Source of the DNA: a bacterium | Lineage (GTDB): Bacteria > Hinthialibacterota > Hinthialibacteria > H5-UNCL2 | Assembly: GCA_015075175.1 (NCBI GenBank) | Contig: JABTUV010000012.1 | Coordinates: 36,018-100,017 of the forward strand | DNA: 64,000 nucleotides | Reading direction: 5' to 3' | In this document: one piece after another, positions 1-64,000 of the stretch | Layout: every line of letters starts with the position of its first letter | Position numbering within the stretch: the stretch's first letter is position 1 | The notes under the pieces: generated by a model | What the model saw: the letters and a program-made list of their open reading frames with translations, nothing else | Databases searched by the model: none | What the model was told of the DNA's origin: nothing | Made by a program: the position numbers and the translations under genes

Positions 1-303
1 ACTACGCACATGCCGTACCACAACCGGAACCACGCCAAACCGAGTTATAAGTTGCTTGGAATCAGCATGTTAAGAAAATTTGATCAGGTCGAACCGAAAC
101 CTTGTGTATGCCAATAAATACATTTGGTAAATAATTGATGCAATACGCAAGGCAAAAAGATTGCGCTCTGGCAGTGGACAACCTCCCGCTAGAGTCCCGA
201 AATCACACTTGGAAGGCCCCGATGTCCCCACAACTGGCGGAAATAGGATAGTTCCAAGCCTTGGGGAGGAGCGCTGAAACTTGCCCATACGGGCCGCTAC
301 GCC

Positions 304-594
304 ATGAAGATCCTCATCGTCAAGAAGGCAAGCGGCCTCCTCCAGTATCATAACGTTAAATCGGAGCACCAGTATGTCGAGTCGGGGCGGGTGCGAGTCA
401 CGCTGGAGGACGAAGGCGGCCGGTTGGAGGAGTTCGACCTGGGGCCGGGCGCCTGTTATGAAATCCGGCCGGGGCGGAGGCATCGCATCGAGGCTCTGGA
501 GGACCTGCGCATCTTCGAGGTGAGCACGCCGGAACTGGACGACGTGGTGCGCCTGTCCGACGACTACGGGCGGGAGGGGACGTCGGAGGCGTGA
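304..594 (+). CDS. small cupin-domain protein
   Basis: 96-aa ORF with a cupin-like beta-barrel motif (GxxxEIRPGxxHRIEA); coding-like codon usage; overlapping antisense ORF 70..780 judged spurious. Confidence 0.45.
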   Translation: MKILIVKKASGLLQYHNVKSEHQYVESGRVRVTLEDEGGRLEEFDLGPGACYEIRPGRRHRIEALEDLRIFEVSTPELDDVVRLSDDYGREGTSEA

Positions 595-669
595 GAGCCA
601 GATGCTCCGGTTCACAGGCAGGAGAGCCTTTAGCGCCCGGGGTATGTCGCACGTCTTTTGAGAATCCAA

Positions 670-698
670 TTGACAAGGCCCGGGAGCTTGCCTAACTT
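670..698 (+). promoter_or_regulatory. candidate sigma70-type promoter (TTGACA, 17-nt spacer, TAACTT) upstream of the 737 gene/rpmE
   Basis: -35 TTGACA at 670-675, 17-nt spacer, -10-like TAACTT at 693-698, about 40 nt upstream of a strong RBS and ATG at 737. Confidence 0.3.
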
Positions 699-736
699 GA
701 TCGCTGTGGGAACGCGTTTTTTGGGAGGGTGACGCC

Positions 737-1000
737 ATGAGCAAAGACCTCCACGACAAGGTCAAGATACTTCTGGTCATCGCTTTGATCTTTTTCGTCG
801 TCGGCGCGCTGGGGAGGTTCGCGGGTTACGGCAACGACCGGGCCATCCTGGGCATATATACGCCGGGGGCGTTCCATCGGGCCGCCGACACGGTGATTTT
901 GTTCGCCATCGGGTTGGCGCTGTACAACCTTTGCGGGCGGTATTTCAAGAAAGAGGAGCCGCCGGCGGCGCCGCAAGGCGACAAGCCGCCCCAGACGTAA
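737..1000 (+). CDS. small membrane protein (hypothetical)
   Basis: 87-aa ORF with RBS GGGAGGG 8 nt upstream; two hydrophobic helices ([27 protein letters not shown]). Confidence 0.45.
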
Positions 1001-1035
1001 GCCGGGGGCCGGCGGAAGCTAATGAGGAGAGCAAC

Positions 1036-1248
1036 GTGAAGAAGGGCATTCATCCCGAGTATTTCGAGACCACAATTTCCTGCGCGTGCGGGGCCAAGTA
1101 TCCGACGCGTTCAACCAAAAAGGACATCCGGGTGGAGATTTGCGCGGCCTGCCATCCCTTTTTCACCGGCAAGAGCAAGCTGGTGGATACGGCGGGGCGG
1201 GTGGAGAAGTTCCGCCAGAAATACGCGCGCAAGCCGCGCCGCAACTAG
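1036..1248 (+). CDS. rpmE: 50S ribosomal protein L31
   Basis: GTG start preceded by GAGGAG; N-terminus VKKGIHPEY plus Cys pairs CACG...CAAC and the FTGK motif are diagnostic of L31. Confidence 0.85.
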
Positions 1249-1252
1249 CCGC

Positions 1253-1273
1253 GCACGGGCGTCCCGCCCGTGC
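1253..1273. terminator. GC-rich hairpin between convergent genes (candidate bidirectional terminator)
   Basis: GCACGGGCG-TCC-CGCCCGTGC perfect 9-bp stem directly after the rpmE stop and before the 3' end of the minus-strand gene; no U-tract. Confidence 0.35.
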
Positions 1274-1346
1274 CGGGTTGCCTGCCCGGAGTGCAGGTTT
1301 CAGCCTGTTTGAATCGCAAACTGAAGTTTGTACTCCGGATGCGCCT

Positions 1347-2612
1347 TCACGTCTTGCGTTCCTTCTTCTTGGCCGCGGGGAAAAGCACGTTGTTCAGGAT
1401 CAGCCGATACCCCGGACTGCTCTTGTGCAGCGAGAGGTCGGTGGGCTTGTCGTAGACGATGTGCTGGGGATCCTCGGGATCATGTCCCGCCAGGTAGCTG
1501 AACATGCCCGCGCCGTACTCGCCATAGATGTACTTGGCCACGTCCTCGCCCGGGATTTCGCCCAGAATGACGATCCTGTCCTTGATGAACTTCTTCTTGA
1601 ATCCGCTGGTCTGGCCCAGAAAGTCCATCACGCGGTTGACGTGATTCTGCGTGAGCATGGTGGGAACCGGATCCACCTTGGCGCTGAACTCGAAGAGGGC
1701 GATCTCGTTGCCCTGGTAGCCCTTCAGCGAACCGCGGCCGGGCAGGTTGGCGTCGATGTCGGAATGTTCGTACACGTGGGCGTCCACGATGGGGGTGAAG
1801 TCCTTGAACGCGGGCGTGAGCGAGTAATCCAGCTTCTGGCGGAAGTTGGGGGTGACCGGGGTGCCGTCGATCTCGGGCGGCACGATGTCGACGCCCCGGG
1901 CGGCCAGCGCGATGTCGAAGGTGTCGGTGGCCGCGCACATGGAGAACATGAAGCCTCCGCGGGCGATGTAGTCCATGATCTTGACGCACACGGCCCGCTT
2001 GTGCTCCGCCACGGAGGCAAAGCCCGCCTCCTGCGCCGCCTTGGTAAAATCCGCCACCTGCCGCCGATACCAGGAGGTGTTGGCGTAGCTCGAGTAGAAC
2101 TTGCCGTACTGGCCGGTGAAATCCTCGTGATGCAGGTGCAGCCAGTCGTACCTGGGCAACTGGTCCTGCAGGACCTCGGGGTCCCACAGCTTGGCGTAGG
2201 GGATTTCCGCGTACTCGAGGGCGAGGGTGACGGCGTCGTCCCAGGGGTCATTTCCCGGCGGCGTGTAGACGGCGACCTTGGGCGCCTTGTCCAGCTCGGC
2301 GACGTCCATGTTGGCCTCGGCCATCTCGCGGTGAATGGCGTCCAGTCGCGCCGGGGTAATGGCCTGGACGCGGACGCCCAGGAGTCGCGCGCGAGTCGTC
2401 ACGTCGGCGACGTTCTTGATGACGAAGCTGCCGCCGCGATAGTTCAGGAGCCACTCGCCCATCCCCGAGCGCGGCGGCTGCAGCGCCCAGTACATGAGAC
2501 CGTAAGCCTTGAGATGGTCGGTCTGGGTCTCGTCCATGGGAATGAGATAGTACTCCGCGCGGGCGGCGGGCAGGCTGCACAGGCAGGCGCAGACAAGAAG
2601 CAGGCGAGTCAT
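1347..2612 (-). CDS. secreted hypothetical protein (possibly class-I glutamine amidotransferase-like fold)
   Basis: Likely start is MTRLLLVCACLCSLPAARA (signal peptide) at 2612 inside the longer track ORF 1347..3155; start overlaps the upstream gene stop (ATGA); no confident family assignment. Confidence 0.5.
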   Translation of the reverse strand: MTRLLLVCACLCSLPAARAEYYLIPMDETQTDHLKAYGLMYWALQPPRSGMGEWLLNYRGGSFVIKNVADVTTRARLLGVRVQAITPARLDAIHREMAEANMDVAELDKAPKVAVYTPPGNDPWDDAVTLALEYAEIPYAKLWDPEVLQDQLPRYDWLHLHHEDFTGQYGKFYSSYANTSWYRRQVADFTKAAQEAGFASVAEHKRAVCVKIMDYIARGGFMFSMCAATDTFDIALAARGVDIVPPEIDGTPVTPNFRQKLDYSLTPAFKDFTPIVDAHVYEHSDIDANLPGRGSLKGYQGNEIALFEFSAKVDPVPTMLTQNHVNRVMDFLGQTSGFKKKFIKDRIVILGEIPGEDVAKYIYGEYGAGMFSYLAGHDPEDPQHIVYDKPTDLSLHKSSPGYRLILNNVLFPAAKKKERKT

Positions 2613-3139
2613 GGTTGCTCTTCCTTTTCGGGTGGTTGCTTGCGGAATTCGTTGAGGCGGGCGAGGAGCATCTGCGCGTGCAGGTTGCCGGGCTTGACGC
2701 CGGGCGACAGTTCCTCCGCCAGGAGCCGGCGCGCCTCGTCCATCTCGCCGCGGTTGATGAGATGGTGCGCCAGAAGGAAGCGCACGTCGGGGAAGGCGGG
2801 ATTGATCTCCAGGGCGCGGCGCAGGACGGCCTCGCTGCGTTCGGCCATGTCCAAGTGCGCGTAGAGCGAACCCAGGTTGAGAAGCACGGTGCAATTGTCG
2901 GGTTCCAGGGTGCGCGCGTACTCCATGTGCACGAGCGCCTCGGGCAGGTCGTGCCGGCATTGAATCAAGAGCGCCCCCAGGTTGACGCGCGCCGCCACGT
3001 GGTCGGGCGCCAGCTCCACCGCGCGCCGATACATCTCCAGCGCCTTCTTGGGCCTGCCCAGCTTGTAGGTTTGGTCGGCGAGGACGACCAGCATCTCGGG
3101 ATCGGACAGTTTCCGCCATTTTTCGCGAAAGCGGAACAT
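2609..3139 (-). CDS. tetratricopeptide (TPR) repeat protein
   Basis: 176-aa ORF with repeated TPR-like helices (LEMYRRAVELAPDH, LRRALEINPAF); translationally coupled (ATGA) on both sides. Confidence 0.6.
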   Translation of the reverse strand: MFRFREKWRKLSDPEMLVVLADQTYKLGRPKKALEMYRRAVELAPDHVAARVNLGALLIQCRHDLPEALVHMEYARTLEPDNCTVLLNLGSLYAHLDMAERSEAVLRRALEINPAFPDVRFLLAHHLINRGEMDEARRLLAEELSPGVKPGNLHAQMLLARLNEFRKQPPEKEEQP

Positions 3140-4623
3140 CAGCGGACGCCCCCAAAGAGGCTGGGCGCGGGCTCCGCCCGGACCACCTCCAGCGCGCGCG
3201 CCAACTGCGGGTCCATCGCCAGTTCCCGCTCCCGCGGCGACAGCGGCCCCAGCACGTTCTCCACGATCTCCGCCCGCTGCTTCTCCGCCGTCGCGTCCAG
3301 CACCCGCCGATGCTTGAGGTCGTCGGGCATGGCCGCCATCAGCTTGCGGTACGACTCGGACCCGGCCAGAAGGGTCTCTTCATCCAACCTCACCTCCACG
3401 TCCGGCGCAATGCCGGTGCCGTGAATGCACACGCCCTTGGGCGTATAGTACTTGGCGATGGTCAGTTTGAGCGCGGTCCGGTCACCCAGCTGGTAGATTT
3501 CCTGCACCGAGCCTTTGCCGTAGGTGCGGGTCCCCACGAGTTTGCCGCGTCCCTGGTCCTTGATGGCGCCGGCGACAATCTCGGAGGCCGACGCCGAGCC
3601 GCCGTCGACGAGCACGACCAGGGGCAGGTCCTGAAACGGCGAACGACGCCCCACGCGGAACTCGCCGGTGTGCAGTTGATTGCGCCCGCGCGTGGTCGTC
3701 ACCAGCCGATGGTTGCGGAGAAAGAGGCCGGCGACTTCGACGGCCTGCTCCAGAAGCCCGCCGGGATTGCCGCGCAGGTCCAGTATCAGGCGCTTGGCGT
3801 CGTGATTGACGCGCAGATAGTTGAGGCCGGTCTCCAGGTCGTGGGCAGAGCCGGCGTGAAGGAACGTGGCAAGCCGGATGTAGCCGACCTCGTCGTCGAG
3901 CATGTGGTACTGGACGTTTTTGGGGGCGATGGGTTCGCGGGTGACGCGAAATAAGAGCGGCTCGGGCGCCCCTGCCCGGCGCACCGTGAGTTCCACCCAG
4001 GATCCGACCGGTCCCCTCATGCGTTCGCGGGCCTCCGCCAGGCTGTGCACGGCCTCGCCGCTCACGGCTAGGATCACGTCGCCGGAGCGCAGCCCGATGC
4101 GGAAAGCCGGCATGTCGCGCAACGCCGACAGGATCACAACCTGCCCGTCGCGCTCGTCCAGGTAGACGCCGATGCCGGAGATTTCCGCGAAATCGCCGCG
4201 CATCATGTCCTGCATCTTCTCGTTGCTCTCCGCCAGGAGCAAAGTGGAGAAGGGATCGCCCAGGCTGTCCACCATGGCCACTTCCGCGTCACGGAACAGG
4301 TTGGCGATGGGTTCGCCGGCGCGATGGGTGCGCGACAGCTCGTTGATGATGCGCCGCAGCACCAGCGGCGACAGGTCAGCGGTTCCGCCGGGGACAAAAT
4401 GCGTCAGAGGCAGGGCGGGGGTGATGTCGCGCACCAGCCGTGCGTACGCGGCGGCCAGAAGCTCCTCGGGGGTGGCGCCGTCGACGTACTGGTTGACGAT
4501 TTGGTGGAAGACGGTGTTAAAGGCGACTTCGGGATCGCGGGCGGGCGGGACCGGCTGCGCCCACGCCGCCGCGGCGAGCCACGCCGCGCATCCCAGCATC
4601 CATCCCCGTCGCCGCCCGCTCAT
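3139..4623 (-). CDS. ctpA: carboxyl-terminal processing peptidase (S41 family)
   Basis: Start MSGRRRGW at 4623 with signal peptide; PDZ plus S41 domain motifs (GNPGG, VDGGSASASE, TYGKGSVQ); the N-terminal extension of track ORF 3139..5124 is non-coding-like. Confidence 0.8.
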   Translation of the reverse strand: MSGRRRGWMLGCAAWLAAAAWAQPVPPARDPEVAFNTVFHQIVNQYVDGATPEELLAAAYARLVRDITPALPLTHFVPGGTADLSPLVLRRIINELSRTHRAGEPIANLFRDAEVAMVDSLGDPFSTLLLAESNEKMQDMMRGDFAEISGIGVYLDERDGQVVILSALRDMPAFRIGLRSGDVILAVSGEAVHSLAEARERMRGPVGSWVELTVRRAGAPEPLLFRVTREPIAPKNVQYHMLDDEVGYIRLATFLHAGSAHDLETGLNYLRVNHDAKRLILDLRGNPGGLLEQAVEVAGLFLRNHRLVTTTRGRNQLHTGEFRVGRRSPFQDLPLVVLVDGGSASASEIVAGAIKDQGRGKLVGTRTYGKGSVQEIYQLGDRTALKLTIAKYYTPKGVCIHGTGIAPDVEVRLDEETLLAGSESYRKLMAAMPDDLKHRRVLDATAEKQRAEIVENVLGPLSPRERELAMDPQLARALEVVRAEPAPSLFGGVR

Positions 4624-4682
4624 AGCGCCCCCCCCGCCCCTACAGACGTGTGTGACCAGTTTAGCGGTTAAGAGGCGCGGTT

Positions 4683-5459
4683 TCAAGGACGGCGCGACGA
4701 CGGGCGATTGCCGCCCGCCGAAGAATGCGGCGCAGCCTGCGCCGAAGCGCTGCGGGACGGGGTTTCGACCGGCGACAAGGCGGTCTCGGCCATGACCCAG
4801 CCCCCCCATAGCAGCACGGTCGCGGCCAGCATTTCTCCCAGTTCCTCCGCGCACACTTCCATTGTGTAGCCGTGGGCTTTCAGGCCCGTCAGGTCGGAAA
4901 GGAGCTCCAATCCCTCGGCGCTGAGCAGCAAGAGGGTGAACCCGGCCGCGAGGAGCCACGTGGCCCGAGGAACCGCCGACAGACTGTCCTTCAAGCCCCG
5001 GAACAACCAGACCAGGAATACGACCAGGGGGAGGGTGACGAGAGACGTCCAGGATCGCGTGCGCTCCAAGAATCTGTCCGGATGGGCGTCGGCGAACAGG
5101 CGGCTCAGGCGGTCGCCGATCCATTCGTGGATCTGCGCGGACTCATCCAGGGAAAGGAGGACCAGCAGCGCCGCCAGCGCCCACAAGAGGCGCGCGCCGC
5201 GGCGGAGGGTCGCTCCGCTGCGCCAGGCAAAGAACGCGATCAGCCCCGCCGCCCCCCCCAATTGCATCGACGAGTACCAGGCCGGCAGGTTTGCCTCCTC
5301 GTCCAGGTCGAAGAACTGCGCGTACTTGCCGGGAGGCACGTCCAACCACGCGTTGACGGCATACACGGCGACCAGCAGCGCATCGATGGCGAAGAAGAGT
5401 TGAATCCAGCGCGGGACGGTCGAACCGCGTGCAGGGTTGGGGAAACGCTCAGCCTGCAT
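4683..5459 (-). CDS. integral membrane protein (hypothetical)
   Basis: 258-aa ORF with 5-6 hydrophobic helices; no recognisable family. Confidence 0.45.
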   Translation of the reverse strand: MQAERFPNPARGSTVPRWIQLFFAIDALLVAVYAVNAWLDVPPGKYAQFFDLDEEANLPAWYSSMQLGGAAGLIAFFAWRSGATLRRGARLLWALAALLVLLSLDESAQIHEWIGDRLSRLFADAHPDRFLERTRSWTSLVTLPLVVFLVWLFRGLKDSLSAVPRATWLLAAGFTLLLLSAEGLELLSDLTGLKAHGYTMEVCAEELGEMLAATVLLWGGWVMAETALSPVETPSRSASAQAAPHSSAGGNRPSSRRP

Positions 5460-5560
5460 AAAGACCTCCTGGGTATCCGCAGCTGCGAGAGGAGCGGCGG
5501 CACCCCAAAATACCCGGAATGCGCGAGTGAGGCAAAGCGAATCACGTTGACTTCGCGTCG

Positions 5561-5793
5561 CCCAGAGGGCGAGGTGCAGTCCCCTCTCCCTGGGGGAGAG
5601 GGTTAAGGTGAGGGGGCGCGTGGGGACCGCGCGCTGCGGCGATGCGGCGCGCCGGCGGCGAACTTCCCCCTCACCCGGCGCTGCGCGCCGACCTCTCCCT
5701 CAGGGAGAGGTAAAGAATGCGCTGCGCGCCGACCTCTCCCTCAGGGCGAGGTGCAATCCCCTCTCCCTTGGGGAGAGGGTAAGGGTGAGGGGG
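5561..5793. repeat. REP-like palindromic repeats (CCTCTCCCTCAGGGAGAGG family), at least 3 units
   Basis: Units cccctctccctgggggagaggg and gacctctccctcagggagagg repeated at 5581-5602, 5691-5712, 5731-5752 and 5756-5782; each is an inverted repeat; the same family recurs at 47341-47428. Confidence 0.7.
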
Positions 5794-5874
5794 CGGATCG
5801 CCAACGTTTGACACCCGCCCCGACGCCTGTTACAACTAGGCTTCCGCGACGGCGGACCGGGAGCGAGTTTGGCG

Positions 5875-6873
5875 ATGAGCGGCAACGGAACCCCCCTCTT
5901 GACGGTGCGCGGCCTATACAAGCATTTCCCCATCCGGCGGGGCCTTTTGGGTCGCACCGTGGGGTGGGTGAAGGCCGTGGACGGCGTGGATTTCTTCATC
6001 AATCGGGGCGAGACGCTGGGGCTGGCGGGCGAGAGCGGCTGCGGCAAGACGACGGCGGGGCGGCTGATCCTGCGGCTTCTGGAGGCGAGCCAAGGCTCGG
6101 TCCTGTTCCGCGACGGCGAGAGCGGCCGCGAGGTCGAGCTGCTGCATCTCTCGCATCGCGCCATGCATCCGTACCGGCGCAAAATCCAGGTCATCTTCCA
6201 GGACCCCTACTCGTCGCTGAATCCGCGCCTGACGGTGGAAAACGCCATCGGCGAGCCGCTCTCGATCTTCAAGATGGTCAAGGACTCGCGGGAGCGACGG
6301 GAGCGGGTGGCGGAGCTGCTCTCGCTGGTGGGACTGTCGGAGGAACACATGTCGCGCTATCCGCACGAGTTCTCCGGCGGCCAGCGGCAGCGCATCGGCA
6401 TCGCGCGCGCGCTGGCGCTGGGGCCGCAACTCATCATCTGCGACGAACCCGTCTCCGCCCTGGACGTCTCCATCCAGGCGCAGATCATCAACCTCCTCAT
6501 GGACCTGCAGAGCCGCTTCCACTTCAGCTATCTCTTCATCGCCCACGACCTGTCGGTGGTGCGGCACATCAGCGACCGGGTCGCCATCATGTACCTGGGG
6601 CGGATCGTGGAGATGGCGGAGAAGAACGAGATTTACGCCAATCCACTGCATCCCTACACCAAGGCGCTGTTGGACGCCGTGCCCATTCCCGATCCCACCC
6701 AGCGGCGCAAGCGCATGCTCTTGGAGGGAGACGTGCCCAGCCCGGCCAATCCGCCCTCGGGCTGCCACTTCCATCCCCGCTGTCCGTTCGTGATGCCGCA
6801 ATGCAAGACCGTAGATCCGGTGCTAAAGGATCACGGCGGCGGCCACTTCGCGGCCTGCCATCTCTACGAGTAA
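5875..6873 (+). CDS. oligopeptide/dipeptide ABC transporter ATP-binding protein (OppF/DppF-like)
   Basis: Walker [10 protein letters not shown], signature FSGGQRQR, Walker [14 protein letters not shown]-terminal oligopeptide-transporter extension with Cys cluster; no partner permease or binding protein nearby. Confidence 0.8.
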
Positions 6874-7146
6874 GCCCCCGTCGGTCGGTTTCGCCCACCG
6901 CGCGAGCCGGAGTACCGGCTTCAACCGGTTCCTTGGTGGTTCGGCGCAGGGCGCTGCGCGACTGCCGCAGTAACGCTTCGATGAGGAGGAGGGGGTCGGC
7001 GGCGTGGGGTGCGCCGCTGTGGTCCAAGTCGGTCTGGTCGCGCTCGAATCCGCGCCGGGGCAGTGCAACCACAACTCGAACACGTCCAGACGATCCATGC
7101 GCCGGTCCATCCGCGCGTCGCCGCAACGGGCGACAGGATGTCGCCC

Positions 7147-8244
7147 CTACGCGAGCGCGGTTGCGTACTCGCGGCGCAGCTCGGCGACGGTTTCGAAGAT
7201 GGCCGTGATGGTCGCGTCGGGGACCTGGTCGTCCATGTTGATGCAGCAGACGCCGGTAAGATAGGGATTGTCGGAATCCTTCACCAGGCGTCTGATTTCC
7301 GCGCGTACTTCGTCCTGCGTCTTGTGCACCATCTCGACGGGAGAAAGGCGGATGTTAAGAAACGTCTGGGGCAGGTGGGCGCGCAGCGTCTTCACGTCAC
7401 CGCCCCAGCCCACGTCGAGAAAATCCAGACCGGGGAGGGCGGCGAAGTCTTCGGCGAACCGATGCGGGTCCGAACCGCAGAAGTGGATGCCGTAGGGACG
7501 GTACTTGGCGTTCCAGCGCCGGTCGAACTCCCACAGCACGCTGCGATAGTCCTGGTTGGAGATCATGGTGTGCGTGCATTCGGAATGCAGAAACACGGGT
7601 TTGGGAATGTGCCGCACGTTGCGATTGACGGAAATGCTCGTGCTGTGAGTTTCGCCCGACACGATGGCCGTGAAGCGCTCGATCAACTCGGCGATCCCGG
7701 CAAACAGCCGCCGGGTCTGGTCGGGGCGCTCCAGGATGTCGATGAAGATATCCTGGCCGCGCAGGTCGAGGCCGAGGTTGAGAATGCCCGACCAGTTGGC
7801 GTCGCCGGTGAGATAGCCGTGTTTCTCCTTGAGGGCCGCCAACATAGTTTCATACTTCTTCCAGACGGGCGAGCGGAAGGCCGCGTCCACGTCGATCCGC
7901 AGGTCCGTACGATCCGCGGGCATGACGGTGGGCGAGGAGTTCTCTTCGTAACGGACGGGACAGCCCATCATCTCCGAGAGCAGAAAACCGGCCGCCAGAT
8001 GCACGGCGCCGACCTGCGGCAGGTCGCGCTGGTGGTTTTCTCCCAAGCCGAACCGGCCCCAGCGTTCGTAGAGCGCCCGCTCCATGCGGCGTTCATCCTC
8101 AATCCGGCGGACGGGATGGAAGAAGAAGTCGGGGTCGAAGCTGATGCCCTCGTGCCGATTCCACCAGGAGGGATGCAGCACGATGTCCACGGGCAGGGGT
8201 TCGTTGTCCAGATAGGGGTTTCTGGGGTAGGTCGAGCTGGTCAC
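7147..8244 (-). CDS. uroporphyrinogen decarboxylase (URO-D) family protein
   Basis: 365-aa ORF with a URO-D/MtaA-like C-terminal TIM-barrel motif (GIHFCGSDPHRF...LDVGWGGDV); family-level call only. Confidence 0.55.
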   Translation of the reverse strand: MTSSTYPRNPYLDNEPLPVDIVLHPSWWNRHEGISFDPDFFFHPVRRIEDERRMERALYERWGRFGLGENHQRDLPQVGAVHLAAGFLLSEMMGCPVRYEENSSPTVMPADRTDLRIDVDAAFRSPVWKKYETMLAALKEKHGYLTGDANWSGILNLGLDLRGQDIFIDILERPDQTRRLFAGIAELIERFTAIVSGETHSTSISVNRNVRHIPKPVFLHSECTHTMISNQDYRSVLWEFDRRWNAKYRPYGIHFCGSDPHRFAEDFAALPGLDFLDVGWGGDVKTLRAHLPQTFLNIRLSPVEMVHKTQDEVRAEIRRLVKDSDNPYLTGVCCINMDDQVPDATITAIFETVAELRREYATALA

Positions 8245-8493
8245 GGGTCGTTCCTCATGATGATGGGGTCACTTTCCCTCCGAGGACGAGAGTGGCACAA
8301 GCCGGGCCGGATGCCAAGATCGAATCCCTATGAAGGCTCCTGGCTGCGATTGAGAAGCATACTCAGGCGCAGGAAGCGGCCCGCGGGGGACCTTGATGGC
8401 GCCGGTACACGGAGCGTCCGCATCCGGTTTCCGTTGGCCGCCCGGCGGTTTTTCGGCTATCATGGGCTGATTCATCTTACGGCGGGGTGGACG

Positions 8494-9039
8494 ATGGAGC
8501 GAGAGGCTTTGGCGGCCAGGATATACCAGGTCGCGCACCTGACGGGTCATTTCGTATTGCGCTCGGGCAAGACCAGCAGCGAGTACTTCGACAAGTATCG
8601 CTTCGAGTCGGACCCGGAAATCCTGGCGGAGATCGCCGCGCAGATGGCGGAACTTCTGCCCGAGGAGACGGAGATGCTGGCGGGGCTGGAGACCGGCGGC
8701 ATCCCGCTGGCTACCGCCCTGTCGCTGTATACCGGCCTGCCGGCGATCTTCGTGCGCAAGAAGGCCAAGGATTACGGGACCCGCCGTCTCGCCGAGGGCG
8801 CCGACTTCGCCGGCCGCAATGTGGCGGTAGTCGAAGACGTGATCACGACCGGCGGACAAGTGGTCGAGTCGACGCGCAAGTTGGAGGAATTGGGCGCGGA
8901 GATCGCGGCCGTGGTGTGCGTGATCGACCGGCAGAGCGGCGGGCGCGAGAACATCGAGAAAGCCGGCTACCGGCTGGCCTCGCTTTTTACCAAGAGCGAC
9001 CTGGAAGCGGCGGCCAAGGCCACGCATCGCAACGAGTGA
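8494..9039 (+). CDS. pyrE: orotate phosphoribosyltransferase
   Basis: ATG inside long track ORF 7009..9039; HFVLRSGKTSSEYFDKYRF and the PRPP-binding motif VAVVEDVITTGG are diagnostic. Confidence 0.85.
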   Translation: MEREALAARIYQVAHLTGHFVLRSGKTSSEYFDKYRFESDPEILAEIAAQMAELLPEETEMLAGLETGGIPLATALSLYTGLPAIFVRKKAKDYGTRRLAEGADFAGRNVAVVEDVITTGGQVVESTRKLEELGAEIAAVVCVIDRQSGGRENIEKAGYRLASLFTKSDLEAAAKATHRNE

Positions 9040-9058
9040 GGCAGGGAATAGGACGTCG

Positions 9059-9089
9059 TATGGGACCTATGGGATCTATGGGTTGAGGT
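9059..9089. repeat. TATGGGACC-type short tandem repeat (3 units)
   Basis: gtatgggacctatgggatctatggg directly downstream of the pyrE stop; the same motif family forms an inverted-repeat structure at 28110-28215. Confidence 0.6.
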
Positions 9090-9164
9090 CGGTGAAGGAC
9101 GGTCCCGCGCGGCTTCCCGGTGATCGGACTCCGCGTTTTTTGCGTCTCTGCGCAGGCTCTCCCC

Positions 9165-10057
9165 TCAGCGCTGCTGCAGGAGGTACTCGTCGGCGGCGGG
9201 AGGAAGAGGCTCGGCGGTCTCGGGGGATCCTTTCAGCGCGTGCCAGCCGAGATAGAGGAGCGTTGCCAGCGCCAGCGCGGCGGCGGTTTTGAGGACCGCG
9301 GAAGAGAACGCCCCCAGGCCGGGTCCCGAGGATGCGGCGGAGTGTGTCAGTGTCGCTCCCGCGAGCCTCTCTTGCGCGGGCGGCGTCTGCGTGTGCAGGG
9401 CGGCGGCAGGCAAGGGGCCGCCGGCTGTGCCGGCGACCGCCAACTTGCCCAGGGACGCCGCCAGCGAAGGGGGAACCTGTGCCCCGGCGGAGAGCGGCAG
9501 GAGCGACGCGAGTACCGCCGCGCCCACGAGCATCCCCCGGTCGGCCAGGTGCATGCGGACCATTTCGACGCCCCGGGCGATGCGGCGCGTGACCGCCGAG
9601 CGCGTCACGCCCATGCGTTCGGCGATCTCCTCGTGCTTGGCTCCGGTGAAGAAATGTTGCACCAGGGGGTCGCGCAGCTCCTCGGGCAGGGCGGCGATGG
9701 CCCTCGTCCACGCATCGCTTCCACCGCGGCCTAGCCGATATCGCCGCCGTCCGTCTGCGTGGCGGCGTGGGTCGCCTCGCGCTTCTTGCGGCTGGACTGC
9801 GAGCGCACGAGGTCCAACGAGCGATGCGTCGCCAGATAGTGCAGCCAGCCGGCCAGCGAGCTGTGGACGTCCGTCTGCCCGCGCGCCAGGCGTAGAAAAC
9901 ACTCCTGCGTCACGTCCTCCGCGTCCTCGGGGTTGCGCAGGATGCGCCGGCAGGTCGCGTAGACCATGCCCGAGTAGCGCGCCACGATCTCCGCGAACGC
10001 CTCGGCGTCCCGACTGTGGACCCATCGCTGCAAGAGCGCCAGATCGGCCGTGGACAT
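9165..10057 (-). pseudogene. ECF-type RNA polymerase sigma factor interrupted by an apparent frameshift; region 4 is fused to a C-terminal membrane-spanning extension
   Basis: Frame A (10057..9734) encodes sigma region 2 (MSTADLALLQRW...DVTQECFLRLA...SRKKRE) and stops at 9731. Frame B (track ORF 9165..10025) carries region 4 (LPEELRDPLVQHFFTGAKHEEIAERMGVTRSAVTRRIARG), then hydrophobic helices and a Pro/Ala-rich tail; it overlaps frame A around 9734-9770. Confidence 0.6.
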
Positions 10058-10259
10058 GATCGCCCCCCGGACGGATAGTCTACACTTGGAAGACGGACGT
10101 GCGCCAGGGAATGTGACGGGATGGGCGGGATGAATTTTTGACGGGATAACGGGATGGACGGGACGAGAGGAGCCGAGGGAGGCGCGGGTAGCCGGGGCGG
10201 GGGCGGATCGCCAAGGCTGAGGGGGAGAGCACGTCCAGAAGGCGCATGGCGTTGGGCGT

Positions 10260-10721
<462 letters not shown>

Positions 10722-10860
10722 TCAAACTGACCAAAATGCGCAAGTTTGAGCTGGCGGCGGCAAGCGGCCGCCGTCCACAGGCACGCCATATGCATCGTTG
10801 ACGCGCCGCCGCCCGAGGGCCACAATCCGAGGGTACCCTGCATCTTTCGGAGGCCATCCC

Positions 10861-11364
10861 ATGAAAAAGCGATCCGTGACGGTCAAGGAATTGGACCACG
10901 CTGAGTTCGGCAGGTACGGCGCCTTCGCCAATCTGATCAATCCCGATGCCCCGCACCTGGGCGAGGAGCCGATCGAGTTCTATCGCGACATGGCGTTGTT
11001 GGACTTGGGAGGCAAGCCGGCGGCGCTCTCGACCTGCCGGGTGTGCCGGCGTCCGCTGGTGGTGGACGTGTCCGAATACCACAACGGTTGCGGCGAGGCC
11101 CTGGTCCCGCTGGACGGCGACGTGCTCATCCACGTCGCCCCCGCGAGCGGCGGGGATGCCGTTCCCACGGACGAAATGGAAGTGTACCGGGTCCCCAAAG
11201 GGACCGCCGTCGTGCTGCGGCCCGGCGTCTGGCACCACGCGCCGTTCGCGCTGGAGCAGGAGTGCGTGAACGTGCTCATCATCCTGCCCGAGCGCACTTA
11301 CGCGGTCGATTGCCACGTGGAGAGGCTGTCCAAGAAAGAGCGCGTGCGCATTGCGGGCGCGTGA
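10861..11364 (+). CDS. ureidoglycolate lyase (AllA)-like cupin protein
   Basis: 167 aa; GGAGG RBS; motif PGVWHHAPFAL matches the AllA signature NVWHHPLFAW; cupin fold. Confidence 0.55.
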   Translation: MKKRSVTVKELDHAEFGRYGAFANLINPDAPHLGEEPIEFYRDMALLDLGGKPAALSTCRVCRRPLVVDVSEYHNGCGEALVPLDGDVLIHVAPASGGDAVPTDEMEVYRVPKGTAVVLRPGVWHHAPFALEQECVNVLIILPERTYAVDCHVERLSKKERVRIAGA

Positions 11365-11377
11365 GAGTGAAGCTCGC

Positions 11378-11470
11378 GCGGAGAACGCAGAGGACGCGGA
11401 GGGTTTCGTGAAACTCGCGCGGAGAACGCAGAGGGCGCGGAGGGCGCAGAGGGAGCGCAAGGGCGGAGCG
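11378..11470. repeat. imperfect tandem direct repeat (about 40-bp unit, 2 copies)
   Basis: aactcgcgcggagaacgcagaggRcgcggaggg occurs twice downstream of the allA-like stop. Confidence 0.5.
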
Positions 11471-11554
11471 GTCCCGGGCGGAGGCTCCCGGCATGAGAGA
11501 GGCCGGGGCGGGGGGGGGAGCGACGGTCCTCCGCCCGAGACAGTCCGCAATCAG

Positions 11555-12016
11555 TCAGTTATCCAGGAATCGGAGGTTTTCGCGCAGTTGCTCGATCTCC
11601 GCTTCATAGGCTTCGTAAAGGCCCGGGGAGTTCCAGATCACGACGGCCATGAAGCGGTCTCCGTCCTGAATCAGGTAGTGCCGGTCGATGCCGATGCGCG
11701 CCGCACCGTGCGGATCCGGCAGGTGGACGGCGTTCTGGACCAACAGCGCCTGCCGGCCTCCAACCTGGACAGGAATCGCTGGCTTGCCGGCCAGCTGCGG
11801 AAAACTCGCGGCGAATTCGGAGAGGTTCTCGTAACCGTGACCCCGGACTCCCAGAAGAAAGACCTTCAGGAACTCGCCGCCGCTGTCCAAGTCGCGGGTG
11901 AAGCTGACGAGCATCTGGTCGTCCCACTCGAACTCGGTCTGGAGCTTCCAACCGCGCAAGGCGGGCATTTGGAGCTTGGCTCCGAACTCGCGGTAGTGGA
12001 TGTTTCTCGTGGTCAT
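11555..12016 (-). CDS. hypothetical protein
   Basis: 153-aa ORF, coding-like composition, no recognisable motifs. Confidence 0.45.
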   Translation of the reverse strand: MTTRNIHYREFGAKLQMPALRGWKLQTEFEWDDQMLVSFTRDLDSGGEFLKVFLLGVRGHGYENLSEFAASFPQLAGKPAIPVQVGGRQALLVQNAVHLPDPHGAARIGIDRHYLIQDGDRFMAVVIWNSPGLYEAYEAEIEQLRENLRFLDN

Positions 12017-12179
12017 GGCGGCCTCCTTTTCGGCCCGGAGCGTCCCTGCGGGCGCGTAACCTTGTCGTCGATATTTTACTACATGTAAATTATAATGTCA
12101 ATATTGTAACGAAAAATAGTTATCTTTCTCGGCCTGACTCGGCCGCTGGCGGACCGCATGGAGCGCGCCAGCTTGCTGG

Positions 12180-12215
12180 CACGGCGGAAACGTCGCGGCA
12201 GCAAGCAGCCGCAGT
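12180..12215. repeat. copy of the cluster-specific palindromic repeat (CGGCAGCAAGCNGCCGCAGTCCAGAAGA family)
   Basis: cggcagcaagcagccgcagtccagaagagaagg; family members also at 13513-13607, 14060-14089 and 16715-16830. Confidence 0.65.
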
Positions 12216-12302
12216 CCAGAAGAGAAGGAAAGGCATTGGCAGGTTCGGAGGCTTGGATTATGGTAGTCCAGTTTGCCTGCCTGGGCCGGCGGAGGAACAC
12301 AT

Positions 12303-13496
12303 ATGTCAAGGGTTTTCAGTATATTAACGACGATCGTCCTGATCCTGGAGGGGGCGATCGTGGCTATCGGCCAGGAATCCGGCGACATCCGCGAGTTGAA
12401 ACTCAAAGACTGGCAGCCCCAGTCCATGATGATTACCCGGGTGACGCAAGTGAATTACGCCAAGTATCCCGTGATCGATGTGCACAACCATCTGGGCGAC
12501 GGGCGAGGCGTGGACCGCTATCTGTGCGAGATGGATGCGGCCGGAGTCTACTGTGTGGTCAACTTGGACGGGGGAACCACGCCGGAGCGGGTGAAGGAGG
12601 TCATCGGGCGTTTGGAGGGCGCGCATCCGGGGCGGTTTTTGACGTTCGCCCTGGTGGATTTTCGGGGGTTGGACGAGCCCGGTTGGGGGGAGCGCGCGGC
12701 CCGGCAACTGGAGGAGTGTTTTCTGGCCGGCGCGAAAGGACTGAAGATTCACAAGAATTTGGGTTTGGGCATCCGGCACAAAGACGGGCGGCTGTTGGAG
12801 GTGGATGATCCGGTTCTGGATCCGGTGTGGGAGACGTGCGCGAAGCATGGCCGGCCGGTCGTGATCCACTCAGCGGACCCGGCGGCGTTCTTCACGCCGC
12901 TGGATGCCAAGAATGAGCGCTGGCACGAATTGAACGCCAATCCCGGCTGGCTATTCTACGGCGAACGCTGGCCGAGCCGCAACGCCATCCTGGAGGCGCG
13001 CAACCGGATGATCGCGCGCCATCCCAAGACGACCTTCATCTGCGCGCACCTGGCCAACAATCCCGAGGACCTGGAGACGGTGGGCCGATGGTTGGACGCC
13101 TATCCCAACATGGTGTGCGACATCGACGCGCGCATCAGCGAACTGGGCCGGCAGCCGTACACGGCCCGCCGGTTCTTCATCAAGTATCAGGATCGCGTGA
13201 TGTTCGGCACGGATACGACGCCCGTGGACCGGGAGGCGTATCGCATTTACTATCGCTTCCTGGAGACCGAGGACGAATACTTCGACTGCCGCAAGAGCCA
13301 CCATTTGCAGGGGTTTTGGATGATCTACGGGGTTAATCTGCCGGACAAGGTACTCAGGAAGATCTACTATCAGAATGCTCTCAAGTACCTGTACGGACTT
13401 GCGGAGTACAAGCGGGAGTTGGAGCGATTCCAGGCGAGTCCGGCGGTGCAGCGGGTCGTGGTGGGCAGGACGGCGCCGGTCGTGCCGGAGAAATAG
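12303..13496 (+). CDS. amidohydrolase-2 family (TIM-barrel metal-dependent hydrolase) protein, signal peptide
   Basis: GGAGG RBS; N-terminal signal/TM; metal-ligand motifs IDVHNHL...H...D typical of PF04909 amidohydrolases. Confidence 0.65.
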   Translation: MSRVFSILTTIVLILEGAIVAIGQESGDIRELKLKDWQPQSMMITRVTQVNYAKYPVIDVHNHLGDGRGVDRYLCEMDAAGVYCVVNLDGGTTPERVKEVIGRLEGAHPGRFLTFALVDFRGLDEPGWGERAARQLEECFLAGAKGLKIHKNLGLGIRHKDGRLLEVDDPVLDPVWETCAKHGRPVVIHSADPAAFFTPLDAKNERWHELNANPGWLFYGERWPSRNAILEARNRMIARHPKTTFICAHLANNPEDLETVGRWLDAYPNMVCDIDARISELGRQPYTARRFFIKYQDRVMFGTDTTPVDREAYRIYYRFLETEDEYFDCRKSHHLQGFWMIYGVNLPDKVLRKIYYQNALKYLYGLAEYKRELERFQASPAVQRVVVGRTAPVVPEK

Positions 13497-13512
13497 GCGA
13501 CTGTTGGGAGTG

Positions 13513-13607
13513 CGGCAGCTTGCTGCCGCGCGCAGCATGGTGCGGTCGCGCCACGCTGCGCAACTACGGGTCGCAGCAGCAAGCCGCCGCAGTCCAAAAA
13601 AGGAAAA
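13513..13607. repeat. two copies of the CGGCAGCAAGCTGCCG palindromic repeat family
   Basis: cggcagcttgctgccgcgcgcagc ... gcagcagcaagccgccgcagtccaaaaaagg. Confidence 0.65.
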
Positions 13608-13644
13608 CCCCGGCGTCGGGGAGACGCCGGGGTCTTCTATTTCC
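13608..13644 (+). terminator. rho-independent terminator downstream of the amidohydrolase gene
   Basis: CCCCGGCGTC-GGGGA-GACGCCGGGG 10-bp stem followed by TCTTCTATTTCC. Confidence 0.55.
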
Positions 13645-14059
13645 AGCCGCTGCCAAGTGCGGCGAAACGCCCCATCCGTCAAACAGGCGGGCGGGAAGGG
13701 AGCCGTCGGCTTGCGCCGAGATGATTCGGGCGCTTCCAAAAGGGAAGGTGAAGCGCCCTCGACCAGAGGAATCCCTCCGGGCCTGGCTCCCACCAGTTGC
13801 TACCAGCGGAAGCGTCAGCCCGCAGCTCCCCTCCCTCGGGGTAGGAGTCTCTTAACGTAATCCTGCGGCATTGAGTTCTCCGTTGCCTGGGTTTGTATCC
13901 GGGACCTCTATGTCTGCACAGTATTATAACCCAGGGAGGGTGAAAGTGACGACAAAATCGTAGGGGACGTAGCGGATCGTTACGGGCGTCACGGAAGGGG
14001 CGAGGGTAGGCAGACGGAAGGTGCTTTGTAATATAAAGTTATCGTTTGCGTCTCAATTT

Positions 14060-14111
14060 CGGCCCGCGGCAGCAAGCAGCCGCGCTCCATACGCCCCCTT
14101 AAGAAGGGGGG
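14060..14111. repeat. palindromic repeat copy (14060-14089) plus CCCCCTTAAGAAGGGGGG hairpin (14094-14111)
   Basis: cggcccgcggcagcaagcagccgcgctcca, then ccccttaagaaggggggg; the hairpin is related to the 22157-22197 and 43338-43377 hairpins. Confidence 0.55.
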
Positions 14112-14186
14112 AATAATCCGCGCCACTCTTGCAACTTTCGGAACAAACCAAGCACGCTTGGGCCGATTCCGACCGAAGAGGTACGC

Positions 14187-15483
14187 GATGCGAGGACTAT
14201 TCCGCAGAAAGGGCGTGACGCCGGAACGCCGCCGACCTGCCGGTTTTGACGCCCTGCCCGCCGCCGGCGAGCTGGGAACCCACCCACGATCCATCCCCCT
14301 GGCTTCCGCCCCGCCCAGCGGGTTCTTCCGCTACGGCGAGTTCATCGATCATCCGCAGGGCTGCCCCTCGCTGCTGTTTCCCCTTTATCGCTTCCTGCGC
14401 GACTTCGTTCCCGACGTATCCAACGGCGTGTGGGCCTGGGTGCGATTGTGCAGCACCCCGCAGTCGGTCGCGTACGTGGGCGGCGGGCCGGGGGAGCAGC
14501 AGGCCGCCGCCGAGGTCGTGGCGGCGCTGGATCGGCGCATCTACGAGTTCGACCACATGAAGCAGCAGGGCATGGACGCACTCGTCAACGCCTTCTTCCT
14601 GTCGGTTTTCACCTACGGTTGCTTCGCCGGCGAAGTCGTGCTCCGCGACGACCGGCGCGGCATCGACCGCTTCTACATTGTCGATCCGGCGACCATCCGC
14701 TTCAAGCGCTTTCCCACCAGCCGGCGGCTGGTTCCCTACCAGGTCCTGCCCGACGGCCGGATCATCCGGCTGCGGGAAGCGAGCTTTTTCTACTACGGGC
14801 TGGACGCGGACGGAGACAATCCGTACGGGCGCTCGCCGTTGTCGGCACTGCCGTGGGTCGTCAAGATCAGCCAAGAGATGCTGGAGGACATGGGGCGGGC
14901 GGTGCACAACGCGGGGTGGCCGCAACTGCATGTGCGGTTTTCGCCGCCGGCGCGCGAGCCGGGCGAATCGCTGGAGCACTACGCGGCTCGCACCGAGGCG
15001 GGCTATCGCGAAATCCGCGACGGGCTGCGCGCCAAGAAGGCCGACAGCAACTTTCTCACCTTCGACAACGTCGAGATCGGCTACCTATCGCCGCGCGGCG
15101 GGGCCACGCAATGGTTCCAGGCCTATCAAGCCGTCAGCGAGCAGGTGGTCTCGGCGCTGCATCTGCCGCCGTTCATGCTGGGGCGCAACTGGGGCACGAC
15201 CGAGAGCTGGGGCGCGGCCCAGTACGAACTGATGGTCAACAACGCCGTCTCGGTGCAACGCGGCGCCAAGCGCATGTGCGAGTGGTTGCGCAACCTCGAG
15301 CTGGCCCTGGCAGGACTTCCCGTGATCACGCACCACCACTTCCGGCCGCATCGGCAACTGGCGGCGCGGGAGAACGCGGAGGCGCGCAAGACCGCCATCG
15401 AGGCGGACCTCCTGCTGCTGGACCGGCAGCTCATCCCGCCTGAGGCGGTAGTGGCGGCGCATTTTCCCGGGGGTGGGCGATGA
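14187..15483 (+). CDS. phage portal-like protein
   Basis: 431 aa from the ATG with GAAGAGG RBS (track ORF begins at TTG 14158); size and position at the head of a capsid-gene module suggest a portal; no strong motif, so tentative. Confidence 0.45.
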
Positions 15484-16247
15484 AGCTCTTGGCGGGCGAA
15501 ATGTATCTGGTGCAGCGCGATTGGGGCGGAGTTCCGGCGTCGCTGGTAAAGCGCGGCGCGGCGGTGGAGGCCAGGAGCGAGTCGGGGCGCGATCTGGTCG
15601 CGCTCTTTCCGGCCTTGCGGGGGGAACTGCTGGCGTTGTCGGAAGACTGCGAGTTGTCCGGGCTACTCTATCTCTATCGGGGATGGACGCGACAGCCGCG
15701 GGCCGTCGTGCGCGAGGTGGTCTTGGGCCGGCGCAGTCCGGAGGGCCTCGTTGCCCGCATCGACGTTCTGGATCGACGGGGCGACGGCTCGGTCGAGGAG
15801 CGGCGGCGGGCCGTGGAGGCGCTCTTCTGGGAGCACCCGGGGATGATTCTGCGTCCCGCGCTGACGGACGTGCTGTCGGGCGGGGAGTGCGCGGTGCTGC
15901 TTGCTACCGGCGCAATGCACCTGGTAGTGCGCGCTCTCTCGGGAGACGGGGAGCCGGTGAGGCTGGCGGGCGAGGGCTGCCGACTCCTGCGTTGCGGCCA
16001 CTGGGAGCGGCGCGAATTGGGCGACGGCCTGTCCGAGCTGGCGCTATGGGACGGAGAGCGCCGCCGGTATGCGGGCGTGCACGGATTTGCGCCGGATCGG
16101 AATGCGCAGGTCGGTCCTTACCTGGGGTTTTCCGGCGCGGCGTGGGGTGAACTGGCGGATTGGCGGCTACCGGCGCTGGGCGAGCACTGGCGGGCCGTGG
16201 CGGGGGAGTATCGCATCGAGGAGGAGGACGAACATGCAGAAGCATGA
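15480..16247 (+). CDS. hypothetical phage-cluster protein (prohead protease or scaffold position)
   Basis: 255-aa ORF, start overlaps the portal stop (ATGA); acidic C-terminus EEEDEHAEA; no protease motif recognised. Confidence 0.4.
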   Translation: MKLLAGEMYLVQRDWGGVPASLVKRGAAVEARSESGRDLVALFPALRGELLALSEDCELSGLLYLYRGWTRQPRAVVREVVLGRRSPEGLVARIDVLDRRGDGSVEERRRAVEALFWEHPGMILRPALTDVLSGGECAVLLATGAMHLVVRALSGDGEPVRLAGEGCRLLRCGHWERRELGDGLSELALWDGERRRYAGVHGFAPDRNAQVGPYLGFSGAAWGELADWRLPALGEHWRAVAGEYRIEEEDEHAEA

Positions 16248-16695
16248 GCTGGAGCCGCCCAAGAGTCTGGCGGGGGCGGCCGCCGACGTGCTGTACAGCA
16301 ACGGCGTGTTGGACCTGGAGGCGCTTTCGGACTGGCTGGAGGCGCGCGAGGCGGAGTTCGGCGCGCAGAGCGCGCGGTTGGAGGAACTGGAGCGCGAGGC
16401 GGAAGCCAGCGCGCCGCTGGTCGAGCAGGCGCGGGCGCAGATGTCGAGGCGCCGGGGCGAGGTGCAACGCGGCTGGCGGTACTGGCGGCGGCGGAGACGC
16501 CCCGCCGAACTGGCGCGGCTGCGGCGCGAGCTGTTGCGCGCCGAGAGCGCCGAGCAGCTGGAGGCGCTGGCCGACCGCGTCGAGCGGTTGATCGAGGACG
16601 CGCTGCCGACGCGTCCGACCGCCGAGGCCGTGGAGAGCGCGGGCCGCGACGTCTCGCGGCAGTTGGCGGCCTTTCGCATGGCCGGCGGGACCTGA
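16235..16695 (+). CDS. hypothetical coiled-coil protein (scaffold-like)
   Basis: 153 aa; highly charged, helical, Arg/Glu-rich (ELEREAEASAPLVEQARAQ...RRELLRAESAEQLEALADRVERLIEDAL). Confidence 0.4.
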
Positions 16696-16714
16696 GCTCG
16701 CCGTGAAATTGTGG

Positions 16715-16830
16715 ACTGCGGCAGCCGGCTGCCCGCGGTTGTGGACCGCGGCTGCTTGCTGCCGCGCGCGGGAGCAAGCAGTCGCATTTCATAGCGGCAG
16801 CAAGCTGCCGCAGTCCAGAAGAAATCCTAT
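16715..16830. repeat. three alternating-orientation copies of the GGCAGCAAGCTGCCGCAGTCCA repeat forming a large inverted repeat
   Basis: tggactgcggcagccggctgcc ... ggaccgcggctgcttgctgccgcg ... gcggcagcaagctgccgcagtccagaagaaatcc immediately upstream of the RBS and GTG at 16846. Confidence 0.65.
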
Positions 16831-16845
16831 GAGGAGGAACAATCA

Positions 16846-17250
16846 GTGACCAGAAACGTGGACAATCTGGGCATCGGCGCCTTGTACGGCAGTTTCAACG
16901 TGGAACTGTCGGAAGGCGAGCCGACCCTGACAACCAGCGACGTGGGCAAGGCGGTCGTCTTGTCCGACGACAACACCATCGGGATCGGGAGCGACGGCGA
17001 CCGGCTCCTCGGGCGGCTGGAGGCGATCGAGGACGAGTTGGCGACGGTGCAAGTGGCCGGCGTGGTGCGCCTGTCTCTGGCGGAGGGCAAGACGGCGCCG
17101 GACGTGGGCGACGGGGTGGTGGTGGACGGGGCGGGGGCGGCCTATCAGGCGCCTGCGCTGGGCGGCAACGATCCGGCGGGCGGCAACGTGGCGCGCGGCG
17201 TCACGCTGGCCGTCGATGCTACCGCGGGAACCGCGGACATTCTGCTGTAA
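16846..17250 (+). CDS. Gly/Val/Ala-rich small protein (DUF2190/head-decoration-like)
   Basis: 134 aa, GTG start with AGGAGG RBS; composition and position just upstream of the capsid gene resemble DUF2190/decoration proteins. Confidence 0.4.
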   Translation: MTRNVDNLGIGALYGSFNVELSEGEPTLTTSDVGKAVVLSDDNTIGIGSDGDRLLGRLEAIEDELATVQVAGVVRLSLAEGKTAPDVGDGVVVDGAGAAYQAPALGGNDPAGGNVARGVTLAVDATAGTADILL

Positions 17251-17265
17251 GGAGGCAAGACACAG

Positions 17266-18330
17266 ATGAACCACCACGCTTACGAACGGGGCGGGCTGCC
17301 GGCGGAGCTGGCGCGGGCGGCGGAGATCACGCTCTCTCCCGATCTTTACAGCCGGGCGCGCACGCGCGGGCTGTCTTTGTCCGGGCTGCTGGAGGAGCTG
17401 GACCCGAGCGGGCCGGGGGCGGCGCTGGACGCCTTCGAGCGCCAACTGGCGCTGGCCGGCATCCGCGTCGCCGGCCCCCAGGCCGACGCCATCGACCGCT
17501 TCTTTGCCAGCGCGGAGAACGCGGTGCTCTTCCCCGAGTACGTCTCGCGCGCGGTGCGCGCGGGCATGAGCGACTTCTCCAAGCTGGACAAGATCACGGC
17601 GACCCGCACCAAGATCGACGACGACACCTACCGCACTCTCTACATGGACGATTCCGTCTACGCGGAGGGCGAGCTCTCGCTGGCCCGTGTCTCGGAAGGC
17701 GCGGCCATGCCCAGGATCGAGATCAAGACCGCCGAGCATTCGATCACGCTGTCCAAGTACGGGCGCTACATCGAGACTACCTACGAAGCCATCCGGCGCA
17801 AGAAGGCGCCCGTGGTCGAGGTGTTTCTGCGCAGCATCGGGATGCAGATCCAGAAGGACAAGTTCCGCGAGGCGCTGTCCGTGCTCATCTCGGGGGACGG
17901 CAACGACAACGCCGCGCCGGTCGATCCCGTGGAGACCGACGAGACGCTGACCTACCCCGACCTCATCCAGTTTTCGCTGGCGTTCGCGCCCTACGAGTTG
18001 TCGGTGCTCGTCGCGGACGCGACCACGGCGGCCTTGATCCTCAACCTGGACGAGTTCAAGCATCCCGAGGTGGCCCGCGGTTTGCAGACGCGGGGCGAGA
18101 TGATCACGCCGCTGGGCGCGACGCTGATCGTGGACGACAGCGCTCCCGCCAACAAGATCGTGGGCCTGGACCGGCGCTTTGCGCTGGAGGAGGTCTACGA
18201 GACCGGCGTACTGATCGAGAGCGACCGGCTGATCCGCCAGCAGATCGAGGGCACGGCCATTTCAGAGGTCGCCGGCTTCGGCAAGCTGGTGACTTCGGCG
18301 TGCCGCGTGCTCAACCTGGACATCAGCTAG
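17266..18330 (+). CDS. HK97-fold phage major capsid protein
   Basis: 354 aa; E-loop-like segment PRIEIKTAEHSITLSKYGRYIETTYEAI and overall layout typical of the Phage_capsid family; flanked by portal-like and connector genes. Confidence 0.6.
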   Translation: MNHHAYERGGLPAELARAAEITLSPDLYSRARTRGLSLSGLLEELDPSGPGAALDAFERQLALAGIRVAGPQADAIDRFFASAENAVLFPEYVSRAVRAGMSDFSKLDKITATRTKIDDDTYRTLYMDDSVYAEGELSLARVSEGAAMPRIEIKTAEHSITLSKYGRYIETTYEAIRRKKAPVVEVFLRSIGMQIQKDKFREALSVLISGDGNDNAAPVDPVETDETLTYPDLIQFSLAFAPYELSVLVADATTAALILNLDEFKHPEVARGLQTRGEMITPLGATLIVDDSAPANKIVGLDRRFALEEVYETGVLIESDRLIRQQIEGTAISEVAGFGKLVTSACRVLNLDIS

Positions 18331-18710
18331 TCTGCCCGGGGGCGGGAGCGATGCGCTCCCGCCCCCGTTCTTTCCACCCGCACGGCGCGCAGCACCCCTC
18401 GATACGGCCTCTGGCCTACTCGGGGCCGGGCGCTGCGCAAGTACGGATTTGCGGGACAGTCGCTCATGGAGCTTCGCCTCACCCGTAGAGGATATAAACC
18501 GAGGCGGCTCCGAGGGCTGCCTGGGCGCATCGAGACCGTCCTCTCGATATCCCTCGATACGGCCTTTGGTCTACTCGGGACAAGGCGCGGCCCGAAGTTA
18601 CAGCTTGCGCTTCAAGCAGGCCATCCGTCGGGCCGCTACTCGAGGACTCGGTTTTGTTTTTGCTCAGGGCATTTCAGGAATGCACTATTCTCGGAGCAGG
18701 AGTGATCTCG
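18331..18710. repeat. 380-bp noncoding insert inside the structural operon; dispersed repeat family (CTCGATACGGCC / CTACTCGAG motifs)
   Basis: About 57-bp imperfect direct repeat (18397-18453 vs 18549-18606); 18634-18668 gctactcgaggactcggttttgtttttgctc is the reverse complement of 32380-32432. Confidence 0.55.
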
Positions 18711-19115
18711 ATGGCCTTCACGGACCTTGCCACGGTGCGATTGCACACCGGATTGTTGGACGAGGAGCGCGTGCCCGACGAGTTGATCGAGCAGCGGCTG
18801 GCCGACGCGCACGCGGACATTTTGCGCGACCTTGCGCCCGCCTACGCCGAGAGCACGGACGCGGTCCTGGCGACCGCCGAGACGGAGCTGGCGGCGGCGT
18901 ATCTCCTGCGCAGCCTGGCGCTGGGGGCGGCCTTTGCGGACAAGGACCTGCGGAGCGGGGACCTGACGCTGCGGCAGCGCGGGCGCAGCGGGGTGCTGTT
19001 GGCGCAGGCCGAGGCGGAGGAGCGGCGCGCCTGGGGGCGGCTCCTGCCGTACTTGACGAAGTCCGCCCATCCGCATCGCTTTACGCCCGTCGAGCCGGAC
19101 GGAGAGGGGGCCTGA
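18711..19115 (+). CDS. phage gp6-like head-tail connector protein
   Basis: 134 aa; N-terminal pattern MAFTDLATVRLHTGLLDEERVPDELIEQRLADAHADI matches the gp6-like connector family signature. Confidence 0.5.
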   Translation: MAFTDLATVRLHTGLLDEERVPDELIEQRLADAHADILRDLAPAYAESTDAVLATAETELAAAYLLRSLALGAAFADKDLRSGDLTLRQRGRSGVLLAQAEAEERRAWGRLLPYLTKSAHPHRFTPVEPDGEGA

Positions 19116-19116
19116 C

Positions 19117-19803
19117 GTGGTTACGTTGGGCGATTACGCCTTTGCCCACGACACGACTCGAGTCCTCTCGGACCTGCGCTTCGTCGAGGACCGTCTGCGG
19201 AGACAGGTCGAGATCGTCGGCCTCCTGTCGGGCTTCTCCACGCGGGCGGCGTTCGAGAGCGAACTGGCGGCGCTGGACGCGGCCGTGGAGGCGTTCTCCA
19301 ACGGATCGGCGGCGCTTTCGCTGACGGCGGGGCGCGCCCTGTCCGGCAGCGTGCTGCGCTATCGCAAGACCCTCGACGAACTGCAGCGTTCCGTCGCCTT
19401 CCGGCTGATTCTCCTGTCCGAGGATCGCTTCGAACGCAGTGTGGCGCTCCACGAGGAACCGCTCACCATCACCGCGTCGGGCGACTATCTCGTGTTGGAG
19501 AACGCGGGCACGGCCGACAGCCTGCCGACGCTCACGCTGACGGCCGACGGGTCGCTGGTTGACCCGAGTTTATCCGACGGGACGCGCGCGCTGACGTACC
19601 ACGGGACGCTTTCGGCGGGCGACGTGCTGGTTGTGGACTGCGACGCGCATACCGCCACGGTCAACGGCGAGAACGCGCTGTCCGGCGTATCCGGCGACTG
19701 GCCGCGCCTGTCGCCGGGCGAAACCACGCTTACTTACAGCGATGATGCCGCCGGCTCGCACGACGCCACGCTGGTCGTGGCGTACCGCGATTTCTGGGCC
19801 TGA
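19117..19803 (+). CDS. hypothetical phage structural protein
   Basis: 228 aa, GTG start 1 nt after the connector stop. Confidence 0.4.
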   Translation: MVTLGDYAFAHDTTRVLSDLRFVEDRLRRQVEIVGLLSGFSTRAAFESELAALDAAVEAFSNGSAALSLTAGRALSGSVLRYRKTLDELQRSVAFRLILLSEDRFERSVALHEEPLTITASGDYLVLENAGTADSLPTLTLTADGSLVDPSLSDGTRALTYHGTLSAGDVLVVDCDAHTATVNGENALSGVSGDWPRLSPGETTLTYSDDAAGSHDATLVVAYRDFWA

Positions 19804-19825
19804 GAGTGAGAGAAAGGACGAGTCG

Positions 19826-20851
19826 ATGAGCAAGCAACTGCAACGGACGACCGAGCCGGCGGCGGCCTCGCCCGAAACGATGGCCGACCTCCTGGCCGAG
19901 ATCAACGCACTCTCTCCCACCCCGCTGGGAGAGGACGACGTATACGTGCGCAGCATGATCCTGTGTACCGACCGCGTGTGCGAGAGCGACTGGTGCAGGT
20001 TTTCACCGACCGCGCTGGCGGAGATCGCCGAAAAGATCGCGGGCGTGTCGGTGCTGGCCGGGCACGACCGGCGCAGCCTGCCGGTCGGACGCTTTTTCCG
20101 CGGGCGCGTGGTCGAGTTGCCGGAGGAGAATCCGGCCACGGGCCGGCCGGTGGTCGCCGTGCGCGCCTGGTTCTACTGGCTGGCGGCGACCAGCGGGGCC
20201 GAGGACCTCCTGCGCAACATCGACGGCGGCATCTACCGCGCGGTGTCGGTCTCCTGGCGCTATGAAAAAGACCATTGCAGCGTGTGCGGGGCGGCGACCG
20301 GCTGCGGGCACACGCCGGGTCGCACATACGGCGGCCAGCTCTGCCATCGCGTGATCGACCACGTGGACGAGGTACTTGAAGGCTCGCTGGTGTACAAGGG
20401 GGCCGACAGCGCGGCGCAAGTGGGGCGGCAACGCGACGCGCATTCCAGCCGGCGGGTGGGCGGCGGATTCTCGTGGGATCGCGCCTGGATCGCGTTCATG
20501 GCGCGCGCGCTGGCCGATCTGCCGCTCGAGAGCTGCACGTTCCGCGCGGCGGGGGTGCTGGCGCGCGAGACGGAAGCGATTCTCCACAACCTGGGCTGGA
20601 GGTTCTTGGCGCGGACGTGTCCGGCGTCGCCGCGGTTGGTGTGGTACACGGCGGCGGAAGGCGAGACGGTGGATTTCGCGCGCTTGGCGGCGGAGCTGGC
20701 CGGGCCGGGGCGGTTGATCGTCGCCGGACCGGGCGGGCGCGCTCCCCTCGCGGCCCTGCCGCGCGGCCTGCGGCTCTCGCGCCTCCTGGCTTTGCCCTTC
20801 TGGAACCGCCCCTGGTGGGTACTCGAACTGGAGAAGGAGGCGGTGGCATGA
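19826..20851 (+). CDS. hypothetical protein with Cys4 zinc-ribbon-like motif
   Basis: 341 aa; CSVCGAATGCGH...C cluster. Confidence 0.4.
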   Translation: MSKQLQRTTEPAAASPETMADLLAEINALSPTPLGEDDVYVRSMILCTDRVCESDWCRFSPTALAEIAEKIAGVSVLAGHDRRSLPVGRFFRGRVVELPEENPATGRPVVAVRAWFYWLAATSGAEDLLRNIDGGIYRAVSVSWRYEKDHCSVCGAATGCGHTPGRTYGGQLCHRVIDHVDEVLEGSLVYKGADSAAQVGRQRDAHSSRRVGGGFSWDRAWIAFMARALADLPLESCTFRAAGVLARETEAILHNLGWRFLARTCPASPRLVWYTAAEGETVDFARLAAELAGPGRLIVAGPGGRAPLAALPRGLRLSRLLALPFWNRPWWVLELEKEAVA

Positions 20852-21645
20852 GCGGCTTCGGACGTTACAGCCCGACGCGCGCGGAGCATGGCTCCAGCCT
20901 GTGGAGCTACGGCGAGGTTCCCGTGGCCAGCGCCAAGCTGAACACCTGGAACGGCAACGTGGCCGCGGCGCTGGACTTTCTCCACCACAGCCTGGCCCGG
21001 CTGGTAGGCGCGGCGGAAGCGGACTTCGTGCTTTCGCTGGGGACGGGCGCGGAACTGAAAGTGGTCGCGCAGGCGGTTCCCAATATGACGGTGAAAGTGC
21101 GCGCGGGCAGCGCGTTCGTGGACGGCTTTGTATGCGGCCTCTCCGCCGACGTGACGCTGCCGCTTTCGGGCACGCTGGCCGCGCCGGTGGAATATCCGCG
21201 CATCGACCTGGTCTATCTGGACGCCTACGGCGAGCCGCACATTCTCGCGGGGCCGGAGTCGGGCGCGCCGGTCGTGCCGGACACTCCCGCCGGAACGTTG
21301 AAGCTGGCCGAGGTCTACCATCGCGTGGGCGAAACCAGCATAGAGGACAGCGACGACGCGGAGAACGGCTACCTGACGGACTTCCGGCCGATTCGCATTC
21401 TGGGACGGGCGCACGAGCATCCGCGGGGATCGGACCGCGCGCCGGCGGAAAGCCCTGACGGCGCCCGCGTCACCTTCAGCACCCCGCAGAAGTTCCGCGC
21501 CGGCACGCTGCGCGTGTGGTTGAACGGCGTCGAGCAGGACCCCGCACTCGTGGTGGAAGACGCGGGGCAAGAGAGCTACACGTTCACGACCGCGCCCTTC
21601 TCCGGCGACCGCCTCAGCCACGACTATGAGAAGGAGGGCGCGTAG
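20848..21645 (+). CDS. hypothetical phage-cluster protein (tail/fiber-like position)
   Basis: 266 aa; ATGA overlap with the upstream gene. Confidence 0.4.
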   Translation: MSGFGRYSPTRAEHGSSLWSYGEVPVASAKLNTWNGNVAAALDFLHHSLARLVGAAEADFVLSLGTGAELKVVAQAVPNMTVKVRAGSAFVDGFVCGLSADVTLPLSGTLAAPVEYPRIDLVYLDAYGEPHILAGPESGAPVVPDTPAGTLKLAEVYHRVGETSIEDSDDAENGYLTDFRPIRILGRAHEHPRGSDRAPAESPDGARVTFSTPQKFRAGTLRVWLNGVEQDPALVVEDAGQESYTFTTAPFSGDRLSHDYEKEGA

Positions 21646-22020
21646 GTGGCGCCGGAAGTGAACCAGGTGGACCTGGTGTGGATGTTCTCCAATCTGGTGG
21701 GCGTGGCGGCGTGCTACTACCTATTGGCGTTTTACATTCCGCGGCGGGACGAGTCGATGCGCGAGGCGTGGACGGCGCGCGAGCGGTGGTTGTCGCAGAT
21801 TTACAGCGACGAGAAGGCGACCTACGAGCGGCTGGTCGACCGGCTGGCGGAGGAGTTCCGCAGTACCGCGCGCAGCGTGGACGTGCTGTCGGGGCTGATG
21901 TACCAGTGGCTGCATCAGCGGCCCGGGCAGCGGCTGTCGCGGCAGGAGATCGAGCGGGCCATCGACGACCTGAAGAAGGGCGGGGCGACGGCCATGCAGG
22001 TGGGGCTGGGGCAATCGTAG
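21646..22020 (+). CDS. small membrane-anchored hypothetical protein
   Basis: 124 aa, GTG start directly after the upstream stop; N-terminal TM helix LVWMFSNLVGVAACYYLLAFYIP. Confidence 0.35.
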   Translation: MAPEVNQVDLVWMFSNLVGVAACYYLLAFYIPRRDESMREAWTARERWLSQIYSDEKATYERLVDRLAEEFRSTARSVDVLSGLMYQWLHQRPGQRLSRQEIERAIDDLKKGGATAMQVGLGQS

Positions 22021-22156
22021 AGTCGTGATTGGCGGGACTGGCGCGTTGACGGCCGCCCTTCGACGCGGATGGCCTGAAGCGAAGGTGGAAGACCGGGTGA
22101 ATGCGGGTTCTGCACGCGCTTAAGGCCATCCTGCTCAGGTTTGTCGGGATGGGTTA

Positions 22157-22197
22157 TCGGCCTTGGCTCCCCCCTTAACAAGGGGGGTTGGGGGGGG
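22157..22197. repeat. GC hairpin repeat GGCCTTGGCTCCCCCCTTAACAAGGGGGGTTGGGGGG (copy 1)
   Basis: Near-identical 40-bp copy at 43338-43377; stem CCCCCC/GGGGGG with loop TTAACAA. Confidence 0.7.
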
Positions 22198-22226
22198 ACA
22201 GTGGGCGGCGAGCGGCGGCAGGCGAA

Positions 22227-22275
22227 GCGTGTGGGCAAGATGCCCACACGCAAGCCGGCGGGACGCCGGCGTTAC
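22227..22275. repeat. composite double-hairpin repeat (TGTGGGCA..TGCCCACA plus GCCGGCGGGACGCCGGC), copy 1
   Basis: gcgtgtgggcaagatgcccacacgcaagccggcgggacgccggcgttac; the related copy at 45605-45714 carries compensatory substitutions that preserve both stems. Confidence 0.65.
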
Positions 22276-22286
22276 GAGGAGTACTC

Positions 22287-23384
22287 ATGCATCCCATCGC
22301 GCGCATCTACGACGCGGACGGCCGGTTGACCGCGGAGATCGCTCCGCCGCGCTCCGTGCACGCCGTCTCGCGGCTGGGGGCGCTTTCCGCCGAGTGCCGG
22401 CTGGAATTGTTGCCCGAGGACGCCCGCATCCCCGTCTCGCACCACGACCACCTGGTCGTCTCGCTGGCGGGAGAGACCCTCTTTGACGGTCCCGTCGTCG
22501 AGCTGCGCACCGACAGCCTGGGCCGGCTCTTGTCGCTGCGTGGCGCGCTCGTGCCCGAGCGGGACTGGAACGAACGCGTGACCGGCCGCTACCAGGAGAA
22601 CAACGTCGGCGCCATCCTGGCCGGCGTGATCGAGGGCCTGAGCTTTTCCCCCGTGCGCTACACGCCCACGCATGAATTCGATGCGCCCATCGACGCACTC
22701 ACCTTCGACCAGTATCCGCTCTTTTACGCCATCGATCTCCTGGCCAAGCTGGCGGGCAACGCGCTCTGGGACCTCGACTGGGAGGGGGCGTTGCGCTTTC
22801 GGCCCTCCAGCGTCGCTCCGGACCACGTGGTCTACTTCGATCCGCGCCATCACGCGCTGAAGGTGTGGCAAAGCGACGAGCCCATCCGCAATTCGTTCAC
22901 CGCGCGCGGCGGCATCGTCGCGGACAACGAGTTCGTGCGCTCGTTTGACGACCCCGAATCGATCGCGCGCTACGGGCTTCTGCCCATGACGCTCTTCGTG
23001 CGTCCCGTCAACACTCCATCCGTCTACGAGCGGTTGCGGGAGGCGATTGTGTCCGAGGCGACGCGGCCCCGGCTGAACAAATATCTGGACGTGCGCAGCG
23101 GGGGTTGGACGGTGCGGGCGGGCGACTTGATCGAGCTGCGCGGCTCGCCCCTGCCCGCGCCCGGACAGGACCAGGTGTTTCGCGTCAAGGCGCGCGAAAT
23201 CGCCTGGAGCCCGGAGAAAGCCCGCGCGCGCCTGTGGTTCGCGGAGGGCCGCGAGAACGCGGCTTCCTACCTGCGCTATCTCGACCACGAGCACACCGGC
23301 CTGGACCCGGACTGGGTGCGGCGGCGGGTGGGCCCCTTCCAACTGGACTTCTCGGCGGTGGACAGCTCGGCCCAGCTGGCGTAG
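22287..23384 (+). CDS. hypothetical phage-cluster protein
   Basis: 365-aa ORF, last gene of the co-directional phage-like cluster. Confidence 0.4.
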   Translation: MHPIARIYDADGRLTAEIAPPRSVHAVSRLGALSAECRLELLPEDARIPVSHHDHLVVSLAGETLFDGPVVELRTDSLGRLLSLRGALVPERDWNERVTGRYQENNVGAILAGVIEGLSFSPVRYTPTHEFDAPIDALTFDQYPLFYAIDLLAKLAGNALWDLDWEGALRFRPSSVAPDHVVYFDPRHHALKVWQSDEPIRNSFTARGGIVADNEFVRSFDDPESIARYGLLPMTLFVRPVNTPSVYERLREAIVSEATRPRLNKYLDVRSGGWTVRAGDLIELRGSPLPAPGQDQVFRVKAREIAWSPEKARARLWFAEGRENAASYLRYLDHEHTGLDPDWVRRRVGPFQLDFSAVDSSAQLA

Positions 23385-23545
23385 GCACGCACACGCTCCC
23401 CCTCACCCGTTCGTCCGCCACGGCGGACGAACGACCCTCCCGAGGTGAAGTCGCGCCCCTGGGAGAGGGAACCGCGACCCGCCGGTAGAATTCCTGCCGC
23501 CGGCCCGCTACCATGTCCGCATCACGCTGGACCGGGAGCAACCCT

Positions 23546-23975
23546 GTGAAAATCTCGTCATTCATGGTCCCAACCTGACCTTCTGGGACGCCGCGAGCCG
23601 GAAGTGTACGGGCGCGTCACGCTGGCGGAGTTGAACCGGCGCCTGGAGAGCCTGGCCAAGGAGCCTGGCGCGACCGTCGAGTGCCTGCAGATCGCCGGCG
23701 AAGGCGATGGTGAAAGCCATCAGCGGCGCTGACGCTGCGACGGCATCCTGATCAATCCTGCCGCCTATACCCACACCTCCATCGCGGTGCGCGACGCCCT
23801 CGCCGCGGTGGGACTGCCCACGGTGGAAGTGCACCTCTCCAATATCGCCGCGCGCGAGGAGTTCCGCCACAAGTCCTACGTGGCGCCGGTAGCCGGGTCG
23901 ATTCCGGCCTGGCGCGGACAGCTACTATCTAGCCTGCGCGCGCTGGTCTCGATCCTGGCGCTGCGCAAGAACTGA
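23546..23975 (+). pseudogene. aroQ: 3-dehydroquinate dehydratase type II (aroQ) with multiple single-base frameshifts
   Basis: Conceptual repair gives VKI(L)VIHGPNL(N)LLGRREPEVYG...LAELN...ECLQ(SNHEGE)...[21 protein letters not shown]...[26 protein letters not shown], diagnostic of AroQ, spread over 3 frames with at least 4 one-base deletions (two traced to aa->a and cc->c). Confidence 0.6.
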
Positions 23976-23976
23976 C

Positions 23977-25816
23977 GTGAGCGCCTCTGCGCGCGCCTTC
24001 TGCTGGTCTGCCGCGCGCCTGGCGCCGGCGGCGCTGCCCGTCCACCTGGTCTTCATGCTGGCGGCTTTCCAGTCCAGCGATCTGCGCTCGACGGGAACCA
24101 TCATCAGCCAGGCGGTGGTGCTGAGCGTGGCCATGGTACCTCTGGCGACGGCCGTGGCCCACGCTGGCCGGCTGGAAGTCGCCGTCTTCGCCGTGGCGCT
24201 GCTCTTTTCTTCTTCCGGGCTGGCGACCTGGACCATCGCGAGCCAGCCGCTGCTGGCGACCACACAAGTACGGGCGTGGGCGTGCTGGCTGCCTTTGCTG
24301 TCGCCGCGCTGTCGCGGCGCGAGGGGCGCTTCTGGCTGCCGGTTTTGTGGCTGCCGGCGCTGGCGGCGCTCCTCGTCTTTCGCGGCGGGCACGCCCCATG
24401 GTGGTATGGAGAAGGAACGCCGCTGTCCGCGCTCTGCTTTTGGCGCTGCCGTTAGCGCTGGCGCTGCATACCGGCATCCTGGCCGCGTACGCTGGCTCCT
24501 GCTGCCCGCGTGGTGCTGGCGCTGCTGTTGGCCGCTTACTTTCTGATCCTGGCCGGCAGCGCGGACCTCTCGCCTTCTAGCGGTGTATGTGTTCGTCTCG
24601 CGGCATCGGCGATGGTCAGTCCCCACGCCTGCGGGTTCGTCTTGTGGGACGCTGGCGGTACCGCATCTCTGGTTGGACTGCGAGGAGGCGATGCTGCTGA
24701 GAGCTGGCGCTGACTGCACGCGCGAGAAGTTGCGGCTGCACCGGAGTATGTCTTGGCGCAACCGCCGGGCTACGGCTGGGAGGCGCTGGCGACGGCGTTT
24801 GGCGGCGCTGCCTTCTGGCGCCGGACCCGGCCACGAAACCGCACTCCTCGCCGGCTCCCGCCTCCCGCCCCATCCCTACACCATCCCCGGCGCTTTCATC
24901 TGGGAGGGACTGTGCGCGCTCGGCTATGGCTTCTTTCTCGCCCTGGCGGGTTTCCTCTTGCTTCAAATGGTAGGCGACCAGGCGGAGGACGACGATCCCA
25001 CCGCGCCCCGCGCGCGGGCGATGTTGGGGGCTGTGGACGGCCTCCTTCCTCGTGCTGTTCAGCGGATTCCTCGTCCAACCCGCTGTGGTGGATGGCGCTG
25101 GGGGTGCTTTATTCGGCGCGGCCGGTCGCCGCGCGCGGGTACCGGCGCGGGCTGCGCGCGACCGCACACGCCGGCGCCTTGGCGCTCTTTCTCCTGTGCG
25201 CATTCCCCCTGATGGCAGGTCGCGGCGGGTGGTGTTCGCCCATCCGCAGGATTACGGCCGATCAGCGCAGCGGACGCGCCTGCGCTGGCATCGCGCGCGC
25301 AGGCTGGAGCCGCAGAACGGCGCCTATGCCTTCGGCCTGGCCCATGCCGTCTACGCCGCCAACCTGGCCGAGCACAACCTGCGCTTTCAGGCAGTCAACG
25401 ACGAGGTGCTCGCGCTTCTCTCCGAGGCGGTGGCCAAGGAGCCGTACAACGGCGTGTATCGCTGGGTGTACTCGCGTTTTCTGCTTTTAGCGGGCCGCTG
25501 GGACGCGGCGCTGGCCCAGGAGCAGCGGGCCATTGCGCTGGCTCCGCGCCGCCTGGAATATCGCCGCAGCATGGCGGAGACCTGCGAGAACCTGGGCCGC
25601 CTGCAACTGGCGCTGGCGGAGTATCGCGCCTGCGCCGACCTGTCCCCCTTCGATCCCGAGTTGCGGCTGGCCATCGCGCGCGTGCTGGTCGCCCTCAAGG
25701 AACCCGAGGCCGCGCGGCTGGAATACGAGAAAGTCCTGCGGCTGGCGCCCGACGATCCCATCGCCAGGAGCTACCTGGAACGGCATCCTCGCCCGGACGC
25801 TCAGCACGTCTTTTGA
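23977..25816 (+). pseudogene. polytopic membrane protein with C-terminal TPR repeats (O-antigen-ligase/TPR-like), fragmented across three frames
   Basis: ORFs 23977..24546, 24753..25490 and 25052..25816 are consecutive pieces in different frames: a hydrophobic N-part, then TPR-like LALAEYRACADLSPFDPELRLAIARVL...LEYEKVLRLAPDDP. Confidence 0.4.
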
Positions 25817-25855
25817 TCGTGCGCGCTCGGCTTCGATTTGCTAGACTGTCCGATC

Positions 25856-28105
25856 ATGTCGCATTCGCCGCGCACCATTGACTGGGAAAAAGAGCTGAAC
25901 CCGCGCCAATTGGAGGCCGTGACCACGACCGAGGGGCCGGTACTCGTTTTGGCGGGGGCGGGCAGCGGCAAGACGCGCGTGATCGTCTACCGGTTGGCGT
26001 ACCTGCACCTGGAGCGCCGGGTGTCGCCGCGGCAGTGCCTGGCGATGACCTTCACCAACAAGGCGGCGGGGGAGATGGCGCAGCGCGCGCAGGGGCTCTG
26101 CCATACGGACGCGCCCTTTCCCATCTCGACCTTTCACTCGTTCTGCGCGCGTTGGCTGCGGCGCTGGCACGCGGCGGCGGGGGTGTCGCGTGACTTCATC
26201 ATCCTGGACACGGGCGACGTGCAGTCGCTTTTCACGACGCTGGCGCGCGAGCTGCAGTTGCCCGCCGATCTCGTGACTCCCCGCCAACTGGCCTCCGCCA
26301 TCTCCTACGCCAAGAATCATCTCATGGACGCGGCCGCCTTCGCCGCGGCGGCCAAGGGTCCCCGGCAGGAGGCGGCCGCGCGCGTCTTCGCCGCCTATGA
26401 AGCGCGCCTGAAGCAGCTTGCGGCGCTGGACTTCGACGATCTCCTGCTGCTGACGCTGCGCACCCTGGAGAGCGACGCTTCCGCCCGCGAGGCGACGCAG
26501 CGCCAGTATCGCTACCTGCTCCTGGACGAGTACCAGGACACCAACCTGCCTCAGGACCGCATCGCCGCGGTGATCGCCGCCGAGCATCGCAACATCTGCG
26601 CGGTGGGCGACGACGACCAGTTGATCTACCGTTGGCGGGGCGCGCTGCCTAGGAACATCCTCGAGTTCGACGCGCGCTGGCGCGGCGCCAAGGTGATCCG
26701 GCTGGAGGAGAACTATCGTTCCACGGAGGTGATTCTCTCCGCCGCCAACGCGTTGGTGACGAAGAACGTGCAGCGGCGCGGCAAGCGTCTCTTCACCCGC
26801 CGGTTGGGGGGCGAGCCGATCGGGCTGCTCGTCTCCGGCGACGAGCAGGAGGAGGCCGCGGCGGTGCTGGCGCAGATCAAGGAGCTGGTGGCCGCCGGGC
26901 GCCGCCCGGGCGAGATCGCCGTCTTCTATCGCACCAACGCGCAGTCGCGCCCCCTCGAGGAGCAGATGCTCTTGTCGGGCATTCCCTATCAGATCGTGGG
27001 CGGCCTGCGGTTCTACGAACGGAAAGAGGTGAAGGACATTCTGGCCTACTTGCGGCTGATTCACAATTCCGCGGACGATTTGTCGTTTTCCCGCATCGTG
27101 AATCTACCGCGGCGCGGCATCGGGGAGGCGACGGTGGGGCGGCTGGCGGAGTTGGCGCGCGAGCGCGGGCTTTCGCTGTATGCGACGGCCCGGGCGGTGG
27201 TCGCGGAGAAGGGACGGGACCATCGCACGCTGGCGGCGCTGGGCCGCTTCGTGGACCTGGTCGAGGCGTTGCGTCAGGAGAGCCGGATGATTCCCCTCAC
27301 CAGCTTGATCGGCCGCGTGGTGCGCGGGACGGGCTATGAAGAGCATCTGAAGAACACCGAGGGAGAGCTGGCCAAGGCGCGGCTGGAGAACCTGTCGGGC
27401 CTGGAGGCGGCGGCGGCGGAAATCCTGCGCAGCCTGCCGCCCGGCGGCGAGGTCGACCCGCTGGGTTTCTTTCTGGAGCGGGTGGCTTTGCTCTCCGACG
27501 TGGACGAACTGGCCGACGACGCCGAGGCGGTCCTCCTGATGACGGTTCACACCGCAAAGGGCCTGGAGTTCCCCGTGGTGTTCGTGGTGGGACTGGAGGA
27601 GGGGTTGTTTCCGCACCAGCTCAATCTCACCGACGAGGAGAACGTGGAGGAGGAGCGGCGGCTGTTTTACGTGGCGATGACGCGCGCCAAGGAGCGGTTG
27701 TTTCTGTCCCACGCCTACGCGCGCTTTGCGGCGGGCCGGACCTCGGCGCAGAGTCCCAGCCGGTTCCTGTCGGAGTTGCCGCGTGAACATCTGGCGACGC
27801 TGTCGGGGATGGGGCGGGGGTCCGCGGCGCGGGCGCCGCGGCCCTTCTATTTACCGCAGGCGCCCGCCGGCGGTGTGCAAGTGGGCTTCAACAGCCGCGG
27901 CCCGCGCCCCGCCCGGCCGCCGGTCGTCGGTCCGCTCTCCCACCATTTCGCCGTGGGTGATCGCGTCACACATCCCCGCTTCGGCGGCGGCCGCGTGCTT
28001 TCCACCAGCGGCGCCGGCGAGCATCTGAAAGTCACCGTCGATTTCGGCCGTGGAGTGGTGAAGACGCTGGTGCAGCGCTTCGCCAAGCTCTCCCACGCAT
28101 CCTGA
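25856..28105 (+). CDS. UvrD/PcrA/Rep-family ATP-dependent DNA helicase
   Basis: Walker A AGAGSGKTRV, motif II LLLDEYQDTN, motif VI VAMTRAKERL; about 750 aa. Confidence 0.85.
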   Translation: MSHSPRTIDWEKELNPRQLEAVTTTEGPVLVLAGAGSGKTRVIVYRLAYLHLERRVSPRQCLAMTFTNKAAGEMAQRAQGLCHTDAPFPISTFHSFCARWLRRWHAAAGVSRDFIILDTGDVQSLFTTLARELQLPADLVTPRQLASAISYAKNHLMDAAAFAAAAKGPRQEAAARVFAAYEARLKQLAALDFDDLLLLTLRTLESDASAREATQRQYRYLLLDEYQDTNLPQDRIAAVIAAEHRNICAVGDDDQLIYRWRGALPRNILEFDARWRGAKVIRLEENYRSTEVILSAANALVTKNVQRRGKRLFTRRLGGEPIGLLVSGDEQEEAAAVLAQIKELVAAGRRPGEIAVFYRTNAQSRPLEEQMLLSGIPYQIVGGLRFYERKEVKDILAYLRLIHNSADDLSFSRIVNLPRRGIGEATVGRLAELARERGLSLYATARAVVAEKGRDHRTLAALGRFVDLVEALRQESRMIPLTSLIGRVVRGTGYEEHLKNTEGELAKARLENLSGLEAAAAEILRSLPPGGEVDPLGFFLERVALLSDVDELADDAEAVLLMTVHTAKGLEFPVVFVVGLEEGLFPHQLNLTDEENVEEERRLFYVAMTRAKERLFLSHAYARFAAGRTSAQSPSRFLSELPREHLATLSGMGRGSAARAPRPFYLPQAPAGGVQVGFNSRGPRPARPPVVGPLSHHFAVGDRVTHPRFGGGRVLSTSGAGEHLKVTVDFGRGVVKTLVQRFAKLSHAS

Positions 28106-28109
28106 GGGG

Positions 28110-28215
28110 AGTATGGGACCTATGAGACTTATGAGACCTATGGGACCGCTCTCGCACATGCGAGACACCTCCGCTGTTCCATAGGTCCCATAGGTCTCAC
28201 ACGTCCCATGCGCCC
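28110..28215. terminator. nested inverted repeats (TATGGGACC family), candidate terminator downstream of the helicase
   Basis: 15-bp stem gagacctatgggacc / ggtcccataggtctc enclosing an inner palindrome tctcgcacatgcgaga; begins 5 nt after the helicase stop. Confidence 0.5.
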
Positions 28216-28300
28216 GTCGGCGCATCCGATCTCGCTTGACCCGGCTCGCGGGGGCTGTTAATTTTTCAAGCTAAGCCTAATACCCACAAGGGGTTGGAGT

Positions 28301-29236
28301 ATGGCCATTCTGCGCACGGAAAACCTCACCAAGTATTACCGTCGCGGCTTTCTGGGCAGACCGGCGCCTGCCCTGATCGGTCTTAACCTGGAAGTGCAGG
28401 CGGGCGAGATCTTCGGCTTTCTGGGTCCCAACGGGGCGGGCAAGACGACCACGCTGAAGCTGCTCTTGCGGCTGATCCATGCCAGCGCGGGACGCGCCTG
28501 GATCAAGGGCCAGCCCATCGGCCATCCCAGCCTGGTGCGCACGATCGGTTACATGCCCGAGAATCCGTACTTTTATCGTTTTCTTACGGGCGAGGAGCTG
28601 CTGCACTTTTACGGCAAGTTATGCCACTTCCCGCCCGGGCGGCGGCGCGAGCGGGCGCGGGAGCTCCTGAAGATGGTGGGATTGGAGCACGCCGCCAAGG
28701 TGCGGGTAGGCGAATACTCGAAGGGCATGGTGCAGCGCGTGGGGTTGGCGCAGGCGCTGCTGAACGAGCCTGAGCTCATCCTCATGGACGAACCCATGTC
28801 CGGGCTGGATCCCATCGGCCGCGCCGAGATGCAACTGGTCATCAAGCGCCTGCGGGAGGCGGGCAAGACGGTCTTTTTCTGCTCGCACATTCTCTCCGAC
28901 GTGGAGGAGCCAGGTGAGCGCATCGCGATTCGCATCGCGGCCGGCTGATCGTGGCGGGCAGGTGCGCGGTTTCTGGAAAGCCAGGAGCGGCGCATCGTGG
29001 CCGAGGTGGCCGGCGTGACGCTCACCCCGGAATTGGAGGCGAAAGTCCAGCACCGGGAGGTCGTGGGGGATGAGCTGCATCTGCAGTTGGTCGATCCCGC
29101 CGCCGCCGACGCGCTGGTGCGCCACGTGGCGGCCACGGGCGGGCGGCTGCTGTCCCTCTCGACCCGCCGCATGAACCTGGAGGAGTACTTCATGCTCAAG
29201 ATCGCCGAGGCGGGCCGCGCGGAGGCCGCGGCATGA
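28301..29236 (+). CDS. ABC transporter ATP-binding protein (ABC-2 type) with two apparent frameshifts near the 3' end
   Basis: Walker A GPNGAGKTT, signature YSKGMVQR, Walker B LILMDEP, H-loop CSHIL. The C-terminal domain (RRMNLEEYFMLKI) is in another frame (ORF 28997..29236), and GRLIVAGR lies in a third frame around 28925-28960. Confidence 0.6.
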
Positions 29237-30012
29237 CCAACATCCTCGCCATCGCCGTCAATACCTTCCGCGAGGCCATTCGCAAGAAGGTCTTCTATCT
29301 GATTCTGGTTTTCACGCTGGTGCTGTTGGGCGTGGCCATTGCGGTCGCCAGCGTCTCCTTGGCGGGCCGCGACCGCATCCTCATCACCTTCGGCCTCTTC
29401 GCCGTCAACGTCTTCGGCCTTCTCGTGGTCATCTTCATCGGTTCGCAACTGTTGGCCGACGAGACCGAGCGCAAGACCATCTACACCGCCATCTCGCACG
29501 GCGTCACCCGCTCGCAGTTCATTTTGGGCAAGTATCTGGGCCTATGCCTAACCGTGCTGGCCCTGACGTTCTTTATGACTCTGCTCATGACGGCGGTGTT
29601 TTACCTCGCCGACGTTCCCGTGGACCATGCCGACATGTTCAAGGCGGTCATTTTGCTGCTCTTGTCGCTCTTCATGGTCTCCGGCGTGGCCATGCTGTTC
29701 TCGAGCTTTTCCACCCCGGTGCTGTCGGCGGTGCTGACGCTGCTGGTCTGGTTCATCTGCAACTTCACCCTGGACGTGGAGAACCACGCCCGCTACCTGG
29801 CCGACCACCAGGACCAGGTGGTCATGCCGATCGTGTTGAAGGCCATTTACGTAGCGTTCCCCAACTTCGCCCAGTACAACCAGATTCGCGCGGTGGTTTA
29901 TGCGCACGAGCCGGTGGAGTTGGCCCCGCTGCTCGTGCTCCTGGCGGTATTGTACACGACGGTTTATCTTTCGCTGGCGTGCTGGTCCTTCAGTACCAAG
30001 GACTTTGAATAG
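29233..30012 (+). CDS. ABC-2 family transporter permease
   Basis: 259 aa, six hydrophobic helices, ATGA overlap with the upstream ATPase. Confidence 0.6.
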   Translation: MTNILAIAVNTFREAIRKKVFYLILVFTLVLLGVAIAVASVSLAGRDRILITFGLFAVNVFGLLVVIFIGSQLLADETERKTIYTAISHGVTRSQFILGKYLGLCLTVLALTFFMTLLMTAVFYLADVPVDHADMFKAVILLLLSLFMVSGVAMLFSSFSTPVLSAVLTLLVWFICNFTLDVENHARYLADHQDQVVMPIVLKAIYVAFPNFAQYNQIRAVVYAHEPVELAPLLVLLAVLYTTVYLSLACWSFSTKDFE

Positions 30013-30013
30013 G

Positions 30014-30098
30014 GAAATTGGGGTCAGCGCCTATTTTTCCGTCGGGGGCTTCGGGGTTGGTGGGATGCTGGTGAAAAATAGGCGCTGACCCCAATTTC
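30014..30098. promoter_or_regulatory. 25-bp perfect inverted repeat with 35-nt spacer in the intercistronic region (large stem-loop)
   Basis: gaaattggggtcagcgcctattttt (30014-30038) pairs with aaaaataggcgctgaccccaatttc (30074-30098); begins 2 nt after the permease stop and ends 11 nt before the AGGAGG RBS of the next gene. Confidence 0.5.
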
Positions 30099-30114
30099 AC
30101 CCTAGGAGGCGGCC

Positions 30115-31341
30115 ATGAGAAAGTGGATTCCCTTGCTGGTAGTCGTCCTGTGTTTCTCGGTCATCGCCCCCATCCAGCGGCGATATGCCGACCGGCTGGC
30201 GGGGCCGTACAACGACGACCGCATCTATCGCGTGCCCGAGGATCCCCGCATCACCATGGCGTTTTCCTTCGGTTACGACTGCATCTGGGTGGACCTTTTC
30301 TGGTTCCGCATGGTGCAATACTTCGGCGGCAACTACTCGACGTTGCACCGCCCCATCAAGAAGCAGGGCTATCTCAACCTGGCCAACACCATCATCACGT
30401 TGGACCCCGACTTTTACGAGGCGTACGACTTCATCGCATTCACCATCCTCGACGGAGTCAAGGACCAGGAGACGGGGTTGGAGTACTATCGCAAGGCGAT
30501 GGCGCGATTTCCCGACGACTGGACGCTGGCCTACAAGCTGGCGTTCAACCTGACCTACTCGTCGGGAAGCCACACGGAGGCGGACCGGCGCGAGGCCATC
30601 GGGGTGCTGGAGAAGATCATCGAGAGGAATCCACCCGGGATGCCGGACTACGTGCGGCGGCTGCTGGCGCTCCTGAAAGCCGAGCAGCGCGATTACGCCG
30701 GGGCGCTGGTGGGCAGCATCCAGAGTTACGCGCGCAAGCGCCGGGAGCTGAACGAGGCCGACGCCTCCCTCTACCAGCACCAAATCCGGCGCATCATGGT
30801 CTCCTATATTCAGGACAATCTCGAGCGCTGCCTGGCGCAGTATCGCATCGACCATGCCTCCGCCGAGCCGGCCCGGATCGCGGATCTCATCGGCACGAGT
30901 ACGGAGATGCTGGTAGCGGAGTTCGTGCACGATGGGACCGACATCGTGGGGCTGGCGCGCTGCGAGTATGCGCTCGTTCCACTGGCCGAGGTTCCCGAGG
31001 ATCCGCGTGGCGGAAGGTTCGTGTACGTTCCCGTCGACCGGTCCATCCGCAGCACGGTAGACCTCCAGAAGGCCTGGTCGGACCGGATCAACTTCCTGGA
31101 GACGGGCGCGGTGCAAGGTTACAAGAACATCAACGGACGGTTCCCCAACACGTGGGACGAGCTGCTGGTCAACATGTCGCCGGAAGAAGTGAAGGACACG
31201 CGCGAGAACATGCTCAGCGACGGGTTCGGCGGGCGCTACGAGCTCGTGCCGGGGACGGGTAAGGTGGTGCACGTCCTGGACGCGCCCTGGTGGGTGGAGC
31301 AGATGGGGCCGGAGGCGGTGCGCTACGAGGGCGAGCGATGA
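30115..31341 (+). CDS. membrane-anchored hypothetical protein (in operon with the ABC-2 transporter)
   Basis: 408 aa, N-terminal TM helix, AGGAGG RBS; no family recognised. Confidence 0.45.
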   Translation: MRKWIPLLVVVLCFSVIAPIQRRYADRLAGPYNDDRIYRVPEDPRITMAFSFGYDCIWVDLFWFRMVQYFGGNYSTLHRPIKKQGYLNLANTIITLDPDFYEAYDFIAFTILDGVKDQETGLEYYRKAMARFPDDWTLAYKLAFNLTYSSGSHTEADRREAIGVLEKIIERNPPGMPDYVRRLLALLKAEQRDYAGALVGSIQSYARKRRELNEADASLYQHQIRRIMVSYIQDNLERCLAQYRIDHASAEPARIADLIGTSTEMLVAEFVHDGTDIVGLARCEYALVPLAEVPEDPRGGRFVYVPVDRSIRSTVDLQKAWSDRINFLETGAVQGYKNINGRFPNTWDELLVNMSPEEVKDTRENMLSDGFGGRYELVPGTGKVVHVLDAPWWVEQMGPEAVRYEGER

Positions 31342-32347
31342 AGGCGCATCCGACCCTGGCGGTGACCATGGGAGACCCGGCGGGAGTGGGGCCGGAGCTC
31401 TTGCTGGAACTCTCCGACAACTTGGCGCAGCGGCTGGGATGCAACCTGCGCGTGATCGGGGATCCGGCTTTGCTGCGGGTGATCTCGTCGGGGCGTTTTT
31501 CGGCGCCTGCGCCCGGCCTGGAGTCGGGCAGCGCGCGCTGCGGCGTCAGCATCGAGTGTCCGCACGCCCTCAACCTGACCACGCACGCCTTCGGCCGGCC
31601 CACGCCGGAGACGGGCAAGGCCGCCTACGCCTACCTGGAGCGCGCCATCGAGCTGGCGCGCCGCGGCGACGTGGCCGGCATCGTCACGCTGCCGCTTTCC
31701 AAGGAGGCCCTGCACATGGCCGGCTATCTCTATCCCGGCCATACCGAGATCCTGGCGGAAAAGACGGGGACCACGGCGTTTGCGCTCATGCTCTACTCCG
31801 AGCGGCTGCGCATCGTCCATGCCACGGCGCACTTGTCGGTGCGGCAGGCGCTGGCCTCCCTGACCGAGGAGCGGGTACTGGAGGTGATCGAATTGGGGCA
31901 TGGGATGATGAAGCGGCTGTTGGACTATCCTCCGCGCATCGCGGTCGCCGGGCTGAATCCCCACGCCAGTGAAGAGGGGTTGTTCGGCGACGAGGAGGCG
32001 CGCATCATTCGGCCGGCGATGGACGCGGCGATCCGCCGGGGCATTCCGGTCGAGGGGCCGTATCCCCCGGACACGGTCTTCGCCATGGCGATGGGCGGGC
32101 GCTTCGACCTGGTCGTCGCCATGCTGCACGACCACGGGCACGTGGCCTTCAAGACCGCTCTCTTCCGGTTGGGGGACAAGCGCCGCACGCAGGGGGTCAA
32201 CGTGATGCTGGGGCTGCCATTCGTGCGCACCTCGGTGGATCACGGACGGCCTATGACATTGCGGGCCAAGGCAAGGCGGATCCAGGCAGCCTTTTTGACG
32301 CGCTCGAGCTGGCCGCGCGCCTGTGCCGTTCCTCCAACCATTCCTGA
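31338..32347 (+). CDS. pdxA: 4-hydroxythreonine-4-phosphate dehydrogenase, with one apparent single-base deletion near the 3' end
   Basis: N-terminal LAVTMGDPAGVGPEL and HTEILAEKTG are diagnostic. After SVDHG the expected TAYDIAGQGKADPGSLFDALELAARL is found in the +1 frame (ggaacggcc reads ggacggcc). Confidence 0.7.
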
Positions 32348-32664
32348 ATCCTCGTCAGGCCGCAAAAAGAGACGATCCGAGTTCTCGAGTCGTCCGCAAG
32401 AAAAGAAAAACCGAGTTCTCGAGTAGCGTCCGTAAGGACGCGTATCGAGAGAACGGCATGGGCGCGGGGGTGCTGCATGGAGGCCGCCGTGCCTCTCGAT
32501 ACGGCCCCGAAGTTGCGTTTTTTCTCCCACGAGAGTGCGTCGGCGGGGCCTACTCGAGGGCACGGCTCTGGTTTTTCCGCAGTCCGACCCTCCAGGGCAC
32601 GGCTTGCTTTTTTTCGTTCCTGTCAATCCCGTAATCCCGGCAGAACCATCCCGTCCTTCCCGTC
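32337..32664. repeat. noncoding low-complexity region sharing motifs with 18331-18710 (CTCGATACGGCC, CTACTCGAG, CCGAGTTCTCGAGT)
   Basis: 32380-32432 is the reverse complement of 18634-18668; ccgagttctcgagt occurs twice; cctctcgatacggcc at 32494. Confidence 0.5.
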
Positions 32665-34182
32665 TCAGCGCGCAAACGGCAACCCGTCGCGGGTGGAAAA
32701 CACCGGCCCCCGCCTGCCCGTCGGGCGCGTGAAGACGATGGGCGGCGTCATCGGCTCGAAGGGGACCGACACCGAGGCGATCTCCCCCGACACGTCGGCG
32801 CCAAACGTCATGCGCCAGTCGGCGTACCAGAACTCCGTGTCCCAGAGCCTGATCTCCCACTTGAAGGTATCGTAGTGGTAATGCGACATGGGTGCGCTGA
32901 ATTGTCCGAAGGTGCAGACCAACCTGCCTTTCTCCACGCCAAAGGAGATTTTGCCGTAGCCGGGATGCTCGTAGTCGCCCGCATAGTCGGCGAGAGGATG
33001 GGAGGGCCTTGTGCCCTTCTTGCGTTCGGACGCCCAGCGGCGCCGGGCCTGTGCTCCCTTGGCCTCGGCGCTTTGTCGGTTCGCTTTCTGCCGCGCGCTC
33101 CAGTCGATGGGAGAAAGCCCAAGAAAGCGGTCGTAGATGCCCAGCTCGAGGATGATGGGCAGAGGGCTGCCGCCCTGGTTGGTGAAAACCAGCACGGCCA
33201 GGTCGTGGTCGGGCAGCATACCCATGCGCGTGGAGATGCCGTCGATGCCGCCGCTGTGGGCCAGCCGCCGCACGCCGCGATAGGGCGCCACGGACCAGCC
33301 GAGGGCATAGGTCGAGTAGGGTATCTCCGTGGTGGGGTTGGGGATGGGCGCGACCGTCTGAGGCCGGTAGGTCTCCTCCAGACAGGCGCGCGAAATCAAC
33401 TCCCTTCCGTCATGCCTGCCGTGCGCCAGGTGCAGTCTGGCCCACGCCAGCATGTCGCGGAGGCTGGAGTTGATCGAGCCCGCCGGTCCGATGCTGTCGA
33501 TGGAGACGATGGGCACGGCCCGCAGACTTCCCCGGTACAGCATGTACGGCACGACCAGATTGGGATCGCGCCGGGCGGCGGCGATGTCCACGGTCGTGCC
33601 GGTCATACCCAAGGGCGTGAAAAGGCGCTCGGTTACGAACTCCTCCCAGGTTTTGCCGGCGAGCTCTTCGATGAGAAGACCCGCGACCATGTACATGAGG
33701 TTGTTGTACTGATAGACGGCGCGGAAGTCGGCGAAGGGATCCAGGTAGCGCAGGCGCTGGTAGAGTTCGCGTCGATGCCACAGGTCGCTGTACCAGAACA
33801 TCTCGTGGCGAGGCAGTCCGCAGCGATGGCAGAGGAGGTCGCGGGGGGTCATGCGCTCGGTTGCGACCGGGTCCTTGAGCTGGAAGTCCGGCAAATAAGC
33901 GCGCAGCGGACGGTCCCATTCCAGGCGCCCCTCGTCCACCAGCATCCCCAAGAGCGCGCTCGTGAACGCCTTGGTCAGCGAGCAGATGGGAAAGATGGTG
34001 TCGGGATCGACGGGCAGCCTTTTCTTCACGTTGCGGAAGCCGTAACCCTTGCAGAGAACCACCTCGTCGCGATGCAGGACGGCCAGGCAAAGGCCGGGCA
34101 CGTCCCAGTCGCACATGAGGCGTCGGGCCCAGGCGTCAAAGCCGTTCCAGGGCGAAGTCGAGACGGACTTGGAGGCGGTCAT
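32665..34182 (-). CDS. serine hydrolase, beta-lactamase/PBP-like (class C fold) with C-terminal beta-barrel domain
   Basis: Start MTASKSV at 34182; S-x-x-K motif ICSLTKAFT, YxN-like YNN, HSGG (KTG-like) motif. Confidence 0.65.
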   Translation of the reverse strand: MTASKSVSTSPWNGFDAWARRLMCDWDVPGLCLAVLHRDEVVLCKGYGFRNVKKRLPVDPDTIFPICSLTKAFTSALLGMLVDEGRLEWDRPLRAYLPDFQLKDPVATERMTPRDLLCHRCGLPRHEMFWYSDLWHRRELYQRLRYLDPFADFRAVYQYNNLMYMVAGLLIEELAGKTWEEFVTERLFTPLGMTGTTVDIAAARRDPNLVVPYMLYRGSLRAVPIVSIDSIGPAGSINSSLRDMLAWARLHLAHGRHDGRELISRACLEETYRPQTVAPIPNPTTEIPYSTYALGWSVAPYRGVRRLAHSGGIDGISTRMGMLPDHDLAVLVFTNQGGSPLPIILELGIYDRFLGLSPIDWSARQKANRQSAEAKGAQARRRWASERKKGTRPSHPLADYAGDYEHPGYGKISFGVEKGRLVCTFGQFSAPMSHYHYDTFKWEIRLWDTEFWYADWRMTFGADVSGEIASVSVPFEPMTPPIVFTRPTGRRGPVFSTRDGLPFAR

Positions 34183-34337
34183 GCCACTCTCTCCCGCAGG
34201 ATGGAATGGCGGGACTATAAGAGGAACGCGCGGGGATGCAAAGGGGAAAGTCCACATGCCTCTCCATTGACACCTCCGAACCATGCTGATAGCTTCAAAC
34301 CCGCGATAACGTTGCAGACAGGGAGTTCTCCGCGCGC

Positions 34338-35570
34338 ATGGCGGACTTGCGTTTTGTGACCGCGGGCGAGTCGCATGGACCGCAGCTGACGGGCGTCATC
34401 GAGGGCCTGCCGGCGGGTCTGCCGGTGTCGATTGAGGCGATAAACCGGCAGCTGGCGCGACGGCAGCGGGGCTATGGCCGCGGGGGGCGCATGAAGATCG
34501 AAAAGGACGAGGTCGAGATCGTCGGCGGGGTGCGTTGGGGCGAGACGCTGGGCGGGCCGGTCGCGTTGGTGGTCAGGAACCGCGACTGGGAGAACTGGAA
34601 GACGCGCATGTCGCCCGACCCCGCGCACAAGGGTGAGGCGGAGAGCGTGGATCGCCCGCGGCCCGGTCACGCCGACTTGGCGGGGGTGCTCAAGTACGCC
34701 CGCGAGGACGTGCGCGATATTCTGGAGCGCGCCTCCGCGCGCGAGACCACCATGCGCGTGGCCATCGGGGGCCTGGTGCGACAAATGCTGGAACTCTTCG
34801 GCATCCGGCTGGTCGGCTACGTGGTCGAGATGGGCGCGCACAAACCGCAATGCGACATAGGTTCGCTTTCGTTTGAGGAGAAGGCGGCGCGCAGCGAGGC
34901 CTCGCCCGTGCGCTGCCTCTGCCCGGAACAGGAGAAGGACATCGTCGCCGAAATCGATCGCATCACCGGCAGCGACACGCTGGGCGGCATCTACCAGGTG
35001 GAGGCGCACGGCCTGCCCATCGGACTGGGGAGCCACGTGCAATGGCACACCAAGCTGGATGCGCGACTGGCGGCGGCGATGCTCTCCATCCAGGCGCACA
35101 AGGGGGTCGAGTTCGGGCTGGGGTTTGAGGCGGCGCGGCGCCTGGGCAGCCAGGTGCACGACGAAATCATCGTCGAGGACGGTCGCATCACGCGCGCCAG
35201 CGACCACGCGGGCGGCCTGGAGGGAGGCATGACCAACGGGCAGGTGTTGATCGTGCGCGCCGCCATGAAGCCCATCTCGACGCTGGCGCGCCCGCTGCGC
35301 TCGGTCAATCTGAAGACGCGCAGCGAGGAGTCGGCCGCCTACGAGCGCAGCGACGTGACCGCCGTGCCCGCCGCCGCCGTCATCGGCGAAAACGTGGTCG
35401 CCTGGGAGATCGCGCGGGCCATGGTCGAGAAGTTCGGCGGCGACAGCCTCTCGGAGATGCGCCGCAACTATGACGGGTACATGGCTGAAGTGGCGAAGCG
35501 GCTGGACCTGCGCAAGATTTCTCGCTGCGCTCGAAATGACAAGGTCGATGGGCCGACATCGCAGCCATGA
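34338..35570 (+). CDS. aroC: chorismate synthase
   Basis: MADLRFVTAGESHGPQLTGVIEGLPAGL..GRSSARETT-like motifs are diagnostic; stop overlaps the aroB start (ATGA). Confidence 0.85.
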   Translation: MADLRFVTAGESHGPQLTGVIEGLPAGLPVSIEAINRQLARRQRGYGRGGRMKIEKDEVEIVGGVRWGETLGGPVALVVRNRDWENWKTRMSPDPAHKGEAESVDRPRPGHADLAGVLKYAREDVRDILERASARETTMRVAIGGLVRQMLELFGIRLVGYVVEMGAHKPQCDIGSLSFEEKAARSEASPVRCLCPEQEKDIVAEIDRITGSDTLGGIYQVEAHGLPIGLGSHVQWHTKLDARLAAAMLSIQAHKGVEFGLGFEAARRLGSQVHDEIIVEDGRITRASDHAGGLEGGMTNGQVLIVRAAMKPISTLARPLRSVNLKTRSEESAAYERSDVTAVPAAAVIGENVVAWEIARAMVEKFGGDSLSEMRRNYDGYMAEVAKRLDLRKISRCARNDKVDGPTSQP

Positions 35571-36658
35571 CCGCTTCTACGACCGTGCGCGTTGATCTGG
35601 GAGAGCGCAGCTACGACATCGTGGTGGGCGCGGGCATCCTCTCCGGCCTGGGCGAAGCGGCGGCCGGACTGGGAATGGGCCGGCGCGCCATGCTCATCTC
35701 CGACTCCAACGTCATGCCGCTTTACGGCGCGGCGGTCCGCGAGAGTTTTTCCGCCGCGGGCTTCACGGTCCACGAGGCCGTGTTTCCCGCCGGCGAGGAG
35801 CACAAGAACCTGTCTACGGTTTCCCGACTCTATGACGCCATGGCCGAGGCGGGGCTGGATCGCCGGAGCAGCGTGATCGCGCTGGGCGGCGGGGTCGTGG
35901 GCGACGTGGCGGGCTTCGCCGCGGCGACTTTTCTGCGCGGCCTGCACTACCTGCAGGTTCCCACCACTCTGCTGGCGCAAGTGGACAGCAGCGTCGGCGG
36001 CAAGACGGGCGTGGATCATCCGCGCGGCAAGAACTACATCGGCGCGTTTCATCAACCGCGGCTGGTCGGCATCGACCTGGCGACGCTGGCTACGCTGCCG
36101 GCGCGCGAGGTGCGGGCGGGGCTGGCGGAGGTCGTCAAGTACGGGGTGATCTGGGACGCGGAACTCTTCGCCCGCATCGAGTCCTGTCTGTCGCAGCTAT
36201 TGGCGCTGGATGAGCGCGCGCTGGCGCCCATCGTCGCCGAGTGTTGCCGTATCAAGGCGGAAGTGGTCAGCCGCGACGAGCGCGAGTCGGGCCTGCGCGG
36301 CATTCTCAACTTCGGCCATACGCTGGGCCACGCGCTGGAGTCGCTCACCGGCTACCGGACCTACCTGCACGGCGAGGCCATCTCCATCGGGATGGTCTTT
36401 GCGTGCCGGCTGGCGGAGCGGTTGGGGATGCTCGAGCCGGCGACGACCGCGCGCCTGCGCGCTCTGCTGGAGCAAACCGGCCTGCCGGTGGAAATGCCGG
36501 CAATAGACGCGGACGCGCTGCTGGTGCTGATGCGCGGGGATAAGAAGGCGCGCGACGGCCGCCTCAACTTCATTCTGCCCACGCGTATCGGCGCGGTGCA
36601 ACTGGTCCCGGAGGTTGACGAGGGACGGGTACGCCGCACGCTGGAAGACAGACTCTGA
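35567..36658 (+). CDS. aroB: 3-dehydroquinate synthase
   Basis: GGGVVGDVAGFAAATFLRG, VDSSVGGKTG and HTLGHALE metal-site motifs. Confidence 0.85.
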   Translation: MTASTTVRVDLGERSYDIVVGAGILSGLGEAAAGLGMGRRAMLISDSNVMPLYGAAVRESFSAAGFTVHEAVFPAGEEHKNLSTVSRLYDAMAEAGLDRRSSVIALGGGVVGDVAGFAAATFLRGLHYLQVPTTLLAQVDSSVGGKTGVDHPRGKNYIGAFHQPRLVGIDLATLATLPAREVRAGLAEVVKYGVIWDAELFARIESCLSQLLALDERALAPIVAECCRIKAEVVSRDERESGLRGILNFGHTLGHALESLTGYRTYLHGEAISIGMVFACRLAERLGMLEPATTARLRALLEQTGLPVEMPAIDADALLVLMRGDKKARDGRLNFILPTRIGAVQLVPEVDEGRVRRTLEDRL

Positions 36659-36732
36659 GCCGCGACCGTCAGGGAGCGGGTGAAGAGAACCCGCTTGCTG
36701 ACGCGCGCGGCTCGGTCCATGCCTCATGGGCC

Positions 36733-37266
36733 TTACCCCGACGGAATCTCCTCCAGCGGCAACAGTTCCACCAGTCCCGTCTCGGCCATCTCGCGTCCGG
36801 TCAGGAAGCGGAACTCATTGATGAATTGCGAGAACTGCTCCGAGCCGTTGCCGAAGAGGCGCTTCTGCAGCTGGTCGAACTCACCCTCCAGGCGGGAAAA
36901 GTACTTTCCCCAGGAGGCGGCCTCGCGCGCGTCCACGCCCTCGCCGCTCTCCCATTTCATGGGGTGAAAGAAAAACGTTGCGTAGGGCGCGGCCAGCCGC
37001 TTCCGGCACGCCGCCAGGATCAACAGCGCCGACGACGAGCACTCGCCCACCACGATCCCCGTGGCATTGATGCGACGATGCAGGATGGTCGTGGTAATCG
37101 CCATGCTGCTGTACGTGGAGCCGCCGGAGCAGTCGATGTATAAGACGCACTCCTGGCCGGGCGCCAGCTCCAGGAGCGCGGAGAGGATGTCCTTTTCGCA
37201 GTCTTCCACCGCGCCCACCAGGGGCAGCTCGACGACGGGATGACGGCGGGATCGGTGCAGGTTCAT
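36733..37266 (-). CDS. ClpP/crotonase-fold serine protease family protein (ClpP-like)
   Basis: 177 aa; IDCSGGSTYSSMAI resembles the ClpP IDSPGGS motif; Ser and His in conserved positions; shorter than canonical ClpP. Confidence 0.5.
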   Translation of the reverse strand: MNLHRSRRHPVVELPLVGAVEDCEKDILSALLELAPGQECVLYIDCSGGSTYSSMAITTTILHRRINATGIVVGECSSSALLILAACRKRLAAPYATFFFHPMKWESGEGVDAREAASWGKYFSRLEGEFDQLQKRLFGNGSEQFSQFINEFRFLTGREMAETGLVELLPLEEIPSG

Positions 37267-37267
37267 G

Positions 37268-38566
37268 TCAGTGGAGGAAATCCCGCGGGTCGGTGATCTC
37301 GCCGGTGATGGCGGAGGCGGCGACGGTGAGGGGCGAGGCCAAAAAGACCTGGGCCGCCTTGCTGCCCATGCGCCCGGGAAAGTTGCGGTTGGTGGTGCTG
37401 ATGCACTTCTCGGCGCCCATCAGCCGGCCGAAGGTGTCATCGGGGCCGCCCAGACAGGCGGCGCAACTGGCCTCGCCGAACTTGGCCCCGGCCGCGCGCA
37501 GAATCTCCTCCACGCTTCGCCCGTCCACCTTCACCTCTTTGAGCCGGCGCGCCACTTCGGTGGTGGCGGGCACGGCGAAGGTGTCGATGCGCACCTCCCG
37601 CCCTTGGAGGATGGTCGCCGCGGCCACGAAGTCCTCCAGCTTGCCGCCGGTGCAACTGCCGATATAGGCGCGATCCAGCTTGGTACCGCGAAGGTTGCGC
37701 GCGGTGTCGCGATGATCAGGCGAATGCGGCTTGGCGACCGTCGGCTCGACTTTGCCGGCATCGAAGCGGAACTCGAAACAGAACTTCGCGTCGCGATCGT
37801 TTTCCACCGGCTCGAAGGGTCTGTCGGTGCGCGCGCGCACGTATTCCTCGGTAGTCCGGTCGCAGGGGACGATGCCGTTCTTTCCCCCCGCCTCGATGAC
37901 CATGTTGCAGAGCGTCATGCGGTCCTCGATGCCGCCGGCCATGACGCAGTCGCCGCAGAACTCCATCGCCTTGTAGGTCGCGCCGTCCACGCCGATCTCG
38001 CCGATGATGTGGAGGATCAAGTCCTTGGCCATGAGATAGGGCGGCAGGGCGCCGTCGATGATGAAGCGCATGGTGGGCGGGACCTTCACCCAGGTCTTGC
38101 CCGTGCCCATGATGAAGGCGGCGTCGGTGTTGCCCACGCCGGTCGCAAACTGGTTGAACGCCCCCGCCGTGCAGGTGTGGCTGTCGGTTCCGATCAGCAC
38201 CTCGCCCGGGCGGGTGTGCCCTTCTTCCGGCAGCGCGATGTGGCAGACACCCTTGTAGCGGGGGGTACCCACGTCGTAGAAGTACGGCAGCTGCTGCTCG
38301 CGCGCGATCCGGCGCAGGATTTCCACGTTGCGGTTGGCGTGCGGATCGTGGGTGAAGATGTAATGGTCGGGAATCAGCACGACTTTCTGCCGGTCCCAGA
38401 CTTTGGCGTTGTCTCCGAACTTCTTCTTGAAGATGCCATACGTCCCCGGCCCGCAGACGTCGTGCGTCATCAGCACGTCCACGTTGATCCAGATATTCTC
38501 ACCCGGCGCCACCGATGCCTTGCCGGCGTGGCGGGCCAGGATTTTTTCCGTCATGGTCATGCCCAT
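37268..38566 (-). CDS. 3-isopropylmalate dehydratase/homoaconitase large subunit (aconitase family)
   Basis: Aconitase-family motifs VLMTHDVCGP, GTDSHT, Fe-S ligand cysteines (CTAG, GSCTGG, CAACLGG); no adjacent small-subunit gene. Confidence 0.75.
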   Translation of the reverse strand: MGMTMTEKILARHAGKASVAPGENIWINVDVLMTHDVCGPGTYGIFKKKFGDNAKVWDRQKVVLIPDHYIFTHDPHANRNVEILRRIAREQQLPYFYDVGTPRYKGVCHIALPEEGHTRPGEVLIGTDSHTCTAGAFNQFATGVGNTDAAFIMGTGKTWVKVPPTMRFIIDGALPPYLMAKDLILHIIGEIGVDGATYKAMEFCGDCVMAGGIEDRMTLCNMVIEAGGKNGIVPCDRTTEEYVRARTDRPFEPVENDRDAKFCFEFRFDAGKVEPTVAKPHSPDHRDTARNLRGTKLDRAYIGSCTGGKLEDFVAAATILQGREVRIDTFAVPATTEVARRLKEVKVDGRSVEEILRAAGAKFGEASCAACLGGPDDTFGRLMGAEKCISTTNRNFPGRMGSKAAQVFLASPLTVAASAITGEITDPRDFLH

Positions 38567-38721
38567 GAATGTTCATCCTCCATCGCCCCGTTGGGGGCAG
38601 CTCGAAGCTCTATTATGGCGCGGGTGGGCGGGGAGTGTCAATCGCCTTGCCGGTCCGATTTCCGCTTGACCGCTTCATGGCCCGCGTTCAACATGAGACC
38701 AACGTCGCAGGGGGAATCGCC

Positions 38722-39981
38722 ATGATCCGGCGCATCGAAGCGCTCGGTTATCGATGCCTGAGGTACCTGAGCCAGGACTTGGACCGATTCCAGGTTCTGG
38801 TAGGACCGAACGGTTCAGGCAAAAGCACGTTTCTCGACGTCGTGGGTTTTCTGAGTGATTTGGTCAATCACGGACCCGAGAAGGCGGTCGGTTTTCGCAC
38901 TGAGGATTATCACGACCTCGTGTGGGGGCGGGCGGGCGAACGTTGGGAGCTGGCGCTGGAATTGGAGATTCCCGCCGCCCGCCGGGCGCTCCTTGATGGG
39001 CAGGCGTTCGATCGCGTGCGATACGAAGCCGCCCTTGGCCTGGATGCGGCGACCGGCGCGTTGGCGATTCTCGCTGAAAAGGTCCTCCTGAAAGACAGCC
39101 GGCGGGAGCAGCGCATCCACGCGCCGGTTGAAACAACACTCTTTCCCGTAGTCCGAGAGCAGCCCGAGACCATCCTGACTACCAAGGTTGCCAAGAACAC
39201 CAAGACCGTGGTGAATAAAGTACCCGGCAGCAACGACAACTTCTACGACGAAACGGGAAGGGGCTGGGACCACGCCTTCAAGCTGGGCCCGCTGAAATCC
39301 GCGCTCGGGAACCTGCCGGACGATGAATCGAAGTTTCCCGTCTCCACCTGGCTGAAGGCGATGCTCTTGGACGGCGTGCAGCGCCTTACTTTGAATAGCG
39401 AGCTGATGCGCCGCCCCAGCCGCCCGGGACAACCGCGCCAGTTTCGCCCCGATGGTTCCAATCTGCCCTGGGTCGTCCACAAGCTGCGTCACGACGATCC
39501 GGTCCGATTTCACGAGTGGGTCCGCCACGTTCAGACGGCGCTGCCCGAGGTGAGCGACATCGATACCGAGGAGAGGGCCGAGGACCGCAGCCGCTATCTG
39601 GTGCTTCGCTACGGGCGGGAGCTGGCCGTGCCGTCCTGGGCCGTTTCAGACGGTACGCTGCGTCTCCTGGCACTCACGCTGCCCGCCTATCTGAAGAACC
39701 TTGAAGGCGTGTTCCTGATCGAAGAGCCGGAGAACGGCATTCATCCGCGCGCCGTCGAGACCATGCTGCAGTCGCTCTCCGCCGTCTACGATGCGCAGGT
39801 TCTTCTGGCGACCCATTCACCGGTTATTCTGAGCATGGCTGAACCGTCGCAGATTCTGTGTTTTTCCAGGACCGAGAGCGGCGTCGTGGACGTGGTGCGC
39901 GGGAACGAGCATCCCGCGCTGCGCGACTGGCGCCGCGAAACGAGCCTGGGAGTTCTGTTTGCCGGCGGAGTGCTGGGGTGA
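38722..39981 (+). CDS. AAA family ATPase (AAA_21/ABC-type, OLD/Abi-like)
   Basis: Walker A VLVGPNGSGKST near the N-terminus, Q-loop, Walker B-like FLIEEPENGIHP and LLATHSP near the C-terminus; an SMC/ABC-like ATPase with the Walker motifs split. Confidence 0.65.
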   Translation: MIRRIEALGYRCLRYLSQDLDRFQVLVGPNGSGKSTFLDVVGFLSDLVNHGPEKAVGFRTEDYHDLVWGRAGERWELALELEIPAARRALLDGQAFDRVRYEAALGLDAATGALAILAEKVLLKDSRREQRIHAPVETTLFPVVREQPETILTTKVAKNTKTVVNKVPGSNDNFYDETGRGWDHAFKLGPLKSALGNLPDDESKFPVSTWLKAMLLDGVQRLTLNSELMRRPSRPGQPRQFRPDGSNLPWVVHKLRHDDPVRFHEWVRHVQTALPEVSDIDTEERAEDRSRYLVLRYGRELAVPSWAVSDGTLRLLALTLPAYLKNLEGVFLIEEPENGIHPRAVETMLQSLSAVYDAQVLLATHSPVILSMAEPSQILCFSRTESGVVDVVRGNEHPALRDWRRETSLGVLFAGGVLG

Positions 39982-40637
39982 GTTACGCGATCGACCTGAT
40001 CGTCTTGACCGCCGACGGGCAGATTGAGGCCGCACTCAAGGGGATTCTCTGTCGCTGCGATTCCTTGAGGATCGCCAAGCCGCGTTGCGGGTTCTACCGC
40101 CATCCCTCGCACGATTCCGGATGCCTCCGTGAGGCGCATCTCTTCCTTGCGGCCCAATCGCGCCGAGCGGGCCATGCCTTGATCGTGTTCGACCGCCGCG
40201 GTTGCGGGCGCGAGGAGCTTGCGCGCGTAGAGCTGGAGCAGATGGTGGAGCGGAATCTTGCCGAAACGGGTTGGCGGGATCGATCCGCCGTGGTCGTGTT
40301 GGATCCCGAACTGGAAATCTGGGTTTGGAGTGACTCACCCGAGGTTGAGGCGTGCCTGGGTTGGGATCCGCCGACCGGGAATCTGCGCCGGCAGTTGCAG
40401 GCGCAAGGCCTTTGGGATCCCGACGGGCCGAAGCCCTCCCAACCCAAGGAAGCGTTGCTTTGGGCACTGCGTCAAGTGGATAAGAGGCCGTCAGCGGCCA
40501 TTTTTGAGGACCTAGCCCAACGCGTGTCATTCCGCCGGTGCAGCGACCCGGCTTTTCAGAAGCTTTGCGCGGTTCTGCGTAACTGGTTTCCCGACAGCGG
40601 AACGGCTTCATCAACGACGAAAGGGGTTTGTCCATGA
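39978..40637 (+). CDS. DUF4276-like small protein (partner of the ATPase)
   Basis: 219 aa, GTG start overlapping the ATPase stop (GTGA); N-terminal IDLIVLTADGQIEAAL resembles the DUF4276 start (conserved acidic residues in a TOPRIM-like beta-strand). Confidence 0.45.
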   Translation: MSYAIDLIVLTADGQIEAALKGILCRCDSLRIAKPRCGFYRHPSHDSGCLREAHLFLAAQSRRAGHALIVFDRRGCGREELARVELEQMVERNLAETGWRDRSAVVVLDPELEIWVWSDSPEVEACLGWDPPTGNLRRQLQAQGLWDPDGPKPSQPKEALLWALRQVDKRPSAAIFEDLAQRVSFRRCSDPAFQKLCAVLRNWFPDSGTASSTTKGVCP

Positions 40638-41857
40638 GTAGGAACCAGCGCTGGCCACGTTTCTGGTTGTGTTGTGGTCTTGCACTGGTTTGGGCCAGGG
40701 AACAGCCGGTCGAGGCCGCGCAGCCTTGCGGTTTCATCCTTCTCTCCTCGACCGAGGCCGCGGCGTTGCAGGCGGCGGCGCGGCGGGGCGAGGCGGCGTT
40801 GGCGCCGGCGCTCTCGCGTCTGCGCCAGGCCGCCGAGCGCGCGCTCGGCCGGGGCCCTTGGAGCGTGACCTTCGTTCCCTCCAAAGCCCGGAGCGGCGAT
40901 CCCCACGACTACTACAGCGAAGGCCCCTACTGGTGGCCGGACCCCAGCCGTCCCGGCGGTCCCTACCTCCGGCGCGACGGGCAGGTCAATCCGCAGCGAT
41001 TCGACGGGCACGGCAAGGCCATGTCCGCCATGAGCGACGCCGTGCTCACACTCGGCCTGGCGGCGTATCTCTTGGACGACGCCACCGCGGCGCGGCGCGC
41101 GGCGGAAGTCATCCGCGTCTGGTTTCTGGATCCGACGACGCGCATGAACCCGCACCTCAACTACGCCCAGGCCATCCCCGGTCGCAGCGACGGACGCGGC
41201 ATCGGCATCATCGACTCGCGTTGCCTCATCGACGCGGCCGTCGGCATGGCGTTTCTTTCTCATACTCCCCACTGGCCCGACGCGGAAGAGGCCGCCGCCC
41301 GCGAGTGGTTTCGCCGTTACCTGGATTGGCTGACGACCAGCCGGAACGGACGGGATGAAAAGAACGAGCGGAACAACCACGGCAGTTGGTGGACGGCGCA
41401 GGTAGTCGCCTATGCCGCGTTGGTGGGGGACGTCTCGACGATGCAGATGGGATTCGACTGGTATCGGCGGCGCCTCATTCCCGTCCAGGTCCAGCCGGAT
41501 GGACGGTGTCCGTTTGAAGAGGCGCGCACGCGGTCGCTCTCGTACAGCGTGTTCAACCTGGATGCGCTGGCGACGGTCTGCCGCATGGCCGAGGTGGAAG
41601 GCATCGACCTGTGGGGCTTTCAGACGGCGGAGGGCGCGGGCATGGCCGCGGCGGTGCGCTACCTGACGCCCTATCTTCTGGAACCCGACGCCTGGACGAA
41701 GCCGCAGATTACTGCCTATCGACGGCAGCGCGCGCCTTTTCTCTACTGGGCGTCCCTGGGACTGGGGGAAGCCGAGTACCGGCGCGCCTGGCGGCGCCTG
41801 CCGTCCCAGGACAACGCCGAGGACCTCCTGCTGGAACTGCTGGACCGCTCCCGATAG
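40634..41857 (+). CDS. secreted alginate-lyase-family (polysaccharide lyase) protein
   Basis: Signal peptide; NHGSWWTAQVVAYAALVGD resembles the alginate-lyase motif; start overlaps the upstream stop (ATGA). Confidence 0.45.
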   Translation: MSRNQRWPRFWLCCGLALVWAREQPVEAAQPCGFILLSSTEAAALQAAARRGEAALAPALSRLRQAAERALGRGPWSVTFVPSKARSGDPHDYYSEGPYWWPDPSRPGGPYLRRDGQVNPQRFDGHGKAMSAMSDAVLTLGLAAYLLDDATAARRAAEVIRVWFLDPTTRMNPHLNYAQAIPGRSDGRGIGIIDSRCLIDAAVGMAFLSHTPHWPDAEEAAAREWFRRYLDWLTTSRNGRDEKNERNNHGSWWTAQVVAYAALVGDVSTMQMGFDWYRRRLIPVQVQPDGRCPFEEARTRSLSYSVFNLDALATVCRMAEVEGIDLWGFQTAEGAGMAAAVRYLTPYLLEPDAWTKPQITAYRRQRAPFLYWASLGLGEAEYRRAWRRLPSQDNAEDLLLELLDRSR

Positions 41858-41994
41858 CGTGCCATCGCGACGGGCTTTCTCCGTGGAAATATGGCGCGAT
41901 TGGGTTTAATATCAGGACGTTATGGCGGGCGGGTACGTCGCGCCCTTGGACTGGAAGTGACTGAGGCGGCGGAGCGTGAAAGCAGGTTCTGGTG

Positions 41995-43193
41995 ATGGAC
42001 GCCTTTTCGCAGTTGCGGCGGCTGATCAACATCGGGATCATGCTCACCAGCGTGCACGATCTGGACCTCTTGTTGGACATGATCGTGTCAGGCGCGCAAT
42101 TCTGCGACGCGGACGGGGGAGCCTGTACATCGTGGAGGATGATCATCTGGAGTTTCGCGTCAGCCAGTGCACCACGCTGCGCCTGCGCGAGGGCGCGCAG
42201 GCGGATGAGCGCGCCTTCAAGCCCTTCAAGCTGCCGCTCTCGCGCCAGAGCCTGGCCGGCTACGTGGCGATTACCGGCAAGCTGCTCAACATCCCCGACG
42301 CCTATGCCATTCCGCCGGACGCCCCCTATCAGCCCAACCGCAGCTTCGACGAAAAGAACAACTATCGTACCCGCTCGATGCTGGTGATTCCCATGACCGA
42401 GCCGCAGGGCCGGGTGGTAGGCGTCTTGCAGCTCATCAACGCCATGAACGGGCGGGGCGAACCGATTCCCTTCGACCCGCAATATGAGGAGTTTCTCCTG
42501 TGCCTGGCCAGCCAGGCGGCGGTCGCCGTGTCCAACGCGCAGTTGAACCGGGCCATCAAGGACGCGCACTACGAGACCATCTACCGTCTGGCGGTCGCTG
42601 CCGAGTACAAGGATCACGATACCGGCGCGCACATCAAGCGCGTGTCGGAGTACTCGGGCATCCTGGCGGCGCGCATCGGCATGAGTCCGGAGGAAGTCGA
42701 GCTGATCCGTTACGCCAGTCCCATGCACGACGTGGGCAAGCTGCGCATTCCCGACGCGATTCTGCTCAAGCCCGGCAAATTGGACCCCGAGGAGCGCGCC
42801 GAGATGGAGCGCCACACCGTCTACGGCGGCGAGATTCTGGCCAATCCCAAGTCCGAGGTGATCGCCTACTCGGAGCGCATCGCCCGCTCGCACCATGAGA
42901 AATGGAACGGCACGGGTTATCCCCGCAAGCTGGCGGGTGAGGCCATTCCCATCGAGGGCCGCATCGTGGCGCTGGCCGACGTGTTCGATGCGTTGGCCAG
43001 CCCGCGCTGCTACAAGCCGGCATTCTCGCTCGACAAGGTGATTTCCATCATCCGCGAGGAGGACGGCCGCCATTTCGATCCCCGGCTGGTCGAGGCGTTC
43101 TTCGATTCCCAGGACCAGATCATGCAGATTCACGCGCGTTACACGGACACTCCCGGCCAGAGCGTCACCGAGATCGCGACCGCCGGGTTGTGA
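41995..43193 (+). CDS. GAF domain plus HD-GYP phosphodiesterase (c-di-GMP), with an apparent frameshift in the GAF domain
   Basis: HD-GYP motifs HDTGAHIKRVS, HDVGK, GTGYPRKLAGEAIP. The GAF N-terminus (MDAFSQLRRLINIGIML) is in frame 41995 and switches frame at the G-run gacggggga (about 42113), consistent with a G deleted from a homopolymer. Confidence 0.65.
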
Positions 43194-43337
43194 TCTCGAC
43201 TTTCCCCGCCCCGCGCAAGCCGCAGCCATAAAGAGAACCGACAGGGCTGAGCCGCCGCACAAACCAGAACCGAAAGCCCTGAGCGAAGCGCCACGCGCGA
43301 AGTCGAAGGGCGGCTTTGATGCTGACGACTACCGCTA

Positions 43338-43377
43338 TGCGGCCTTGGCTCCCCCCTTAACAAGGGGGGTTGGGGGG
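43338..43377. repeat. GC hairpin repeat GGCCTTGGCTCCCCCCTTAACAAGGGGGGTTGGGGGG (copy 2)
   Basis: Near-identical to 22157-22197. Confidence 0.7.
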
Positions 43378-43561
43378 AGTGTGCGAGAAGGGACGGGGGC
43401 CGATTTTCCACGGGGGGTTTTCGCATATTGAGCAGGAATTGCGTGGAAAATGGGCGACTGTCACCTTGAGAGATGCGTCTTGACAGGAGCTCCGGCGGGT
43501 CCGTAAGCTGAAGCCGGAAAGGAGCCGCATGAAAGCCGCGCGAGCGTCGCAGCCTACCGGC

Positions 43562-45096
43562 ATGGACCGGTCCACGTCGTATCATCCCGACCGGAATCTG
43601 CTCCTGGCGCGGGAGACGCGGCTATTTCCCCGCTCGCCGGGCGGGCGCCTGCACGTGGCATTGGTGTTTCCTCAACCCTACTCCACCGCCATGTCCAACC
43701 TGGGATTCCAGTTCATCTACCGCTATTTCAACTCGCTGCCGGACGTGGAATGCGAGCGCGCGTTCTACGCCCCGTCGGGACGCCCCGTCTCATTTGAAAG
43801 CCAACGTCCGCTGGGCGACTTCGACCTGCTCGCCTTCTCCGTCTCGTATGCGCTGGACTTCCCCGCCATGCTGGAGCTCTTGCTACGGGCGGGCATCTCC
43901 CTGTCGGCGCGCGAACGGGCCGGCCGGCCGCTGGTAGTCGCGGGCGGCGTCGCCATCACCACCAATCCGCTGCCGTTGGCCGACTTTTTTGATCTCTTCT
44001 TCATCGGCGACGGCGAAGAGAGCCTGCCGGTCGCGGTTGAAGCCCTCCTGGAGCATTGCAGCCGACCGGCGCGCCTGGCGGCGCTGGCGGGCGAGCCGGG
44101 CCTCTTCATTCCCGAGTTGCACGACGCCGGCGGCCCCATCCGCGTGGCTCCGCGCGTGGTCCCCGACTTCGCCCGTTACGAAGTCTGCTCGGGCATCCTG
44201 TCGCCCGACACGGAGTTCGCCGACCGCATGTTGATCGAGAGCACGCGCGGATGCCCCTACCTGTGCCGCTTCTGCCTGGCCAAGTACATCCACGAGTCGC
44301 TGCGGCATCGCCCCATCGAGGCGGTCTGGCAGATGGCCGAGCGGCCCGAGGTGCGGCAGGTGGGATTGATCGGCGCGGGCGTTTCCACCCATCCCCGGTT
44401 TGTCGAGATGTGCGAGGGCTTGGTCGCGCGCGGCCAGGGCGTGTCGTGTTCTTCGCTGCGGCTCAACAACGTCAGCCAGGCGATGGCCGACATCCTGGTG
44501 CGAGGGGGGCAGAAGACCCTCACCATCGCGCCCGAAGCCGGCGATGAACGCACCCGCTGGGAAGTGCTGGGAAAGACAGCGAGCGACGCCATGATCCTGG
44601 AGACCGCCGAGCGCATCGGCCGCGCGGGCGCAACCGGGCTCAAGTGCTATTTTATCACCGGCATTCCCGGCGCCCCGCCGGAGGAGAACGACAAGTTGAT
44701 CCAACTGGTGCGCGACATCCGGCGGGTATTCACGTCGGCCGGCGGCGGGCGCGGAATCGTGACGGTGGGCGTGTCGCCGTTCGTGCCCAAGCCGCAGACG
44801 CCGTGGTCGGAGGCGCCCATGGCGCCCCTGAGCCAGGTCAAGGCGAACCTGGCCGCCATGCGCCGCGCCTGGCGAGGCGATTCCCGGATTCGCCTGACCG
44901 AAACCAGTCCGTTCGACGCTCTCTTGGACGGCCTCTTCCTCGCAGGGGACCGTGATCTGGGGCCGGCGTGGCGGCGCTCGCGGCGATGCCTCGCACGCAA
45001 CGCCGCAAGTGGATCCTCGCCAACCTGGACGCGCCGTTGCAGCGCCTCTTGTCGCCCGCGAGCCGTTCGTTCTCCCTCGCCCACCGGATGGATGCG
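43562..45096 (+). CDS. B12-binding-domain radical SAM protein (C-terminus uncertain)
   Basis: N-terminal B12-binding-like region, radical SAM CxxxCxxC (CPYLCRFC). Beyond about 44960 the reading frame turns non-coding-like, and a +1 frame continues plausibly (AMPRTQRRKWILANLDAPLQRLL...). Confidence 0.55.
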
Positions 45097-45572
45097 CATG
45101 ACTTTCAAACTCGGCATCCTGTCCGACACGCATAACCACGTACCTGCCCGCCTGGCGCAGATGTTCGCGGGGTTGGTCTGATCCTGCACGGCGGCGACGT
45201 GATGACGCCCGCGGTATTGACGCGGATCGCAGCGGTCGCCCCGGTGCGGGTCGTGCGCGGCAACAACGACGACGCCCTGCCCGGACGTACGCCGGACCAT
45301 GACGTCGCCTGATCCACGGCATTCGCATCGCCTGACCCACGGCCACCTCTTCGGTAGACCGCGCCAGAGTGGAGATGGTGGTGCATTTTCGCGTGCATCG
45401 GCCGCATCTGATCGTGTGCGGCCACAGCCACGTATACAGCGACGAGACGGTCGGCGGGGTGCGCATTCTCAATCCGGGCACGGCGGGGATGAACTGGTTC
45501 GGCGGTCGTCCCACGGGCGTGCTCCTCTCCGTCAACGGCCGCGTGTACGATATCGAGAAAGTGGAATTCTGA
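45097..45572 (+). pseudogene. YfcE/MJ0936-family metallophosphoesterase broken by at least 3 frameshifts
   Basis: MTFKLGILSDTHNH (frame 1), LILHGGDV...VRGNND (frame 2), IHGIRIALTHGHLFG and VCGHSHVYSDETVGGVRILNPGTAG (third frame) together form a complete phosphoesterase. Confidence 0.5.
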
Positions 45573-45604
45573 AACCGCGGTAGCGCCGGCATCCTGCCGG
45601 CTGG

Positions 45605-45714
45605 CGTGTGGGCATCCGGCCCACACGCCTCGGCGACAGGGTGCGCGTGATGCGAAGCGTGGGGGCGAGACGCCCCTCACGCAAGCCGGCGGGACGCCGG
45701 CGCTACCGCGGGGT
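45605..45714. repeat. composite double-hairpin repeat, copy 2 (TGTGGGCATCCGGCCCACA plus GTGGGGGCGAGACGCCCCTCAC plus GCCGGCGGGACGCCGGC)
   Basis: Shares gcgaagcgtg...cacgcaagccggcgggacgccggcgYtac with 22227-22275; stem sequences differ, but complementarity is preserved. Confidence 0.6.
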
Positions 45715-47108
45715 TACGGTGCGAGGCCGCCGGTGCGTTGCACGTGCTCCAGGACGACGGCGCGCGCCTGCGCCGGGTAGCGCGTCACCTGCTCTTCCGC
45801 CAGCCGGCCGGATTCCACCATCCGGTCGGCGTAGAAGTCGACCGTGGCCACGCGGAACGGCCCCCTCTTTCCTTCCGGCGCCTGTTTGTTGAAAAGCGTC
45901 GCCAACTGCTCCGCCGTGACTTCAACCACGACCATGGCGTTGTCGAACGGCAGCATCTCGTACACGTTGCGTTTCGTGATCCGCCCGGGCGAGAGCGTCG
46001 CTCGGTTGCCGCCGGGTTGATAGTGGCCGAAGTCCGCGTCGTACTTCTGCGCAAAAATCGCCTCGAACGCCCGCACCAGCGCCGCCTTGTCCAGCGCGGC
46101 GTCGGTCCGCCCGACGACGGCGTCCAGCGTCCGGCGGAGGTCGCGCTCGTACTTCTCCACGACCGCCGCGGTCGTCGGATCGGGCGGGCCGATGCGGCCG
46201 TCCATGCGGACCAATCGCCCGCCGTACTCCGCCACGCGACGGCCGGGCACATCCACCACCAGGTCCAGCCGTCCCACGTACTCGCTGTAGCATTTGGCCT
46301 GCACGACGATGGTCTTTCCCACCAGCTCAGGCTGGTCGAGTTGCGTGTGGCTGTGGCCGCCCACGATGACGTCGATGTCGGGAACCTCGCGCGCCAATCG
46401 CAGGTCCTGGCCCACGCCGCAATGCGACAGGACGATCACAAGATCGGCTCGTTGCCGTACGTCCGGCAGGTGGCGTCGCACGGCGACTACTTGGTCCTGG
46501 ACGGTGAGTCCCTGGTGGCCGCGCGTGGCGGTGATGGCGTAAAGGTCCGGCGCGGTCACTCCGATGACGCCGATGCGAATGCCGTTGACCGTGGTGAAGA
46601 ATGTGGGCGCGTCGCCCAGGAGTTCACCCGTGGGCGAAAAGACGTTGGCGCACAGGATGGGAAAGCGGGCCAGCCGCCGGAAGCCCGCGATCTTCTGCCA
46701 GCCGTGGTCGAATTCGTGGTTGCCCAGGACCGCGCAGTCGATGGGCAGGGTGTTGAGGATGTCGAAGACGGGCATCCCTTCGTAGAGTGTGGAGACGGGC
46801 GTGCCGGTGATCATGTCGCCCGCGTCCAGGACCAACACGTCGCTCCGCTGCGCCTTGACGCCTTTCAGGTAGCCGGAAATCGCCGCATAGCCGCCCACGC
46901 CGCGGCCGTCGGGCAGGGTGTGCGCGTGCGTGTCGTTGGTGTGGAGAATGACCAGCGTGCGGGTGGCCGGATGGACGGCATGGGAGAGCGGAGCGAGGAG
47001 GAAAACGAGTGCGAGAAGGAAGGCGCGCGCCAGGTGAGACCATGCGGCGGCGGGCGTCTCCAACTGGTCCAGGATGCGCACCAGGCGCGCGTTGGCGCGT
47101 TCGATCAC
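45714..47108 (-). CDS. 5'-nucleotidase / bifunctional metallophosphatase (UshA-like), secreted
   Basis: Signal peptide; metallophosphatase motifs ILHTNDTHAH, LDAGD, GNHEFD, GGHSH; C-terminal 5'-nucleotidase domain. Confidence 0.7.
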   Translation of the reverse strand: MIERANARLVRILDQLETPAAAWSHLARAFLLALVFLLAPLSHAVHPATRTLVILHTNDTHAHTLPDGRGVGGYAAISGYLKGVKAQRSDVLVLDAGDMITGTPVSTLYEGMPVFDILNTLPIDCAVLGNHEFDHGWQKIAGFRRLARFPILCANVFSPTGELLGDAPTFFTTVNGIRIGVIGVTAPDLYAITATRGHQGLTVQDQVVAVRRHLPDVRQRADLVIVLSHCGVGQDLRLAREVPDIDVIVGGHSHTQLDQPELVGKTIVVQAKCYSEYVGRLDLVVDVPGRRVAEYGGRLVRMDGRIGPPDPTTAAVVEKYERDLRRTLDAVVGRTDAALDKAALVRAFEAIFAQKYDADFGHYQPGGNRATLSPGRITKRNVYEMLPFDNAMVVVEVTAEQLATLFNKQAPEGKRGPFRVATVDFYADRMVESGRLAEEQVTRYPAQARAVVLEHVQRTGGLAP

Positions 47109-47340
47109 CCGGTTGGCTCCCGCGCCTGCAGGAGATCGGCCAGATTGAGCGCGGTCGGGACGGCGACCTGCATCTGCGAGATTGGGCGCGCTGGCCGAAC
47201 GGCTCGGTCATCATCCGGTCCACGTATCTCGCCGAGGCGGGTGACGTAGTGCGGATCATCCCCGCCTTCAGGGTATAGGGCACGCCCATGATGGTGACGT
47301 TGATGGTTATCGCCCAAAATCAGTTGCGCGCCTCCCTCAC

Positions 47341-47428
47341 CTGCCGTCTCCCCGGGAGGGTTTCACACCTGCCGTCTCCCTCAGGGAGAGGGTTTCTGAC
47401 CCTGCCCTCTCCCCGGGAGAGGTTTCAG
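47341..47428. repeat. REP-like palindromic repeats (CTGCCNTCTCCCNNAGGGAGAGGGTTT), 3 units
   Basis: Same family as 5561-5793. Confidence 0.65.
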
Positions 47429-47653
47429 AACATGACCGCAGGAGGACTGGCGGTTTTCCAAGTCCTCGATGCGGGCGATGAGGCTCTGGACGCGCTCGCG
47501 GAAGTCGTCCAGGTCGCGCTTCATGGCCTGGTTCTGATCGTAGAGGGCGCCGCGCTCCTCTTCCAGCGCCGCGATGCGCCTCTGCATGGCGGCCAGCCGG
47601 GATTCCAACTCGCTGATGGTGTTCATCAGCGCGCTCGCCGGATTGTCCTGCAT
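47381..47653 (-). CDS. small coiled-coil protein (ZapB-like?)
   Basis: About 90-aa helical, charged heptad-like sequence immediately downstream of pheT; the ORF end runs into the REP repeats, so the 3' boundary is uncertain. Confidence 0.3.
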   Translation of the reverse strand: MQDNPASALMNTISELESRLAAMQRRIAALEEERGALYDQNQAMKRDLDDFRERVQSLIARIEDLENRQSSCGHVLKPLPGRGQGQKPSP

Positions 47654-47663
47654 GATGCCTCCC

Positions 47664-50114
47664 TTACGCCTGGCGAAGATGGACGCCGAGGTCCCGCTCC
47701 AGCCGCCGCGCGATCCTGCCGACCACGGCGTTGGCCTTTTCGTCCGTCAAGGTCTCGCCGGCGGCGCGCAGGACAAGGCGATAGGCCAGGCTGCGGCAGC
47801 CGGGCTGGACCTGGGCGCCGCGGTATTCGTCAAAGAGGGCCATCTCTTCCAGGAGCGCGCCCGCCCCCTCGGCGATGATGGAGGCGATGGCGTCGCTGGG
47901 CACGCCCTCGGGTGCGACCAGCGCCAGATCGCGTCGCACCGCCGGCAGTCCCGAGGGGGCAGCATAACTCCGGGCGCCGCTTCCCGCCAGCGCCTGGATG
48001 CGGTCCACGTCCAGTTCCAGGACGGCTACCACCCCCGACAGGTCGCCTCGTTCGACCACCGCGGGATGCAGTTCGCCGACCACGCCCAGGAGCTCGCCGC
48101 CGCAGGTGACGGCGGCGCTGCGGCCGGGGAAGAGATAAGGGCGACTCTCCTCGCAGAAACTCAGTGCGGGAAGGCGAAAGCGCTCGCCCAGCGCCTCCAC
48201 CAGGCCCTTGGCATCAAAGTAGTCCCAGTGTCGTTCCGGCAGCGCCCAGTGGCGCTCGACCGCGCCCCACAACATCGCCGCCACCACCCGTTTTTCGCAG
48301 TGCAGGGCATCGGGTCCGGCGGCGGGCAAGTACACGCGCGCCAGCTCGAAGACGGCCAGGTCGGCCACGTCTTGCCGCTGGTTGTTAAGGACTACCTGCC
48401 ACAGGCTGGGCAGGAGCGATGTGCGCATCTTCGACAGGTCCTCGCTGAGGGGATTGGCCAGCTCCACCGTCTTGCGCAGGTCGCTGTCGGCGGGCGCGCC
48501 CAGCCTGTCAAAGTCCCGCTCGCCGATGAAACTGAAGGTGACAACCTCCGAAAGCCCGCACTCGGCGAAAAACCGCTTCACGCGCCGCTCGAATCCGTAG
48601 CTCGTGGCCGGAATCCGACTGGCGGCGGTAGACGGGGGCACGGTACTGGGCACGCGGTCGTAGCCGTAAACGCGCGCGACCTCCTCGATCAGGTCCACCT
48701 CGCGGAAGAGATCGACGCGCGCGGTGGGTACGCTGACGGAGATGCGGTCCTCGTCGGTGGGATGCGGCTCGACCGGATGGCGGACGAGGTCGTCGGGCAG
48801 GCGCCGCAGGATGGCGAGGAGGTCTTCCCGGGGGATGCGCGCGCCCAGGAGATGCTCGAGCCGGGAGACGCGCAGTTCCACGCGGCGGGAACGGGTCTCG
48901 GGGCTGCGCGACTCCGCTGGAGCGGTATCGTCCAGCCTGCCGGCCAGGACCTTCCCGCCCGCCCACTCGGCGATCAGGCGGGCGCAGCGGTCCAAGGCCA
49001 CCGGCACGTTCTCGAAGTCCGTTCCCCGCTCGAAGCGATAGGAGGACTCACTGGAGAGTCCCACGCGGCGACTGGTGCGACGCACGCCCGTCGGCTCGAA
49101 CCAGGCGCTTTCCAGCAGGATGCGACGGGTGTGCGGGCGTACTTCGCTGCGCTCTCCGCCCATCACGCCGGCGAGTGCCACCGGGCCGGCGGCGTCGGCG
49201 ATCACGAGGTCGTCGCTACAAAGCGTTCTCGTCACACCGTCCAGGGTGACCATGCTCTCGCCGTCACCCGCCCGCCGCACGATGATGCTGTCGCCGGCTA
49301 GGAGGTCCAAATCGAAGGCGTGCAGGGGATGGCCGTATTCCAGGAGCACGTAGTTGGTGGCATCGACCACGTTGTTGATGCTGCGGATGCCCAGGCTCTC
49401 CAGGCGGCGTTGCACCCAGTCGGGCGAGGGGCCGATGGCGACGTTTTCGATCACGCGCGCCATGTAACGCGGGCAGCGGTCGGGCGCATCCACGCGCACG
49501 CGATAGGCGCTGGACGCGGGCTTCTCGTCCTCAACGACTTCGGCTGGGGGAAAAGCCACAGCCACGGCCAGCGAGAAGCGCAACTCCCGCGCCAAGCCCA
49601 CGTGCGACAGGAGGTCGGGTCGGTTGGGGGTGACGTTGATTTCAAAGAGCGTGTCATTCATCCCAAGATAGGCCGCGACCGGCTCGCCGACTTTCGCCTC
49701 TTGCGGGAGGATGCGCACGCCCTGTGCTTCTTCCGAGACGCCCATCTCCTTGTCGGAGCAGATCATGCCGTGGGAAAAGAAGCCGCGGATCTTGGTCTTC
49801 TTGATTTTGGTCCCATCGGGCAGGCTGGCGCCCGGCCGGATGAAGCAGATTTTGTCGCCCGCTTTGTGGTTGGGGGCGCCGCAGATGACTTCCCATACCG
49901 CCTCGCCGGTATCCACCTTGCAGAAGGTGAGATGGTCGCTGTCGGGGACCTTGTTGCATTCGAGAATGCGGCCGACGACGAAGGCCTCCAGGCCGGCGCC
50001 CTGGGGGTGGATGGCTTCGACTTCCAGGCCGGTCATGGTGAAGTGGGTAGCCAGTTCGGAGGGGGGCAGGGAGACGCCGGTCAGCTGGGATAGCCAAAGG
50101 TAAGAAGTCTTCAT
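47664..50114 (-). CDS. pheT: phenylalanine--tRNA ligase beta subunit
   Basis: 816 aa; tRNA-binding N-domain, B3/B4, B5 and FDX-ACB domains in the canonical order. Confidence 0.9.
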   Translation of the reverse strand: MKTSYLWLSQLTGVSLPPSELATHFTMTGLEVEAIHPQGAGLEAFVVGRILECNKVPDSDHLTFCKVDTGEAVWEVICGAPNHKAGDKICFIRPGASLPDGTKIKKTKIRGFFSHGMICSDKEMGVSEEAQGVRILPQEAKVGEPVAAYLGMNDTLFEINVTPNRPDLLSHVGLARELRFSLAVAVAFPPAEVVEDEKPASSAYRVRVDAPDRCPRYMARVIENVAIGPSPDWVQRRLESLGIRSINNVVDATNYVLLEYGHPLHAFDLDLLAGDSIIVRRAGDGESMVTLDGVTRTLCSDDLVIADAAGPVALAGVMGGERSEVRPHTRRILLESAWFEPTGVRRTSRRVGLSSESSYRFERGTDFENVPVALDRCARLIAEWAGGKVLAGRLDDTAPAESRSPETRSRRVELRVSRLEHLLGARIPREDLLAILRRLPDDLVRHPVEPHPTDEDRISVSVPTARVDLFREVDLIEEVARVYGYDRVPSTVPPSTAASRIPATSYGFERRVKRFFAECGLSEVVTFSFIGERDFDRLGAPADSDLRKTVELANPLSEDLSKMRTSLLPSLWQVVLNNQRQDVADLAVFELARVYLPAAGPDALHCEKRVVAAMLWGAVERHWALPERHWDYFDAKGLVEALGERFRLPALSFCEESRPYLFPGRSAAVTCGGELLGVVGELHPAVVERGDLSGVVAVLELDVDRIQALAGSGARSYAAPSGLPAVRRDLALVAPEGVPSDAIASIIAEGAGALLEEMALFDEYRGAQVQPGCRSLAYRLVLRAAGETLTDEKANAVVGRIARRLERDLGVHLRQA

Positions 50115-50271
50115 CGACGAACCGACAGAACCTCAAGAGTCGTCGTAAGTTAATTGCGGCTGGGTACTTGTAGCAAAGGGGCGGGGTAGTGTCAAGGCGA
50201 TGGTGGCGGGAGACCGACTTGGAAGGGCTTGACAGGACGCGGTTTGGAGTGATAGAGATGCAGCCACGGGT

Positions 50272-50347
50272 GCAGGAGTAGCTCAGTTGGTAGAGCTCCA
50301 CGTTGCCAACGTGGTTGTCGCGGGTTCGAGTCCCGTCTCCTGCTCCA
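50272..50347 (+). tRNA. tRNA-Gly (anticodon GCC)
   Basis: Cloverleaf folded by hand: acceptor GCAGGAG/CTCCTGC, D-arm GCTCAGTTGGTAGAGC, anticodon stem CCACG/CGTGG with loop TTGCCAA, T-arm GGGTTCGAGTCCCG, 3' CCA encoded. Confidence 0.9.
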
Positions 50348-50438
50348 TAAGTCTTCGAAAACCAACCACTTAGGTGACCGGCTTTTGCCGTGGGTTGTAA
50401 CCGTCAGGTCAATTGACCTGAGAATGGAGGTTTCGCCC

Positions 50439-51650
50439 ATGCGCATGCAAACGCCACGGACATCAGCTCCCCCTCTCTGCCACCACAAACCCAGCGGACG
50501 GGCACACGTCAACCTGGACAGCAGACGCCGCGTCTATCCGGGCAAGTTTGGCACCAAGCAAGCGAACGAGAACTACCGCCGCTTCATCGCGGAGTGGTCG
50601 GTCGGTGCTCACGATCATTGCGGCAAGCGCCGACTCCTGGTGCTGGACCTCATCGCCAGGTACCAGCAGTTCTGCCGGGAGCACTACCGGCAAGCGGACG
50701 GGACCGTGCTCCAAGAGGCGCAGGCGGTCCAGTACGCCTTGAAGCCGGTCCGAGAGCTGTACGCGGACCTGCCAGCGGAGCAGTTCGGGCCGCTGAAACT
50801 GAAGGCCGTCCGTGAAGCAATGATCGCTCGTGGGTGGAACCGCACTTACGTCAACCAGAAGGTGGGTCGCGTGAAGCGGATGTTCAAGTGGGCGACCGAG
50901 AACGAGCTGATACCGCCAGCGGTCTGGCACGGACTGCATGCTCTCGATGGGCTTCGAACCGGGCGCTGCCAAGTCCGCGAACCAAAGAAGGTCGCGCCCG
51001 TGGCAAACGAGCTCGTCGAAGCGACGAAGAAGCACGTCTCACGGCAGGTCGCGGCGCAGATCGATTTCTTGCTACTCACCGGCGCGCGTCCTTCGGAACT
51101 ACTCTCTTTGCGGCCGTGCGACATCGACCGCAGTGAGTCCGTCTGGCAATACCGCCCCCGAACGCGCAAAAACGCCCACCGTGGTCAGGACCGTGTGATC
51201 TACTTGGGGACCAATGCGCAGGCCGTCCTCAAGGAGTTTCTCCTGCGACCTGCGGAGGCCTTCCTCTTCAGTCCACGAGAGGCCGAAGCCGAACGCCACA
51301 CCCTGTCTCCTACGCACCGACGCGCCGACCAGAAACCGAACGTCAACGAGACAGGCAGAAGAGTGCGGGACAGATACGATGCACGATCCTTCTACCGGGC
51401 AATCCCTCGCGCGTGCGATGCAGCCTTTCCGCCTCCCGAGCACTTGGACGAAGAGGGGCTTGCCGCCTGGAGGGCGGCGCACCGCTGGTTCCCATACCAA
51501 CTCAGGCACAACGCCGCTACCTTGCTCGCGACGGAGTACGGAATCGAAGCCGCACAGACCATCCTGGGGCACAAGAAACTCGATGCGACCCAGATTTACG
51601 CGGAGCGGGACAGAGAGAAGGCGAAGAAGATCATCGCGAAGGTGGGATAG
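50439..51650 (+). mobile_element. tyrosine-type site-specific integrase adjacent to the tRNA-Gly 3' end
   Basis: C-terminal catalytic motifs LLLTGARPSELLSL (Arg box), HNAATLLATEYG...LGHKKLDATQIYAERD (H-x-x-R...Y); begins 92 bp after the tRNA. Confidence 0.85.
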
Positions 51651-52093
51651 GGCGGGGAAGTTCCGAGCTTCTTGGGTGAACAGTTCTGCGCGCACTCCTT
51701 GCGTTCGCGCGAGCGGTACGAGGTGGTGTCGAGAAGTCTGTCGCCACTTCCCGCTCCTGGGTCCGGTCGGACCCAAGCGCAACCGTCGCAGACACGATTT
51801 GTTTACTTGAAGATTTCGATAGACGCAAAACACAGTTAATGGCACAATACTTCCTACGAGCTGAGAATTTTGGCCGAAAAGATCGCAAGGGCCACCTGGC
51901 CCAAACTCAGAGAGGAGGTGAAAGGTTTTTCAGTTCGATGTTCTCTCCCGATAGTCGCTTTGCAATTAGACGAAGCTCGGGAGTGATTCCTGCATGATTC
52001 CACGCTGTCCAAACCCGGACAGCATTCATGAAGACGGCTCGGGCACCTAGCCACCCGACGCCACTCCAAATACCGACTGAGGAGTAGTTCTTC

Positions 52094-52372
52094 ATGGATA
52101 TCCATGACCCTTTCGAAACCGAGCGCAAGCTCGTTTTTCAAGATCTCACGAATATCCTAAACACTGGCCTAAACCGCCACCAGCCGCACTACTCGTACCA
52201 GATGCTCTGGAGGTGGGCGAGGCGCGGGGTCTGCGCACACAACGGTGAAAGAGTCCGCCTCGAACATGAGCGTCGGGGCGGACGACTATACACAAGCGTC
52301 GAAGCGATTCAGCGATTCGGCCAGAATCTGGCGGAGGCGGATACGGAGTACTTCGATGAGAGCGCCGGCTGA
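52094..52372 (+). CDS. DUF1580-like small DNA-binding protein (excisionase/regulator candidate)
   Basis: 92 aa; WRWARRGVCAHNGERVRLEHERRGGRLYTSVEAIQRF resembles the Planctomycete DUF1580 pattern; AT-rich upstream region. Confidence 0.4.
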   Translation: MDIHDPFETERKLVFQDLTNILNTGLNRHQPHYSYQMLWRWARRGVCAHNGERVRLEHERRGGRLYTSVEAIQRFGQNLAEADTEYFDESAG

Positions 52373-53480
52373 ATCGGCGGTAATCCGAAGCGCGGTCACG
52401 GTTACGGCCCTGACGGGCAAGCAGTCGGGCAACTACAACTTCTCCAATGAAGTGATCCCCAACGAGGCCGTGACCCTGACCCTCAACACGGCGGGAACCT
52501 CCGCGTCCGGCGCCCTGGCGGTGCACTCGGGCGGGGGCATCCGTCCGGGTACGGTCTCTATCGCGGTCACGTTCGACCTCTCGACCGCCTCTTCGAGCGT
52601 GGCGGGCACCCTGCAAGACAACGGGCAGGGCGGGCAGACCGCGCGGCGCACCGACACCGGCGCGGCCCTCACCGTCGCGGCGTCGGCCATCAACTGCATG
52701 ACGGGCGCGTTCTCCATCACCATCACGGGCGATGCGTTCGCGTCCGCATCGGCCACGGCCACCTATCGGGTCAATCTGGAGGGTTCCTCGGACATCCCCG
52801 AAGTGGACGTTCAGATCACCACGAGCACCGTGGAGACCGAGCGCCGCGCCATCAAGCTGCGCTACAGCCGTGAGGCTGCCGACGACGTGATGGCCGAGTG
52901 GGGATTCTCCCTCGAACCGACCATCATTCAGGGCATCGCCGCCCAGTGCATCGCGGAGATGTGGGTTTACGCGACCGTGGCCTCCACCTTCTCCATCACC
53001 CCCGGTTCGGGAGTGGCCTACAACCAGCAGGCTCACTTCGCGGACTTCATCTACAACTTGAACGTCGCCTCCAACGCCATCCAATTCGCCACGCGCATTG
53101 CGTATGGCAACTGGATCATCGTGGACCAGGGTGCGGCGAACGTGATCGAGTCCCTTCCGGGCACCATGTTCCAGGCGGCTCCGAGGCCGGAGTACGCGAT
53201 GGGTCTCCACTACATCGGACTCTTGATGGGCAAGTTCCGGGTGTACAAGTGGCTGTACCTGTCCGCCCTGCCGGGGGTCTCGGCCTATGGCAACTTGCTG
53301 ATGGGCTGGAAGGGAACCGAACCGTGGGACGCGGGCTTTGTGCTGGCTCCCCAACACCAGCTCTACACCACTGATCAAATCACGCTGGAAGGCTTTGTGA
53401 GCCGTCGTGGGTTCGCCACCCGCAACGCCACCAAGGTCATCAACCCGAACGTGTTTCGGAGGATCAACCTGTCGGCGTAA
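52356..53480 (+). CDS. phage major-capsid-like protein (stand-alone)
   Basis: Ser/Thr-rich N-half, E-loop-like ERRAIKLRYSREAADDVMAEWGFSLEPTIIQGIAAQ, HK97-like C-half; no other head genes nearby. Confidence 0.45.
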   Translation: MRAPAESAVIRSAVTVTALTGKQSGNYNFSNEVIPNEAVTLTLNTAGTSASGALAVHSGGGIRPGTVSIAVTFDLSTASSSVAGTLQDNGQGGQTARRTDTGAALTVAASAINCMTGAFSITITGDAFASASATATYRVNLEGSSDIPEVDVQITTSTVETERRAIKLRYSREAADDVMAEWGFSLEPTIIQGIAAQCIAEMWVYATVASTFSITPGSGVAYNQQAHFADFIYNLNVASNAIQFATRIAYGNWIIVDQGAANVIESLPGTMFQAAPRPEYAMGLHYIGLLMGKFRVYKWLYLSALPGVSAYGNLLMGWKGTEPWDAGFVLAPQHQLYTTDQITLEGFVSRRGFATRNATKVINPNVFRRINLSA

Positions 53481-53595
53481 TGACGCGGTGTCATTCGACA
53501 AGGACATGGTGGCATTCTTGGCGGAGTCGAGCCGGAGCGAGGCGCAAACCGCCGTCCGGTTGCGCTACTACCGCCAGAACCCGGAGGACGTGAAC

Positions 53596-54498
53596 ATGTT
53601 ATTCTTGGACGACGACCAGATGTGCGCACAGCTCACGACGGCGGAGCTGAACGAGGCCAGCCTGTCGCGGATTTTCTCGCACATGGGTTCTCAGCCGTTC
53701 GCCATCGTGTCCGCGCAGCGTGGAGACCGGATTACGGTCTCGAAGGACGCTACCCCCGCCGAGAAGGAACAGGCGGCCATTGCGAACACTGCGGCGAACA
53801 ACCAGATGCGCCAGTGGGCCGCGAGCGAAATCCGTTCCATCTTCAAGAAGAGCTTCATCAAGGTAATGGGGGCTTACCGGGAGAAGGGTGCGCCGGACGT
53901 GGACAGAGAGTACAGCTTCTTCCTCCCGAACGTGTCCCGTGAGGAGGCCCTGAAGCTGGCCCGGCACTTCACGTCCCACAAGACCTCCGGCGACCCTGAT
54001 AACATCTTCTGGGGCACGCCGGACAAGGAGGGTTTCTGGGTTTACGGGGACGGTCGCTTCAAGAAGATCGGCGACCGGATCACCACGTCCAACATGCCCA
54101 AGTACTACACCGAGTGGCGGTGGCGCAAGAACCGGAGCGCGGTGAATAAGCGCGCCGGGGCGCGCTTCACGTCCGTGGGGCGGCTTGGGATTACGGACAT
54201 CCGCGCGCGGGGCGAGTCCGAGTACGTTGCGCGTATCCGCTACATCCCCGAGTCCATCCACGAGTTCAAGAGCTGGATTATGGAGCTGGATAGCGTCATC
54301 GAGACGCGGGGAGCTGACACACAGTACGCGACCCGCTTTCGGGACGACGCGGGGGAGTTGACCATCAAGGCGGGCGACTACATCCGCTGGCGTACCTTGG
54401 CAGGCGACCCTCATTACGGCCCGATCAAGCAAATGGACGGCAACGTCGCCGTGATCGACTGCGAGGTGCACCACAAGGACTGCCCGTGCGAGTGCTGA
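53596..54498 (+). CDS. hypothetical island protein (C-terminal Cys motif HHKDCPCEC)
   Basis: ATG with GGAGG RBS inside track ORF 53407..54498; no family recognised. Confidence 0.4.
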   Translation: MLFLDDDQMCAQLTTAELNEASLSRIFSHMGSQPFAIVSAQRGDRITVSKDATPAEKEQAAIANTAANNQMRQWAASEIRSIFKKSFIKVMGAYREKGAPDVDREYSFFLPNVSREEALKLARHFTSHKTSGDPDNIFWGTPDKEGFWVYGDGRFKKIGDRITTSNMPKYYTEWRWRKNRSAVNKRAGARFTSVGRLGITDIRARGESEYVARIRYIPESIHEFKSWIMELDSVIETRGADTQYATRFRDDAGELTIKAGDYIRWRTLAGDPHYGPIKQMDGNVAVIDCEVHHKDCPCEC

Positions 54499-54645
54499 CG
54501 TGCGACCCGCCGCCGGTCAGACCTGGGTGGGCGCGACCCCCAAGACCGAGCGGCTCGTGGTGCGAGTGACGCGGCTGCACGACAGCCGCGCTTACTTTGA
54601 CCGGCTGGATGTTCGGGCGTTTGGTCGCATGGACTTGGAGGTAGC

Positions 54646-55257
54646 ATGACGCGCAAGGTGGACACCGCTGTCGTGCCGCAAGCCCGGATTGAGCGGGTCA
54701 TTCTCGTGGTTCGAGGAGTGAAGGTCATCCTTGACGCCGAACTGGCCGCGCTCTACGGGGTGCCGACCAAGCGCCTCAATGAGCAGGTCAAGCGCAACGC
54801 CGACCGCTTTCCGGAGGACTTCAGGTTCCGGCTCACCCGCGAGGAGCACGATGCGGTCCTGCGGCTGAGCTTGGAGGCGGAACCCGCGAACCGGTCACAA
54901 ATTGCGACCGCTCCGAACCGGTCGCAATTTGTGACCGATTCCCAAAAGCACCGCGATCCGCGCTACCTGCCCTGGGCCTTCACGGAGCACGAGACGATCA
55001 TGGCCGCGAACGTGCTCAACTCCCGGCGGGCGGTGGAAATGAGCGTCCACGTGGTGCGCACCTTCGTGCGCCTGCGGGAGGCGGCGGGGCGTTACGAAGA
55101 ACTCGCCCGACGCCTTCGCCAGGTCGAACAGCGCGTCGGGCAACACGACACCCATCTGGCCGGCATTCTGCGCGCGCTACGCCAATTGGCGGAAGCGCCC
55201 GAACCCAAACGCATCGGCAAGACCGGTTTTGCAGTCCCGGAGAAGAGATCGAAATGA
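54646..55257 (+). CDS. ORF6N (KilA-N-like) domain protein
   Basis: N-terminal ERVILVVRGVKVILDAELAALYGVPTKRLNEQVKRNADRFPEDFRFRLTREE matches the ORF6N DNA-binding domain; contains an internal tandem operator-like palindrome pair at 54887-54937. Confidence 0.6.
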   Translation: MTRKVDTAVVPQARIERVILVVRGVKVILDAELAALYGVPTKRLNEQVKRNADRFPEDFRFRLTREEHDAVLRLSLEAEPANRSQIATAPNRSQFVTDSQKHRDPRYLPWAFTEHETIMAANVLNSRRAVEMSVHVVRTFVRLREAAGRYEELARRLRQVEQRVGQHDTHLAGILRALRQLAEAPEPKRIGKTGFAVPEKRSK

Positions 55258-55559
55258 GCGAACGGAAAACCCGCCTTGAACTCACTTGGATCGGCAAGGA
55301 GAACCGGGCGAAGCTGGAGCCTCGGGTTTTGCTTGAGGACCCGGAGTTGTCGTATCATGCGGCGCGGCGAGTTTCGGATAAGGATATCTTCGACAACCGG
55401 CTCATCTTCGGCGATAACCTCTTGGCGCTCGAGGCGCTGGAGCAGGAGTTCGCCGGCACGGGCAAGTGCAATCGGAACGACCCGCCGTGCAACGCAGCCT
55501 CAGCTTTCGCCCACTACGCCGGGGGCCACGAATGTCACCATGACATTCTGGCAGAGTAA
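55254..55559 (+). pseudogene. N-terminal remnant of a type III (beta-class) DNA methyltransferase Mod; catalytic DPPY reads DPPC, then a premature stop
   Basis: LTWIGKE...RLIFGDNLLALEAL...GKCNRNDPPCN parallels the intact Mod at 61557 (RMILGDSLQVMASL...GKVQMIYLDPPYG) but ends after 101 aa. Confidence 0.55.
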
Positions 55560-55927
55560 TGCCACTATTGACAGAAGTGATGCTTGCGCTCACTCGGAAG
55601 GTCGGCCTGCGAGCTGAAGCTCCGAGGACGGTCCCCGACGCCACTACAACGCGCCGGGAAGCCCGGAAAAGCCACGATGTAAGGCCCCCTTGGGCGGCTA
55701 CGAAGCGAACCACGGCGACCGTCCTGGCGTGGCATCGTGACACTCTCTCCGGCTTGTGACACGATGACCTTCGATTGCGTCGCTTGAAAGGGGTCGGCAC
55801 TTCCGTCATACTGGTTGCCGCCGTTGACCCACGACCTGCTACACCGGACTGAAGACCATTGTTAAGTGGACCGTGCTAGAGTTCCAAGTTGGGAACCGCC
55901 GCGTCGATGTCTGAGTGAGGTTTGCCC

Positions 55928-58900
55928 GTGAAGCAAGTGGTGATCGAAAACCCCATCCTGAACTCCCCCTTCGAGGAGCCGTCCCGGCATTTCCGCTTCA
56001 CGGACGAGGGGATCACCGACGACATTGACGATGGCCGCCGCGAGAGCGCCTACTTCATCCCCGTCCCGCCGCCCAAGAAGAAGGGCCAGGCCGACACCCA
56101 GATGGCGCTGCCGGAAACGCACTGGACCAGGGACCGCCTCAAGCCCAACGACGACATCAATCGCATCCGCACGCATGTCGGCCTGTGGCGGCGGGCCGGC
56201 TACCGTGGCGTCACGGCGACCACGGCCAAGCTCCTGGCGCACTGGAACGACCCGACCCGCGAGCGGAAGCTCTTCTTTTGCCAGCGGGAGGCGGTCGAGA
56301 CCGTCATCTACCTGACCGAGATCGCCGAACGCGACCAGAACGTGTGGATTCTCAACCGGCTGCGGGACTACAACCGCGACGCCAACCCCGAGCTCTTCCG
56401 CATGGCCCTCAAGATCGCCACCGCCGGCGGCAAGACCACCGTGATGGCCATGCTCATCGCCTGGCACACGCTCAACAAGCAGGCCAACAAGCAGGACGCC
56501 CGCTTCTCGGATACGTTCCTCATCGTCACGCCCGGCATCACCATCCGCGACCGCCTGCGCGTGCTCTTGCCGTCCGACCCGGACAACTACTACCGCAAGT
56601 GGGACCTCGCGCCGCCCGACCTGATGCAGCAGCTCCTCCAAGCCAAGGTGCTCATCACCAACTTCCATGCCTTCAAGCTGCGCGAGAAGGTCTCCCTCAA
56701 CAAGACGGGCAAGGCCGTCATGCAGGGCACGGATGCCAAACCGCCCTCCTTCACCGAGACGCCCGACGAGATGGTCCGGCGCGTCTGCCGCGATCTCGGC
56801 AACAAGAAGAACATCGTCGTCATCAACGACGAAGCCCACCACTGCTACCGCCACAAACCGGACGGCGCAGAAGAAGTGCTCAAGGGTGAGGATCGCAAAG
56901 AGGCTCAGAAGCGCGAAGAAGCCGCCCGCATCTGGATTTCCGGCATCGAGGCGGTCAAGCGGAAGATCGGCGTGCGCATGGTGTACGACCTGTCGGCAAC
57001 CCCGTTCTTTCTGCGCGGATCGGGCTACCCGGAAGGCATGCTCTTCCCGTGGGTCGTCTCGGACTTCGCGCTGATCGACGCCATCGAGAGCGGCATCGTC
57101 AAGGTCCCTCGCGTGCCCGTCGCCGACGACTCCATGATCGGCGAGCAGCCCACCTATCGCGATCTCTGGTATCGCATCCGCGAGGGGCTGCCCAAGAAAG
57201 GCCGTGGGACCGAAGCCGTCGCCGGCGAGCCGGTCCTGCCGGCGGAGCTGGAGAGCGCGCTTCAAAGCCTGTACGCCAACTACAAGAAGCGCTTTACCGC
57301 CTGGCAGGCGAGCCGTGACGGCAACAACTCCCATTCCACGCCGCCCGTGTTCATCGTCGTCTGCAACAACACCAACGTGTCGAAGCTGGTCTTCGACTAC
57401 GTCTCTGGCTGGGAGAAGCCGCTCCCCGACGGCGACTCAGTCCTCGTCCCCGGCCACCTGGAGCTCTTCAGCAACGTCGAGAACGGCGCATGGTCCGCGC
57501 GGCCCAAGACCATCCTGATCGACTCCGAGCAGCTGGACTCCGGCGAGGCCATGAGCGACGAGTTCCGCAAGGTCGCCGCCGTCGAGATCGACGAGTTCAA
57601 GCGCGAGTACGCCTGGACCGCTTTCCCGGTCGGGACGTGGAGAAGATCGGCAGCGAAGACCTGCTCCGCGAAGTCATGAACACGGTCGGCAAGCCCGGCA
57701 AGTTGGGTGAGCAGGTCCGATGCGTGGTCAGCGTCTCGATGCTGACCGAAGGCTGGGACGCCAATACCGTCACGCACATCCTGGGCGTGCGCGCATTCGG
57801 TACGCAGCTCCTGTGCGAGCAGGTCGTCGGGCGGGCGCTCCGGCGCATCAGTTACGCCGCCAACGACGAGGGCAAGCTGGAGCCGGAGTACGCCGAAATC
57901 TACGGTGTGCCCTTCTCCTTCATCCCGTGCGCCGGCGCGCAGAAGGAACCGCCGCCCGGCCCCACGCCTACCCGCGTGCGCGCCCTGTCGGAGCGGATCG
58001 ATTGCGAGATCACCTTCCCGCGCCTGCAAGGCTACCGTTACGACTTCCACGACGCCGAGCTGCACGCCACGTTCACGCGCGATTCGCGCATGGCGCTCTC
58101 GACCGACGACGTACCCACCAAGGTCGAGAACGCCCCCATCGTCGGCGAGACCACCATCCACACCCTGGACGAGCTCAAGGCCCGCCGCCCGCAGGAGGTC
58201 GCCTTTCTCCTGGCCAAGCTCGTCCTGGAGCGGTACTTCCGCTGGGACGGCGTCGTGCAGCCGGAGAATAAGTCGGAGCACAAGTGGGAGGCCGGCGTCA
58301 AAGCCTGGCTCTTCCCCCAAGTGCTACGCATCGCCAAGGACTGGATGGCCGAATGCGTCGTCTGCAAGGACAACTGCTTCCCGCAGATGCTCCTGCTCCT
58401 GGAGTTTGCCCACGGCGCGGCCAACCGCATCTATCACGCCATCGTGCAAGGCGACCAGGGCGAGAAGACGCTCAAGCCGATCCTGTTTCCGTATGATCCC
58501 GAAGGCAGCACGCGCTACGTGGACTTCGACACCACGCGCCCGGTGTATTCGACGCGCCCCGACAAGTGCCACGTCTCGCACGTGGCCGCCGATACCAAGG
58601 ACTGGGAGCAGAAGGTCGCGCGCTCGCTGGAGGACATGGACGAGGTGGTCTGTTACGTGAAGAACCAGAACCTCGGCTTCAAGATTCCCTACGTCGCGAG
58701 CGGCGAGCCGAGGAACTACGTGCCCGATTACATCGTCCGCATCAATGACGGCGCGCCGGAGCCGCTCAACCTGATTATCGAGGTGACGGGTGAGAAGCGC
58801 CCGGACAAAGCGGAGAAGGTCGCCGCCGCCCGCGCGCTCTGGGTCCCCGCCGTCAACAACCACGGCGGATTCGGACGATGGGCGTTTTTGGAAGTGGACG

Positions 58901-58959
58901 ATCCGGCGAATGTGAAGAACGCGATCCGGGATTCCATACCGGCATTGAGCGAGGGATAG
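55928..58959 (+). CDS. type III restriction endonuclease Res subunit (DEAH helicase), split by one frameshift near 57630
   Basis: N-terminal VIENPILNSPFEEPSRHF, Walker A IATAGGKTTV, DEAH VINDEAHHC (frame of ORF 55922..57679). Motifs V-VI MLTEGWDANTVTHILGVRAF...QVVGRALRR are in ORF 57490..58959. Frames join at gctttcccggtcggg. Alternative TTG start at 55922. Confidence 0.6.
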
Positions 58960-58965
58960 CTGGCA

Positions 58966-59868
58966 ATGGTACCGACTCAGGGACAACTTCATTTGTTTGG
59001 CGGCGATTGGACCAAAGAGAAGCTGGAGCGCGTGCGACAATACCTCACGGCGTACACCAAGATCATGCGCAAGAAGGACTACCAGTTTGGATACATAGAC
59101 GCCTTTGCCGGAACGGGATACCTAGCCCTGAAGGATGCAAAGGCCGAGGCCAAGCGCTTATTTCCTGAACTGATGGAGACGGAAGCTCGTGATTTCGTCG
59201 AAGGGTCCGCCCACGTCGCCTTGGAGGTGGAACCGCCTTTCGAGAAGTACATCTTCATTGAGAAGCAGGGCTGCCGGTCGTCGGAGCTGCAACGACTACG
59301 CGACGAGTTTCCCGCCAAGGCCAACGACATCGTGATCGTGCAGGCCGAGGCCAACACCTACCTGCAAGACTTGTGTCGCAACCGCGTTTGGAAGAAGCAT
59401 CGTGCCGTCCTGTTCTTGGACCCATACGGAATGCAGGTGGAGTGGGAGACCATGAAGGCGATTGCCAAGACGCGCGCCATAGACCTCTGGCTCCTCTTCC
59501 CTTTGGGCGTGGCAGTAAACCGACTACTCCGTCGGGATGGGCTAATAGACGAGGGCTGGCGGCATCGCTTGGACCTCATGTTCGGGGATACGGGCTGGTT
59601 CTCGCGCTTCTACAATGTCGAGAACGAGCAGACCTTCTTCGGCCCGGAGCAGAAGGCAGTGAAGACGGCGGACGCCAAGGCGATTGGTCGCTACTTCGTC
59701 GAGCGGTTGCAGAGCGTGTTTCCCGGAGTCGCGAAGAATCCCCTGGCTTTGAGCAATACCAAGAACTGCCCCCTTTACCTGCTATGCTTTGCCACGGCGA
59801 ATCCAGACGCTGCGACCTTGGCAGTGAAGATTGCGCAAGCCATTCTCAGAGGGCCGAGGATACGCTAA
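58966..59868 (+). CDS. TcmP-like protein (three-Cys-motif partner protein family)
   Basis: 300 aa; overall similarity, from memory, to the TcmP family that pairs with DUF5131 (Gp37/Gp68) proteins; starts 7 nt after the Res stop. Confidence 0.5.
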
Positions 59869-60632
59869 TGGGCATGAAATCCTCCATCGAGTGGACCGAG
59901 TCCACTTGGAATCCGATAACGGGGTGCGACAAGGTCAGCCCCGGATGCAAGTTCTGTTACGCCGAGCGCATGGCCATGCGGCTCCAGGCAATGAGGCAGC
60001 CCAACTACCGCAATGGCTTTGCGCTGACCGTGCATGAGCACGCGCTGGAGCTCCCGCTCCGCTGGAAGCAGCCTCAGACGATCTTCGTCAACTCCATGTC
60101 GGACCTCTTCCACAAGGACGTACCGCTGGCGTTCATCCGCCGCGTCTTCGACGTAATGAAACGAGCACACTGGCATCGCTTCCAAATCCTGACCAAGCGC
60201 TCGGAGCGGCTCTTCATGCTGCGGAGCAAGATCGAATGGCCGCCCAACGTCTGGATGGGCGTCAGCGTCGAGACCGCGCACTACGCGGAACGAATCGACC
60301 ACCTGCGCAAGGTCCCCGCCGCGATCCGCTTCCTCTCGCTGGAGCCGCTGCTCGGGCCGCTGCCGGGTCTCGACCTGTCGGGAATCGATTGGGTGATCGT
60401 TGGCGGGGAGTCCGGGCCGGGCGCGCGTCCGATGGATGAAGCATGGGTGCTCGACATCCGCGACCAGTGCGAAGCCGCCGGCGTTCCCTTCTTCTTCAAG
60501 CAATGGGGCGGTGTCAACAAGAAGAAGGCGGGGCGACTACTGGAGGGCCGGACGTGGGATGGGATGCCGCTCCGCTTCCAGTCCGAGACGCCGATTCCGT
60601 CTGAGGACCTCGCCGCGGCTGAGCGAAGTTAA
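59868..60632 (+). CDS. phage Gp37/Gp68-family three-Cys-motif protein (DUF5131)
   Basis: N-terminal [30 protein letters not shown] (C-x5-C-x2-C), typical of DUF5131; start overlaps the TcmP stop (TAATG). Confidence 0.6.
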
Positions 60633-60664
60633 CCACACGATTTGTATCGAGGGGACGCTCACAA

Positions 60665-61546
60665 ATGGGAGGGAGAGCAGTGAATGACAATTCCCAGCAT
60701 ACCAGCACACAGAGGAGCCACGAACCGCTGGTGGGCTTCGTCAACCTTGCGCGGGCGCTACTGCTGCTTGGTATTGTGAGTTTTCTTGGCGTTGCCGGCC
60801 TTCTCTTGTTGACACATCCGTCCGTCAACTTCTCACTCAAACAACGCCTCATGCGCCAGGAGGAGGAAGCGCGCGCCGTCAGGGAAGAGCTGGCGCGGTT
60901 AACCGCGGAAAGTGAGAAGGCGACTGCCGCGGAAAAAGAGAAACGGCTGCGCCAATGGAAATACGACTTGTTCTCCGACGTTGACGTAAGGGAAGATAGC
61001 TATCCCATTGTGGTGCTGCGCAGTGGGTTCAAGGTCATTCGCTTGGGGACGGACCACTCGTTAGTTGGATGGAAATACGAGCTGATTAACACGTCACCGA
61101 AGACCACGTATGTCGCCAATGTGACCTTTACGCTTCAGGATGCCGATGGCTTCGACATCGATTCCGGCGTAGGGGAGGCGGCGATTCCGGCAGAGCGATA
61201 CGGCGTAGTCACTGGAACTATCAACGTCGACAACGTAGATGTCGAGCGGCTTTCGGATTCCAGCTGGGCGATTGGGCTGAAGCCTAACTGGAAGGAAAAC
61301 GAGCGCCAAACCCCCGGAACTCGGGACTCGCGACTCACAAAACTAGCGAAATCCCAGATGCCTCTGTGGGTCTATGAGCTTGCGAAACTGGAATACATGG
61401 GCATTTCCGCGAAATGGAAGGCGATTCAGGTCGGCCTTGGAATCGAGTTACCGGCGAACCCCCCAGATGCACCCGCGGGGGCAACCCCGGAGTCCGATTC
61501 CAAGCCGGGCGCAACTGCTCCAGTCAGTGAGACTACTGCCAAGTAA
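60665..61546 (+). CDS. membrane-anchored hypothetical protein
   Basis: 293 aa; N-terminal TM helix LLLLGIVSFLGVAGLLLL, coiled-coil segment, C-terminal beta-rich domain; alternative GTG start at 60680 with GGGAGGGA RBS. Confidence 0.4.
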   Translation: MGGRAVNDNSQHTSTQRSHEPLVGFVNLARALLLLGIVSFLGVAGLLLLTHPSVNFSLKQRLMRQEEEARAVREELARLTAESEKATAAEKEKRLRQWKYDLFSDVDVREDSYPIVVLRSGFKVIRLGTDHSLVGWKYELINTSPKTTYVANVTFTLQDADGFDIDSGVGEAAIPAERYGVVTGTINVDNVDVERLSDSSWAIGLKPNWKENERQTPGTRDSRLTKLAKSQMPLWVYELAKLEYMGISAKWKAIQVGLGIELPANPPDAPAGATPESDSKPGATAPVSETTAK

Positions 61547-61556
61547 AGGACTGCTC

Positions 61557-64000
61557 ATGGTCAGACGCAAGAGTAACGCGAAGACCCCCGCCTCCATCCC
61601 TGTGGAGGCCCATACGCACAAGGACAAGCGCAAGAATATCCCCACGCGAGAGCTGCGGGATTTCGTCGAGGATGAGGAAAAATCCCCCAAGACGCTGCTC
61701 TATCCGCGCGATCCGTCGCTGGACCCGCAGCTGGTCTGGAAGGGGAAGGATGAGCAGGACGCCGCCGACCTCGTAGTGGTCGCGCCGCCGATTTACATTC
61801 AGGAGAAAATCCATCCGCAGGCCATCGTCGAGGACATCCGCGCCTCGGCCAGGAGCGCCGGGCGGGAGCGGCAGATGGATTTGTTCGCCGACTTCAACGG
61901 CCTCTCCTTCGAGCAGAAGATCGAGTTCTACCAGCACGACGCGCATTGGTCCAACCGCATGATCCTCGGCGACTCACTCCAGGTCATGGCGTCGCTGGCG
62001 GAGAAAGAGGCGTTGCGCGGCAAGGTGCAGATGATCTACCTCGACCCGCCCTACGGCATCAAGTTCGGCTCCAACTGGCAGGTGAGCACCCGCAAGCGCG
62101 ACGTGAAGGACGGCAAGGCGGAAGACGCCACGCGCCAGCCGGAACAGATTCGCGCCTTCCGCGATACGTGGAAGCTCGGCATCCACAGCTACCTCGCCTA
62201 TCTCCGCGACCGCCTTACCGTCGCCCGTGATCTCCTGACCGAGTCCGGCAGCATCTTCGTCCAGATGAACTCGGAAAACGTTCACTTAGTGCGATCATTG
62301 CTCGACGAGGTGTTTGGCTCCGAAAACTTTGTTGCCGACATTGTCTTTAGAAAGAAGAGCCTGCCTCTTGGCGCGAAGTATCTGGAGACGATGCACGATC
62401 ACGTACTCTTTTATGCCCGAGATGTAAACTTTCTCAAGTTTCGCCACTTCTACGAGCGAGGTGGCGTCGAGATCGTCGGCGGTCATGGACCATACGCGCT
62501 GTACCCTGACGGTAGTCATGAACGCATATCTGAAGATGAGTTTGAGTCGTCAGAGCATCCCGAAGGGACGCGGTACTACTGCCTGTTCGCTCTCCTTGCG
62601 CCCTCATTTTCCGCAAATACTGTGTATCAATATCGAGTTGACGGACGCGATTTCGACTCGCCTAACAACGGTTCATGGGTGGTTACGTCGAGTAAGCTTG
62701 ATGTGTTGAAATGCGCTGACCGCCTGGAGCCGGAGGGCAAGAATCTCCGATACCGGCTCATGTATGACGACTTTCCTTATCGAAAGGGAACGAACATATG
62801 GGTAGATACACAGGCCGCCTTCAAGAAGTCCTACGTCGTGCAGACCAGCACGAAAATCATTGAACGCTGTCTCCTCATGACCACCGATCCCGGCGACTTG
62901 GTGCTCGATCCGACGTGCGGGAGTGGGACGACTGCCTACGTGGCCGAGCAGTGGGGGCGGCGCTGGATCACCATTGATACGAGCCGCGTCGCGCTGGCGC
63001 TGGCGCGCACCCGCCTGATGGCCGCCCGCTTTCCGTACTACCTCCTCGCCGACACGCGCGAAGGCATGGAGAAGGAAGCCGAGCTCTCCGGCCAGCCGAT
63101 GCCCGACATTTCCCCGCAAGGCGATCTCAAGAAGGGCTTCGTCTATCGCCGCGTGCCGCACGTAACGCTGAAGTCCATCGCCAACAACGCGGAGATTGAT
63201 GAAATCCACGCCCGCTGGCAGAAGCAGCTGGAGCCGCTCCGCGCCAAGCTCAACAAGGCCGCCCGCGAGAAATGGGAGGAGTGGGAAATCCCGCGCGAGC
63301 CGGGCGAGAAGTGGAGCGCCGAGGCCAAGTCGCTACACGGTGAGTGGTGGAAGTTGCGCCGCCGGCGCCAAGCCGAGATTGACGCCTCCATCGCCCGCCG
63401 CGCCGAAACGGAGACGCTCTACGACCAGCCGCTCGACGACAAGAAGCGCGTGCGCGTGACCGGCCCCTTCACCGTCGAGAGCCTGTCGCCGCATCGCGTG
63501 CTTTCCACCGACGGGGAGATGCCCCGGAGCGAACGCAGCGGCGAGACGGAGAAGTCGGGCCGCTACGAGAGCGTGATCCTTGAGAACCTGAAGGCGTCCG
63601 GCGTGCAGAACCAGACCAAGACGGAGCGCCTGAAGTTCGACCGCCTGGAGCCGCTGGCCGGCACGTGGTTGCAGGCTGCCGGCGAATACACCGAGAACGG
63701 CAAGTCGCGCCGCGTGGCGGTCGCGCTTGGACCCGAGCATGGGACGGTCGGCCCGGATCTCGTCAAGGAAGCGGCCAAGGAAGCGGTCCTCGGCGTGGGC
63801 TACGATCTATTGCTCGTCTGCGGCTTCGCCTTTGATCCGCACGTGTCGGAAGAGACGAAACGCTACGGCAAGCTGACCATCCTTCCGGTGCGCATGAACC
63901 CGGACCTGTCGATGGGCGACGAGCTGCTCAAGAAGACGGGATCGGCGAACCTGTTCATGGTCTTCGGCGAACCGGACGTGATAGTGAGCAGTGGGCCGTG
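61557..64000 (+). CDS. type III restriction-modification Mod subunit / N6-adenine (beta-class) DNA methyltransferase, partial; ORF runs off the window
   Basis: Open frame from ATG 61557 (RBS AAAGGA) to the window end with no stop (the track omits edge-truncated ORFs). Motif IV IYLDPPYG precedes motif I VLDPTCGSGTTAYVA, the beta-class order; long C-terminal extension. Confidence 0.7.
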   Translation, partial: MVRRKSNAKTPASIPVEAHTHKDKRKNIPTRELRDFVEDEEKSPKTLLYPRDPSLDPQLVWKGKDEQDAADLVVVAPPIYIQEKIHPQAIVEDIRASARSAGRERQMDLFADFNGLSFEQKIEFYQHDAHWSNRMILGDSLQVMASLAEKEALRGKVQMIYLDPPYGIKFGSNWQVSTRKRDVKDGKAEDATRQPEQIRAFRDTWKLGIHSYLAYLRDRLTVARDLLTESGSIFVQMNSENVHLVRSLLDEVFGSENFVADIVFRKKSLPLGAKYLETMHDHVLFYARDVNFLKFRHFYERGGVEIVGGHGPYALYPDGSHERISEDEFESSEHPEGTRYYCLFALLAPSFSANTVYQYRVDGRDFDSPNNGSWVVTSSKLDVLKCADRLEPEGKNLRYRLMYDDFPYRKGTNIWVDTQAAFKKSYVVQTSTKIIERCLLMTTDPGDLVLDPTCGSGTTAYVAEQWGRRWITIDTSRVALALARTRLMAARFPYYLLADTREGMEKEAELSGQPMPDISPQGDLKKGFVYRRVPHVTLKSIANNAEIDEIHARWQKQLEPLRAKLNKAAREKWEEWEIPREPGEKWSAEAKSLHGEWWKLRRRRQAEIDASIARRAETETLYDQPLDDKKRVRVTGPFTVESLSPHRVLSTDGEMPRSERSGETEKSGRYESVILENLKASGVQNQTKTERLKFDRLEPLAGTWLQAAGEYTENGKSRRVAVALGPEHGTVGPDLVKEAAKEAVLGVGYDLLLVCGFAFDPHVSEETKRYGKLTILPVRMNPDLSMGDELLKKTGSANLFMVFGEPDVIVSSGP

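What the first reader, a model, noticed from the sequence alone, without database searches (positions are those of the whole stretch)
14187..23384. Phage-like head-neck-tail gene cluster without terminase, tape measure, integrase or lysis genes (GTA-like or domesticated remnant?)
Eleven co-directional genes: portal-like, two unknowns, a DUF2190/decoration-like protein, an HK97-fold capsid, a gp6-like connector and five further proteins that are tail or adsorption-like by position. Many are translationally coupled. Nothing upstream (an amidohydrolase) or downstream (pseudogenes) resembles terminase, replication or lysogeny genes, and no gene is long enough for a tape measure. The cluster is only about 9 kb, well below a functional prophage, and is decorated by a private repeat family. 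Options: a gene-transfer-agent-like element, a tailocin or encapsulin-like domesticated particle, or a decaying prophage.
Basis: partly seen in the sequence, partly recalled or inferred. Interest (0 to 1): 0.6.

Follow-up and report, generated by a model that had tools for sequence, protein, structure and literature searches.

The report
Domesticated terminase-less phage capsid/tail-tip cassette
Eleven intact phage-derived genes for a capsid and a stub tail tip, with no DNA-packaging or lysis genes, sit in this bacterial chromosome; they belong to a previously undescribed family of such cassettes that is inherited with the host and kept by selection in Hinthialibacterota/Omnitrophota genomes.

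Summary
Window 14188-23384 carries 11 co-directional, intact genes: portal, unknown, scaffold-like, cement (ex-DUF2190), HK97-fold capsid, putative adaptor, Dit, XkdF-type prohead protease (not a tail protein), fibre-like structural protein, TM protein, and a gp27/Mu gp44-type hub. The 64 kb holds no terminase, tape measure, tube or lysis gene. The "private" repeats are dispersed host repeats. The only integrase (50.4 kb) belongs to a separate island.

The array is one member of a family found on long chromosomal contigs of Hinthialibacterota (OLB16)/Omnitrophota MAGs. Sister arrays continue past the hub into TerS-TerL and carry an M15 peptidase, yet are flanked directly by host genes (a self-contained ~11-12 kb, GTA-like cassette). 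The window's clade (5 genomes, monophyletic) lost terminase and lysis genes once. It keeps all ORFs intact, co-diverges with flanking host genes (dS 0.5-0.9 vs 0.7-0.9) and has dN/dS 0.13-0.57 (host flanks 0.19). A third, larger clade also lacks the portal.

Standalone TerS-TerL operons of the expected divergence exist in host contexts, but I could not link them to this genome.

Verdict: a domesticated, selection-maintained particle cassette. A split-locus GTA-like system is the most likely mechanism; a DNA-free particle is the main rival. New variant of a known kind.

The parts
14188..15483 (+). g1 portal protein (431 aa)
   Evidence: phrog_3753 2.6e-41; Pfam Portal_Mu 4.1e-7. 42% identical to the portal of IMG/VR contig L036. 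dN/dS 0.13 vs L032.
15480..16247 (+). g2, unknown (255 aa). Translationally coupled to the portal; sits where Mu gpF/SPP1 gp7-type minor head proteins sit.
   Evidence: No Pfam/PHROG hit. Present only in portal-bearing arrays. dN/dS 0.29. The role is inferred from position only.
16234..16695 (+). g3, coiled-coil scaffold-like protein (153 aa)
   Evidence: By position it corresponds to the Type B first gene, whose family is homologous to the coiled-coil C-terminal half of the L025 protease-scaffold fusion located between portal and g4-MCP. Fast-evolving (dN/dS 0.57). g3 itself did not cluster by BLAST with that family, so the assignment rests on position and composition.
16846..17250 (+). g4 capsid cement/decoration protein (134 aa, ex-DUF2190)
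   Evidence: phrog_4588 'virion structural protein' 4e-6. 5 of 9 family members hit Pfam Phage_cement_2.
17266..18330 (+). g5 HK97-fold major capsid protein (354 aa)
   Evidence: phrog_3922 3.6e-79; Pfam Phage_capsid_4 4.8e-12. More than 80 homologs at 55-88% identity, nearly all 350-354 aa, on chromosomal contigs.
18337..18367 (+). Strong terminator-like hairpin directly after the capsid gene (14-bp stem, 13 GC pairs, then a T-rich tail)
   Evidence: A role in transcript stoichiometry is inferred.
18711..19115 (+). g6 putative head-tail adaptor (134 aa, helical)
   Evidence: Position after the MCP. 28% match to an ORF in viral contig L037. No Pfam/PDB hit. Single-sequence AF2 gives pLDDT 66 and a 3-helix bundle, with no significant fold match. 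The role is untested.
19117..19803 (+). g7 distal tail protein (Dit) (228 aa)
   Evidence: Pfam SPP1_Dit 1.9e-14; phrog_5577 7e-16; phrog_33 Dit 1e-11.
19826..20851 (+). g8 prohead (head-maturation) serine protease, XkdF/S78_2-like N-domain with a Cys3His cluster, plus a poorly conserved C-terminal half (341 aa)
   Evidence: Invariant H80, S141, C151, C154, C160 and H162 across 28 sequences. One member hits Peptidase_S78_2 at 3e-5. The homolog lies between portal and MCP in L036, L037, MT835508 and Bacillus phage CUBc25, and is fused to scaffold in L025. phrog_16951 9e-31.
20848..21645 (+). g9 virion structural / fibre- or baseplate-like protein (265 aa)
   Evidence: 20 of 21 family members hit phrog_358 and 19 of 21 hit phrog_3398 'virion structural protein'; there are weaker baseplate/tail-fibre PHROG hits. 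Weak Pfam DUF4815 hit.
21646..22020 (+). g10 single-TM protein with a highly conserved helical C-domain (124 aa); specific to the window's clade
   Evidence: 71-85% identical across 4 genomes. dN/dS 0.16. No profile relation to the small lysis-region proteins of sister arrays. Function unknown.
22287..23384 (+). g11 tail/baseplate hub protein (gp27 / Mu gp44 / Tal / VgrG-N fold) (365 aa)
   Evidence: AF2 with a 23-sequence MSA: pLDDT 88.7, pTM 0.86. Foldseek PDB: Mu baseplate 9ki1_G 2.3e-17, MuSo2 3cdd, T4 gp27, VgrG, 80alpha Tal. BFVD: 602 hits at E<=1e-3. Only 33 cluster representatives among 1.84e9 proteins.
13497..14187 (.). Upstream intergenic region: presumed promoter region of the array, REP-like palindromes, and a minus-strand sRNA candidate
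   Evidence: A promoter for the array itself was not identified.

Best explanation
SHOWN. The 11 genes are a real, intact, phage-derived cassette. Head genes: portal, scaffold-like protein, XkdF-type maturation protease, HK97-fold capsid protein, cement protein. Tail-tip genes: putative adaptor, Dit ring, gp27/gp44-type hub, fibre-like protein. There is no tail tube, tape measure, sheath, terminase, endolysin, integrase or replication gene.

The array is the reduced form of a self-contained ~11-12 kb chromosomal cassette found in Hinthialibacterota (OLB16)/Omnitrophota MAGs. That cassette runs portal ... hub - TerS - TerL and includes an M15 peptidase. The terminase and lysis genes were lost once, at the base of the window's five-genome clade. 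Since then the array has been inherited with the chromosome under purifying selection as strong as on neighbouring host genes.

INFERRED (mechanism). The cassette still builds a particle. Scaffold and portal nucleate a procapsid, the protease matures it and the cement protein stabilises it. An adaptor-Dit-hub stack with g9 fibres then forms a tube-less stub tail directly on the portal. The most likely mechanism is a split-locus GTA-like system ('viriform'): DNA is packaged by a TerS-TerL operon encoded elsewhere in the genome, and release depends on unlinked host or lysis functions.

My confidence that this is a selection-maintained domesticated cassette is about 0.8. My confidence that packaging is supplied in trans by an unlinked terminase is about 0.4.
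For: Gene identities.

Family and architecture. There are 26 loci in GTDB species representatives plus metagenome contigs up to 1.85 Mb. Sister arrays carry TerS-like+TerL (Terminase_6C 4.4e-5) and Peptidase_M15_3 (6.9e-14) right after and within the same gene order. Their flanks are Pfam-verified host genes.

Single loss. The five terminase-less arrays are monophyletic in the MCP tree and sister to the terminase-bearing ones.

Selection and vertical descent. Window vs syntenic L032: array dS 0.46-0.95 and dN/dS 0.13-0.57, against flanking amidohydrolase and ureidoglycolate lyase at dS 0.70-0.90 and dN/dS 0.19. No internal stops in any of the 5 genomes. Array GC tracks flank GC with r=0.94 over 42-65% GC. 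Host REP/MITE-like repeats have colonised only the intergenic gaps.

Not viral. IMG/VR holds only 2 relatives, both at 48% identity.

Trans-terminase idea. Four standalone TerS-TerL operons (L041-L044) sit among host genes with no array genes within 5-10 kb. They are 70-76% identical to each other and 46-51% to array-linked TerL. That matches the portal (45-48%) and MCP (55-61%) distances between the window clade and the full arrays. Unlinked 'singlet' terminases are documented for reduced RcGTA clusters (PMC9254644). The portal is the most constrained gene of the array (dN/dS 0.13).
Against: No terminase of this family is on the window's 128 kb contig or on relatives' 323 kb and 65 kb contigs. 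No TerL hit carries an accession from the window's assembly series. The standalone TerS-TerL loci could not be tied to any array-bearing genome, so the link is circumstantial.

No endolysin or holin is recognisable in the window's clade. No tube or tape measure exists even in the terminase-bearing arrays, so DNA delivery through a Dit-hub stub has no characterised precedent that I could find.

The larger Type B clade lacks the portal locally and lacks TerL on a 1.85 Mb contig, yet it is equally conserved. That suggests the family can serve a function independent of DNA packaging.

Chromosomal position is conserved only between the window and L032; L003, L034 and L035 sit in other contexts.

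No expression or particle data exist. dN/dS was computed with a simple NG86 estimator under strong GC3 bias, and dS is saturated for the deeper pairs.
Confidence: 0.55

Rival explanations
1. DNA-free domesticated particle. After losing terminase, the cassette was retained to build an empty or protein-loaded capsid-with-hub particle used for something other than gene transfer, for example a surface, adhesion or puncturing device or a compartment.
For: No cognate TerL lies on any long contig that carries a terminase-less array, including a 1.85 Mb contig. The Type B clade lacks both portal and TerL yet co-diverges with its host flanks at dN/dS 0.07-0.30. Type B adds signal-peptide proteins F6 and F8. 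The hub has a VgrG/gp27-type puncturing-device fold. Lysis genes are absent.
Against: The portal is retained and is the most constrained gene in the window's clade. An adaptor-Dit-hub stack is a DNA conduit in all known systems. Standalone TerS-TerL operons exist. No cargo-targeting or effector gene is evident in the window's array.
Confidence: 0.22
2. Decaying prophage or GTA remnant. The array is a non-functional leftover that has not yet accumulated disabling mutations.
For: It has lost TerS, TerL, the M15 peptidase and the small lysis-region genes. It has also lost the F2 paralog that L003 and L034 still have. Its intergenic gaps are expanded by repeat insertions. An aroQ pseudogene lies directly downstream.
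Against: All 11 ORFs are intact in five genomes separated by dS 0.5 to >2. dN/dS is 0.09-0.37 for most genes, equal to the host flanks. Constraint is no looser than in terminase-bearing arrays at comparable dS. Repeats never interrupt coding sequence.
Confidence: 0.12
3. Satellite-like parasite. The array supplies its own head and tail tip and hijacks the terminase and lysis functions of a co-resident helper phage.
For: It lacks exactly the functions a helper phage could supply. Capsid-forming satellites (cf-PICIs) show that capsid modules can be carried without a full phage.
Against: There is no integrase, excisionase, replication or regulatory gene next to the array in any of 9 Type A loci. 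Co-divergence with flanking host genes argues against mobility. Close viral relatives are nearly absent from phage and IMG/VR collections.
Confidence: 0.07
4. Part of an ordinary functional prophage whose terminase, lysis and lysogeny genes lie just outside the window.
For: Only 64 kb of a 128 kb contig could be read directly. The edge look-ups were uninformative.
Against: The array is bounded by host genes on both sides: amidohydrolase 0.7 kb upstream, then aroQ, TPR and UvrD downstream. There are 14 kb of host genes upstream and 27 kb downstream before any other mobile element. No family TerL is on the 128 kb contig. The same bounded layout recurs in L003, L032, L034 and L035.
Confidence: 0.03

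Closest known systems
Gene transfer agents / viriforms (RcGTA-type and others), including the reduced RcGTA clusters of Rickettsiales/Holosporaceae endosymbionts with unlinked 'singlet' terminases (PMC9662315, PMC9254644)
   Same: Caudovirus-derived structural gene cluster fixed in the chromosome. No replication, integration or lysogeny genes. Vertical co-divergence with the host and purifying selection, strongest on head genes. Sister arrays carry their own TerS-TerL. Reduced clusters with the terminase encoded elsewhere are documented for RcGTA relatives.
   Different: It occurs in unrelated phyla (Hinthialibacterota/Omnitrophota) and is an independent domestication. The MCP is Pfam Phage_capsid_4 and the portal is Mu-type. 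It has no tail tube, tape measure, terminator or megatron: the tail is only adaptor?-Dit-hub plus a fibre-like protein. The window's form has no terminase on a 128 kb contig and no lysis gene. Particle production and DNA packaging are untested.
PBSX-type defective prophages of Bacillus (source of the XkdF protease family)
   Same: Chromosomally fixed, non-replicating phage-like element. It shares an XkdF/S78_2-type prohead protease.
   Different: From my own knowledge, PBSX keeps terminase, a full contractile tail and lysis genes and is about 28 kb. The array here is 9 kb, tube-less and terminase-less.
Uncultured phages MT835508 and IMG/VR UViG_3300005915_000248 / 3300025697_002198; Bacillus phage vB_BcM_CUBc25
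   Same: Closest viral head modules: MCP 40-48% and portal 24-42% identity (27% and 26% for CUBc25). The g8-type protease lies between portal and MCP.
   Different: These are full phage genomes or fragments with large tail proteins (1205 aa in L037; tape measure in CUBc25). They share no Dit, g9, hub or TerL homologs with the array at E<1e-4. In the chromosomal arrays the protease has moved downstream of Dit.
Encapsulins
   Same: HK97-fold shell protein maintained by the host. The portal-less Type B relatives invite the comparison.
   Different: The window's array encodes portal, scaffold, protease, Dit and hub, and shows no cargo-loading signature. It is not an encapsulin operon.
Capsid-forming PICIs (cf-PICI satellites)
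   Same: A compact capsid module lacking part of the virion machinery.
   Different: From my own knowledge, cf-PICIs have integrase, replication and TerS genes, lack tail genes and are mobile. This array has none of the first three, has tail-tip genes and behaves as a fixed chromosomal locus.

Membership tests
Gene transfer agent / viriform (criteria as in PMC9662315) | Cluster of caudovirus-derived head and tail genes resident in the cellular chromosome | tested here: met
   host genes on both sides
Gene transfer agent / viriform | No genes for autonomous replication, integration/excision or lysogeny control within or next to the cluster | tested here: met
   The only integrase in the window is 27 kb away in a separate tRNA-Gly island.
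Gene transfer agent / viriform | Evolves with the host: vertical inheritance and purifying selection | tested here: met
   Window vs L032: shared upstream synteny, array dS 0.46-0.95 vs host flanks 0.70-0.90, dN/dS 0.13-0.57. GC tracking r=0.94. Monophyly of architecture classes. Position is not conserved across the whole clade.
Gene transfer agent / viriform | Encodes a terminase that packages cellular DNA | tested here: not met
   No TerL or TerS in the 64 kb, and none of this family on the 128 kb contig. Sister arrays have TerS-TerL, and standalone TerS-TerL operons exist elsewhere, but they are not linked to this genome.
Gene transfer agent / viriform | Particles carry random host DNA fragments too small to encode the particle; production is host-regulated and release is by lysis | not testable with these tools
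   This needs particle purification and sequencing. No lysis gene is recognisable in the window's array.
RcGTA-like (alphaproteobacterial) GTA head-tail cluster | RcGTA gene set including tail tube, tape measure, hub and megatron | tested here: not met
   No tube, TMP or megatron; the largest gene is 431 aa. The MCP family is PF25209.
Functional temperate prophage | Contiguous terminase, complete tail, lysis, integrase and repressor/replication modules | tested here: not met
Tailocin | Tail tube (with or without sheath), tape measure and baseplate, without head genes | tested here: not met
   Head genes are present; tube, TMP and sheath are absent.
Encapsulin operon | HK97-fold shell protein without portal or tail genes, with cargo protein(s) | tested here: not met
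   Portal, Dit and hub are present.
cf-PICI / phage satellite | Integrase, replication/primase, TerS, mobility; no tail genes | tested here: not met
   None of these lies next to the array in any of 9 Type A loci. Tail-tip genes are present.
gp27 / Mu gp44 / Tal baseplate hub fold (g11) | Hub fold that matches solved hub proteins | tested here: met
   pLDDT 88.7; Foldseek 2.3e-17 to 9ki1_G, probability 1.0, TM 0.6
Peptidase S78_2 (XkdF) prohead protease (g8) | Family profile match and conserved His/Ser catalytic pair | tested here: inconclusive
   Invariant H80/S141 in 28 sequences, and the canonical portal-protease-MCP position in viral relatives. The Pfam profile is hit by only 1 of 28 members (3e-5).
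HK97 gp6 / SPP1 gp15-type head-tail adaptor (g6) | Sequence or fold match to known adaptors | tested here: inconclusive
   No Pfam or PDB-profile hit. The low-confidence model has no significant fold match.

The most novel reading that the evidence does not exclude
The window's array is one stage of a phylum-spanning, previously undescribed family of domesticated capsid cassettes in Hinthialibacterota/Omnitrophota. The family forms a graded series: (i) full cassette with TerS-TerL and lysis genes; (ii) terminase- and lysis-less (this window); (iii) portal- and terminase-less with added secreted proteins. All are kept under purifying selection, and their 'tail' is a Dit-hub stub with no tube or tape measure. 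Either this is a new, independently evolved split-locus GTA system with a novel tube-less delivery apparatus, or the later stages are a new kind of phage-derived particle that no longer moves DNA at all.
Probability: 0.35. Interest if true: 0.85.

Novelty: new variant of a known kind. Interest (0 to 1): 0.68.

Why it matters
GTAs and other domesticated phage particles are known from only a handful of lineages. How they arise and what they become is an open question.

This family offers a natural series of reduction stages, from a self-contained cassette to terminase-less and portal-less forms. All stages are under selection, in poorly known and largely uncultured phyla that, to my knowledge, include ultra-small and possibly host-dependent cells.

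If the particles move DNA, this is a new independent GTA origin with an unusual tube-less Dit-hub tail and split loci. If they do not, it shows a capsid being repurposed after losing its packaging motor, which bears on how encapsulin-like compartments or injection devices can evolve from viruses.

It also matters for annotation. These loci are called 'phage major capsid protein' in MAGs and could be miscounted as prophages.

Tried and rejected
(1) A portal+TerL concatenate joined with a GGGGS linker found nothing and wasted one capped search. The linker probably flooded the word index.

Only g11 could be modelled with an MSA, built from representative-search hits. g6 was modelled from a single sequence and was uninformative.

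(3) PDB profile searches for g8, g9, g11 and g6 gave nothing significant. PHROGs on the g11 family gave nothing.

(4) g10 was tested as a diverged holin-like homolog of F21, F22 or F26 and rejected by hhalign.

(5) A search for terminase or lysis remnants in the downstream 'pseudogene' stretch found none. By my reading that stretch holds a frameshifted aroQ.

(6) The 'private repeat family' was rejected.

(7) Walking beyond the window edges failed. One gene was not on record and the other appeared only on short contigs.

(8) A metagenome scan with the clade-specific g10 found nothing.

(9) An accession-series link between the window's assembly and any TerL hit could not be made.

(10) Literature searches for such clusters in Omnitrophota/Hinthialibacter, or for tube-less Dit-hub tails, found no description.

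Full report
1. WHAT IS IN THE WINDOW

The window is GC-rich (60-70%). GC3 and frame analysis together with start-site context give 11 co-directional + strand genes from 14188 to 23384. They have Shine-Dalgarno motifs and overlaps or abutments at g1/g2, g2/g3, g6/g7, g8/g9 and g9/g10.

Family scans gave these assignments:
- g1 is a portal (phrog_3753 2.6e-41; Pfam Portal_Mu 4e-7).
- g5 is an HK97-fold major capsid protein (phrog_3922 3.6e-79; Phage_capsid_4 4.8e-12).
- g7 is a distal tail protein (SPP1_Dit 1.9e-14).
- g4 is a cement/decoration protein: 5 of 9 family members hit Phage_cement_2, the former DUF2190.
- g9 is a virion structural, fibre- or baseplate-like protein: 20 of 21 family members hit phrog_358 and 19 of 21 hit phrog_3398.
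- g11 had no sequence-level hit. An AlphaFold model built on 23 homologs (pLDDT 88.7) matches baseplate hub proteins: Mu gp44 2.3e-17, MuSo2, T4 gp27, VgrG and 80alpha Tal, plus 602 viral hub models.
Its N-domain has invariant His80 and Ser141 and a Cys3His cluster across 28 sequences. One family member hits Peptidase_S78_2/XkdF at 3e-5. In every viral relative its homolog lies between portal and capsid gene, and in locus L025 it is fused to the scaffold domain.
- g2, g6 and g10 remain unassigned. The 'gp6-like connector' label for g6 could not be verified.

No gene exceeds 431 aa. There is no tube, tape measure, sheath, terminase, endolysin or integrase in or next to the array.

The flanks are host genes. 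Upstream lie ureidoglycolate lyase and amidohydrolase. Downstream lie aroQ (which I read as frameshifted), a TPR protein, UvrD and an ABC transporter.

2. CORRECTIONS TO THE OBSERVATION

The 'private' repeats are dispersed host intergenic repeats. The GCGGCAGCAAGCAGCCGC palindrome occurs 10 times (0.44 expected), and copies also sit around host genes at 10.7-13.6 kb. The repeats filling the g10-g11 gap recur at 43.3 and 45.6 kb.

The window does hold a tyrosine integrase, but it is in a separate lower-GC island at tRNA-Gly (50.3 kb). That island also carries a lone Gp23-like capsid gene and a type III R-M system.

3. THE ARRAY BELONGS TO A FAMILY OF CHROMOSOMAL CASSETTES

The capsid protein has more than 80 homologs at 55-88% identity. 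Nearly all are 350-354 aa, and many lie on contigs of 0.1-1.85 Mb labelled Omnitrophota, Ca. Hinthialibacteria OLB16 or 'bacterium'. By contrast, the phage collection holds nothing above 42% identity and IMG/VR holds only two contigs at 48%.

I examined contexts in 26 GTDB species representatives and several metagenome contigs. Analysis by tblastn, family clustering and profile HMMs shows three architectures.
- Type A-full (L007, L012, L024, L027, L040). The order is portal ... Dit, protease, g9, a g9 paralog, small TM proteins, an M15 peptidase (absent from L007 by the HMM search; not checked in L040), hub, a TerS-like HTH protein and TerL (Terminase_6C above the Pfam cut-off). The flanks are Pfam-verified host genes with no integrase or replication genes. 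This is a self-contained ~11-12 kb, GTA-like cassette.
- Type A-reduced (window, L032, L035, L034, L003). The order is the same but the array stops after the hub. It lacks TerS, TerL and M15 and carries the clade-specific g10.
- Type B (about 20 loci). This type runs from scaffold through g9, then adds genes that include two signal-peptide proteins. There is no portal or TerL within 10 kb. The context is conserved: NDH2 | array | GalT-PurC.

4. POLARITY AND INHERITANCE

An MCP tree rooted on the viral contigs places L025 first; L025 has the ancestral portal-protease/scaffold-cement-MCP order. Type B then forms one clade and Type A forms its sister. Within Type A, the five terminase-less arrays are one monophyletic group, sister to the terminase-bearing arrays. 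One loss event therefore suffices.

The window and L032 share their upstream host genes. Across that pair the array genes have dS 0.46-0.95 and dN/dS 0.13 (portal), 0.16 (MCP), 0.15 (g6), 0.16 (g10), 0.2-0.37 (most others) and 0.57 (scaffold). The flanking amidohydrolase and ureidoglycolate lyase have dS 0.90 and 0.70 and dN/dS 0.19.

All 11-12 ORFs are intact in all five genomes. At high divergence (vs L003) constraint is similar to that within terminase-bearing arrays. Type B arrays likewise co-diverge with NDH2, PurC and GalT at dN/dS 0.07-0.30. Array GC tracks flank GC over 42-65% GC (r=0.94, n=25).

These results argue for long residence, vertical descent and continued function, and against a mobile prophage or a neutrally decaying relic. 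One caveat applies: chromosomal position is shared only between the window and L032. L003, L034 and L035 sit in different contexts.

5. WHERE IS THE TERMINASE?

Profile HMMs and tblastn find no TerL, TerS or M15 remnant in the 64 kb.

A profile search of 5.8 billion proteins with the array-linked TerL returned 66 hits. None lies on the window's 128,361-bp contig. None lies on the 323,419-bp (L003), 64,740-bp (L032), 1,848,149-bp (L002) or 690,758-bp (L004) contigs that carry terminase-less arrays. Two hits do match contigs that also carry an MCP homolog (40,226 and 17,575 bp); the 40,226-bp contig was confirmed as a full array.

The second tier of hits (48-53% identity) turned out to be standalone terminases. 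Four loci (L041-L044) each have an intact TerL preceded by a conserved, overlapping ~150-aa HTH (TerS-like) gene. They sit among ordinary host genes with no array genes within 5-10 kb.

Their divergence from array-linked TerL (46-51%) equals the portal and MCP divergence between the window's clade and the full arrays. There are about 7 such clusters, closer to the abundance of the window's clade (about 5 MCP clusters) than to Type B (about 60). I could not tie any of them to an array-bearing genome, so this remains a lead and not a demonstration.

Unlinked 'singlet' terminases with reduced head clusters under purifying selection are documented for RcGTA relatives in endosymbionts (PMC9254644).

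6. MECHANISM

Shown: the gene set is sufficient in kind for procapsid assembly (portal, scaffold, MCP), maturation (protease) and stabilisation (cement), plus a tail tip (Dit, hub, fibre-like protein). A strong hairpin follows the MCP gene.

Inferred: a particle with a tube-less stub tail in which adaptor, Dit and hub stack on the portal. Even the terminase-bearing sister arrays have no tube or tape measure, so this would be the native architecture of the family. I found no description of such a tail.

I rank four explanations for the window's form:
- Packaging by an unlinked TerS-TerL operon, giving a split-locus GTA-like viriform, is the most likely mechanism. Overall confidence in the best explanation is 0.55; the trans-terminase step on its own is about 0.4.
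- A DNA-free particle with a new role: 0.22. This is strengthened by the portal-less Type B clade.
- A slowly decaying remnant: 0.12.
- A helper-dependent satellite: 0.07.

An ordinary prophage that continues outside the window is essentially excluded (0.03).

7. COMPARISON WITH KNOWN SYSTEMS, AND NOVELTY

The array meets the genomic GTA criteria that I could test: chromosomal caudovirus-derived cluster, no replication or integration genes, co-evolution with the host, and purifying selection. It fails the terminase criterion locally, and its particle properties cannot be tested here.

It is unrelated to RcGTA in gene content. It is not a tailocin, encapsulin or cf-PICI.

The held literature contains no description of such cassettes in Omnitrophota or Hinthialibacterota.

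I rate it a new variant of a known kind: an independently domesticated phage-particle cassette, terminase-less and tube-less. The family-level picture (graded reduction series, standalone TerS-TerL operons) is the most interesting part.

Noticed in passing
window 13600-13952, minus strand: Candidate ~330-nt sRNA between the amidohydrolase and the portal. It has a conserved sigma70-like promoter (TCGTCA-17-TGGGTTATAAT), a ~170-nt core about 97% identical to L032 (coding dS there is 0.5-0.9), and a terminator hairpin with compensatory stem changes. MFE is -155 kcal/mol (z = -3.6). There is no Rfam match. It is present only in the window and L032, not at other array loci.
   Followed up: partly
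window 50272-63998: Separate lower-GC (~60%) integrative island at tRNA-Gly. It holds a tyrosine integrase (50385-51650), a lone T4 Gp23-like major capsid gene (52245-53480, PF07068 1.9e-24), an unknown 363-aa gene, an ORF6N-like DNA-binding protein (by my reading), and what I read as a type III restriction-modification system whose res gene is split into two overlapping ORFs (55922-58959). A solitary Gp23-type capsid gene in a defence-like island is unusual.
   Followed up: partly
loci L002/L018, L004, L008-L011, L013-L017, L019-L023, L026, L028, L029, L031 (Omnitrophota MAGs): 'Type B' relatives of the array keep scaffold, cement, MCP, g6, Dit, protease and g9, and add proteins with signal peptides (F6, F8). 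They have no portal within 10 kb and no family TerL on contigs up to 1.85 Mb. They sit in a conserved NDH2 | array | GalT-PurC context and co-diverge with those host genes at dN/dS 0.07-0.30. This would be a capsid with Dit but apparently no portal.
   Followed up: partly
loci L041 (539-2032), L042 (2473-3945), L043 (623-2486), L044 (9622-11470): Standalone TerS-like + TerL operons embedded among host genes with no other phage genes nearby. They are 70-76% identical to each other and 46-51% to the array-linked TerL.
   Followed up: partly
window 23550-23975: aroQ (type II 3-dehydroquinase) looks like a frameshifted pseudogene: its N-terminal and C-terminal parts are in different frames. The genes I read as aroC (34338-35570) and aroB (35567-36658) in the same window are intact. 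The stretch 23977-25050 has no convincing ORF.
   Followed up: partly
window 18331-18710 and 22021-22286: The intergenic gaps inside the array are 380 and 266 bp, against 60 and 12 bp in the close relative L032. They are filled by repeat units: a 41-nt direct repeat at 18396/18551, the hairpin CCCCCCTTAACAAGGGGGG, and copies of elements found at 43340-43377 and 45584-45702. These are host REP/MITE-like elements colonising the array without disrupting genes.
   Followed up: yes
window 38569-39981: An AAA_21/AbiEii-type ATPase (Pfam AAA_21 2.1e-28, AAA_15, DUF2813), a candidate defence gene, lies among housekeeping genes.
   Followed up: no

Follow-up and report, generated by a model that had tools for sequence, protein, structure and literature searches.

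The window, a 64-kb stretch of DNA, contained two adjoining open reading frames on the forward strand, at positions 38722-39981 and 39978-40637. The first started with ATG and encoded an ABC/SMC-like ATPase of 419 residues, and the second started with GTG and encoded a protein of 219 residues, as the sequence-only reading had described. The end of the ATPase gene and the start of the small gene shared the nucleotides GTGA (39978..39981), an overlap that couples the translation of the two genes, and a GGAG motif (39967-39970) was found 7 nt before the GTG. A Shine-Dalgarno-like GGGGGA (38710-38715) was located 6 nt before the ATG of the ATPase gene. Both start codons were supported by the homologues, which started at equivalent residues. 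Upstream, a divergent leuC-like gene of the Aconitase family was encoded on the opposite strand, and the intergenic region between this gene and the ATPase gene (38567..38721) presumably contains the promoter of the pair. The sole sigma-70-like site of the region (38641 to 38612, 11 of 12 matches) lay on the minus strand and would be a promoter of the leuC-like gene. At the locus, neither a plus-strand sigma-70 promoter nor a convincing terminator rose above the shuffle expectation, an Rfam search for regulatory RNA returned no match above noise, and no significant direct or inverted repeats flanked the pair as boundaries of a mobile element. The downstream gene encoded an alginate lyase (PF05426, 2.4e-90) whose N-terminus resembled a signal peptide, and the pair was isolated between a leuC-like gene and a secreted lyase, as first read. 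Overall, the immediate neighbours were the aconitase, a ClpP-like protein (identified by homology with the related locus L088, with which the window locus was syntenic), the alginate lyase and a GAF-HD protein.

The gene at 38722..39981 was assigned to a MAD3-type ABC ATPase by NCBIfam, PADLOC, Pfam and the AF2 model. The protein matched the NCBIfam equivalog NF047739 (antiphage_MADS3) over its full length with 506.7 bits (cut-off 420), and Pfam AAA_21 (1.3e-28) and AAA_15 (3.1e-13) were also matched. Its best PADLOC matches were the HEC-01A models PDLC04182 (4.9e-43) and PDLC04184 (1.8e-42), both near full length, and mad3 was matched at 7.7e-30. Matches to the N-terminal regions of RecF and SMC were weak, covered only the P-loop and were far under the cut-offs. 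An alignment of 33 homologues revealed that the Walker A and Walker B/D-loop motifs, which had been placed at the N-terminus and near the C-terminus from the sequence, were nearly invariant. In the Walker A motif or P-loop GPNGSGKS (residues 28-35, 38803..38826), G28, P29, N30, S32, G33 and K34 were invariant, as was the ABC signature or C-loop SDGTLR (residues 309-314, 39646..39663). The Walker B and D-loop stretch GVFLIEEPENGIHP (residues 329-342, 39706..39747), with the core FLIEEPENGIHP at residues 331-342, contained the invariant residues G329, E334, E335, P336, E337, N338, G339, H341 and P342 and aligned with PtuA, OLD and AriA of solved structures. Residue H365 (39814-39816) of the H-loop ATHSP (residues 363-367) was at least 90% conserved. 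The protein is a compact ABC ATPase in which all the catalytic motifs are intact.

Between these motifs, approximately at residues 160-212 (39199..39357), the ATPase contained an insert (NKVPGSNDNFYDETGRGWDHAFKLGP...LPDDESKFP) that was conserved specifically in its clade. Residues N165, K166, N171, D172, N173, F174, E177, W182, F186, L198, P199, D201 and E202 were among those invariant within the clade, whereas the canonical MADS MAD3 of the reference operon L083 showed no conservation of the corresponding segment. This insert is a candidate sensor or partner-binding surface. The AF2 model of the ATPase had a pLDDT of 82.2, and its best match among solved structures was PtuA (7.8e-13), with GajA and SMC heads scoring lower.

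The gene at 39978..40637 was assigned to a MAD4-type, DUF4276-related putative nuclease with a Toprim fold by NCBIfam, PADLOC and the AF2 model. The protein reached 201.7 bits with the NCBIfam equivalog NF047734 (antiphage_MADS4, cut-off 160), and in PADLOC it matched only mad4 (8.1e-05). The AF2 model had a pLDDT of 92.6, and at E<=1e-3 it matched nothing in the PDB except the C-terminal Toprim catalytic region of Xanthomonas OLD (6njw, 6njv and 6njx), with TM-scores of 0.46-0.51. The nuclease-like fold that the sequence-only reading had expected in the partner was therefore found by structure prediction, and together with the PtuA/GajA-type fold of the ATPase it bore out the proposed likeness to the OLD, PARIS and AbiL architectures. 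The best viral structural match was a RloB-like protein, and a sequence search with the MAD4 profile over solved structures gave nothing meaningful. The resemblance of the N-terminus to DUF4276 held at the family level but not for the window protein, which had no match to Pfam DUF4276 (PF14103) at E<=1. Weak matches to PF14103 were given by 11 of 32 family members (best 3.5e-5), so the link is valid for the family and not for the window sequence alone. For canonical Mad4, an HHpred probability of 99.78% to DUF4276 has been reported (10.1101/2023.03.30.534895), and DUF4276/Mad4 has been placed in the Toprim superfamily (PMC12065111).

The acidic residues of the putative active site were conserved among 32 homologues. 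In the model, residue D13 (40014..40016), at the end of strand 1 in the motif DLIVLxAD, occupied the position of the Toprim glutamate; it was at least 90% conserved and may have a catalytic role. Residues D46 (40113..40115), after strand 2 in the motif hDsGC, and D72 (40191..40193), at the end of strand 3 in the motif FDRxGCG, were invariant, and both are predicted to bind metal. Right after strand 4 and followed by WVWSDS, the DPELE motif (D109-E113, 40302..40316) formed a candidate metal-binding acidic cluster, in which P110, E111 and E113 were invariant and D109 was at least 90% conserved. D13, D46, D72 and DPELE were also conserved in the canonical MAD4 of L083. The Toprim motif was non-canonical, with Asp in place of Glu and no clear DxD. 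The small protein is a putative nuclease, and the substrate and trigger proposed for it below are likewise putative.

The pairing of the two genes recurs, as had been claimed from the sequence. In all 80 related loci where the contig permitted, the ATPase gene adjoined the small gene, and the ATPase was the sole constant neighbour of the small gene in the clade. Among 82 sequences scored for the overlap (the related loci and the window, plus two sequences that were duplicates or references), the start codon allowed a 4-nt overlap in 57 and a 1-nt overlap in 6, together 63 of 82. The association is far beyond chance. A motif-based scan of 185,579 species genomes identified only 216 relatives, which came from many phyla and included one archaeon. 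The family as a whole comprised roughly 1,700 clusters. In six of the 80 related loci the pair was embedded in Hma, between HmaB and HmaC; in the remaining loci it was found among unrelated, mostly housekeeping genes. In the tree the Hma-embedded copies were scattered, a pattern suggesting that a self-contained cassette was captured more than once. In 58 sampled loci other than these six, the 105 proteins immediately flanking the pair contained 137 Pfam families, none of which occurred in more than three proteins. Conservation of neighbours was confined to small lineage groups (gyrB in four loci, leuB in six and FKBP in five), and synteny as a housekeeping module was rejected on this basis. 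Since the neighbours differed from locus to locus, the pair was not syntenic with core genes across the phylum, a possibility that the sequence-only reading had raised against itself. An association with defence was seen in the Hma-embedded loci, in the canonical MADS pair of L083 and in a Moorella copy bordered by a type III-like restriction-modification (RM) system, transposases and HicAB. Against a role in defence speaks that the pair mostly neighbours housekeeping genes and not defence islands.

The GC3 values of the two genes were 0.755 and 0.700 versus 0.856 +/- 0.029 for 20 host genes (z = -3.5 and -5.3). Because the pair was a strong GC3 outlier and belonged to a taxonomically patchy family, it is accessory and not core, a horizontally acquired unit. 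Searches of 2.9 million viral contigs (IMG/VR) and 50,697 phage genomes (INPHARED) returned no relative, and 72,556 plasmids yielded two full-length ATPase matches, one a canonical MADS and the other an ATPase without MAD4, and one partial match. The signs of mobility that small defence systems usually show were weak here, given this absence from the viral collections, the near-absence from plasmids and the lack of element boundaries.

The families of both proteins led to known defence systems. The PADLOC search that the sequence-only reading had suggested matched HEC-01A, mad3 and mad4; new beyond that reading is that the family is already catalogued, as MAD3/MAD4 in NCBIfam and as mad3, mad4 and HEC-01A in PADLOC. 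MADS is an eight-gene methylation-associated defence system described in P. aeruginosa SMC4386 by Maestri et al., and its defence was abolished by deletion of mad3 and likewise of mad4 (10.1101/2023.03.30.534895). In the same system, mad5 could be deleted only along with mad2 or mad3 (10.1101/2023.03.30.534895), which implies MAD3-dependent toxicity. Because the pair acts there within an eight-gene system, these results do not imply its autonomy. The L083 operon, which passed all eight NCBIfam models (MAD3 547.5 and MAD4 233.2), was used as the MADS reference and tblastn query. The window pair resembled that of L083 in gene order, gene sizes, 4-nt overlap, ATPase motifs and the acidic residues of MAD4. 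However, the identities were only 35% (MAD3) and 31% (MAD4), the insert of the window ATPase was not shared by canonical MAD3, and MAD1, 2, 5, 6, 7 and 8 were absent from the window and the 80 related loci. With tblastn, MAD2, MAD5, MAD7 and MAD8 gave no match in the window or the 80 related loci, and MAD6 gave none in the 64-kb window and just generic kinase matches, far off, across the loci. The MADS MacSyFinder model makes the MAD6 kinase, MAD7 and MAD8 mandatory within 10 genes (10.1101/2023.03.30.534895); none of the three was present at the window pair, nor were the MAD2 N6-methyltransferase and MAD5 specificity subunit of the MADS operon. Full membership in MADS was rejected since the search with the L083 proteins found no further MADS genes. 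The absence of the other genes, the low identity and the different insert make the locus a MAD3-MAD4 sub-module and not a MADS system.

HEC-01 (Hma-embedded candidate 01) of Payne et al. is likewise an ABC ATPase with a TOPRIM protein (10.1101/2024.01.29.577857; PADLOC-DB). The window pair shared with it the separate Toprim protein, the best PADLOC matches of its ATPase and, in the six Hma-embedded relatives, the placement between HmaB and HmaC, but the window copy itself was outside Hma. Embedding in Hma is how HEC-01 was discovered and is not needed for its detection. The small protein matched no PADLOC HEC-01B model, and PDLC04144, which is labelled HEC-01B, matched the ATPase instead. HEC-01 is an unvalidated candidate, and the single representative tested in E. 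coli gave no protection from any of the phages used (10.1101/2024.01.29.577857).

Like OLD-family proteins (P2 Old of class 1 and Gabija GajA of class 2), the pair combined an ABC ATPase with a putative Toprim nuclease, and the ATPase matched the Old and GajA models and the OLD structure 6p74. In OLD both parts are in a single polypeptide, whereas in the window they were on separate polypeptides; the Toprim motif was Asp-based with DPELE instead of E...DxD, the TM-scores were about 0.5, and no UvrD-like partner was present. PARIS also consists of two genes, for an ABC ATPase (AriA) and a separate Toprim effector (AriB), and the window ATPase matched AriA models and structures, through the AAA_21 core only. 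The partner of PARIS is DUF4435 and that of the window is DUF4276-related; the small protein matched neither DUF4435 nor AriB in Pfam or PADLOC. PARIS is often carried by phages or satellites, unlike the relatives of the window pair, none of which occurred in the viral collections. The ATPase scaffold of PARIS senses the trigger and then releases the Toprim nuclease (PMC11464382), and PARIS is the best-understood working model for the pair. Septu (PtuA/PtuB) and retron-associated PtuAB are two-gene combinations of an ATPase and a nuclease as well, and PtuA was the best match of the window ATPase both by structure and by sequence among solved structures. The similarity is at the fold level only, as the TM-scores were about 0.4-0.5, and the PtuB nuclease is HNH rather than Toprim. 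In Menshen, the NsnB ABC ATPase (PADLOC match to the window ATPase 9.7e-13) occurs with DUF4276 or RloB Toprim effectors, and NsnB/NsnC variants carry C-terminal DUF4276 domains (PMC12065111); this system has three genes including NsnA, and the window pair had no NsnA-type partner. AbiLi of AbiL was matched partially (8.2e-18) through the shared ATPase core, and the small protein had no PADLOC match to AbiLii.

Taken together, the locus is rather likely to be a free-standing two-gene MAD3/MAD4 (HEC-01-like) module, an OLD-type nuclease split over two proteins with a putative role in defence. A pair of this kind standing alone is probably an autonomous, still putative, defence or abortive-infection system. 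In the mechanism that we propose, the ATPase would bind the nuclease and hold it inactive, and the clade-specific insert would sense an infection cue, for example a protein of the phage or nucleic acid that is foreign or damaged. Once ATP is bound or hydrolysed, the Toprim nuclease would be licensed or released and may cut DNA, as OLD and Gabija do, or tRNA, as PARIS does, so that the invader would be destroyed or the infection aborted. The same cassette could plug into larger methylation-based systems such as MADS and Hma or work alone. A broader version of this proposal, to which we give slightly less than an even chance, is that the free-standing clade is a self-sufficient defence system with the ATPase insert as its own sensor, that MADS and Hma repeatedly captured this cassette, which existed before them, to serve as effector or as a back-up layer, and that orphan pairs act independently of methylation.

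It is unlikely that the pair is instead non-autonomous, an effector or accessory sub-module in need of a methylation system (Hma, MADS or RM) elsewhere in the genome, or a leftover of one. The family is known from MADS and from embedding in Hma, HEC-01 on its own did not protect E. coli, the Moorella copy directly followed the type III-like RM system, and the window contained ResIII and N6_N4_Mtase genes 15-21 kb downstream of the pair. However, that N6_N4_Mtase (61374+) was the only methylase in the window and was located within a tRNA-Gly integrative element that is separate from the pair and lies beyond pheT. Outside the six Hma-embedded loci no methyltransferase recurred as a neighbour, N6_N4 methylases accounting for 2 of the 105 immediate neighbours in the 58 sampled loci. 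The absence of MAD2, 5, 7 and 8 homologues from the window and the 80 related loci and the repeated cassette capture suggested by the scattered Hma-embedded copies also argue for a unit that stands alone. The two genes are not decaying remnants because both were intact with all of their motifs conserved.

A selfish addiction module similar to toxin-antitoxin systems, in which the ATPase restrains a Toprim toxin and the pair is kept for its own persistence, is quite improbable. The compact coupled operon would fit it, as would the MAD3-dependent lethality upon mad5 deletion in MADS, the patchy, horizontally transferred distribution with atypical composition, and the PIN/HTH toxin-antitoxin pairs that neighboured the pair in two related loci. 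Addiction modules thrive in plasmids and phages, but the pair was nearly absent from the former and absent from the latter, and its synteny was stable within lineages (the gyrB, leuB and FKBP groups, and the window versus L088). The Pfam label "AbiEii toxin" of AAA_21 is a family description and not evidence. A housekeeping factor for DNA repair or maintenance native to the lineage, with a RecF-, SbcCD- or RecN-like ABC ATPase and a Toprim partner, is more improbable still: the chromosomal setting among core genes, which most relatives share, the position directly after dnaA-dnaN-gyrB in four Planctomycetota loci and the weak RecF and SMC matches speak for it, but the relatives were few (just 216) and spread over many phyla, the GC3 of both genes was strongly atypical, the neighbours were not conserved across loci, the RecF and SMC matches were confined to the P-loop, and the best family matches were all to defence families.

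[quoted passage not shown] To our knowledge, MAD3 and MAD4 have been studied only inside the eight-gene MADS. The window locus and its 80 relatives define a large clade in which the pair lives solo among housekeeping genes or is slotted into Hma. If the solo pairs defend on their own, MADS and Hma would have recruited an effector that was already complete and would thereby be modular assemblies. There would then be a compact new ATP-gated nuclease to study, and the label of methylation-associated defence that orphan pairs receive automatically would have to be qualified. If the pairs cannot defend alone, they would mark genomes in which a trans-acting partner is worth seeking. One relative (L006), which may be an assembly artefact, carried the ATPase and the Toprim protein as a fusion. 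Among the loci slotted into Hma, the order HmaA, HmaB, the pair and HmaC was verified in L023.

Two overlapping genes on the forward strand, one for an ABC ATPase (ORF A, 38722-39981, ATG start, 419 aa) and one for a small protein (ORF B, 39978-40637, GTG start, 219 aa), were located exactly where the sequence-only reading had placed a candidate defence pair. The stop codon of ORF A overlapped the start codon of ORF B in the sequence GTGA, and the motifs GGGGGA and GGAG were found 6 nt and 7 nt 5' of the respective starts. Longer upstream ORFs from a mechanical listing, with starts at 38569 and 39858, were rejected because the homologues start at residues equivalent to the 38722 and 39978 starts. 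A 4-nt start/stop overlap was possible in 57 of the 82 sequences scored, and a 1-nt overlap in 6. The ABC-ATPase motif set of ORF A was complete, and the Walker A motif (GPNGSGKS, residues 28-35), the signature (SDGTLR, residues 309-314), the Walker B/D-loop (FLIEEPENGIHP, residues 331-342) and the H-loop (ATHSP, residues 363-367) were all invariant or nearly so in the alignment of 33 homologues. An insert at residues of about 160-212 was clade-specific and almost invariant, and was not conserved in canonical MAD3. Pfam matched ORF A to AAA_21 (1.3e-28) and also to AAA_15, NCBIfam assigned it over its full length to the antiphage_MADS3 equivalog (506.7 bits against a cut-off of 420), and PADLOC gave HEC-01A (4.9e-43) and mad3 (7.7e-30). 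The top structure match of its model (pLDDT 82.2) was PtuA of Septu/retron effectors (7.8e-13); GajA and SMC heads ranked lower. The solved structures searched included no close relative of either protein.

ORF B was assigned by NCBIfam to the antiphage_MADS4 equivalog (201.7 bits against a cut-off of 160) and by PADLOC to mad4 (8.1e-05). Its proposed likeness to DUF4276 held for the family only, because 11 of 32 family members matched that domain weakly and Pfam gave no match for the ORF B protein itself; strict Pfam membership was rejected. For canonical Mad4, an HHpred probability of 99.78% to DUF4276 has been reported. The AlphaFold model of ORF B was confident (pLDDT 92.6) and pointed to a nuclease-type fold: the only significant matches among solved structures were three entries covering the Toprim catalytic region at the C-terminus of Xanthomonas campestris OLD (E 1.7e-4 to 4.3e-4, TM 0.46-0.51). 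Against a library of viral structures, an RloB-like protein ranked first, with DnaG-type primases lower. DUF4276/Mad4 and RloB have already been placed in the Toprim superfamily (PMC12065111). The family alignment revealed conserved acidic residues at the strand ends (D13, D46, D72 and DPELE at 109-113), which were also kept in canonical MAD4, just 31% identical to ORF B, and which depart from the textbook E...DxD motif. At this locus the gene for an intact ABC ATPase is closely coupled to that for a Toprim-fold protein whose acidic residues form a conserved cluster.

By analogy, this pair would work like a split ATPase-Toprim pair of the OLD/PARIS type. It is not OLD, in which the ATPase and Toprim are fused whereas the two proteins are separate here, nor PARIS, whose DUF4435 partner is missing from the pair; identity with AbiL was also rejected. 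On the model of OLD, Gabija and PARIS, the ATPase would restrain the nuclease, its insert (residues of about 160-212) would perceive a cue, and ATP would be used by the ATPase to license the cutting of invader or host nucleic acid. We consider it fairly probable that the pair is such an ATPase-held, cue-sensing and ATP-licensed putative nuclease. The main doubt concerns its autonomy, because the sole assayed representative of HEC-01, the PADLOC candidate system of an Hma-embedded ABC ATPase and TOPRIM protein, gave no protection in E. coli (10.1101/2024.01.29.577857).

The methylation-associated defence system MADS is an eight-gene operon, mad1-8, whose defence needs both mad3 and mad4; mad5, the specificity subunit, is deletable only when mad2 or mad3 is also gone, which implies that MAD3 is required for a toxic activity, and in the authors' detection model MAD6-8 are mandatory and MAD3/4 accessory (10.1101/2023.03.30.534895). 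A reference operon from a Piscinibacter gummiphilus plasmid (L083), with 8/8 proteins above the NCBIfam MADS1-8 cut-offs, supplied tblastn queries against the window and 80 related loci. In the 64-kb window only MAD3 (35% identity) and MAD4 (31%) were matched, with no MAD1, 2, 5, 6, 7 or 8, and no MAD2, 5, 7 or 8 was found in any of the 80 loci. Since the mandatory components were searched for and were absent, the window locus was rejected as a MADS system. Its proteins belong to the MAD3/MAD4 families, and the most fitting label for the locus is that of a free-standing representative of the MAD3/MAD4 and HEC-01 type, a type that NCBIfam and PADLOC already cover. Part of what remains non-trivial is that the clade has its own conserved ATPase insert. 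The clade is auto-annotated as "methylation-associated" though no methylation partner is nearby.

The pair could instead be a sub-module dependent on a methylation system in trans, which we regard as unlikely. A ResIII gene, a fragment resembling a type III methyltransferase N-terminus and an N6_N4 methylase gene were found 15-21 kb downstream, past pheT; they lie inside an element starting with tRNA-Gly and an integrase, and are not part of the pair's operon. This region (50272-63998) looks like an integrative element that carries a type III-like restriction-modification system in partial decay. It is headed by the tRNA-Gly gene (50272-50347), directly followed by a phage-type integrase gene (50385-51650), and contains genes for a Gp23-like major capsid protein (52245-53480) and ORF6N (54646-55257), the methyltransferase-like 101-aa ORF (55254-55559), which had no Pfam match, the ResIII gene (55922-57679) and the N6_N4 DNA methylase gene (61374-63998), which continues beyond the window edge.

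A motif-based scan of 185,579 species, one genome each, gave 216 relatives of the small protein across many phyla, and the best 80 were taken with 10-kb flanks. The pattern used for the scan, E[IAV]WVWSDS, is particular to this clade (canonical MAD4 has ELENWLWQGDN), so the result of 0/80 in MADS is true of this clade and not of MAD3/4 generally. The best 80 came from Planctomycetota, Acidobacteriota, Chloroflexota, Nitrospinota, large sulfur bacteria and others, including one Bathyarchaeia MAG. Searching 1.84 billion cluster representatives with a profile returned 1,692 members. GC3 was 0.755 in ORF A (z = -3.5) and 0.700 in ORF B (z = -5.3), against 0.856 +/- 0.029 in 20 surrounding genes. 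The numbers of relatives from the scan, over many phyla, and from the profile search, together with the outlying GC3 values, speak for an accessory unit that has moved horizontally. A search for flanking repeats around the pair found none, no relatives were present in IMG/VR or in 50,697 phage genomes, and 72,556 plasmids held just two full-length ATPase matches; the pair is not obviously located on a mobile element. That it is a selfish toxin-antitoxin-like module seems quite improbable to us.

In a reference-free clustering of all ORFs, the ATPase gene was the sole gene conserved beside the small gene in all loci. The next commonest real neighbours were a DUF1156 methylase and a DUF499 ATPase, in 6 loci. 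PADLOC read one locus (L023) as HmaA, HmaB, the pair and HmaC, the very layout that Payne et al. (10.1101/2024.01.29.577857) describe for HEC-01 inside Hma. In 6 loci the pair lay between leuB, upstream, and a short-chain dehydrogenase/reductase (SDR) gene, downstream; 5 loci had a gene for an FKBP isomerase as a neighbour, and 4 had dnaA-dnaN-gyrB directly upstream. In other bacteria this origin-region cluster is the usual place of recF, another ABC ATPase. The gap between gyrB and the ATPase gene was only 1-4 nt in these four loci, the Planctomycetota L006, L018, L021 and L040 (about 2700-10600). For the other 58 loci, the 105 proteins immediately beside the pair matched 137 Pfam families, with a maximum of three proteins per family; many of these neighbours were core genes, such as those for tRNA synthetases, ThiC, SecA, RNase E/G and glutamine synthetase, and a few were ResIII, DEAD or N6_N4_Mtase. 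For the most part the clade appears to occur alone, amid housekeeping genes; that the pair is itself a housekeeping repair factor is very unlikely. In a neighbour-joining tree of the concatenated pair, built without bootstrap and indicative only, a long branch separated the canonical MADS pair from a star-like clade, in which the Hma-embedded copies were scattered and the gyrB and FKBP groups were each monophyletic. The closest relative (L088; 82% and 66% identity) shared ClpP-like and aconitase genes upstream with the window, and the downstream genes differed.

Two orphan ATPases of the clade (L084, 10001-11877; L086, 7391-9258) were named [quoted passage not shown] by NCBI, and no other MADS genes were found near them. 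One, from Moorella sp. Hama-1, adjoins a type III-like restriction-modification system, transposases and HicAB; the other is a lone copy with HpaB on one side and CobU on the other. The MADS3/4 equivalog models over-reach for solo pairs. The PADLOC model PDLC04144, labelled HEC-01B, matched the ATPase (2e-22, profile length 395) and not the small Toprim protein, in the window, L023 and L083 alike, and its label or content looks inconsistent. On the Geoalkalibacter subterraneus plasmid pGSUB1 (L082, 15001-20042), a MAD3-like ATPase (33% identical) had no MAD4 partner; after it came an Eco57I-type methylase, a NERD nuclease and another methyltransferase, possibly a distinct pairing of ATPase and nuclease akin to HEC-02. 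In the Planctomycetota MAG L006 (8726-10609), the ATPase and Toprim genes appeared as a single 628-aa ORF, like a natural OLD-type fusion; this could equally be an indel artefact at the 4-nt overlap, in what its name suggests is a long-read MAG.

In the window, a leuC-like gene of the Aconitase family lies on the opposite strand upstream of ORF A, and an alginate lyase gene lies downstream of ORF B. The ORF B stop overlapped an ATG of the lyase ORF in the sequence ATGA (40634-40637), and from this start the N-terminus of the lyase (MSRNQRWPRFWLCCGLALVWA...) resembled a signal peptide; the publicly annotated gene begins further downstream, at 40766. The overlap and this N-terminus suggest that the lyase may be co-transcribed with the pair, a linkage not kept in the closest relative. 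Elsewhere, a gene of the Phage_capsid_4 family (17266-18330) lies with a small ORF upstream of it (16846-18330 in total) amid otherwise cellular-looking genes; the two may be what is left of a prophage, or a locus of the encapsulin type.

Follow-up and report, generated by a model that had tools for sequence, protein, structure and literature searches.

Does the DNA that follows the tRNA-Gly(GCC) gene of this contig represent an integrated element, and is that element a capsid-forming phage satellite? In the stretch of 64,000 nucleotides analyzed here (the window), the original prediction had placed an accessory region anchored at this tRNA and headed by an integrase, and had likened its integrase, small regulator, and solitary capsid gene to capsid-forming satellites. 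The first of these claims is supported by a related genome, by base composition, by the integrase family, and by the distribution of the Mod methyltransferase; the second did not hold. We consider, with a probability of about three in four, that positions 50348 to at least 64000 form a genomic island at tRNA-Gly(GCC) that is largely immobilized and decaying and that carries phage debris and defense cargo. The island is an ordinary example of the known integrase-borne tRNA islands and not a capsid-forming satellite.

The tRNA-Gly(GCC) gene (50272..50347, + strand; detected by ARAGORN, Rfam score of 69.7 bits) is the target of integration and forms the left junction (attL). To its left lies the core gene pheT (47664..50114, − strand), encoding the phenylalanyl-tRNA synthetase beta subunit with five PheT Pfam domains. 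To its right, the ATG of a tyrosine integrase gene is located at 50439, which is the 92nd base past the tRNA end (91 nucleotides between), in agreement with the predicted distance of 92 bp. Gene calling on Logan contig L084, an independent assembly, placed the start at the same ATG. A search that tolerated up to 3 mismatches over 26 nucleotides or up to 4 over any 20 nucleotides revealed no second copy of the tRNA-Gly 3' end in the window, and the right end of the island (attR) would lie past the window edge at 64000. Against the island reading it must be said that attR was not seen within the window, leaving the extent and unity of the island unproven.

Base composition changes at the same place. 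The GC content was 0.618 for 50348-64000, compared with 0.660 for 1-50271, and the local drop that had been predicted for 51780-52100 was measured at 0.495. The tetranucleotide correlation to the core was lower in 7 of 7 2-kb island windows (Mann-Whitney, p=2e-4), and the tetranucleotide L1 distance (0.297 for the island versus 0.221; p=2e-4) likewise set the island apart from the rest of the window, as a check proposed with the original prediction had envisaged. The shift in GC and tetranucleotide usage is located at tRNA-Gly.

The integrase (50439..51650, + strand; 403 aa) is intact and matches PF00589 (5.5e-12) and phrog_1 (4e-27). Its catalytic residues R217, R356, H357, and Y387, as well as the LGH-motif His, can be aligned with those of relatives that are 35-45% identical and are encoded about 110 nucleotides downstream of the genes for tRNA-Arg, -Thr, -Asn, and -Pro. 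It is followed by a small DUF1580-like protein of 92 aa (52094..52372, + strand), whose match to PF07618 (4.7e-4, 20.2 bits) remains below the cutoff of 24.4. The ORF is 51% identical to an ORF at the matching position after the integrase in contig L092, which scores above the Pfam cutoff with 26.4 bits, and may encode an excisionase or a regulator; the regulator listed in the original prediction is thus present as a sub-threshold match, its role being putative. In L092, integrase and DUF1580 genes are followed by genes for PD-(D/E)XK, AAA_24, and DUF669 proteins, a helicase, and a primase, which are replication genes of phage type. The left end of the island, with its integrase and DUF1580-type small DNA-binding protein, would represent the conserved integration module of a family of tRNA-targeting phage-like elements.

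With a tyrosine integrase directly 3' of an intact tRNA, atypical composition, absence from a related genome, degraded phage genes, and a cargo of restriction-modification (R-M) and candidate defense genes, the region resembles tRNA-borne genomic and defense islands and cryptic prophage remnants of the P4-integrase type. It differs from them in that the integrase relatives are only 35-45% identical, with none detectable in cultured phages, in that no attR repeat was seen in the window, and in that the host belongs to an unclassified lineage of metagenome-assembled genomes (MAGs).

The right part of the island contains the candidate defense cargo. A 203-aa protein with an ORF6N domain (54646..55257, + strand; PF10543, 3.5e-24), predicted originally as ORF6N/KilA-N, matches the PADLOC candidate defense family PDC-S05 (PDLC04856, 8e-42). 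It is followed by an N-terminal fragment of a Mod-type DNA methyltransferase (55254..55559, + strand; phrog_67, 5e-4) with about 70 aa of homology. The fragment is 26% identical to the N terminus of the Mod protein encoded downstream, and its top PDB match, a weak one, is the Mod protein 6K0W (E=0.17); we have moderate confidence that it is a remnant of another R-M gene. Next is the gene for Res, a restriction endonuclease/helicase of the BPTD_3080 family (55928..58959, + strand; NF046055), which is split in this assembly. The two halves match positions 1-542 and 538-968 of NF046055 with 696 and 499 bits, each below the cutoff of 800. The split is due to a 2-bp TG insertion at 57614-57615 that is absent from the independent assembly (Logan contig L084), and its removal restores an ORF of 1009 aa that scores 1208 bits against the same cutoff of 800. 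All 57 relatives encode Res in one uninterrupted frame. Since Res is otherwise intact and the frameshift may be an assembly error, the term decay is overstated for this gene.

Res is followed by the three-Cys-motif partner protein TcmP (58966..59868, + strand; TIGR04474, 1.4e-58; PADLOC PDC-M41A, PDLC04635, 4.6e-119) and by a Gp37/Gp68-like, radical-SAM-related DUF5131 protein (59868..60632, + strand; PF07505, 8.6e-106; PADLOC PDC-M41B/M30B, PDLC04639, 6.7e-123). The predicted TcmP/DUF5131 cassette is thus present, and the two genes, abutting at 59868, are those called for by the PADLOC candidate system PDC-M41. A further ORF of 293 aa (60665..61546, + strand), also called in Logan contig L001, has no match to a Pfam, NCBIfam, PHROG, or PADLOC family; its start codon is uncertain, the L001 call being at 60680. 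The last gene, a type III-like Mod methyltransferase (61557..64000, + strand; PDLC03632, 1.4e-259; PF01555, 1.4e-29), is cut by the window edge and lacks about 120 aa, the median length of its relatives being 932 aa. The best relatives of this Mod (57-70% identity) come from a wide range of phyla and include proteins of two archaeal MAGs. In 66 loci the Mod gene is preceded by Res, and TcmP/DUF5131 are found between the two in about 15 of 80. In place of the decayed type III R-M system and separate second Mod of the original prediction, there is one type III-like Res-to-Mod operon comprising Res, TcmP, DUF5131, the 293-aa ORF, and Mod, in which TcmP/DUF5131 are embedded.

This operon resembles type III R-M systems (EcoP15I-like) and the BPTD_3080 family in that Res combines a ResIII helicase domain with an endonuclease domain at its C terminus, Mod contains an N6_N4 methyltransferase domain, and the pair is conserved. 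It differs in the order of its genes (Res before Mod), the large size of Mod, the 2-bp frameshift of Res in the assembly, and the variable gap between the two genes (2-5683 bp), which here contains TcmP, DUF5131, and one further ORF. Res would translocate and cut unmodified DNA, Mod would methylate the host DNA, and TcmP/DUF5131 would be an accessory pair in a recurrent slot. This slot may be of interest for phage defense as part of a widespread type III-like R-M family that often carries the uncharacterized TcmP/DUF5131. Neither the slot nor the SAM-lyase-like C termini described below changes the verdict that the island is ordinary.

In the history that we propose, the element would have entered by site-specific recombination of the tyrosine integrase with the tRNA-Gly(GCC) 3' end, leaving the tRNA intact, and the replication and virion genes expected beyond the integration module would have been lost. 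What follows the module would be phage debris, namely, a T4 gp23-type capsid gene without its 5' third and a SAM-lyase-like gene in which the substrate-binding Gln is replaced by Pro, and then the defense cargo, namely, the ORF6N protein, the Mod stump, and the type III-like R-M operon. It is possible, if doubtful, that this order reflects at least two acquisitions stacked at a tRNA hot spot, one being a gutted integrative phage-like element (from the integrase to the SAM-lyase-like ORF330) and the other an independent R-M and defense block (from ORF6N to Mod). Two junctions of the deletion type (DUF1580/truncated capsid gene and Mod stump/Res), the difference in GC between the blocks, and the occurrence of the Res-Mod unit alone in numerous unrelated genomes that lack this integrase are in accordance with such stacking. 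However, the blocks are not separated by another integrase, an att-like repeat, or an IS element, and all genes have a single orientation. Stacked acquisitions would in any case refine the island reading rather than replace it.

Related genomes were compared at the same locus, as had been suggested. The closest available relative is contig L087, whose PheT is 79% identical and whose tRNA-Gly is 100% identical to that of the window. On the pheT side, synteny extends over about 7 kb, with the order zapB-zapA-5'-nucleotidase-radical SAM kept, and the spacer between pheT and the tRNA is conserved. Homology to the window extends exactly as far as the 3' end of the tRNA (2 nucleotides past its CCA-less end). 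In L087, pheT and tRNA-Gly are followed by a sigma54 activator and housekeeping genes, with no integrase and no island. The island was thus absent from the one informative relative, contigs L088 and L089 having no tRNA at the locus. We infer that the island was gained in the present lineage rather than lost in L087. The opposite scenario, in which the region is ancestral and was lost in L087, or the locus was rearranged, without any insertion in this lineage, draws on this single relative and on the distance between the genomes that the PheT identity of 79% indicates. We consider it very unlikely: the breakpoint falls precisely on the 3' end of the tRNA, next to an integrase from a tRNA-targeting family, the composition of the region is atypical, and its cargo consists of phage-derived and R-M genes with a patchy distribution across phyla.

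The capsid-like gene of the original prediction (52356..53480, + strand; 374 aa) is indeed a homolog of PF07068 (1.9e-24; 87.2 bits, cutoff 24.4) and stands alone, but it proved to be a 5'-truncated remnant of a T4 gp23-type major capsid protein (MCP) gene. A PDB profile matched it to T4 gp23 at 5e-16, and its AF2 model matches the capsid folds of P1 and T4; in its insertion domain and A/P core it resembles the HK97-fold MCPs of the T4 gp23/P1 type in both sequence and predicted fold. Its homologs (43-53% identity) have about 500 aa and are found within myovirus contigs of about 140 kb, where some 45 full-length genes sit in T4-like virion modules flanked by protease, portal, or vertex genes, whereas the window gene has no such neighbors. 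Compared with these homologs, about 130-170 N-terminal residues are missing from the window protein, and with them the conserved SDYLFPIIRAxFPTNPINDLVSVQPT block; this loss corresponds to the propeptide and about the first 70-85 mature residues, and there is also an internal deletion of 8 aa. No other lone truncated copy was present among 46 capsid homologs, and the protein cluster has one member. The remaining 374 codons form an open frame (GC3 of 0.86) with no internal stop or frameshift, which is compatible with a retained function of the truncated protein.

The hallmark genes whose search had been proposed were not found either: Pfam, NCBIfam, and PHROG revealed no primase/replicase, terS, terL, portal, protease, or head-tail adaptor gene in 50.3-64 kb, and no modules of an intact prophage (replication, packaging, head, tail, or lysis) were present in the 13.7 kb examined, up to 64000. 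[quoted passage not shown] The left end of the island resembles that of cfPICIs in its order of integrase, small regulator, and capsid homolog, but in 50.3-64 kb only an integrase, a sub-threshold regulator candidate, and the truncated T4 gp23-type capsid gene were found, i.e., at most 3 of the 11 components. We therefore reject, as highly improbable, a functional capsid-forming or capsid-remodeling satellite that hijacks a T4-like helper phage by means of these three products: the succession of integrase, DUF1580-like regulator, and open capsid ORF, its coding-like GC3, and its kinship with capsid genes of real phages would fit such an element, whereas the truncation and internal deletion, the lack of replication, packaging, and head genes between 50.3 and 64 kb, the lack of a second lone truncated copy among the 46 homologs, and the lack of relatives of the integrase, MCP, or ORF330 in IMG/VR all argue against it. 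The main value of the analysis is a corrected annotation. It teaches that a possible truncation needs to be examined before a lone capsid gene beside an integrase is read as the sign of a satellite and that the genes for Res and for the Mod following it belong, in this case, to one operon.

ORF330 (53506..54498, + strand; 330 aa) combines a SAM-lyase-like domain (aa ~40-210) with a small C-terminal domain rich in Cys and His. Its own match to PF23780 is weak (0.003; 18 bits against a cutoff of 28), whereas 7 of the 9 scanned homologs that cover the SAM-lyase-like domain exceed this cutoff, reaching up to 59 bits (6e-16), and a membership among the phage SAM lyases (T3 SAMase and Svi3-3; PF23780) would follow from these homologs. 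The top PDB fold match is T3 SAMase 7OCK, a weak match (E=0.036, probability of 0.97, TM of 0.5 normalized to the target). The strictly conserved residues of the SAM pocket of Svi3-3 are G56, E69, and Q104 (PMC7877911). G122, E135, and S137 of ORF330 are conserved and reproduce G56, E69, and S71 of Svi3-3 with the same spacing of 13 and 2 residues, but the strictly conserved Gln, present in 18 of 18 relatives, is replaced by Pro at position 164. ORF330 further differs from SAM lyases by about 45 extra N-terminal residues, by about 120 residues after the domain, which include the Cys/His-rich domain, and by its chromosomal location, SAM lyase genes being early phage genes. ORF330 is probably a phage-derived counter-restriction gene and possibly inactive. 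There is only a slim chance that the truncated capsid protein has been exapted and expressed as a dominant-negative subunit that poisons the head assembly of T4-like phages, possibly together with the altered SAM-lyase-like protein and under control of the DUF1580 regulator of the island. SAM-lyase-like domains were also found at the C termini of giant AAA/STAND-like proteins, an arrangement that may be of interest for phage defense.

The original prediction of an island anchored at a tRNA-Gly gene and carrying an integrase is supported by the end of the alignment with the closest available relative at this tRNA, by a composition shift at the same position, and by the location of related integrases next to tRNA genes; its integration module is intact. 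The tRNA-Gly(GCC) gene (50272-50347, + strand) was detected by ARAGORN and Rfam and was the sole match in the Rfam scan. As predicted, a tyrosine recombinase of 403 amino acids (PF00589, 5.5e-12; phrog_1, 4e-27) follows on the + strand, with its ATG at 50439, the 92nd base past the tRNA end, and the same start was obtained in an independent gene call on L084, a Logan contig that overlaps the island. Because the window is GC rich, coding frames were selected by GC3; from the integrase to the window edge, every credible gene is on the + strand. The GC content was 0.660 for positions 1-50271 versus 0.618 for 50348-64000, and the local drop that had been noted at 51780-52100 was confirmed with a value of 0.495. 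The tetranucleotide profile of the island is also atypical, since all seven 2-kb segments showed correlations to the core of 0.76 to 0.91, versus 0.84 to 0.97 elsewhere (Mann-Whitney P = 2e-4). Outside the island, GC content and tetranucleotide correlation were both at their minimum at 1-2000 (0.597 and 0.84, respectively), a stretch that harbors ordinary genes (cupin, ribosomal protein L31) and is probably not foreign. The core also contains, at 38569-39981, a 470-amino-acid AAA_21/AAA_15/DUF2813 ATPase (OLD/Abi-like type) with a slightly lower local GC content (0.625).

The lineage of the source organism is poorly sampled: close PheT homologs were found only at 79%, 73%, and 63% identity, followed by a next best match at 46%. 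The closest relative (L087) possesses the same divergent pheT/tRNA-Gly(GCC) arrangement, with a tRNA 100% identical to that of the window, a conserved pheT-tRNA spacer, and approximately 7 kb of shared gene order on the side of pheT (zapB, zapA, 5'-nucleotidase, metallophosphatase, and radical SAM gene). The alignment ends two bases past the tRNA 3' end, after which L087 contains a sigma54 activator and metal-cluster genes, none of which was found within the window. Besides the sigma54 activator, the L087 genes on that side include Nitro_FeMo-Co, DUF5320, and ferritin-domain genes. The tRNA is absent from the locus in the two other PheT relatives, which are hence uninformative. The comparison with relatives lacking the insertion thus agrees with the prediction in the one informative case, where other genes occupy the place of the island.

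Seven relatives of the integrase were retrieved from metagenomes (35 to 54% identity in the best-matching segment), including two short partial matches. Four of the seven (L090, L092, L093, and L095; 35 to 42% identity) start approximately 110 nt 3' of a tRNA gene and in the same orientation, the tRNAs being tRNA-Arg(TCG), tRNA-Thr(TGT), tRNA-Asn(GTT), and tRNA-Pro(TGG), respectively. The match in a fifth locus is approximately 4 kb away from tRNA-Met, and the remaining two loci are without a tRNA gene. All four catalytic residues (Arg, Arg, His, and Tyr) are conserved in the family. Taken together, these data point to a single integrase family that acts at many different tRNAs while the geometry stays constant, and they support the insertion reading. 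The integrase had no match among INPHARED phages and no relatives in IMG/VR. On the 10-kb contig L092, tRNA-Thr is followed by the integrase, a DUF1580 protein, and a phage-type early region (PD-(D/E)XK nuclease, AAA_24, DUF669, helicase, and primase/DUF3987). This DUF1580 protein is above the Pfam cutoff and shares 51% identity with the product of the window ORF at 52094-52372, which argues that a family of phage-like elements directed at tRNA genes has the integrase-DUF1580 pair as its integration module. Other genes have taken the place of the interior of such an element in the window.

No second copy of the tRNA 3' end (GGGTTCGAGTCCCGTCTCCTGCTCCA) was found within the 64-kb window, and a repeat search of the window revealed no internal att-like or IS-like repeats. 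The right boundary would lie past position 64000, and the island may be a single element or an accretion of two. Two Logan contigs, L084 and L001, cover positions 50300-57688 and 57666-62070, respectively. The start of L084 at 50300 was considered as a possible hint of an att repeat and rejected: the common 30-mer stops inside the T-loop (GGTTCGAG/A), and other tRNA genes of the metagenome account for it better. The sigma54 activator of L087 belongs to a family with hundreds of matches at 75 to 78% identity and is too conserved to lead to the right junction; among the 120 matches listed, none was on the contig of the window.

The island interior is a patchwork that combines phage debris (a truncated capsid gene and an altered SAM lyase gene) with the stump of a restriction-modification (R-M) gene and an almost intact type III-like R-M operon in which accessory genes are embedded. 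The resemblance to capsid-forming phage satellites (cfPICI) that had been suggested was not upheld. These satellites have 11 core components (PMC10085698), whereas the window region contains at most 3 of the 11, the capsid gene among them being truncated, and an assignment to this class was rejected. The capsid gene (52356-53480; locus tag HS125_17170) encodes 374 amino acids with a match to PF07068 (Gp23; 87 bits). In a set of 5.8 billion proteins, we identified 45 homologs (43 to 53% identity) that, apart from a few cut by contig ends, have approximately 500 amino acids. The two homologs viewed in context, on contigs of 139 and 141 kb, are flanked by a prohead protease (S77) on one side and by gp13-, sheath-, and baseplate-type genes on the other, an arrangement that corresponds to a T4-like virion module. 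On the ~139-kb myovirus contig (L085), the major capsid gene is immediately followed, on the other strand, by an HNH/NUMOD4 homing endonuclease gene (11596-12126). The alignment revealed that the window protein starts at the KQxxG(F/Y)NFSNEV motif, is devoid of roughly the first 130 to 170 residues, including the conserved block SDYLFPIIRAxFPTNPINDLVSVQPT, and has an internal deletion of 8 amino acids. In a comparison with solved structures, the family profile matched T4 gp23, from which we infer that the window protein has lost the propeptide and approximately the first 70 to 85 mature residues. The AlphaFold2 (AF2) model (pLDDT 76) matches P1 and T4 capsid proteins; identity to proteins of cultured phages is below 30%, and IMG/VR contained no close relative. 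Homology to the capsid family begins exactly where the DUF1580 ORF ends, and this boundary looks like a deletion junction. Exaptation of the fragment as an assembly poison is very improbable; no second lone truncation was present among the homologs, which thus lend no support to a conserved family of exapted fragments.

The following gene, ORF330 (53506-54498), produced only subthreshold Pfam matches. An exhaustive HMMER search retrieved 43 relatives, and all 9 scanned relatives that cover the domain match PF23780 (S-AdoMet lyase), 7 of them above the gathering cutoff (up to 6e-16). When the fold of the AF2 model (pLDDT 67) was compared with the PDB, the T3 SAMase 7OCK ranked first (probability 0.97; TM score of 0.5, normalized to the target); the family profile had no match among PDB sequences. 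Phage SAM lyases share three strictly conserved residues, which are G56, E69, and Q104 in Svi3-3 (PMC7877911). ORF330 retains G122, E135, and S137 at the spacing of these enzymes but differs from them by a Pro at position 164, which is Gln in 18 of 18 aligned relatives. ORF330 is probably a phage-type counter-restriction gene, and its product is probably impaired. It had no relatives in IMG/VR, and tblastn detected no match in two phage loci carrying capsid homologs, so that an origin of both genes from the same phage is not supported. SAM-lyase-like domains (PF23780, up to 6e-16) were also observed at the C termini of the giant proteins P0296 (2,340 amino acids), P0304 (1,967 amino acids), and P0306 (2,833 amino acids), the latter two of which additionally carry AAA/STAND-like NTPase domains; this suggests that SAM cleavage may be used as an effector domain in giant proteins.

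The R-M genes had been described as a decayed type III system and a separate second Mod, which was not borne out by comparison with 80 loci containing Mod relatives (57 to 70% identity). In 66 of these, a BPTD_3080-family Res is present upstream of Mod on the same strand, which indicates that Res (55928-58959, + strand; BPTD_3080 family) and Mod (61557 onward, + strand, running past the window edge) form one operon. The Res-Mod gap ranged from 2 to 5,683 bp over the 66 loci, and DUF5131, often with TcmP, was found inside it in approximately 15 of the 80. The gap thus appears to behave as a cargo insertion slot within the operon of a widespread type III-like R-M family, and in the window it holds TcmP, DUF5131, and a 293-amino-acid ORF that matched no family. 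No conserved gene follows Mod across these loci. The median length of Mod in its relatives is 932 amino acids, so that about 120 amino acids of the window protein would lie past position 64000. PADLOC reported ORF6N (PDC-S05) and TcmP/DUF5131 (PDC-M41) as candidates; in the literature, DUF5131 received only a passing mention in one paper, and matches to TcmP were dominated by other meanings of the term.

The genuinely decayed R-M piece is a predicted 101-codon ORF (55254-55559, + strand; phrog_67, 5e-4) that overlaps the ORF6N stop codon, resembles the N terminus of Mod-type methyltransferases over its first ~70 residues, and shares 26% identity with the downstream Mod. Res has an uninterrupted frame in 57 of 57 relatives and is split in the window by a TG insertion at 57614-57615. 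This TG is missing from the independently assembled L084 (SRR11593520), the sole difference over 7.4 kb, and removal of the two bases restores a protein of 1,009 amino acids that scores 1,208 bits versus an equivalog cutoff of 800. The lesion would therefore have arisen very recently, be polymorphic, or reflect an error of the assembly. L001 differs from the window by one single nucleotide polymorphism, at 61450. The gene for ORF6N contains a tandem duplication of 27 nt (54886-54941), the palindromic core of which has the opposite orientation in the second repeat unit (GAACCGGTCACAAATTGCGACCGCTCC / GAACCGGTCGCAATTTGTGACCGATTC). The duplication lengthens the ORF6N domain by nine residues (NRSQIATAP|NRSQFVTDS) and can fold into a 23-bp hairpin. 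The Mod relatives are distributed over many bacterial phyla, with a best match of 70%, and also occur in Methanoregula and Methanolinea metagenome-assembled genomes, where the Res-Mod pair (L005 and L061) has 59 to 66% protein identity, which indicates transfer of the pair between bacteria and archaea.

Follow-up and report, generated by a model that had tools for sequence, protein, structure and literature searches.

A TcmP and DUF5131 gene pair carried as nested cargo between the res and mod genes of a type III-like restriction-modification locus

The DNA analysed here, referred to as the window, is a stretch of 64,000 nucleotides from a bacterium of the Hinthialibacterota (GenBank assembly GCA_015075175.1, contig JABTUV010000012.1, positions 36,018 to 100,017 of the forward strand). 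It carries a restriction-modification (R-M) locus in which three genes, the first two encoding a TcmP and a DUF5131 protein, lie between the genes for Res and Mod. The features concerned are as follows, in window coordinates.

50272..50347, + strand, tRNA-Gly(GCC) found by ARAGORN, the likely attachment site of an island
50385..51650, + strand, tyrosine integrase of the island (PF00589 at 5.5e-12)
55254..55559, + strand, remnant of a different type III Mod (575-aa class; PADLOC MTase_III PDLC03636), N-terminal ~70 aa and then degenerate
55922..57679, + strand, N-terminal part of Res (helicase, DEAH motif; NF046055, PF04851 ResIII), ending prematurely after a +2 frameshift
57604..58959, + strand, C-terminal part of Res in another frame (helicase C-terminal and PD-(D/E)xK-type nuclease; NF046055, PADLOC REase_III)
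57610..57611, + strand, 2-bp insertion that splits Res, absent from three homologues with an intact Res
58966..59868, + strand, TcmP, predicted class I SAM-enzyme fold (RlmJ/Trm1-like), with matches to TIGR04474 and PDC-M41A
59868..60632, + strand, DUF5131 (Gp37-Gp68; PF07505), predicted radical-SAM fold, C-x6-C-x2-C motif, with a match to PDC-M41B
60665..61546, + strand, third gene, swappable single-gene cargo, likely start GTG 60680
61557..64000, + strand, Mod, a large beta-class type III-like N6/N4 methyltransferase (PDLC03632) that runs past the window end

The original prediction had placed open reading frames at 58966-59868, 59868-60632 and 60665-61546, and these positions were confirmed; the Mod open reading frame begins at 61557, and all four lie on the + strand of the window. 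The start of DUF5131 overlaps the stop of TcmP by 1 nt (TAATG), and the following gaps of 32 nt and 10 nt are as predicted, while the gap between Res and TcmP measured 6 nt and not 7 nt. The placement of the R-M operon on an integrase-bearing island also holds. The tyrosine integrase gene starts 38 nt 3' of the tRNA-Gly gene. One promoter-like site was detected, upstream of res, and no terminator-like site was detected on the + strand in the intergenic stretches of the operon. Both are weak evidence for an operon, in which the res promoter would probably drive all genes as a single transcript.

Res was predicted to be a single gene. Relative to three intact homologues, two extra bases split it into two overlapping open reading frames (55922-57679 and 57490-58959). 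The N-terminal part matches NF046055 (BPTD_3080 restriction endonuclease) over profile positions 1-542 of 970 with 695.7 bits, and the C-terminal part over positions 538-968 with 498.9 bits, each below the cut-off of 800. The C-terminal part is 95% identical in amino acid sequence to Res of the nearest relative of the locus (L001). The frameshift may be an assembly error. A homopolymer sequencing error was considered and set aside, because the inserted bases, CG, lie in a non-repetitive context, and for the same reason a genuine mutation is the more likely explanation. The nested cargo and Mod look intact while res is frameshifted.

Mod has the beta-class motif order that was predicted for it, with DPPY before the FxGxG-type motif (DPTCGSGTT), and it matches the PADLOC MTase_III model PDLC03632 at 1.4e-259. 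Its target-recognition region (62328-62842) differs from that of the nearest relative, and the blastn alignment breaks there. The order of res followed by a large mod, as found here, is also found in 4 plasmid loci and in metagenome loci wherever Mod lies within range. The Mod remnant upstream of Res matches PDLC03636 at 7e-34 over profile positions 4-92 of 575 only; it lies outside the res-to-mod unit and is unrelated to the Mod at 61557. We considered it as the true partner of Res and rejected it, because Res-then-Mod is the usual order of the family and the remnant belongs to another class of Mod.

The third gene encodes a protein with an N-terminal hydrophobic segment, probably anchoring it in the membrane, followed by a charged stretch resembling a coiled coil and by a C-terminal domain. 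A start at GTG 60680, which is preceded by the Shine-Dalgarno sequence GGGAGGGAG, appears more likely than the first start of the open reading frame and would give a 47-nt gap after DUF5131. No family was found for the protein in Pfam, NCBIfam, PADLOC or PHROGs, and its homologues are few, at 61 cluster representatives in a set of 1.84 billion. The contigs carrying these homologues are mostly too short to inform on context; one homologue lies directly 3' of a CI-like repressor gene in a prophage. In the nearest relative, which shares 87-92% nucleotide identity with the window on both sides, a HEPN_AbiU2-like gene replaces the third gene only. Most other embedded loci contain the TcmP and DUF5131 genes without any third gene, and no homologue of the third gene was found in 169 loci. 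Membership of the third gene in the module was rejected on these grounds, and the three-gene cassette of the original prediction is better described as two independent cargo units, the third gene being a second, unrelated single-gene cargo.

The family assignments of the other two proteins were borne out by profile searches. TcmP matches TIGR04474 (three-Cys-motif partner protein) at 1.4e-58 with 198.9 bits, against a cut-off of 53, over profile positions 1-260 of 263. DUF5131 matches PF07505 at 2e-106 with 355.4 bits, against a threshold of 28.9, over the full model (1-243 of 243). The cysteines of DUF5131 (C20, C27 and C30) are invariant among 30 homologues, and their spacing is C-x6-C-x2-C and not C-x5-C-x2-C as first described. 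In the PHROGs collection DUF5131 matches phrog_2045, whose function is not known, and TcmP has no match.

SAM-enzyme folds were predicted for both proteins. The model of TcmP resembles RlmJ, Trm1 and RsmD, that is, a Rossmann-type class I SAM methyltransferase fold. The model of DUF5131 shows the partial TIM barrel of radical-SAM enzymes, and among these spore photoproduct lyase and viperin come nearest to it. TcmP homologues keep a motif I-like DAFAG[TAP]G (DAFAGTG in the window) and a motif IV-like LDP[YF]G down to 26-32% identity; motif IV is atypical in that one proline is missing, and both SAM motifs are lost in some homologues, such as the actinophage protein BaxterFox gp42. The TcmP of the window belongs to no Pfam family and matches no Pfam methyltransferase model, 33 homologues of TcmP compared with Pfam at a permissive limit (E of 5) gave noise and weak PF02005 (TRM) matches in 2 of the 33 (E 0.04), and a PDB search with a TcmP profile gave nothing useful. 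For DUF5131, the Pfam scan gave no match to PF04055 (Radical_SAM), no PDB sequence match appeared at E up to 10, and the only radical-SAM-type profile match was TIGR04471, under its cut-off.

The two genes differ in their rate of change. Between the window and the nearest relative, amino acid identity is 71% for TcmP, 94% for DUF5131 and 92-95% for Res, and at the nucleotide level TcmP is 60-83% identical, compared with about 90% for the flanking sequence. TcmP proteins of a class at 26-32% identity are paired with DUF5131 proteins that are still about 70% identical to that of the window. By these comparisons, TcmP evolves faster than its DUF5131 partner.

The pair is very common, in many phyla and also in phages, with at least 6,000 TcmP and at least 8,000 DUF5131 cluster representatives among the matches listed. 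DUF5131 lies directly downstream of TcmP in 68 of 80 TcmP loci, with a median gap of 12 nt, and in 10 of the 80 a canonical CxxxCxxC radical-SAM gene adjoins TcmP instead. Autonomy was judged from 55 species-level TcmP loci with sufficient flanking sequence. The pair is not confined to Res/Mod loci: it is embedded in Res/Mod in 6 of the 55 and stands alone in the other 49 (~89%), for instance in a defence-island-like region, in a prophage remnant or among housekeeping genes. Beside the stand-alone pairs, no conserved nuclease or other effector was found in the contexts examined. Neighbour-joining trees, which carry no support values, showed embedded and stand-alone pairs interleaved for both TcmP and DUF5131, and Res proteins with the pair scattered among Res proteins whose slot is empty or holds other cargo; no single embedded clade co-diverging with Res and Mod was seen in these trees. 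Embedding in R-M is, on this phylogenetic evidence, polyphyletic. From this, and from the predominance of stand-alone loci (about 89%) among related pairs, we conclude that the pair is autonomous cargo and not an R-M subunit.

The junction between res and mod was surveyed in 84 Res-centred loci of the BPTD_3080 family. It was empty in 28, held other cargo in 29 and TcmP with DUF5131 in 11, and could not be classified in 16; among the 68 classifiable loci this amounts to 41% empty, 43% other cargo and 16% TcmP with DUF5131, which is the commonest single cargo. Nearly all cargo is co-directional. It includes UPF0175 with DUF3368, GmrSD_N, AAA_15/21, Bro-N, M78, Dcm with HATPase_c_3, HepT, DUF3800, Fic, cNMP-TIR and HEPN_AbiU2, and its classes include GmrSD, ABC-type ATPases and toxin-antitoxin pairs. 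Many of the cargo genes could be assigned to no family. A new observation of the present analysis is that in this BPTD_3080-type res-then-mod family the res|mod junction is a hypervariable cargo slot.

Both proteins have counterparts among the PADLOC models. TcmP matches PDC-M41A (PDLC04635) at 4.6e-119 and DUF5131 matches PDC-M41B (PDLC04639) at 6.7e-123, nearly end to end, and the pair also matches PDC-M30B. Both PDC-M41 components are present here, adjacent on the same strand with the 1-nt overlap. PDC-M41 and PDC-M30 are phage-defence candidates of PADLOC that were predicted because their genes lie embedded in BREX, DISARM and type I R-M systems ("guilt-by-embedding"; Payne, Hughes, Fineran and Jackson 2024, bioRxiv 10.1101/2024.01.29.577857); type III-like res-then-mod operons were outside that screen. 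In the literature searched, we found no experiment showing anti-phage activity of PDC-M41 or PDC-M30 and no functional study of DUF5131/PF07505, TcmP, the "Gp68 family" or BPTD_3080. At least one other PDC candidate failed on testing.

TcmP and DUF5131 (58966-60632) form a self-contained, translationally coupled two-gene module, a mobile cargo in the res|mod slot. The locus is best annotated as a decayed R-M system (res being frameshifted) in which two cargo units are nested independently of each other, and a new five-gene system is not the right description. As to function, we think it probable that the pair is an autonomous SAM-dependent accessory module, carried as nested cargo and acting on nucleic acids or nucleotides. 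The pair would work by itself and would not belong to the R-M enzyme as a subunit, and we infer that its two enzymes together form a SAM-dependent machine for the chemical alteration of a nucleotide or of a base in a nucleic acid. The fast-evolving TcmP would likely be the substrate-binding or methylating component, the conserved DUF5131 would likely perform radical chemistry, and the outcome would be an accessory or back-up barrier against phages or competing mobile elements. Both substrate and chemistry in this proposal are wholly our inference, and it counts against the proposal that no Pfam methyltransferase or Radical_SAM model matches the pair by sequence. Of the roles first put forward (DNA modification, anti-restriction or auxiliary defence), auxiliary defence is reasonable, because the same slot in relatives carries GmrSD, HepT, Fic, cNMP-TIR and similar genes.

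It could also be argued that the most frequent cargo of the slot, found there in several phyla, signals a functional link with R-M and not a mere landing site. The pair would then function as a component of an R-M variant with four genes, adding or altering a DNA modification and thereby changing which DNA Res cuts or Mod protects. At least 18 loci from several phyla have the order Res-TcmP-DUF5131-Mod, with the genes tightly spaced and co-directional, TcmP and the target-recognition region of Mod are the two most diverged segments between the window and its nearest relative, and all four proteins would be SAM-binding or SAM-dependent, which is established for type III R-M and predicted for the pair. 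We nevertheless consider such a variant decidedly unlikely, and the proposal that the pair changes what this R-M system recognises or tolerates was not supported: in about 89% of close pairs the neighbourhood is free of Res and Mod, embedding is scattered over the TcmP, DUF5131 and Res trees, res and mod are directly adjacent in 41% of sister operons with unrelated cargo in others, the same pair was already on record from BREX, DISARM and type I R-M, and in the window the pair looks intact but Res is frameshifted.

There are 179 phage records with DUF5131, in most of which tblastn detected no TcmP, and its neighbours there are genes of replication and nucleotide metabolism (DNA polymerase, exoribonuclease, MazG-like and HD-hydrolase genes). 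This distribution fits a role outside defence, and the pair may be a DNA-repair or nucleotide/nucleic-acid metabolism module borne by mobile elements, the slot being merely tolerant of insertions. A lyase similar to spore photoproduct lyase, or an RNA or DNA base-modification pathway, would be examples. The stand-alone pair among housekeeping genes and the predicted likeness of TcmP to rRNA and tRNA methyltransferases point the same way. We hold this to be unlikely, however, because the other identifiable cargo of the slot is overwhelmingly of defence or toxin type, the pair of Gordonia phage BaxterFox sits in the lysogeny module between integrase and immunity repressor, and the stand-alone pair in a defence-island-like region has Prok-E2/ThiF/JAB, M78 peptidase and HATPase_c_3 genes as neighbours. 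Anti-restriction or self-marking, in which an orphan modification would shield island or host DNA from other restriction systems, an offensive or selfish function of the mobile element and not host immunity, seems very unlikely to us. The predicted folds are typical of nucleic-acid-modifying enzymes, the pair is present on phages and islands, and the lack of a conserved effector beside stand-alone pairs would suit it; but the modified base is putative, none having been observed, the faster evolution of TcmP fits an arms-race sensor or specificity component better than a housekeeping-like self-marking enzyme, and the actinophage TcmP homologue is without SAM motifs.

A bolder extension of the accessory module, which we regard as possible though doubtful, is that TcmP and DUF5131 constitute a mechanistically new anti-phage system, nested preferentially in SAM-dependent immune operons as a back-up. 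The radical-SAM enzyme, guided by a fast-evolving RlmJ-like SAM-binding TcmP, would hypermodify or damage a phage nucleic-acid base or make an antiviral nucleotide. If this were true, the pair nested in type I and type III R-M and in BREX would step in against phages able to neutralise these systems. As a separate matter, the res|mod slot in BPTD_3080-type systems would offer guilt-by-embedding searches a rich and so far unexploited hotspot of new defence genes. This embedding hotspot in type III-like R-M operons, which had not been screened before, is useful by itself. The locus and its relatives offer three testable facts, namely the constant pairing of TcmP with a radical-SAM-type enzyme, the much faster diversification of TcmP than of DUF5131 and the rank of the pair as the commonest cargo.

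Several known systems invite comparison. In fold, the TcmP model is matched best by the nucleic-acid N-methyltransferases RlmJ (23S rRNA m6A2030), Trm1 and RsmD, and DAFAGTG and LDP[YF]G would stand in the order corresponding to RlmJ, a correspondence read from the sequence without an alignment. TcmP has no sequence-profile match to any of these families, and methyl transfer is their activity but only a putative one for TcmP; TYW2, AzeJ and spermidine synthase use the same fold for other SAM chemistry. Viperins have so far been the main known case of radical-SAM chemistry in immunity. Spore photoproduct lyase and viperin/pVip, the predicted fold relatives of DUF5131, are radical-SAM enzymes that act on DNA or nucleotides. 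DUF5131 differs from them in its motif (C-x6-C-x2-C against CxxxCxxC), in having no Radical_SAM Pfam or PDB-chain sequence match, and in needing a TcmP-type partner.

The PrrC anticodon nuclease of the EcoprrI type Ic R-M locus is likewise an accessory gene nested co-directionally in an R-M operon, and it is the paradigm of a back-up defence that fires once R-M is neutralised (bioRxiv 10.1101/2024.01.29.577857). PrrC hardly ever occurs outside such loci and is under the physical control of its R-M, whereas the TcmP and DUF5131 pair mostly stands alone and belongs to entirely different protein families. The closest likeness is to PDC-M41 and PDC-M30, which have in common with the window pair their gene order, strand and nesting inside a multi-gene defence system. 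The two candidates share the family FAM_00989 and differ in their partner families (bioRxiv 10.1101/2024.01.29.577857), which mirrors the conserved DUF5131 and variable TcmP seen here. Their hosts are BREX, DISARM and type I R-M, whereas the host in the window is a type III-like res-then-mod operon. The original prediction took the pair for an undescribed system; being already catalogued as PDC-M41, it makes this locus a good new example of a catalogued phage-defence candidate and not a new kind of system.

The TcmP and DUF5131 genes lie, with a third gene, between the Res and Mod genes of a type III-like restriction-modification (R-M) locus, at the positions named in the original prediction.

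Features of the locus and its island
50272-50347, + strand: tRNA-Gly, adjoining the tyrosine integrase gene
50385-51650, + strand: tyrosine integrase, adjoining tRNA-Gly
55254-55559, + strand: N-terminal remnant (~70 aa) of a different type III Mod, upstream of Res
55922-57679 and 57490-58959, + strand: Res, two overlapping ORFs, NF046055 BPTD_3080 restriction endonuclease
58966-59868, + strand: TcmP, TIGR04474 at 1.4e-58, well above the cut-off
59868-60632, + strand: DUF5131, PF07505 at 2e-106, entire model covered
60665-61546, + strand: third gene, ORF with an alternative start, GTG 60680
61557 to beyond the window end, + strand: Mod, PADLOC MTase_III PDLC03632 at 1.4e-259

The profile searches bore out the families predicted for the pair, the motif order of Mod (DPPY 5' of DPTCGSGTT) agrees with the proposed beta class, and the integrase beside tRNA-Gly confirms an integrase-bearing island. 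As read from the sequence, the stop of TcmP and the start of DUF5131 overlap in TAATG, DUF5131 and the third gene are 32 nt apart, and the third gene and Mod 10 nt, as predicted; the gap between Res and TcmP, given as 7 nt, is 6 nt. The gap after DUF5131 becomes 47 nt with the GTG start, which is preceded by a GGGAGGGAG Shine-Dalgarno and at which a 99%-identical database protein also starts. The cysteine motif of DUF5131, predicted as C-x5-C-x2-C, has the spacing C-x6-C-x2-C. One promoter-like site, at 55784-55812, and the absence of terminator-like sites between the genes on the + strand hint that the res promoter may drive co-transcription.

Res had been taken for a single gene, and is two ORFs that jointly span the NF046055 profile (positions 1-542 and 538-968), split where two extra base pairs (57610-57611) are inserted relative to three intact homologues. 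Because the insertion lies outside any homopolymer, it is probably a genuine mutation that inactivates Res; the nested cargo and Mod both appear intact. The upstream Mod remnant, of a 575-aa class, runs for ~70 aa into degenerate sequence (e.g. GKCNRNDPPCNAAS) with the remainder deleted, suggesting that the present res-then-mod unit was written over an earlier mod-then-res system. The region 52245-54498, which lies between the integrase gene and the R-M unit and is followed by an ORF6N gene (54646-55257), includes a gene for a Gp23-like major capsid protein (PF07068, 1.9e-24); it may represent a phage satellite or degraded prophage. A 363-aa ORF overlapping the capsid gene has weak S-AdoMet-lyase and DUF3293 matches (E ~3e-3); the former, if real, would be notable beside four SAM-dependent genes.

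The locus was correctly and well spotted, yet it is not the undescribed system it was taken for. TcmP matches PADLOC PDC-M41A at 4.6e-119 and DUF5131 matches PDC-M41B at 6.7e-123, both nearly end to end, and DUF5131 additionally matches PDC-M30B. On these matches, the pair is a new instance of the phage-defence candidate PDC-M41. Payne et al. (2024, bioRxiv 10.1101/2024.01.29.577857) gathered the genes nested within BREX, DISARM and type I R-M loci and put forward 145 candidate "PDC" systems, and their supplement gives PDC-M41 as FAM_02405>>FAM_00989 and PDC-M30 as FAM_02577>>FAM_00989. Both cassettes contain FAM_00989, and therefore one common family is joined to two partner families. A literature search turned up neither an experimental test of PDC-M41 or PDC-M30 nor a functional study of DUF5131 or TcmP. 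In RadicalSAM.org, DUF5131 forms a subgroup of the radical-SAM enzymes (megacluster 5-2), beside spore photoproduct lyase (5-3).

The AF2 models of TcmP and DUF5131 each had a pLDDT of 75.7. Foldseek matched TcmP to Trm1 and RlmJ at E ~1e-5 with low TM-scores, and its list also included TYW2, AzeJ and spermidine synthase, SAM enzymes with chemistry other than methyl transfer; TcmP had no sequence-profile match to any methyltransferase family. Invariant in TcmP are a 10-residue stretch and LFLDP[YF]GM, which look like motifs I and IV, and these motif-like sequences are kept in a TcmP class of only 26-32% identity, found at other loci in the same slot. DUF5131 has invariant C20, C27, C30, C201 and GGESGP.

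A scan with one genome per species yielded 80 TcmP loci, 49-64% identical to the window TcmP. DUF5131 lies downstream of TcmP in 68 (median gap 12 nt), and ten of the remaining 11 have a canonical CxxxCxxC radical-SAM gene adjacent, either downstream of TcmP or upstream and divergent from it; the contig of the eleventh does not extend far enough for its partner to be assessed. By these neighbours, the working partner of TcmP is a radical-SAM-type enzyme, and the pairing is obligate. TcmP proteins 50-59% identical to that of the window are accompanied by CxxxCxxC PF04055 proteins instead of DUF5131 at L014, L016, L019, L027, L037 and L038; further such loci are L040, L057, L066, L070 and L176, the last with a DUF6602 gene next.

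Phage records contained DUF5131 in 179 cases, and TcmP was detectable by tblastn in only 2. In Gordonia phage BaxterFox (NC_031226.1, 3237-5233) the convergent gp42 is a TcmP homologue (hhalign probability 98.3%, E 1.5e-14) with degenerate motifs (YIDLMSGQ and FLDQQG), and the pair has the integrase (gp37) to one side and the immunity repressor (gp43) to the other. Its full-length + strand DUF5131 ORF is unannotated, with genes 40 and 41 called over it on the opposite strand.

Placement of the pair inside an R-M operon stood, and its being an integral part was not supported. Res, TcmP, DUF5131 and Mod are colinear in seven of the 80 loci (L007, L008, L011, L012, L015, L049 and L084, from Blastocatellia, Chlorobiota, Nitrospirota, Thermodesulfobacteriota, Omnitrophota, Acidobacteria and Anaerolineales). 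Among the TcmP loci with sufficient flanks, the pair is embedded in 6 of 55 (11%) and stand-alone in 49. Sampled stand-alone pairs lie among housekeeping genes (L004), in a region that resembles a defence island and includes Prok-E2/ThiF/JAB, M78 peptidase and HATPase_c_3 genes (L172), and within a prophage remnant (L174). In NJ trees built for TcmP and for DUF5131, embedded pairs interleave with stand-alone ones (for example L007 with stand-alone L021, L011 with L020, and L084 beside L083), and pair-bearing loci are dispersed in the Res tree among empty-slot and other-cargo loci. This pattern speaks for repeated, independent gains or losses and against one co-evolving four-gene system; since the trees are distance-based and lack support values, the number of events is uncertain, and the overall scatter is clear.

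The res|mod slot was surveyed in 84 Res-centred loci, four annotated plasmid loci and 80 from a metagenome scan with the Res profile. The plasmid loci show res-then-mod to be the usual order of the family, with a variable junction: res and mod are directly adjacent in Chondrocystis, the junction holds a UPF0175+DUF3368 pair in Picosynechococcus pAQ5 and a single hypothetical gene in Methylomagnum (where CBASS genes lie downstream), and in Rhodococcus Mod is disrupted by an IS. Slots were empty (250 nt or less) in 28 loci, or 41% of the 68 classifiable; 29 held other cargo, 11 held TcmP and/or DUF5131 (the entire slot visible in 7), and 16 were unclassifiable. Clustering of the cargo, nearly all of it co-directional, made the pair the largest class; next come a GmrSD_N protein of 543-609 aa (4 loci), a Bro-N protein (3 loci) and AAA_15/21 ATPases, and the many singletons include M78 peptidase, Dcm+HATPase_c_3/Ymh, HepT, DUF3800, Fic and cNMP-binding-TIR. 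From this varied, mostly co-directional cargo we conclude that the BPTD_3080-type res|mod junction is a hypervariable defence-cargo hotspot. Two large multi-gene cargoes are a C5 cytosine methylase with a HATPase_c_3/Hypoth_Ymh protein (L163, 11320-15239) and a cNMP-binding TIR (Pycsar-effector-like) protein with four unknown genes (L166, 11381-14994). Many co-directional slot ORFs had no Pfam family (for example 173 aa in L088, 169 aa in L094, 290 aa in L140, 258 aa in L165, 403 aa in L166), and such ORFs across L086-L169 are potential new defence candidates.

The pair is thus best supported as autonomous cargo, because most pairs stand alone, 41% of slots have no cargo, and the catalogue records the same pair from BREX, DISARM and type I systems. 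The neighbourhood check did find the pair to be the slot's largest cargo class, though 49/55 TcmP loci are stand-alone; we read this frequency as preference or hitch-hiking, and functional synergy with the R-M system is possible.

Nor does the predicted three-gene cassette hold: the third gene is independent single-gene cargo, unrelated to the pair. It is absent at the closest relative, L001, a metagenome contig 87-92% identical in DNA, whose integrase island carries an intact Res of 1009 aa, followed by TcmP, DUF5131, a HEPN_AbiU2-like gene, Mod and finally a TIR protein. Homology between the two is interrupted at exactly two sites, the third gene (60568-61556) and the Mod target-recognition region (62328-62842). 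TcmP (58966-59868 against L001 9902-10804) is 60-83% identical in nucleotides and its flanks (Res, DUF5131, Mod ends) ~90%, reflecting either replacement of the TcmP allele or rapid divergence confined to TcmP. The third gene had no family in Pfam, NCBIfam, PADLOC or PHROGs, and homologues in only 61 cluster representatives among 1.84 billion; its sequence reads as an N-terminal hydrophobic segment and then a charged coiled-coil-like stretch. One homologue adjoins a DUF6119 gene. In a prophage (L180 8001-8768, L181 2715-3482) a homologue is co-directional and directly 3' of a CI-like repressor (HTH_3 + Peptidase_S24), the classic place of lysogen-expressed exclusion genes. From position, we would guess at a superinfection-exclusion type of role.

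Beyond what the loci show directly (gene identities, the tight coupling of the pair, predicted folds, its cargo status and the hotspot nature of the slot), the pair would use SAM-dependent chemistry to alter a nucleic-acid base or a nucleotide, with TcmP binding or methylating the substrate and DUF5131 performing the radical step. Wybutosine synthesis, in which Trm5 acts and then TYW1, provides an analogy for this order. The faster divergence of TcmP would suit a specificity or sensor subunit, and the pair may serve as an accessory barrier to phages. An integral R-M component, despite the colinear loci, is possible with lower probability given the stand-alone pairs; a function in repair or metabolism and anti-restriction self-marking are likewise possible, and less probable than an accessory barrier.

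In the window, the R-M system has a broken res, and the pair is accompanied by a second cargo gene to which it is unrelated. The importance of the locus is moderate, and the real question is what the radical-SAM pair does; the comparative facts from the locus and its relatives make the function of this very common pair more testable. The PDC hosts of Payne et al. are BREX, DISARM and type I R-M, whereas the window host is type III-like R-M, and its res|mod slot is a new context, previously unscreened for embedded genes. The res|mod hotspot is the type III-like counterpart of the embedding described in those systems.
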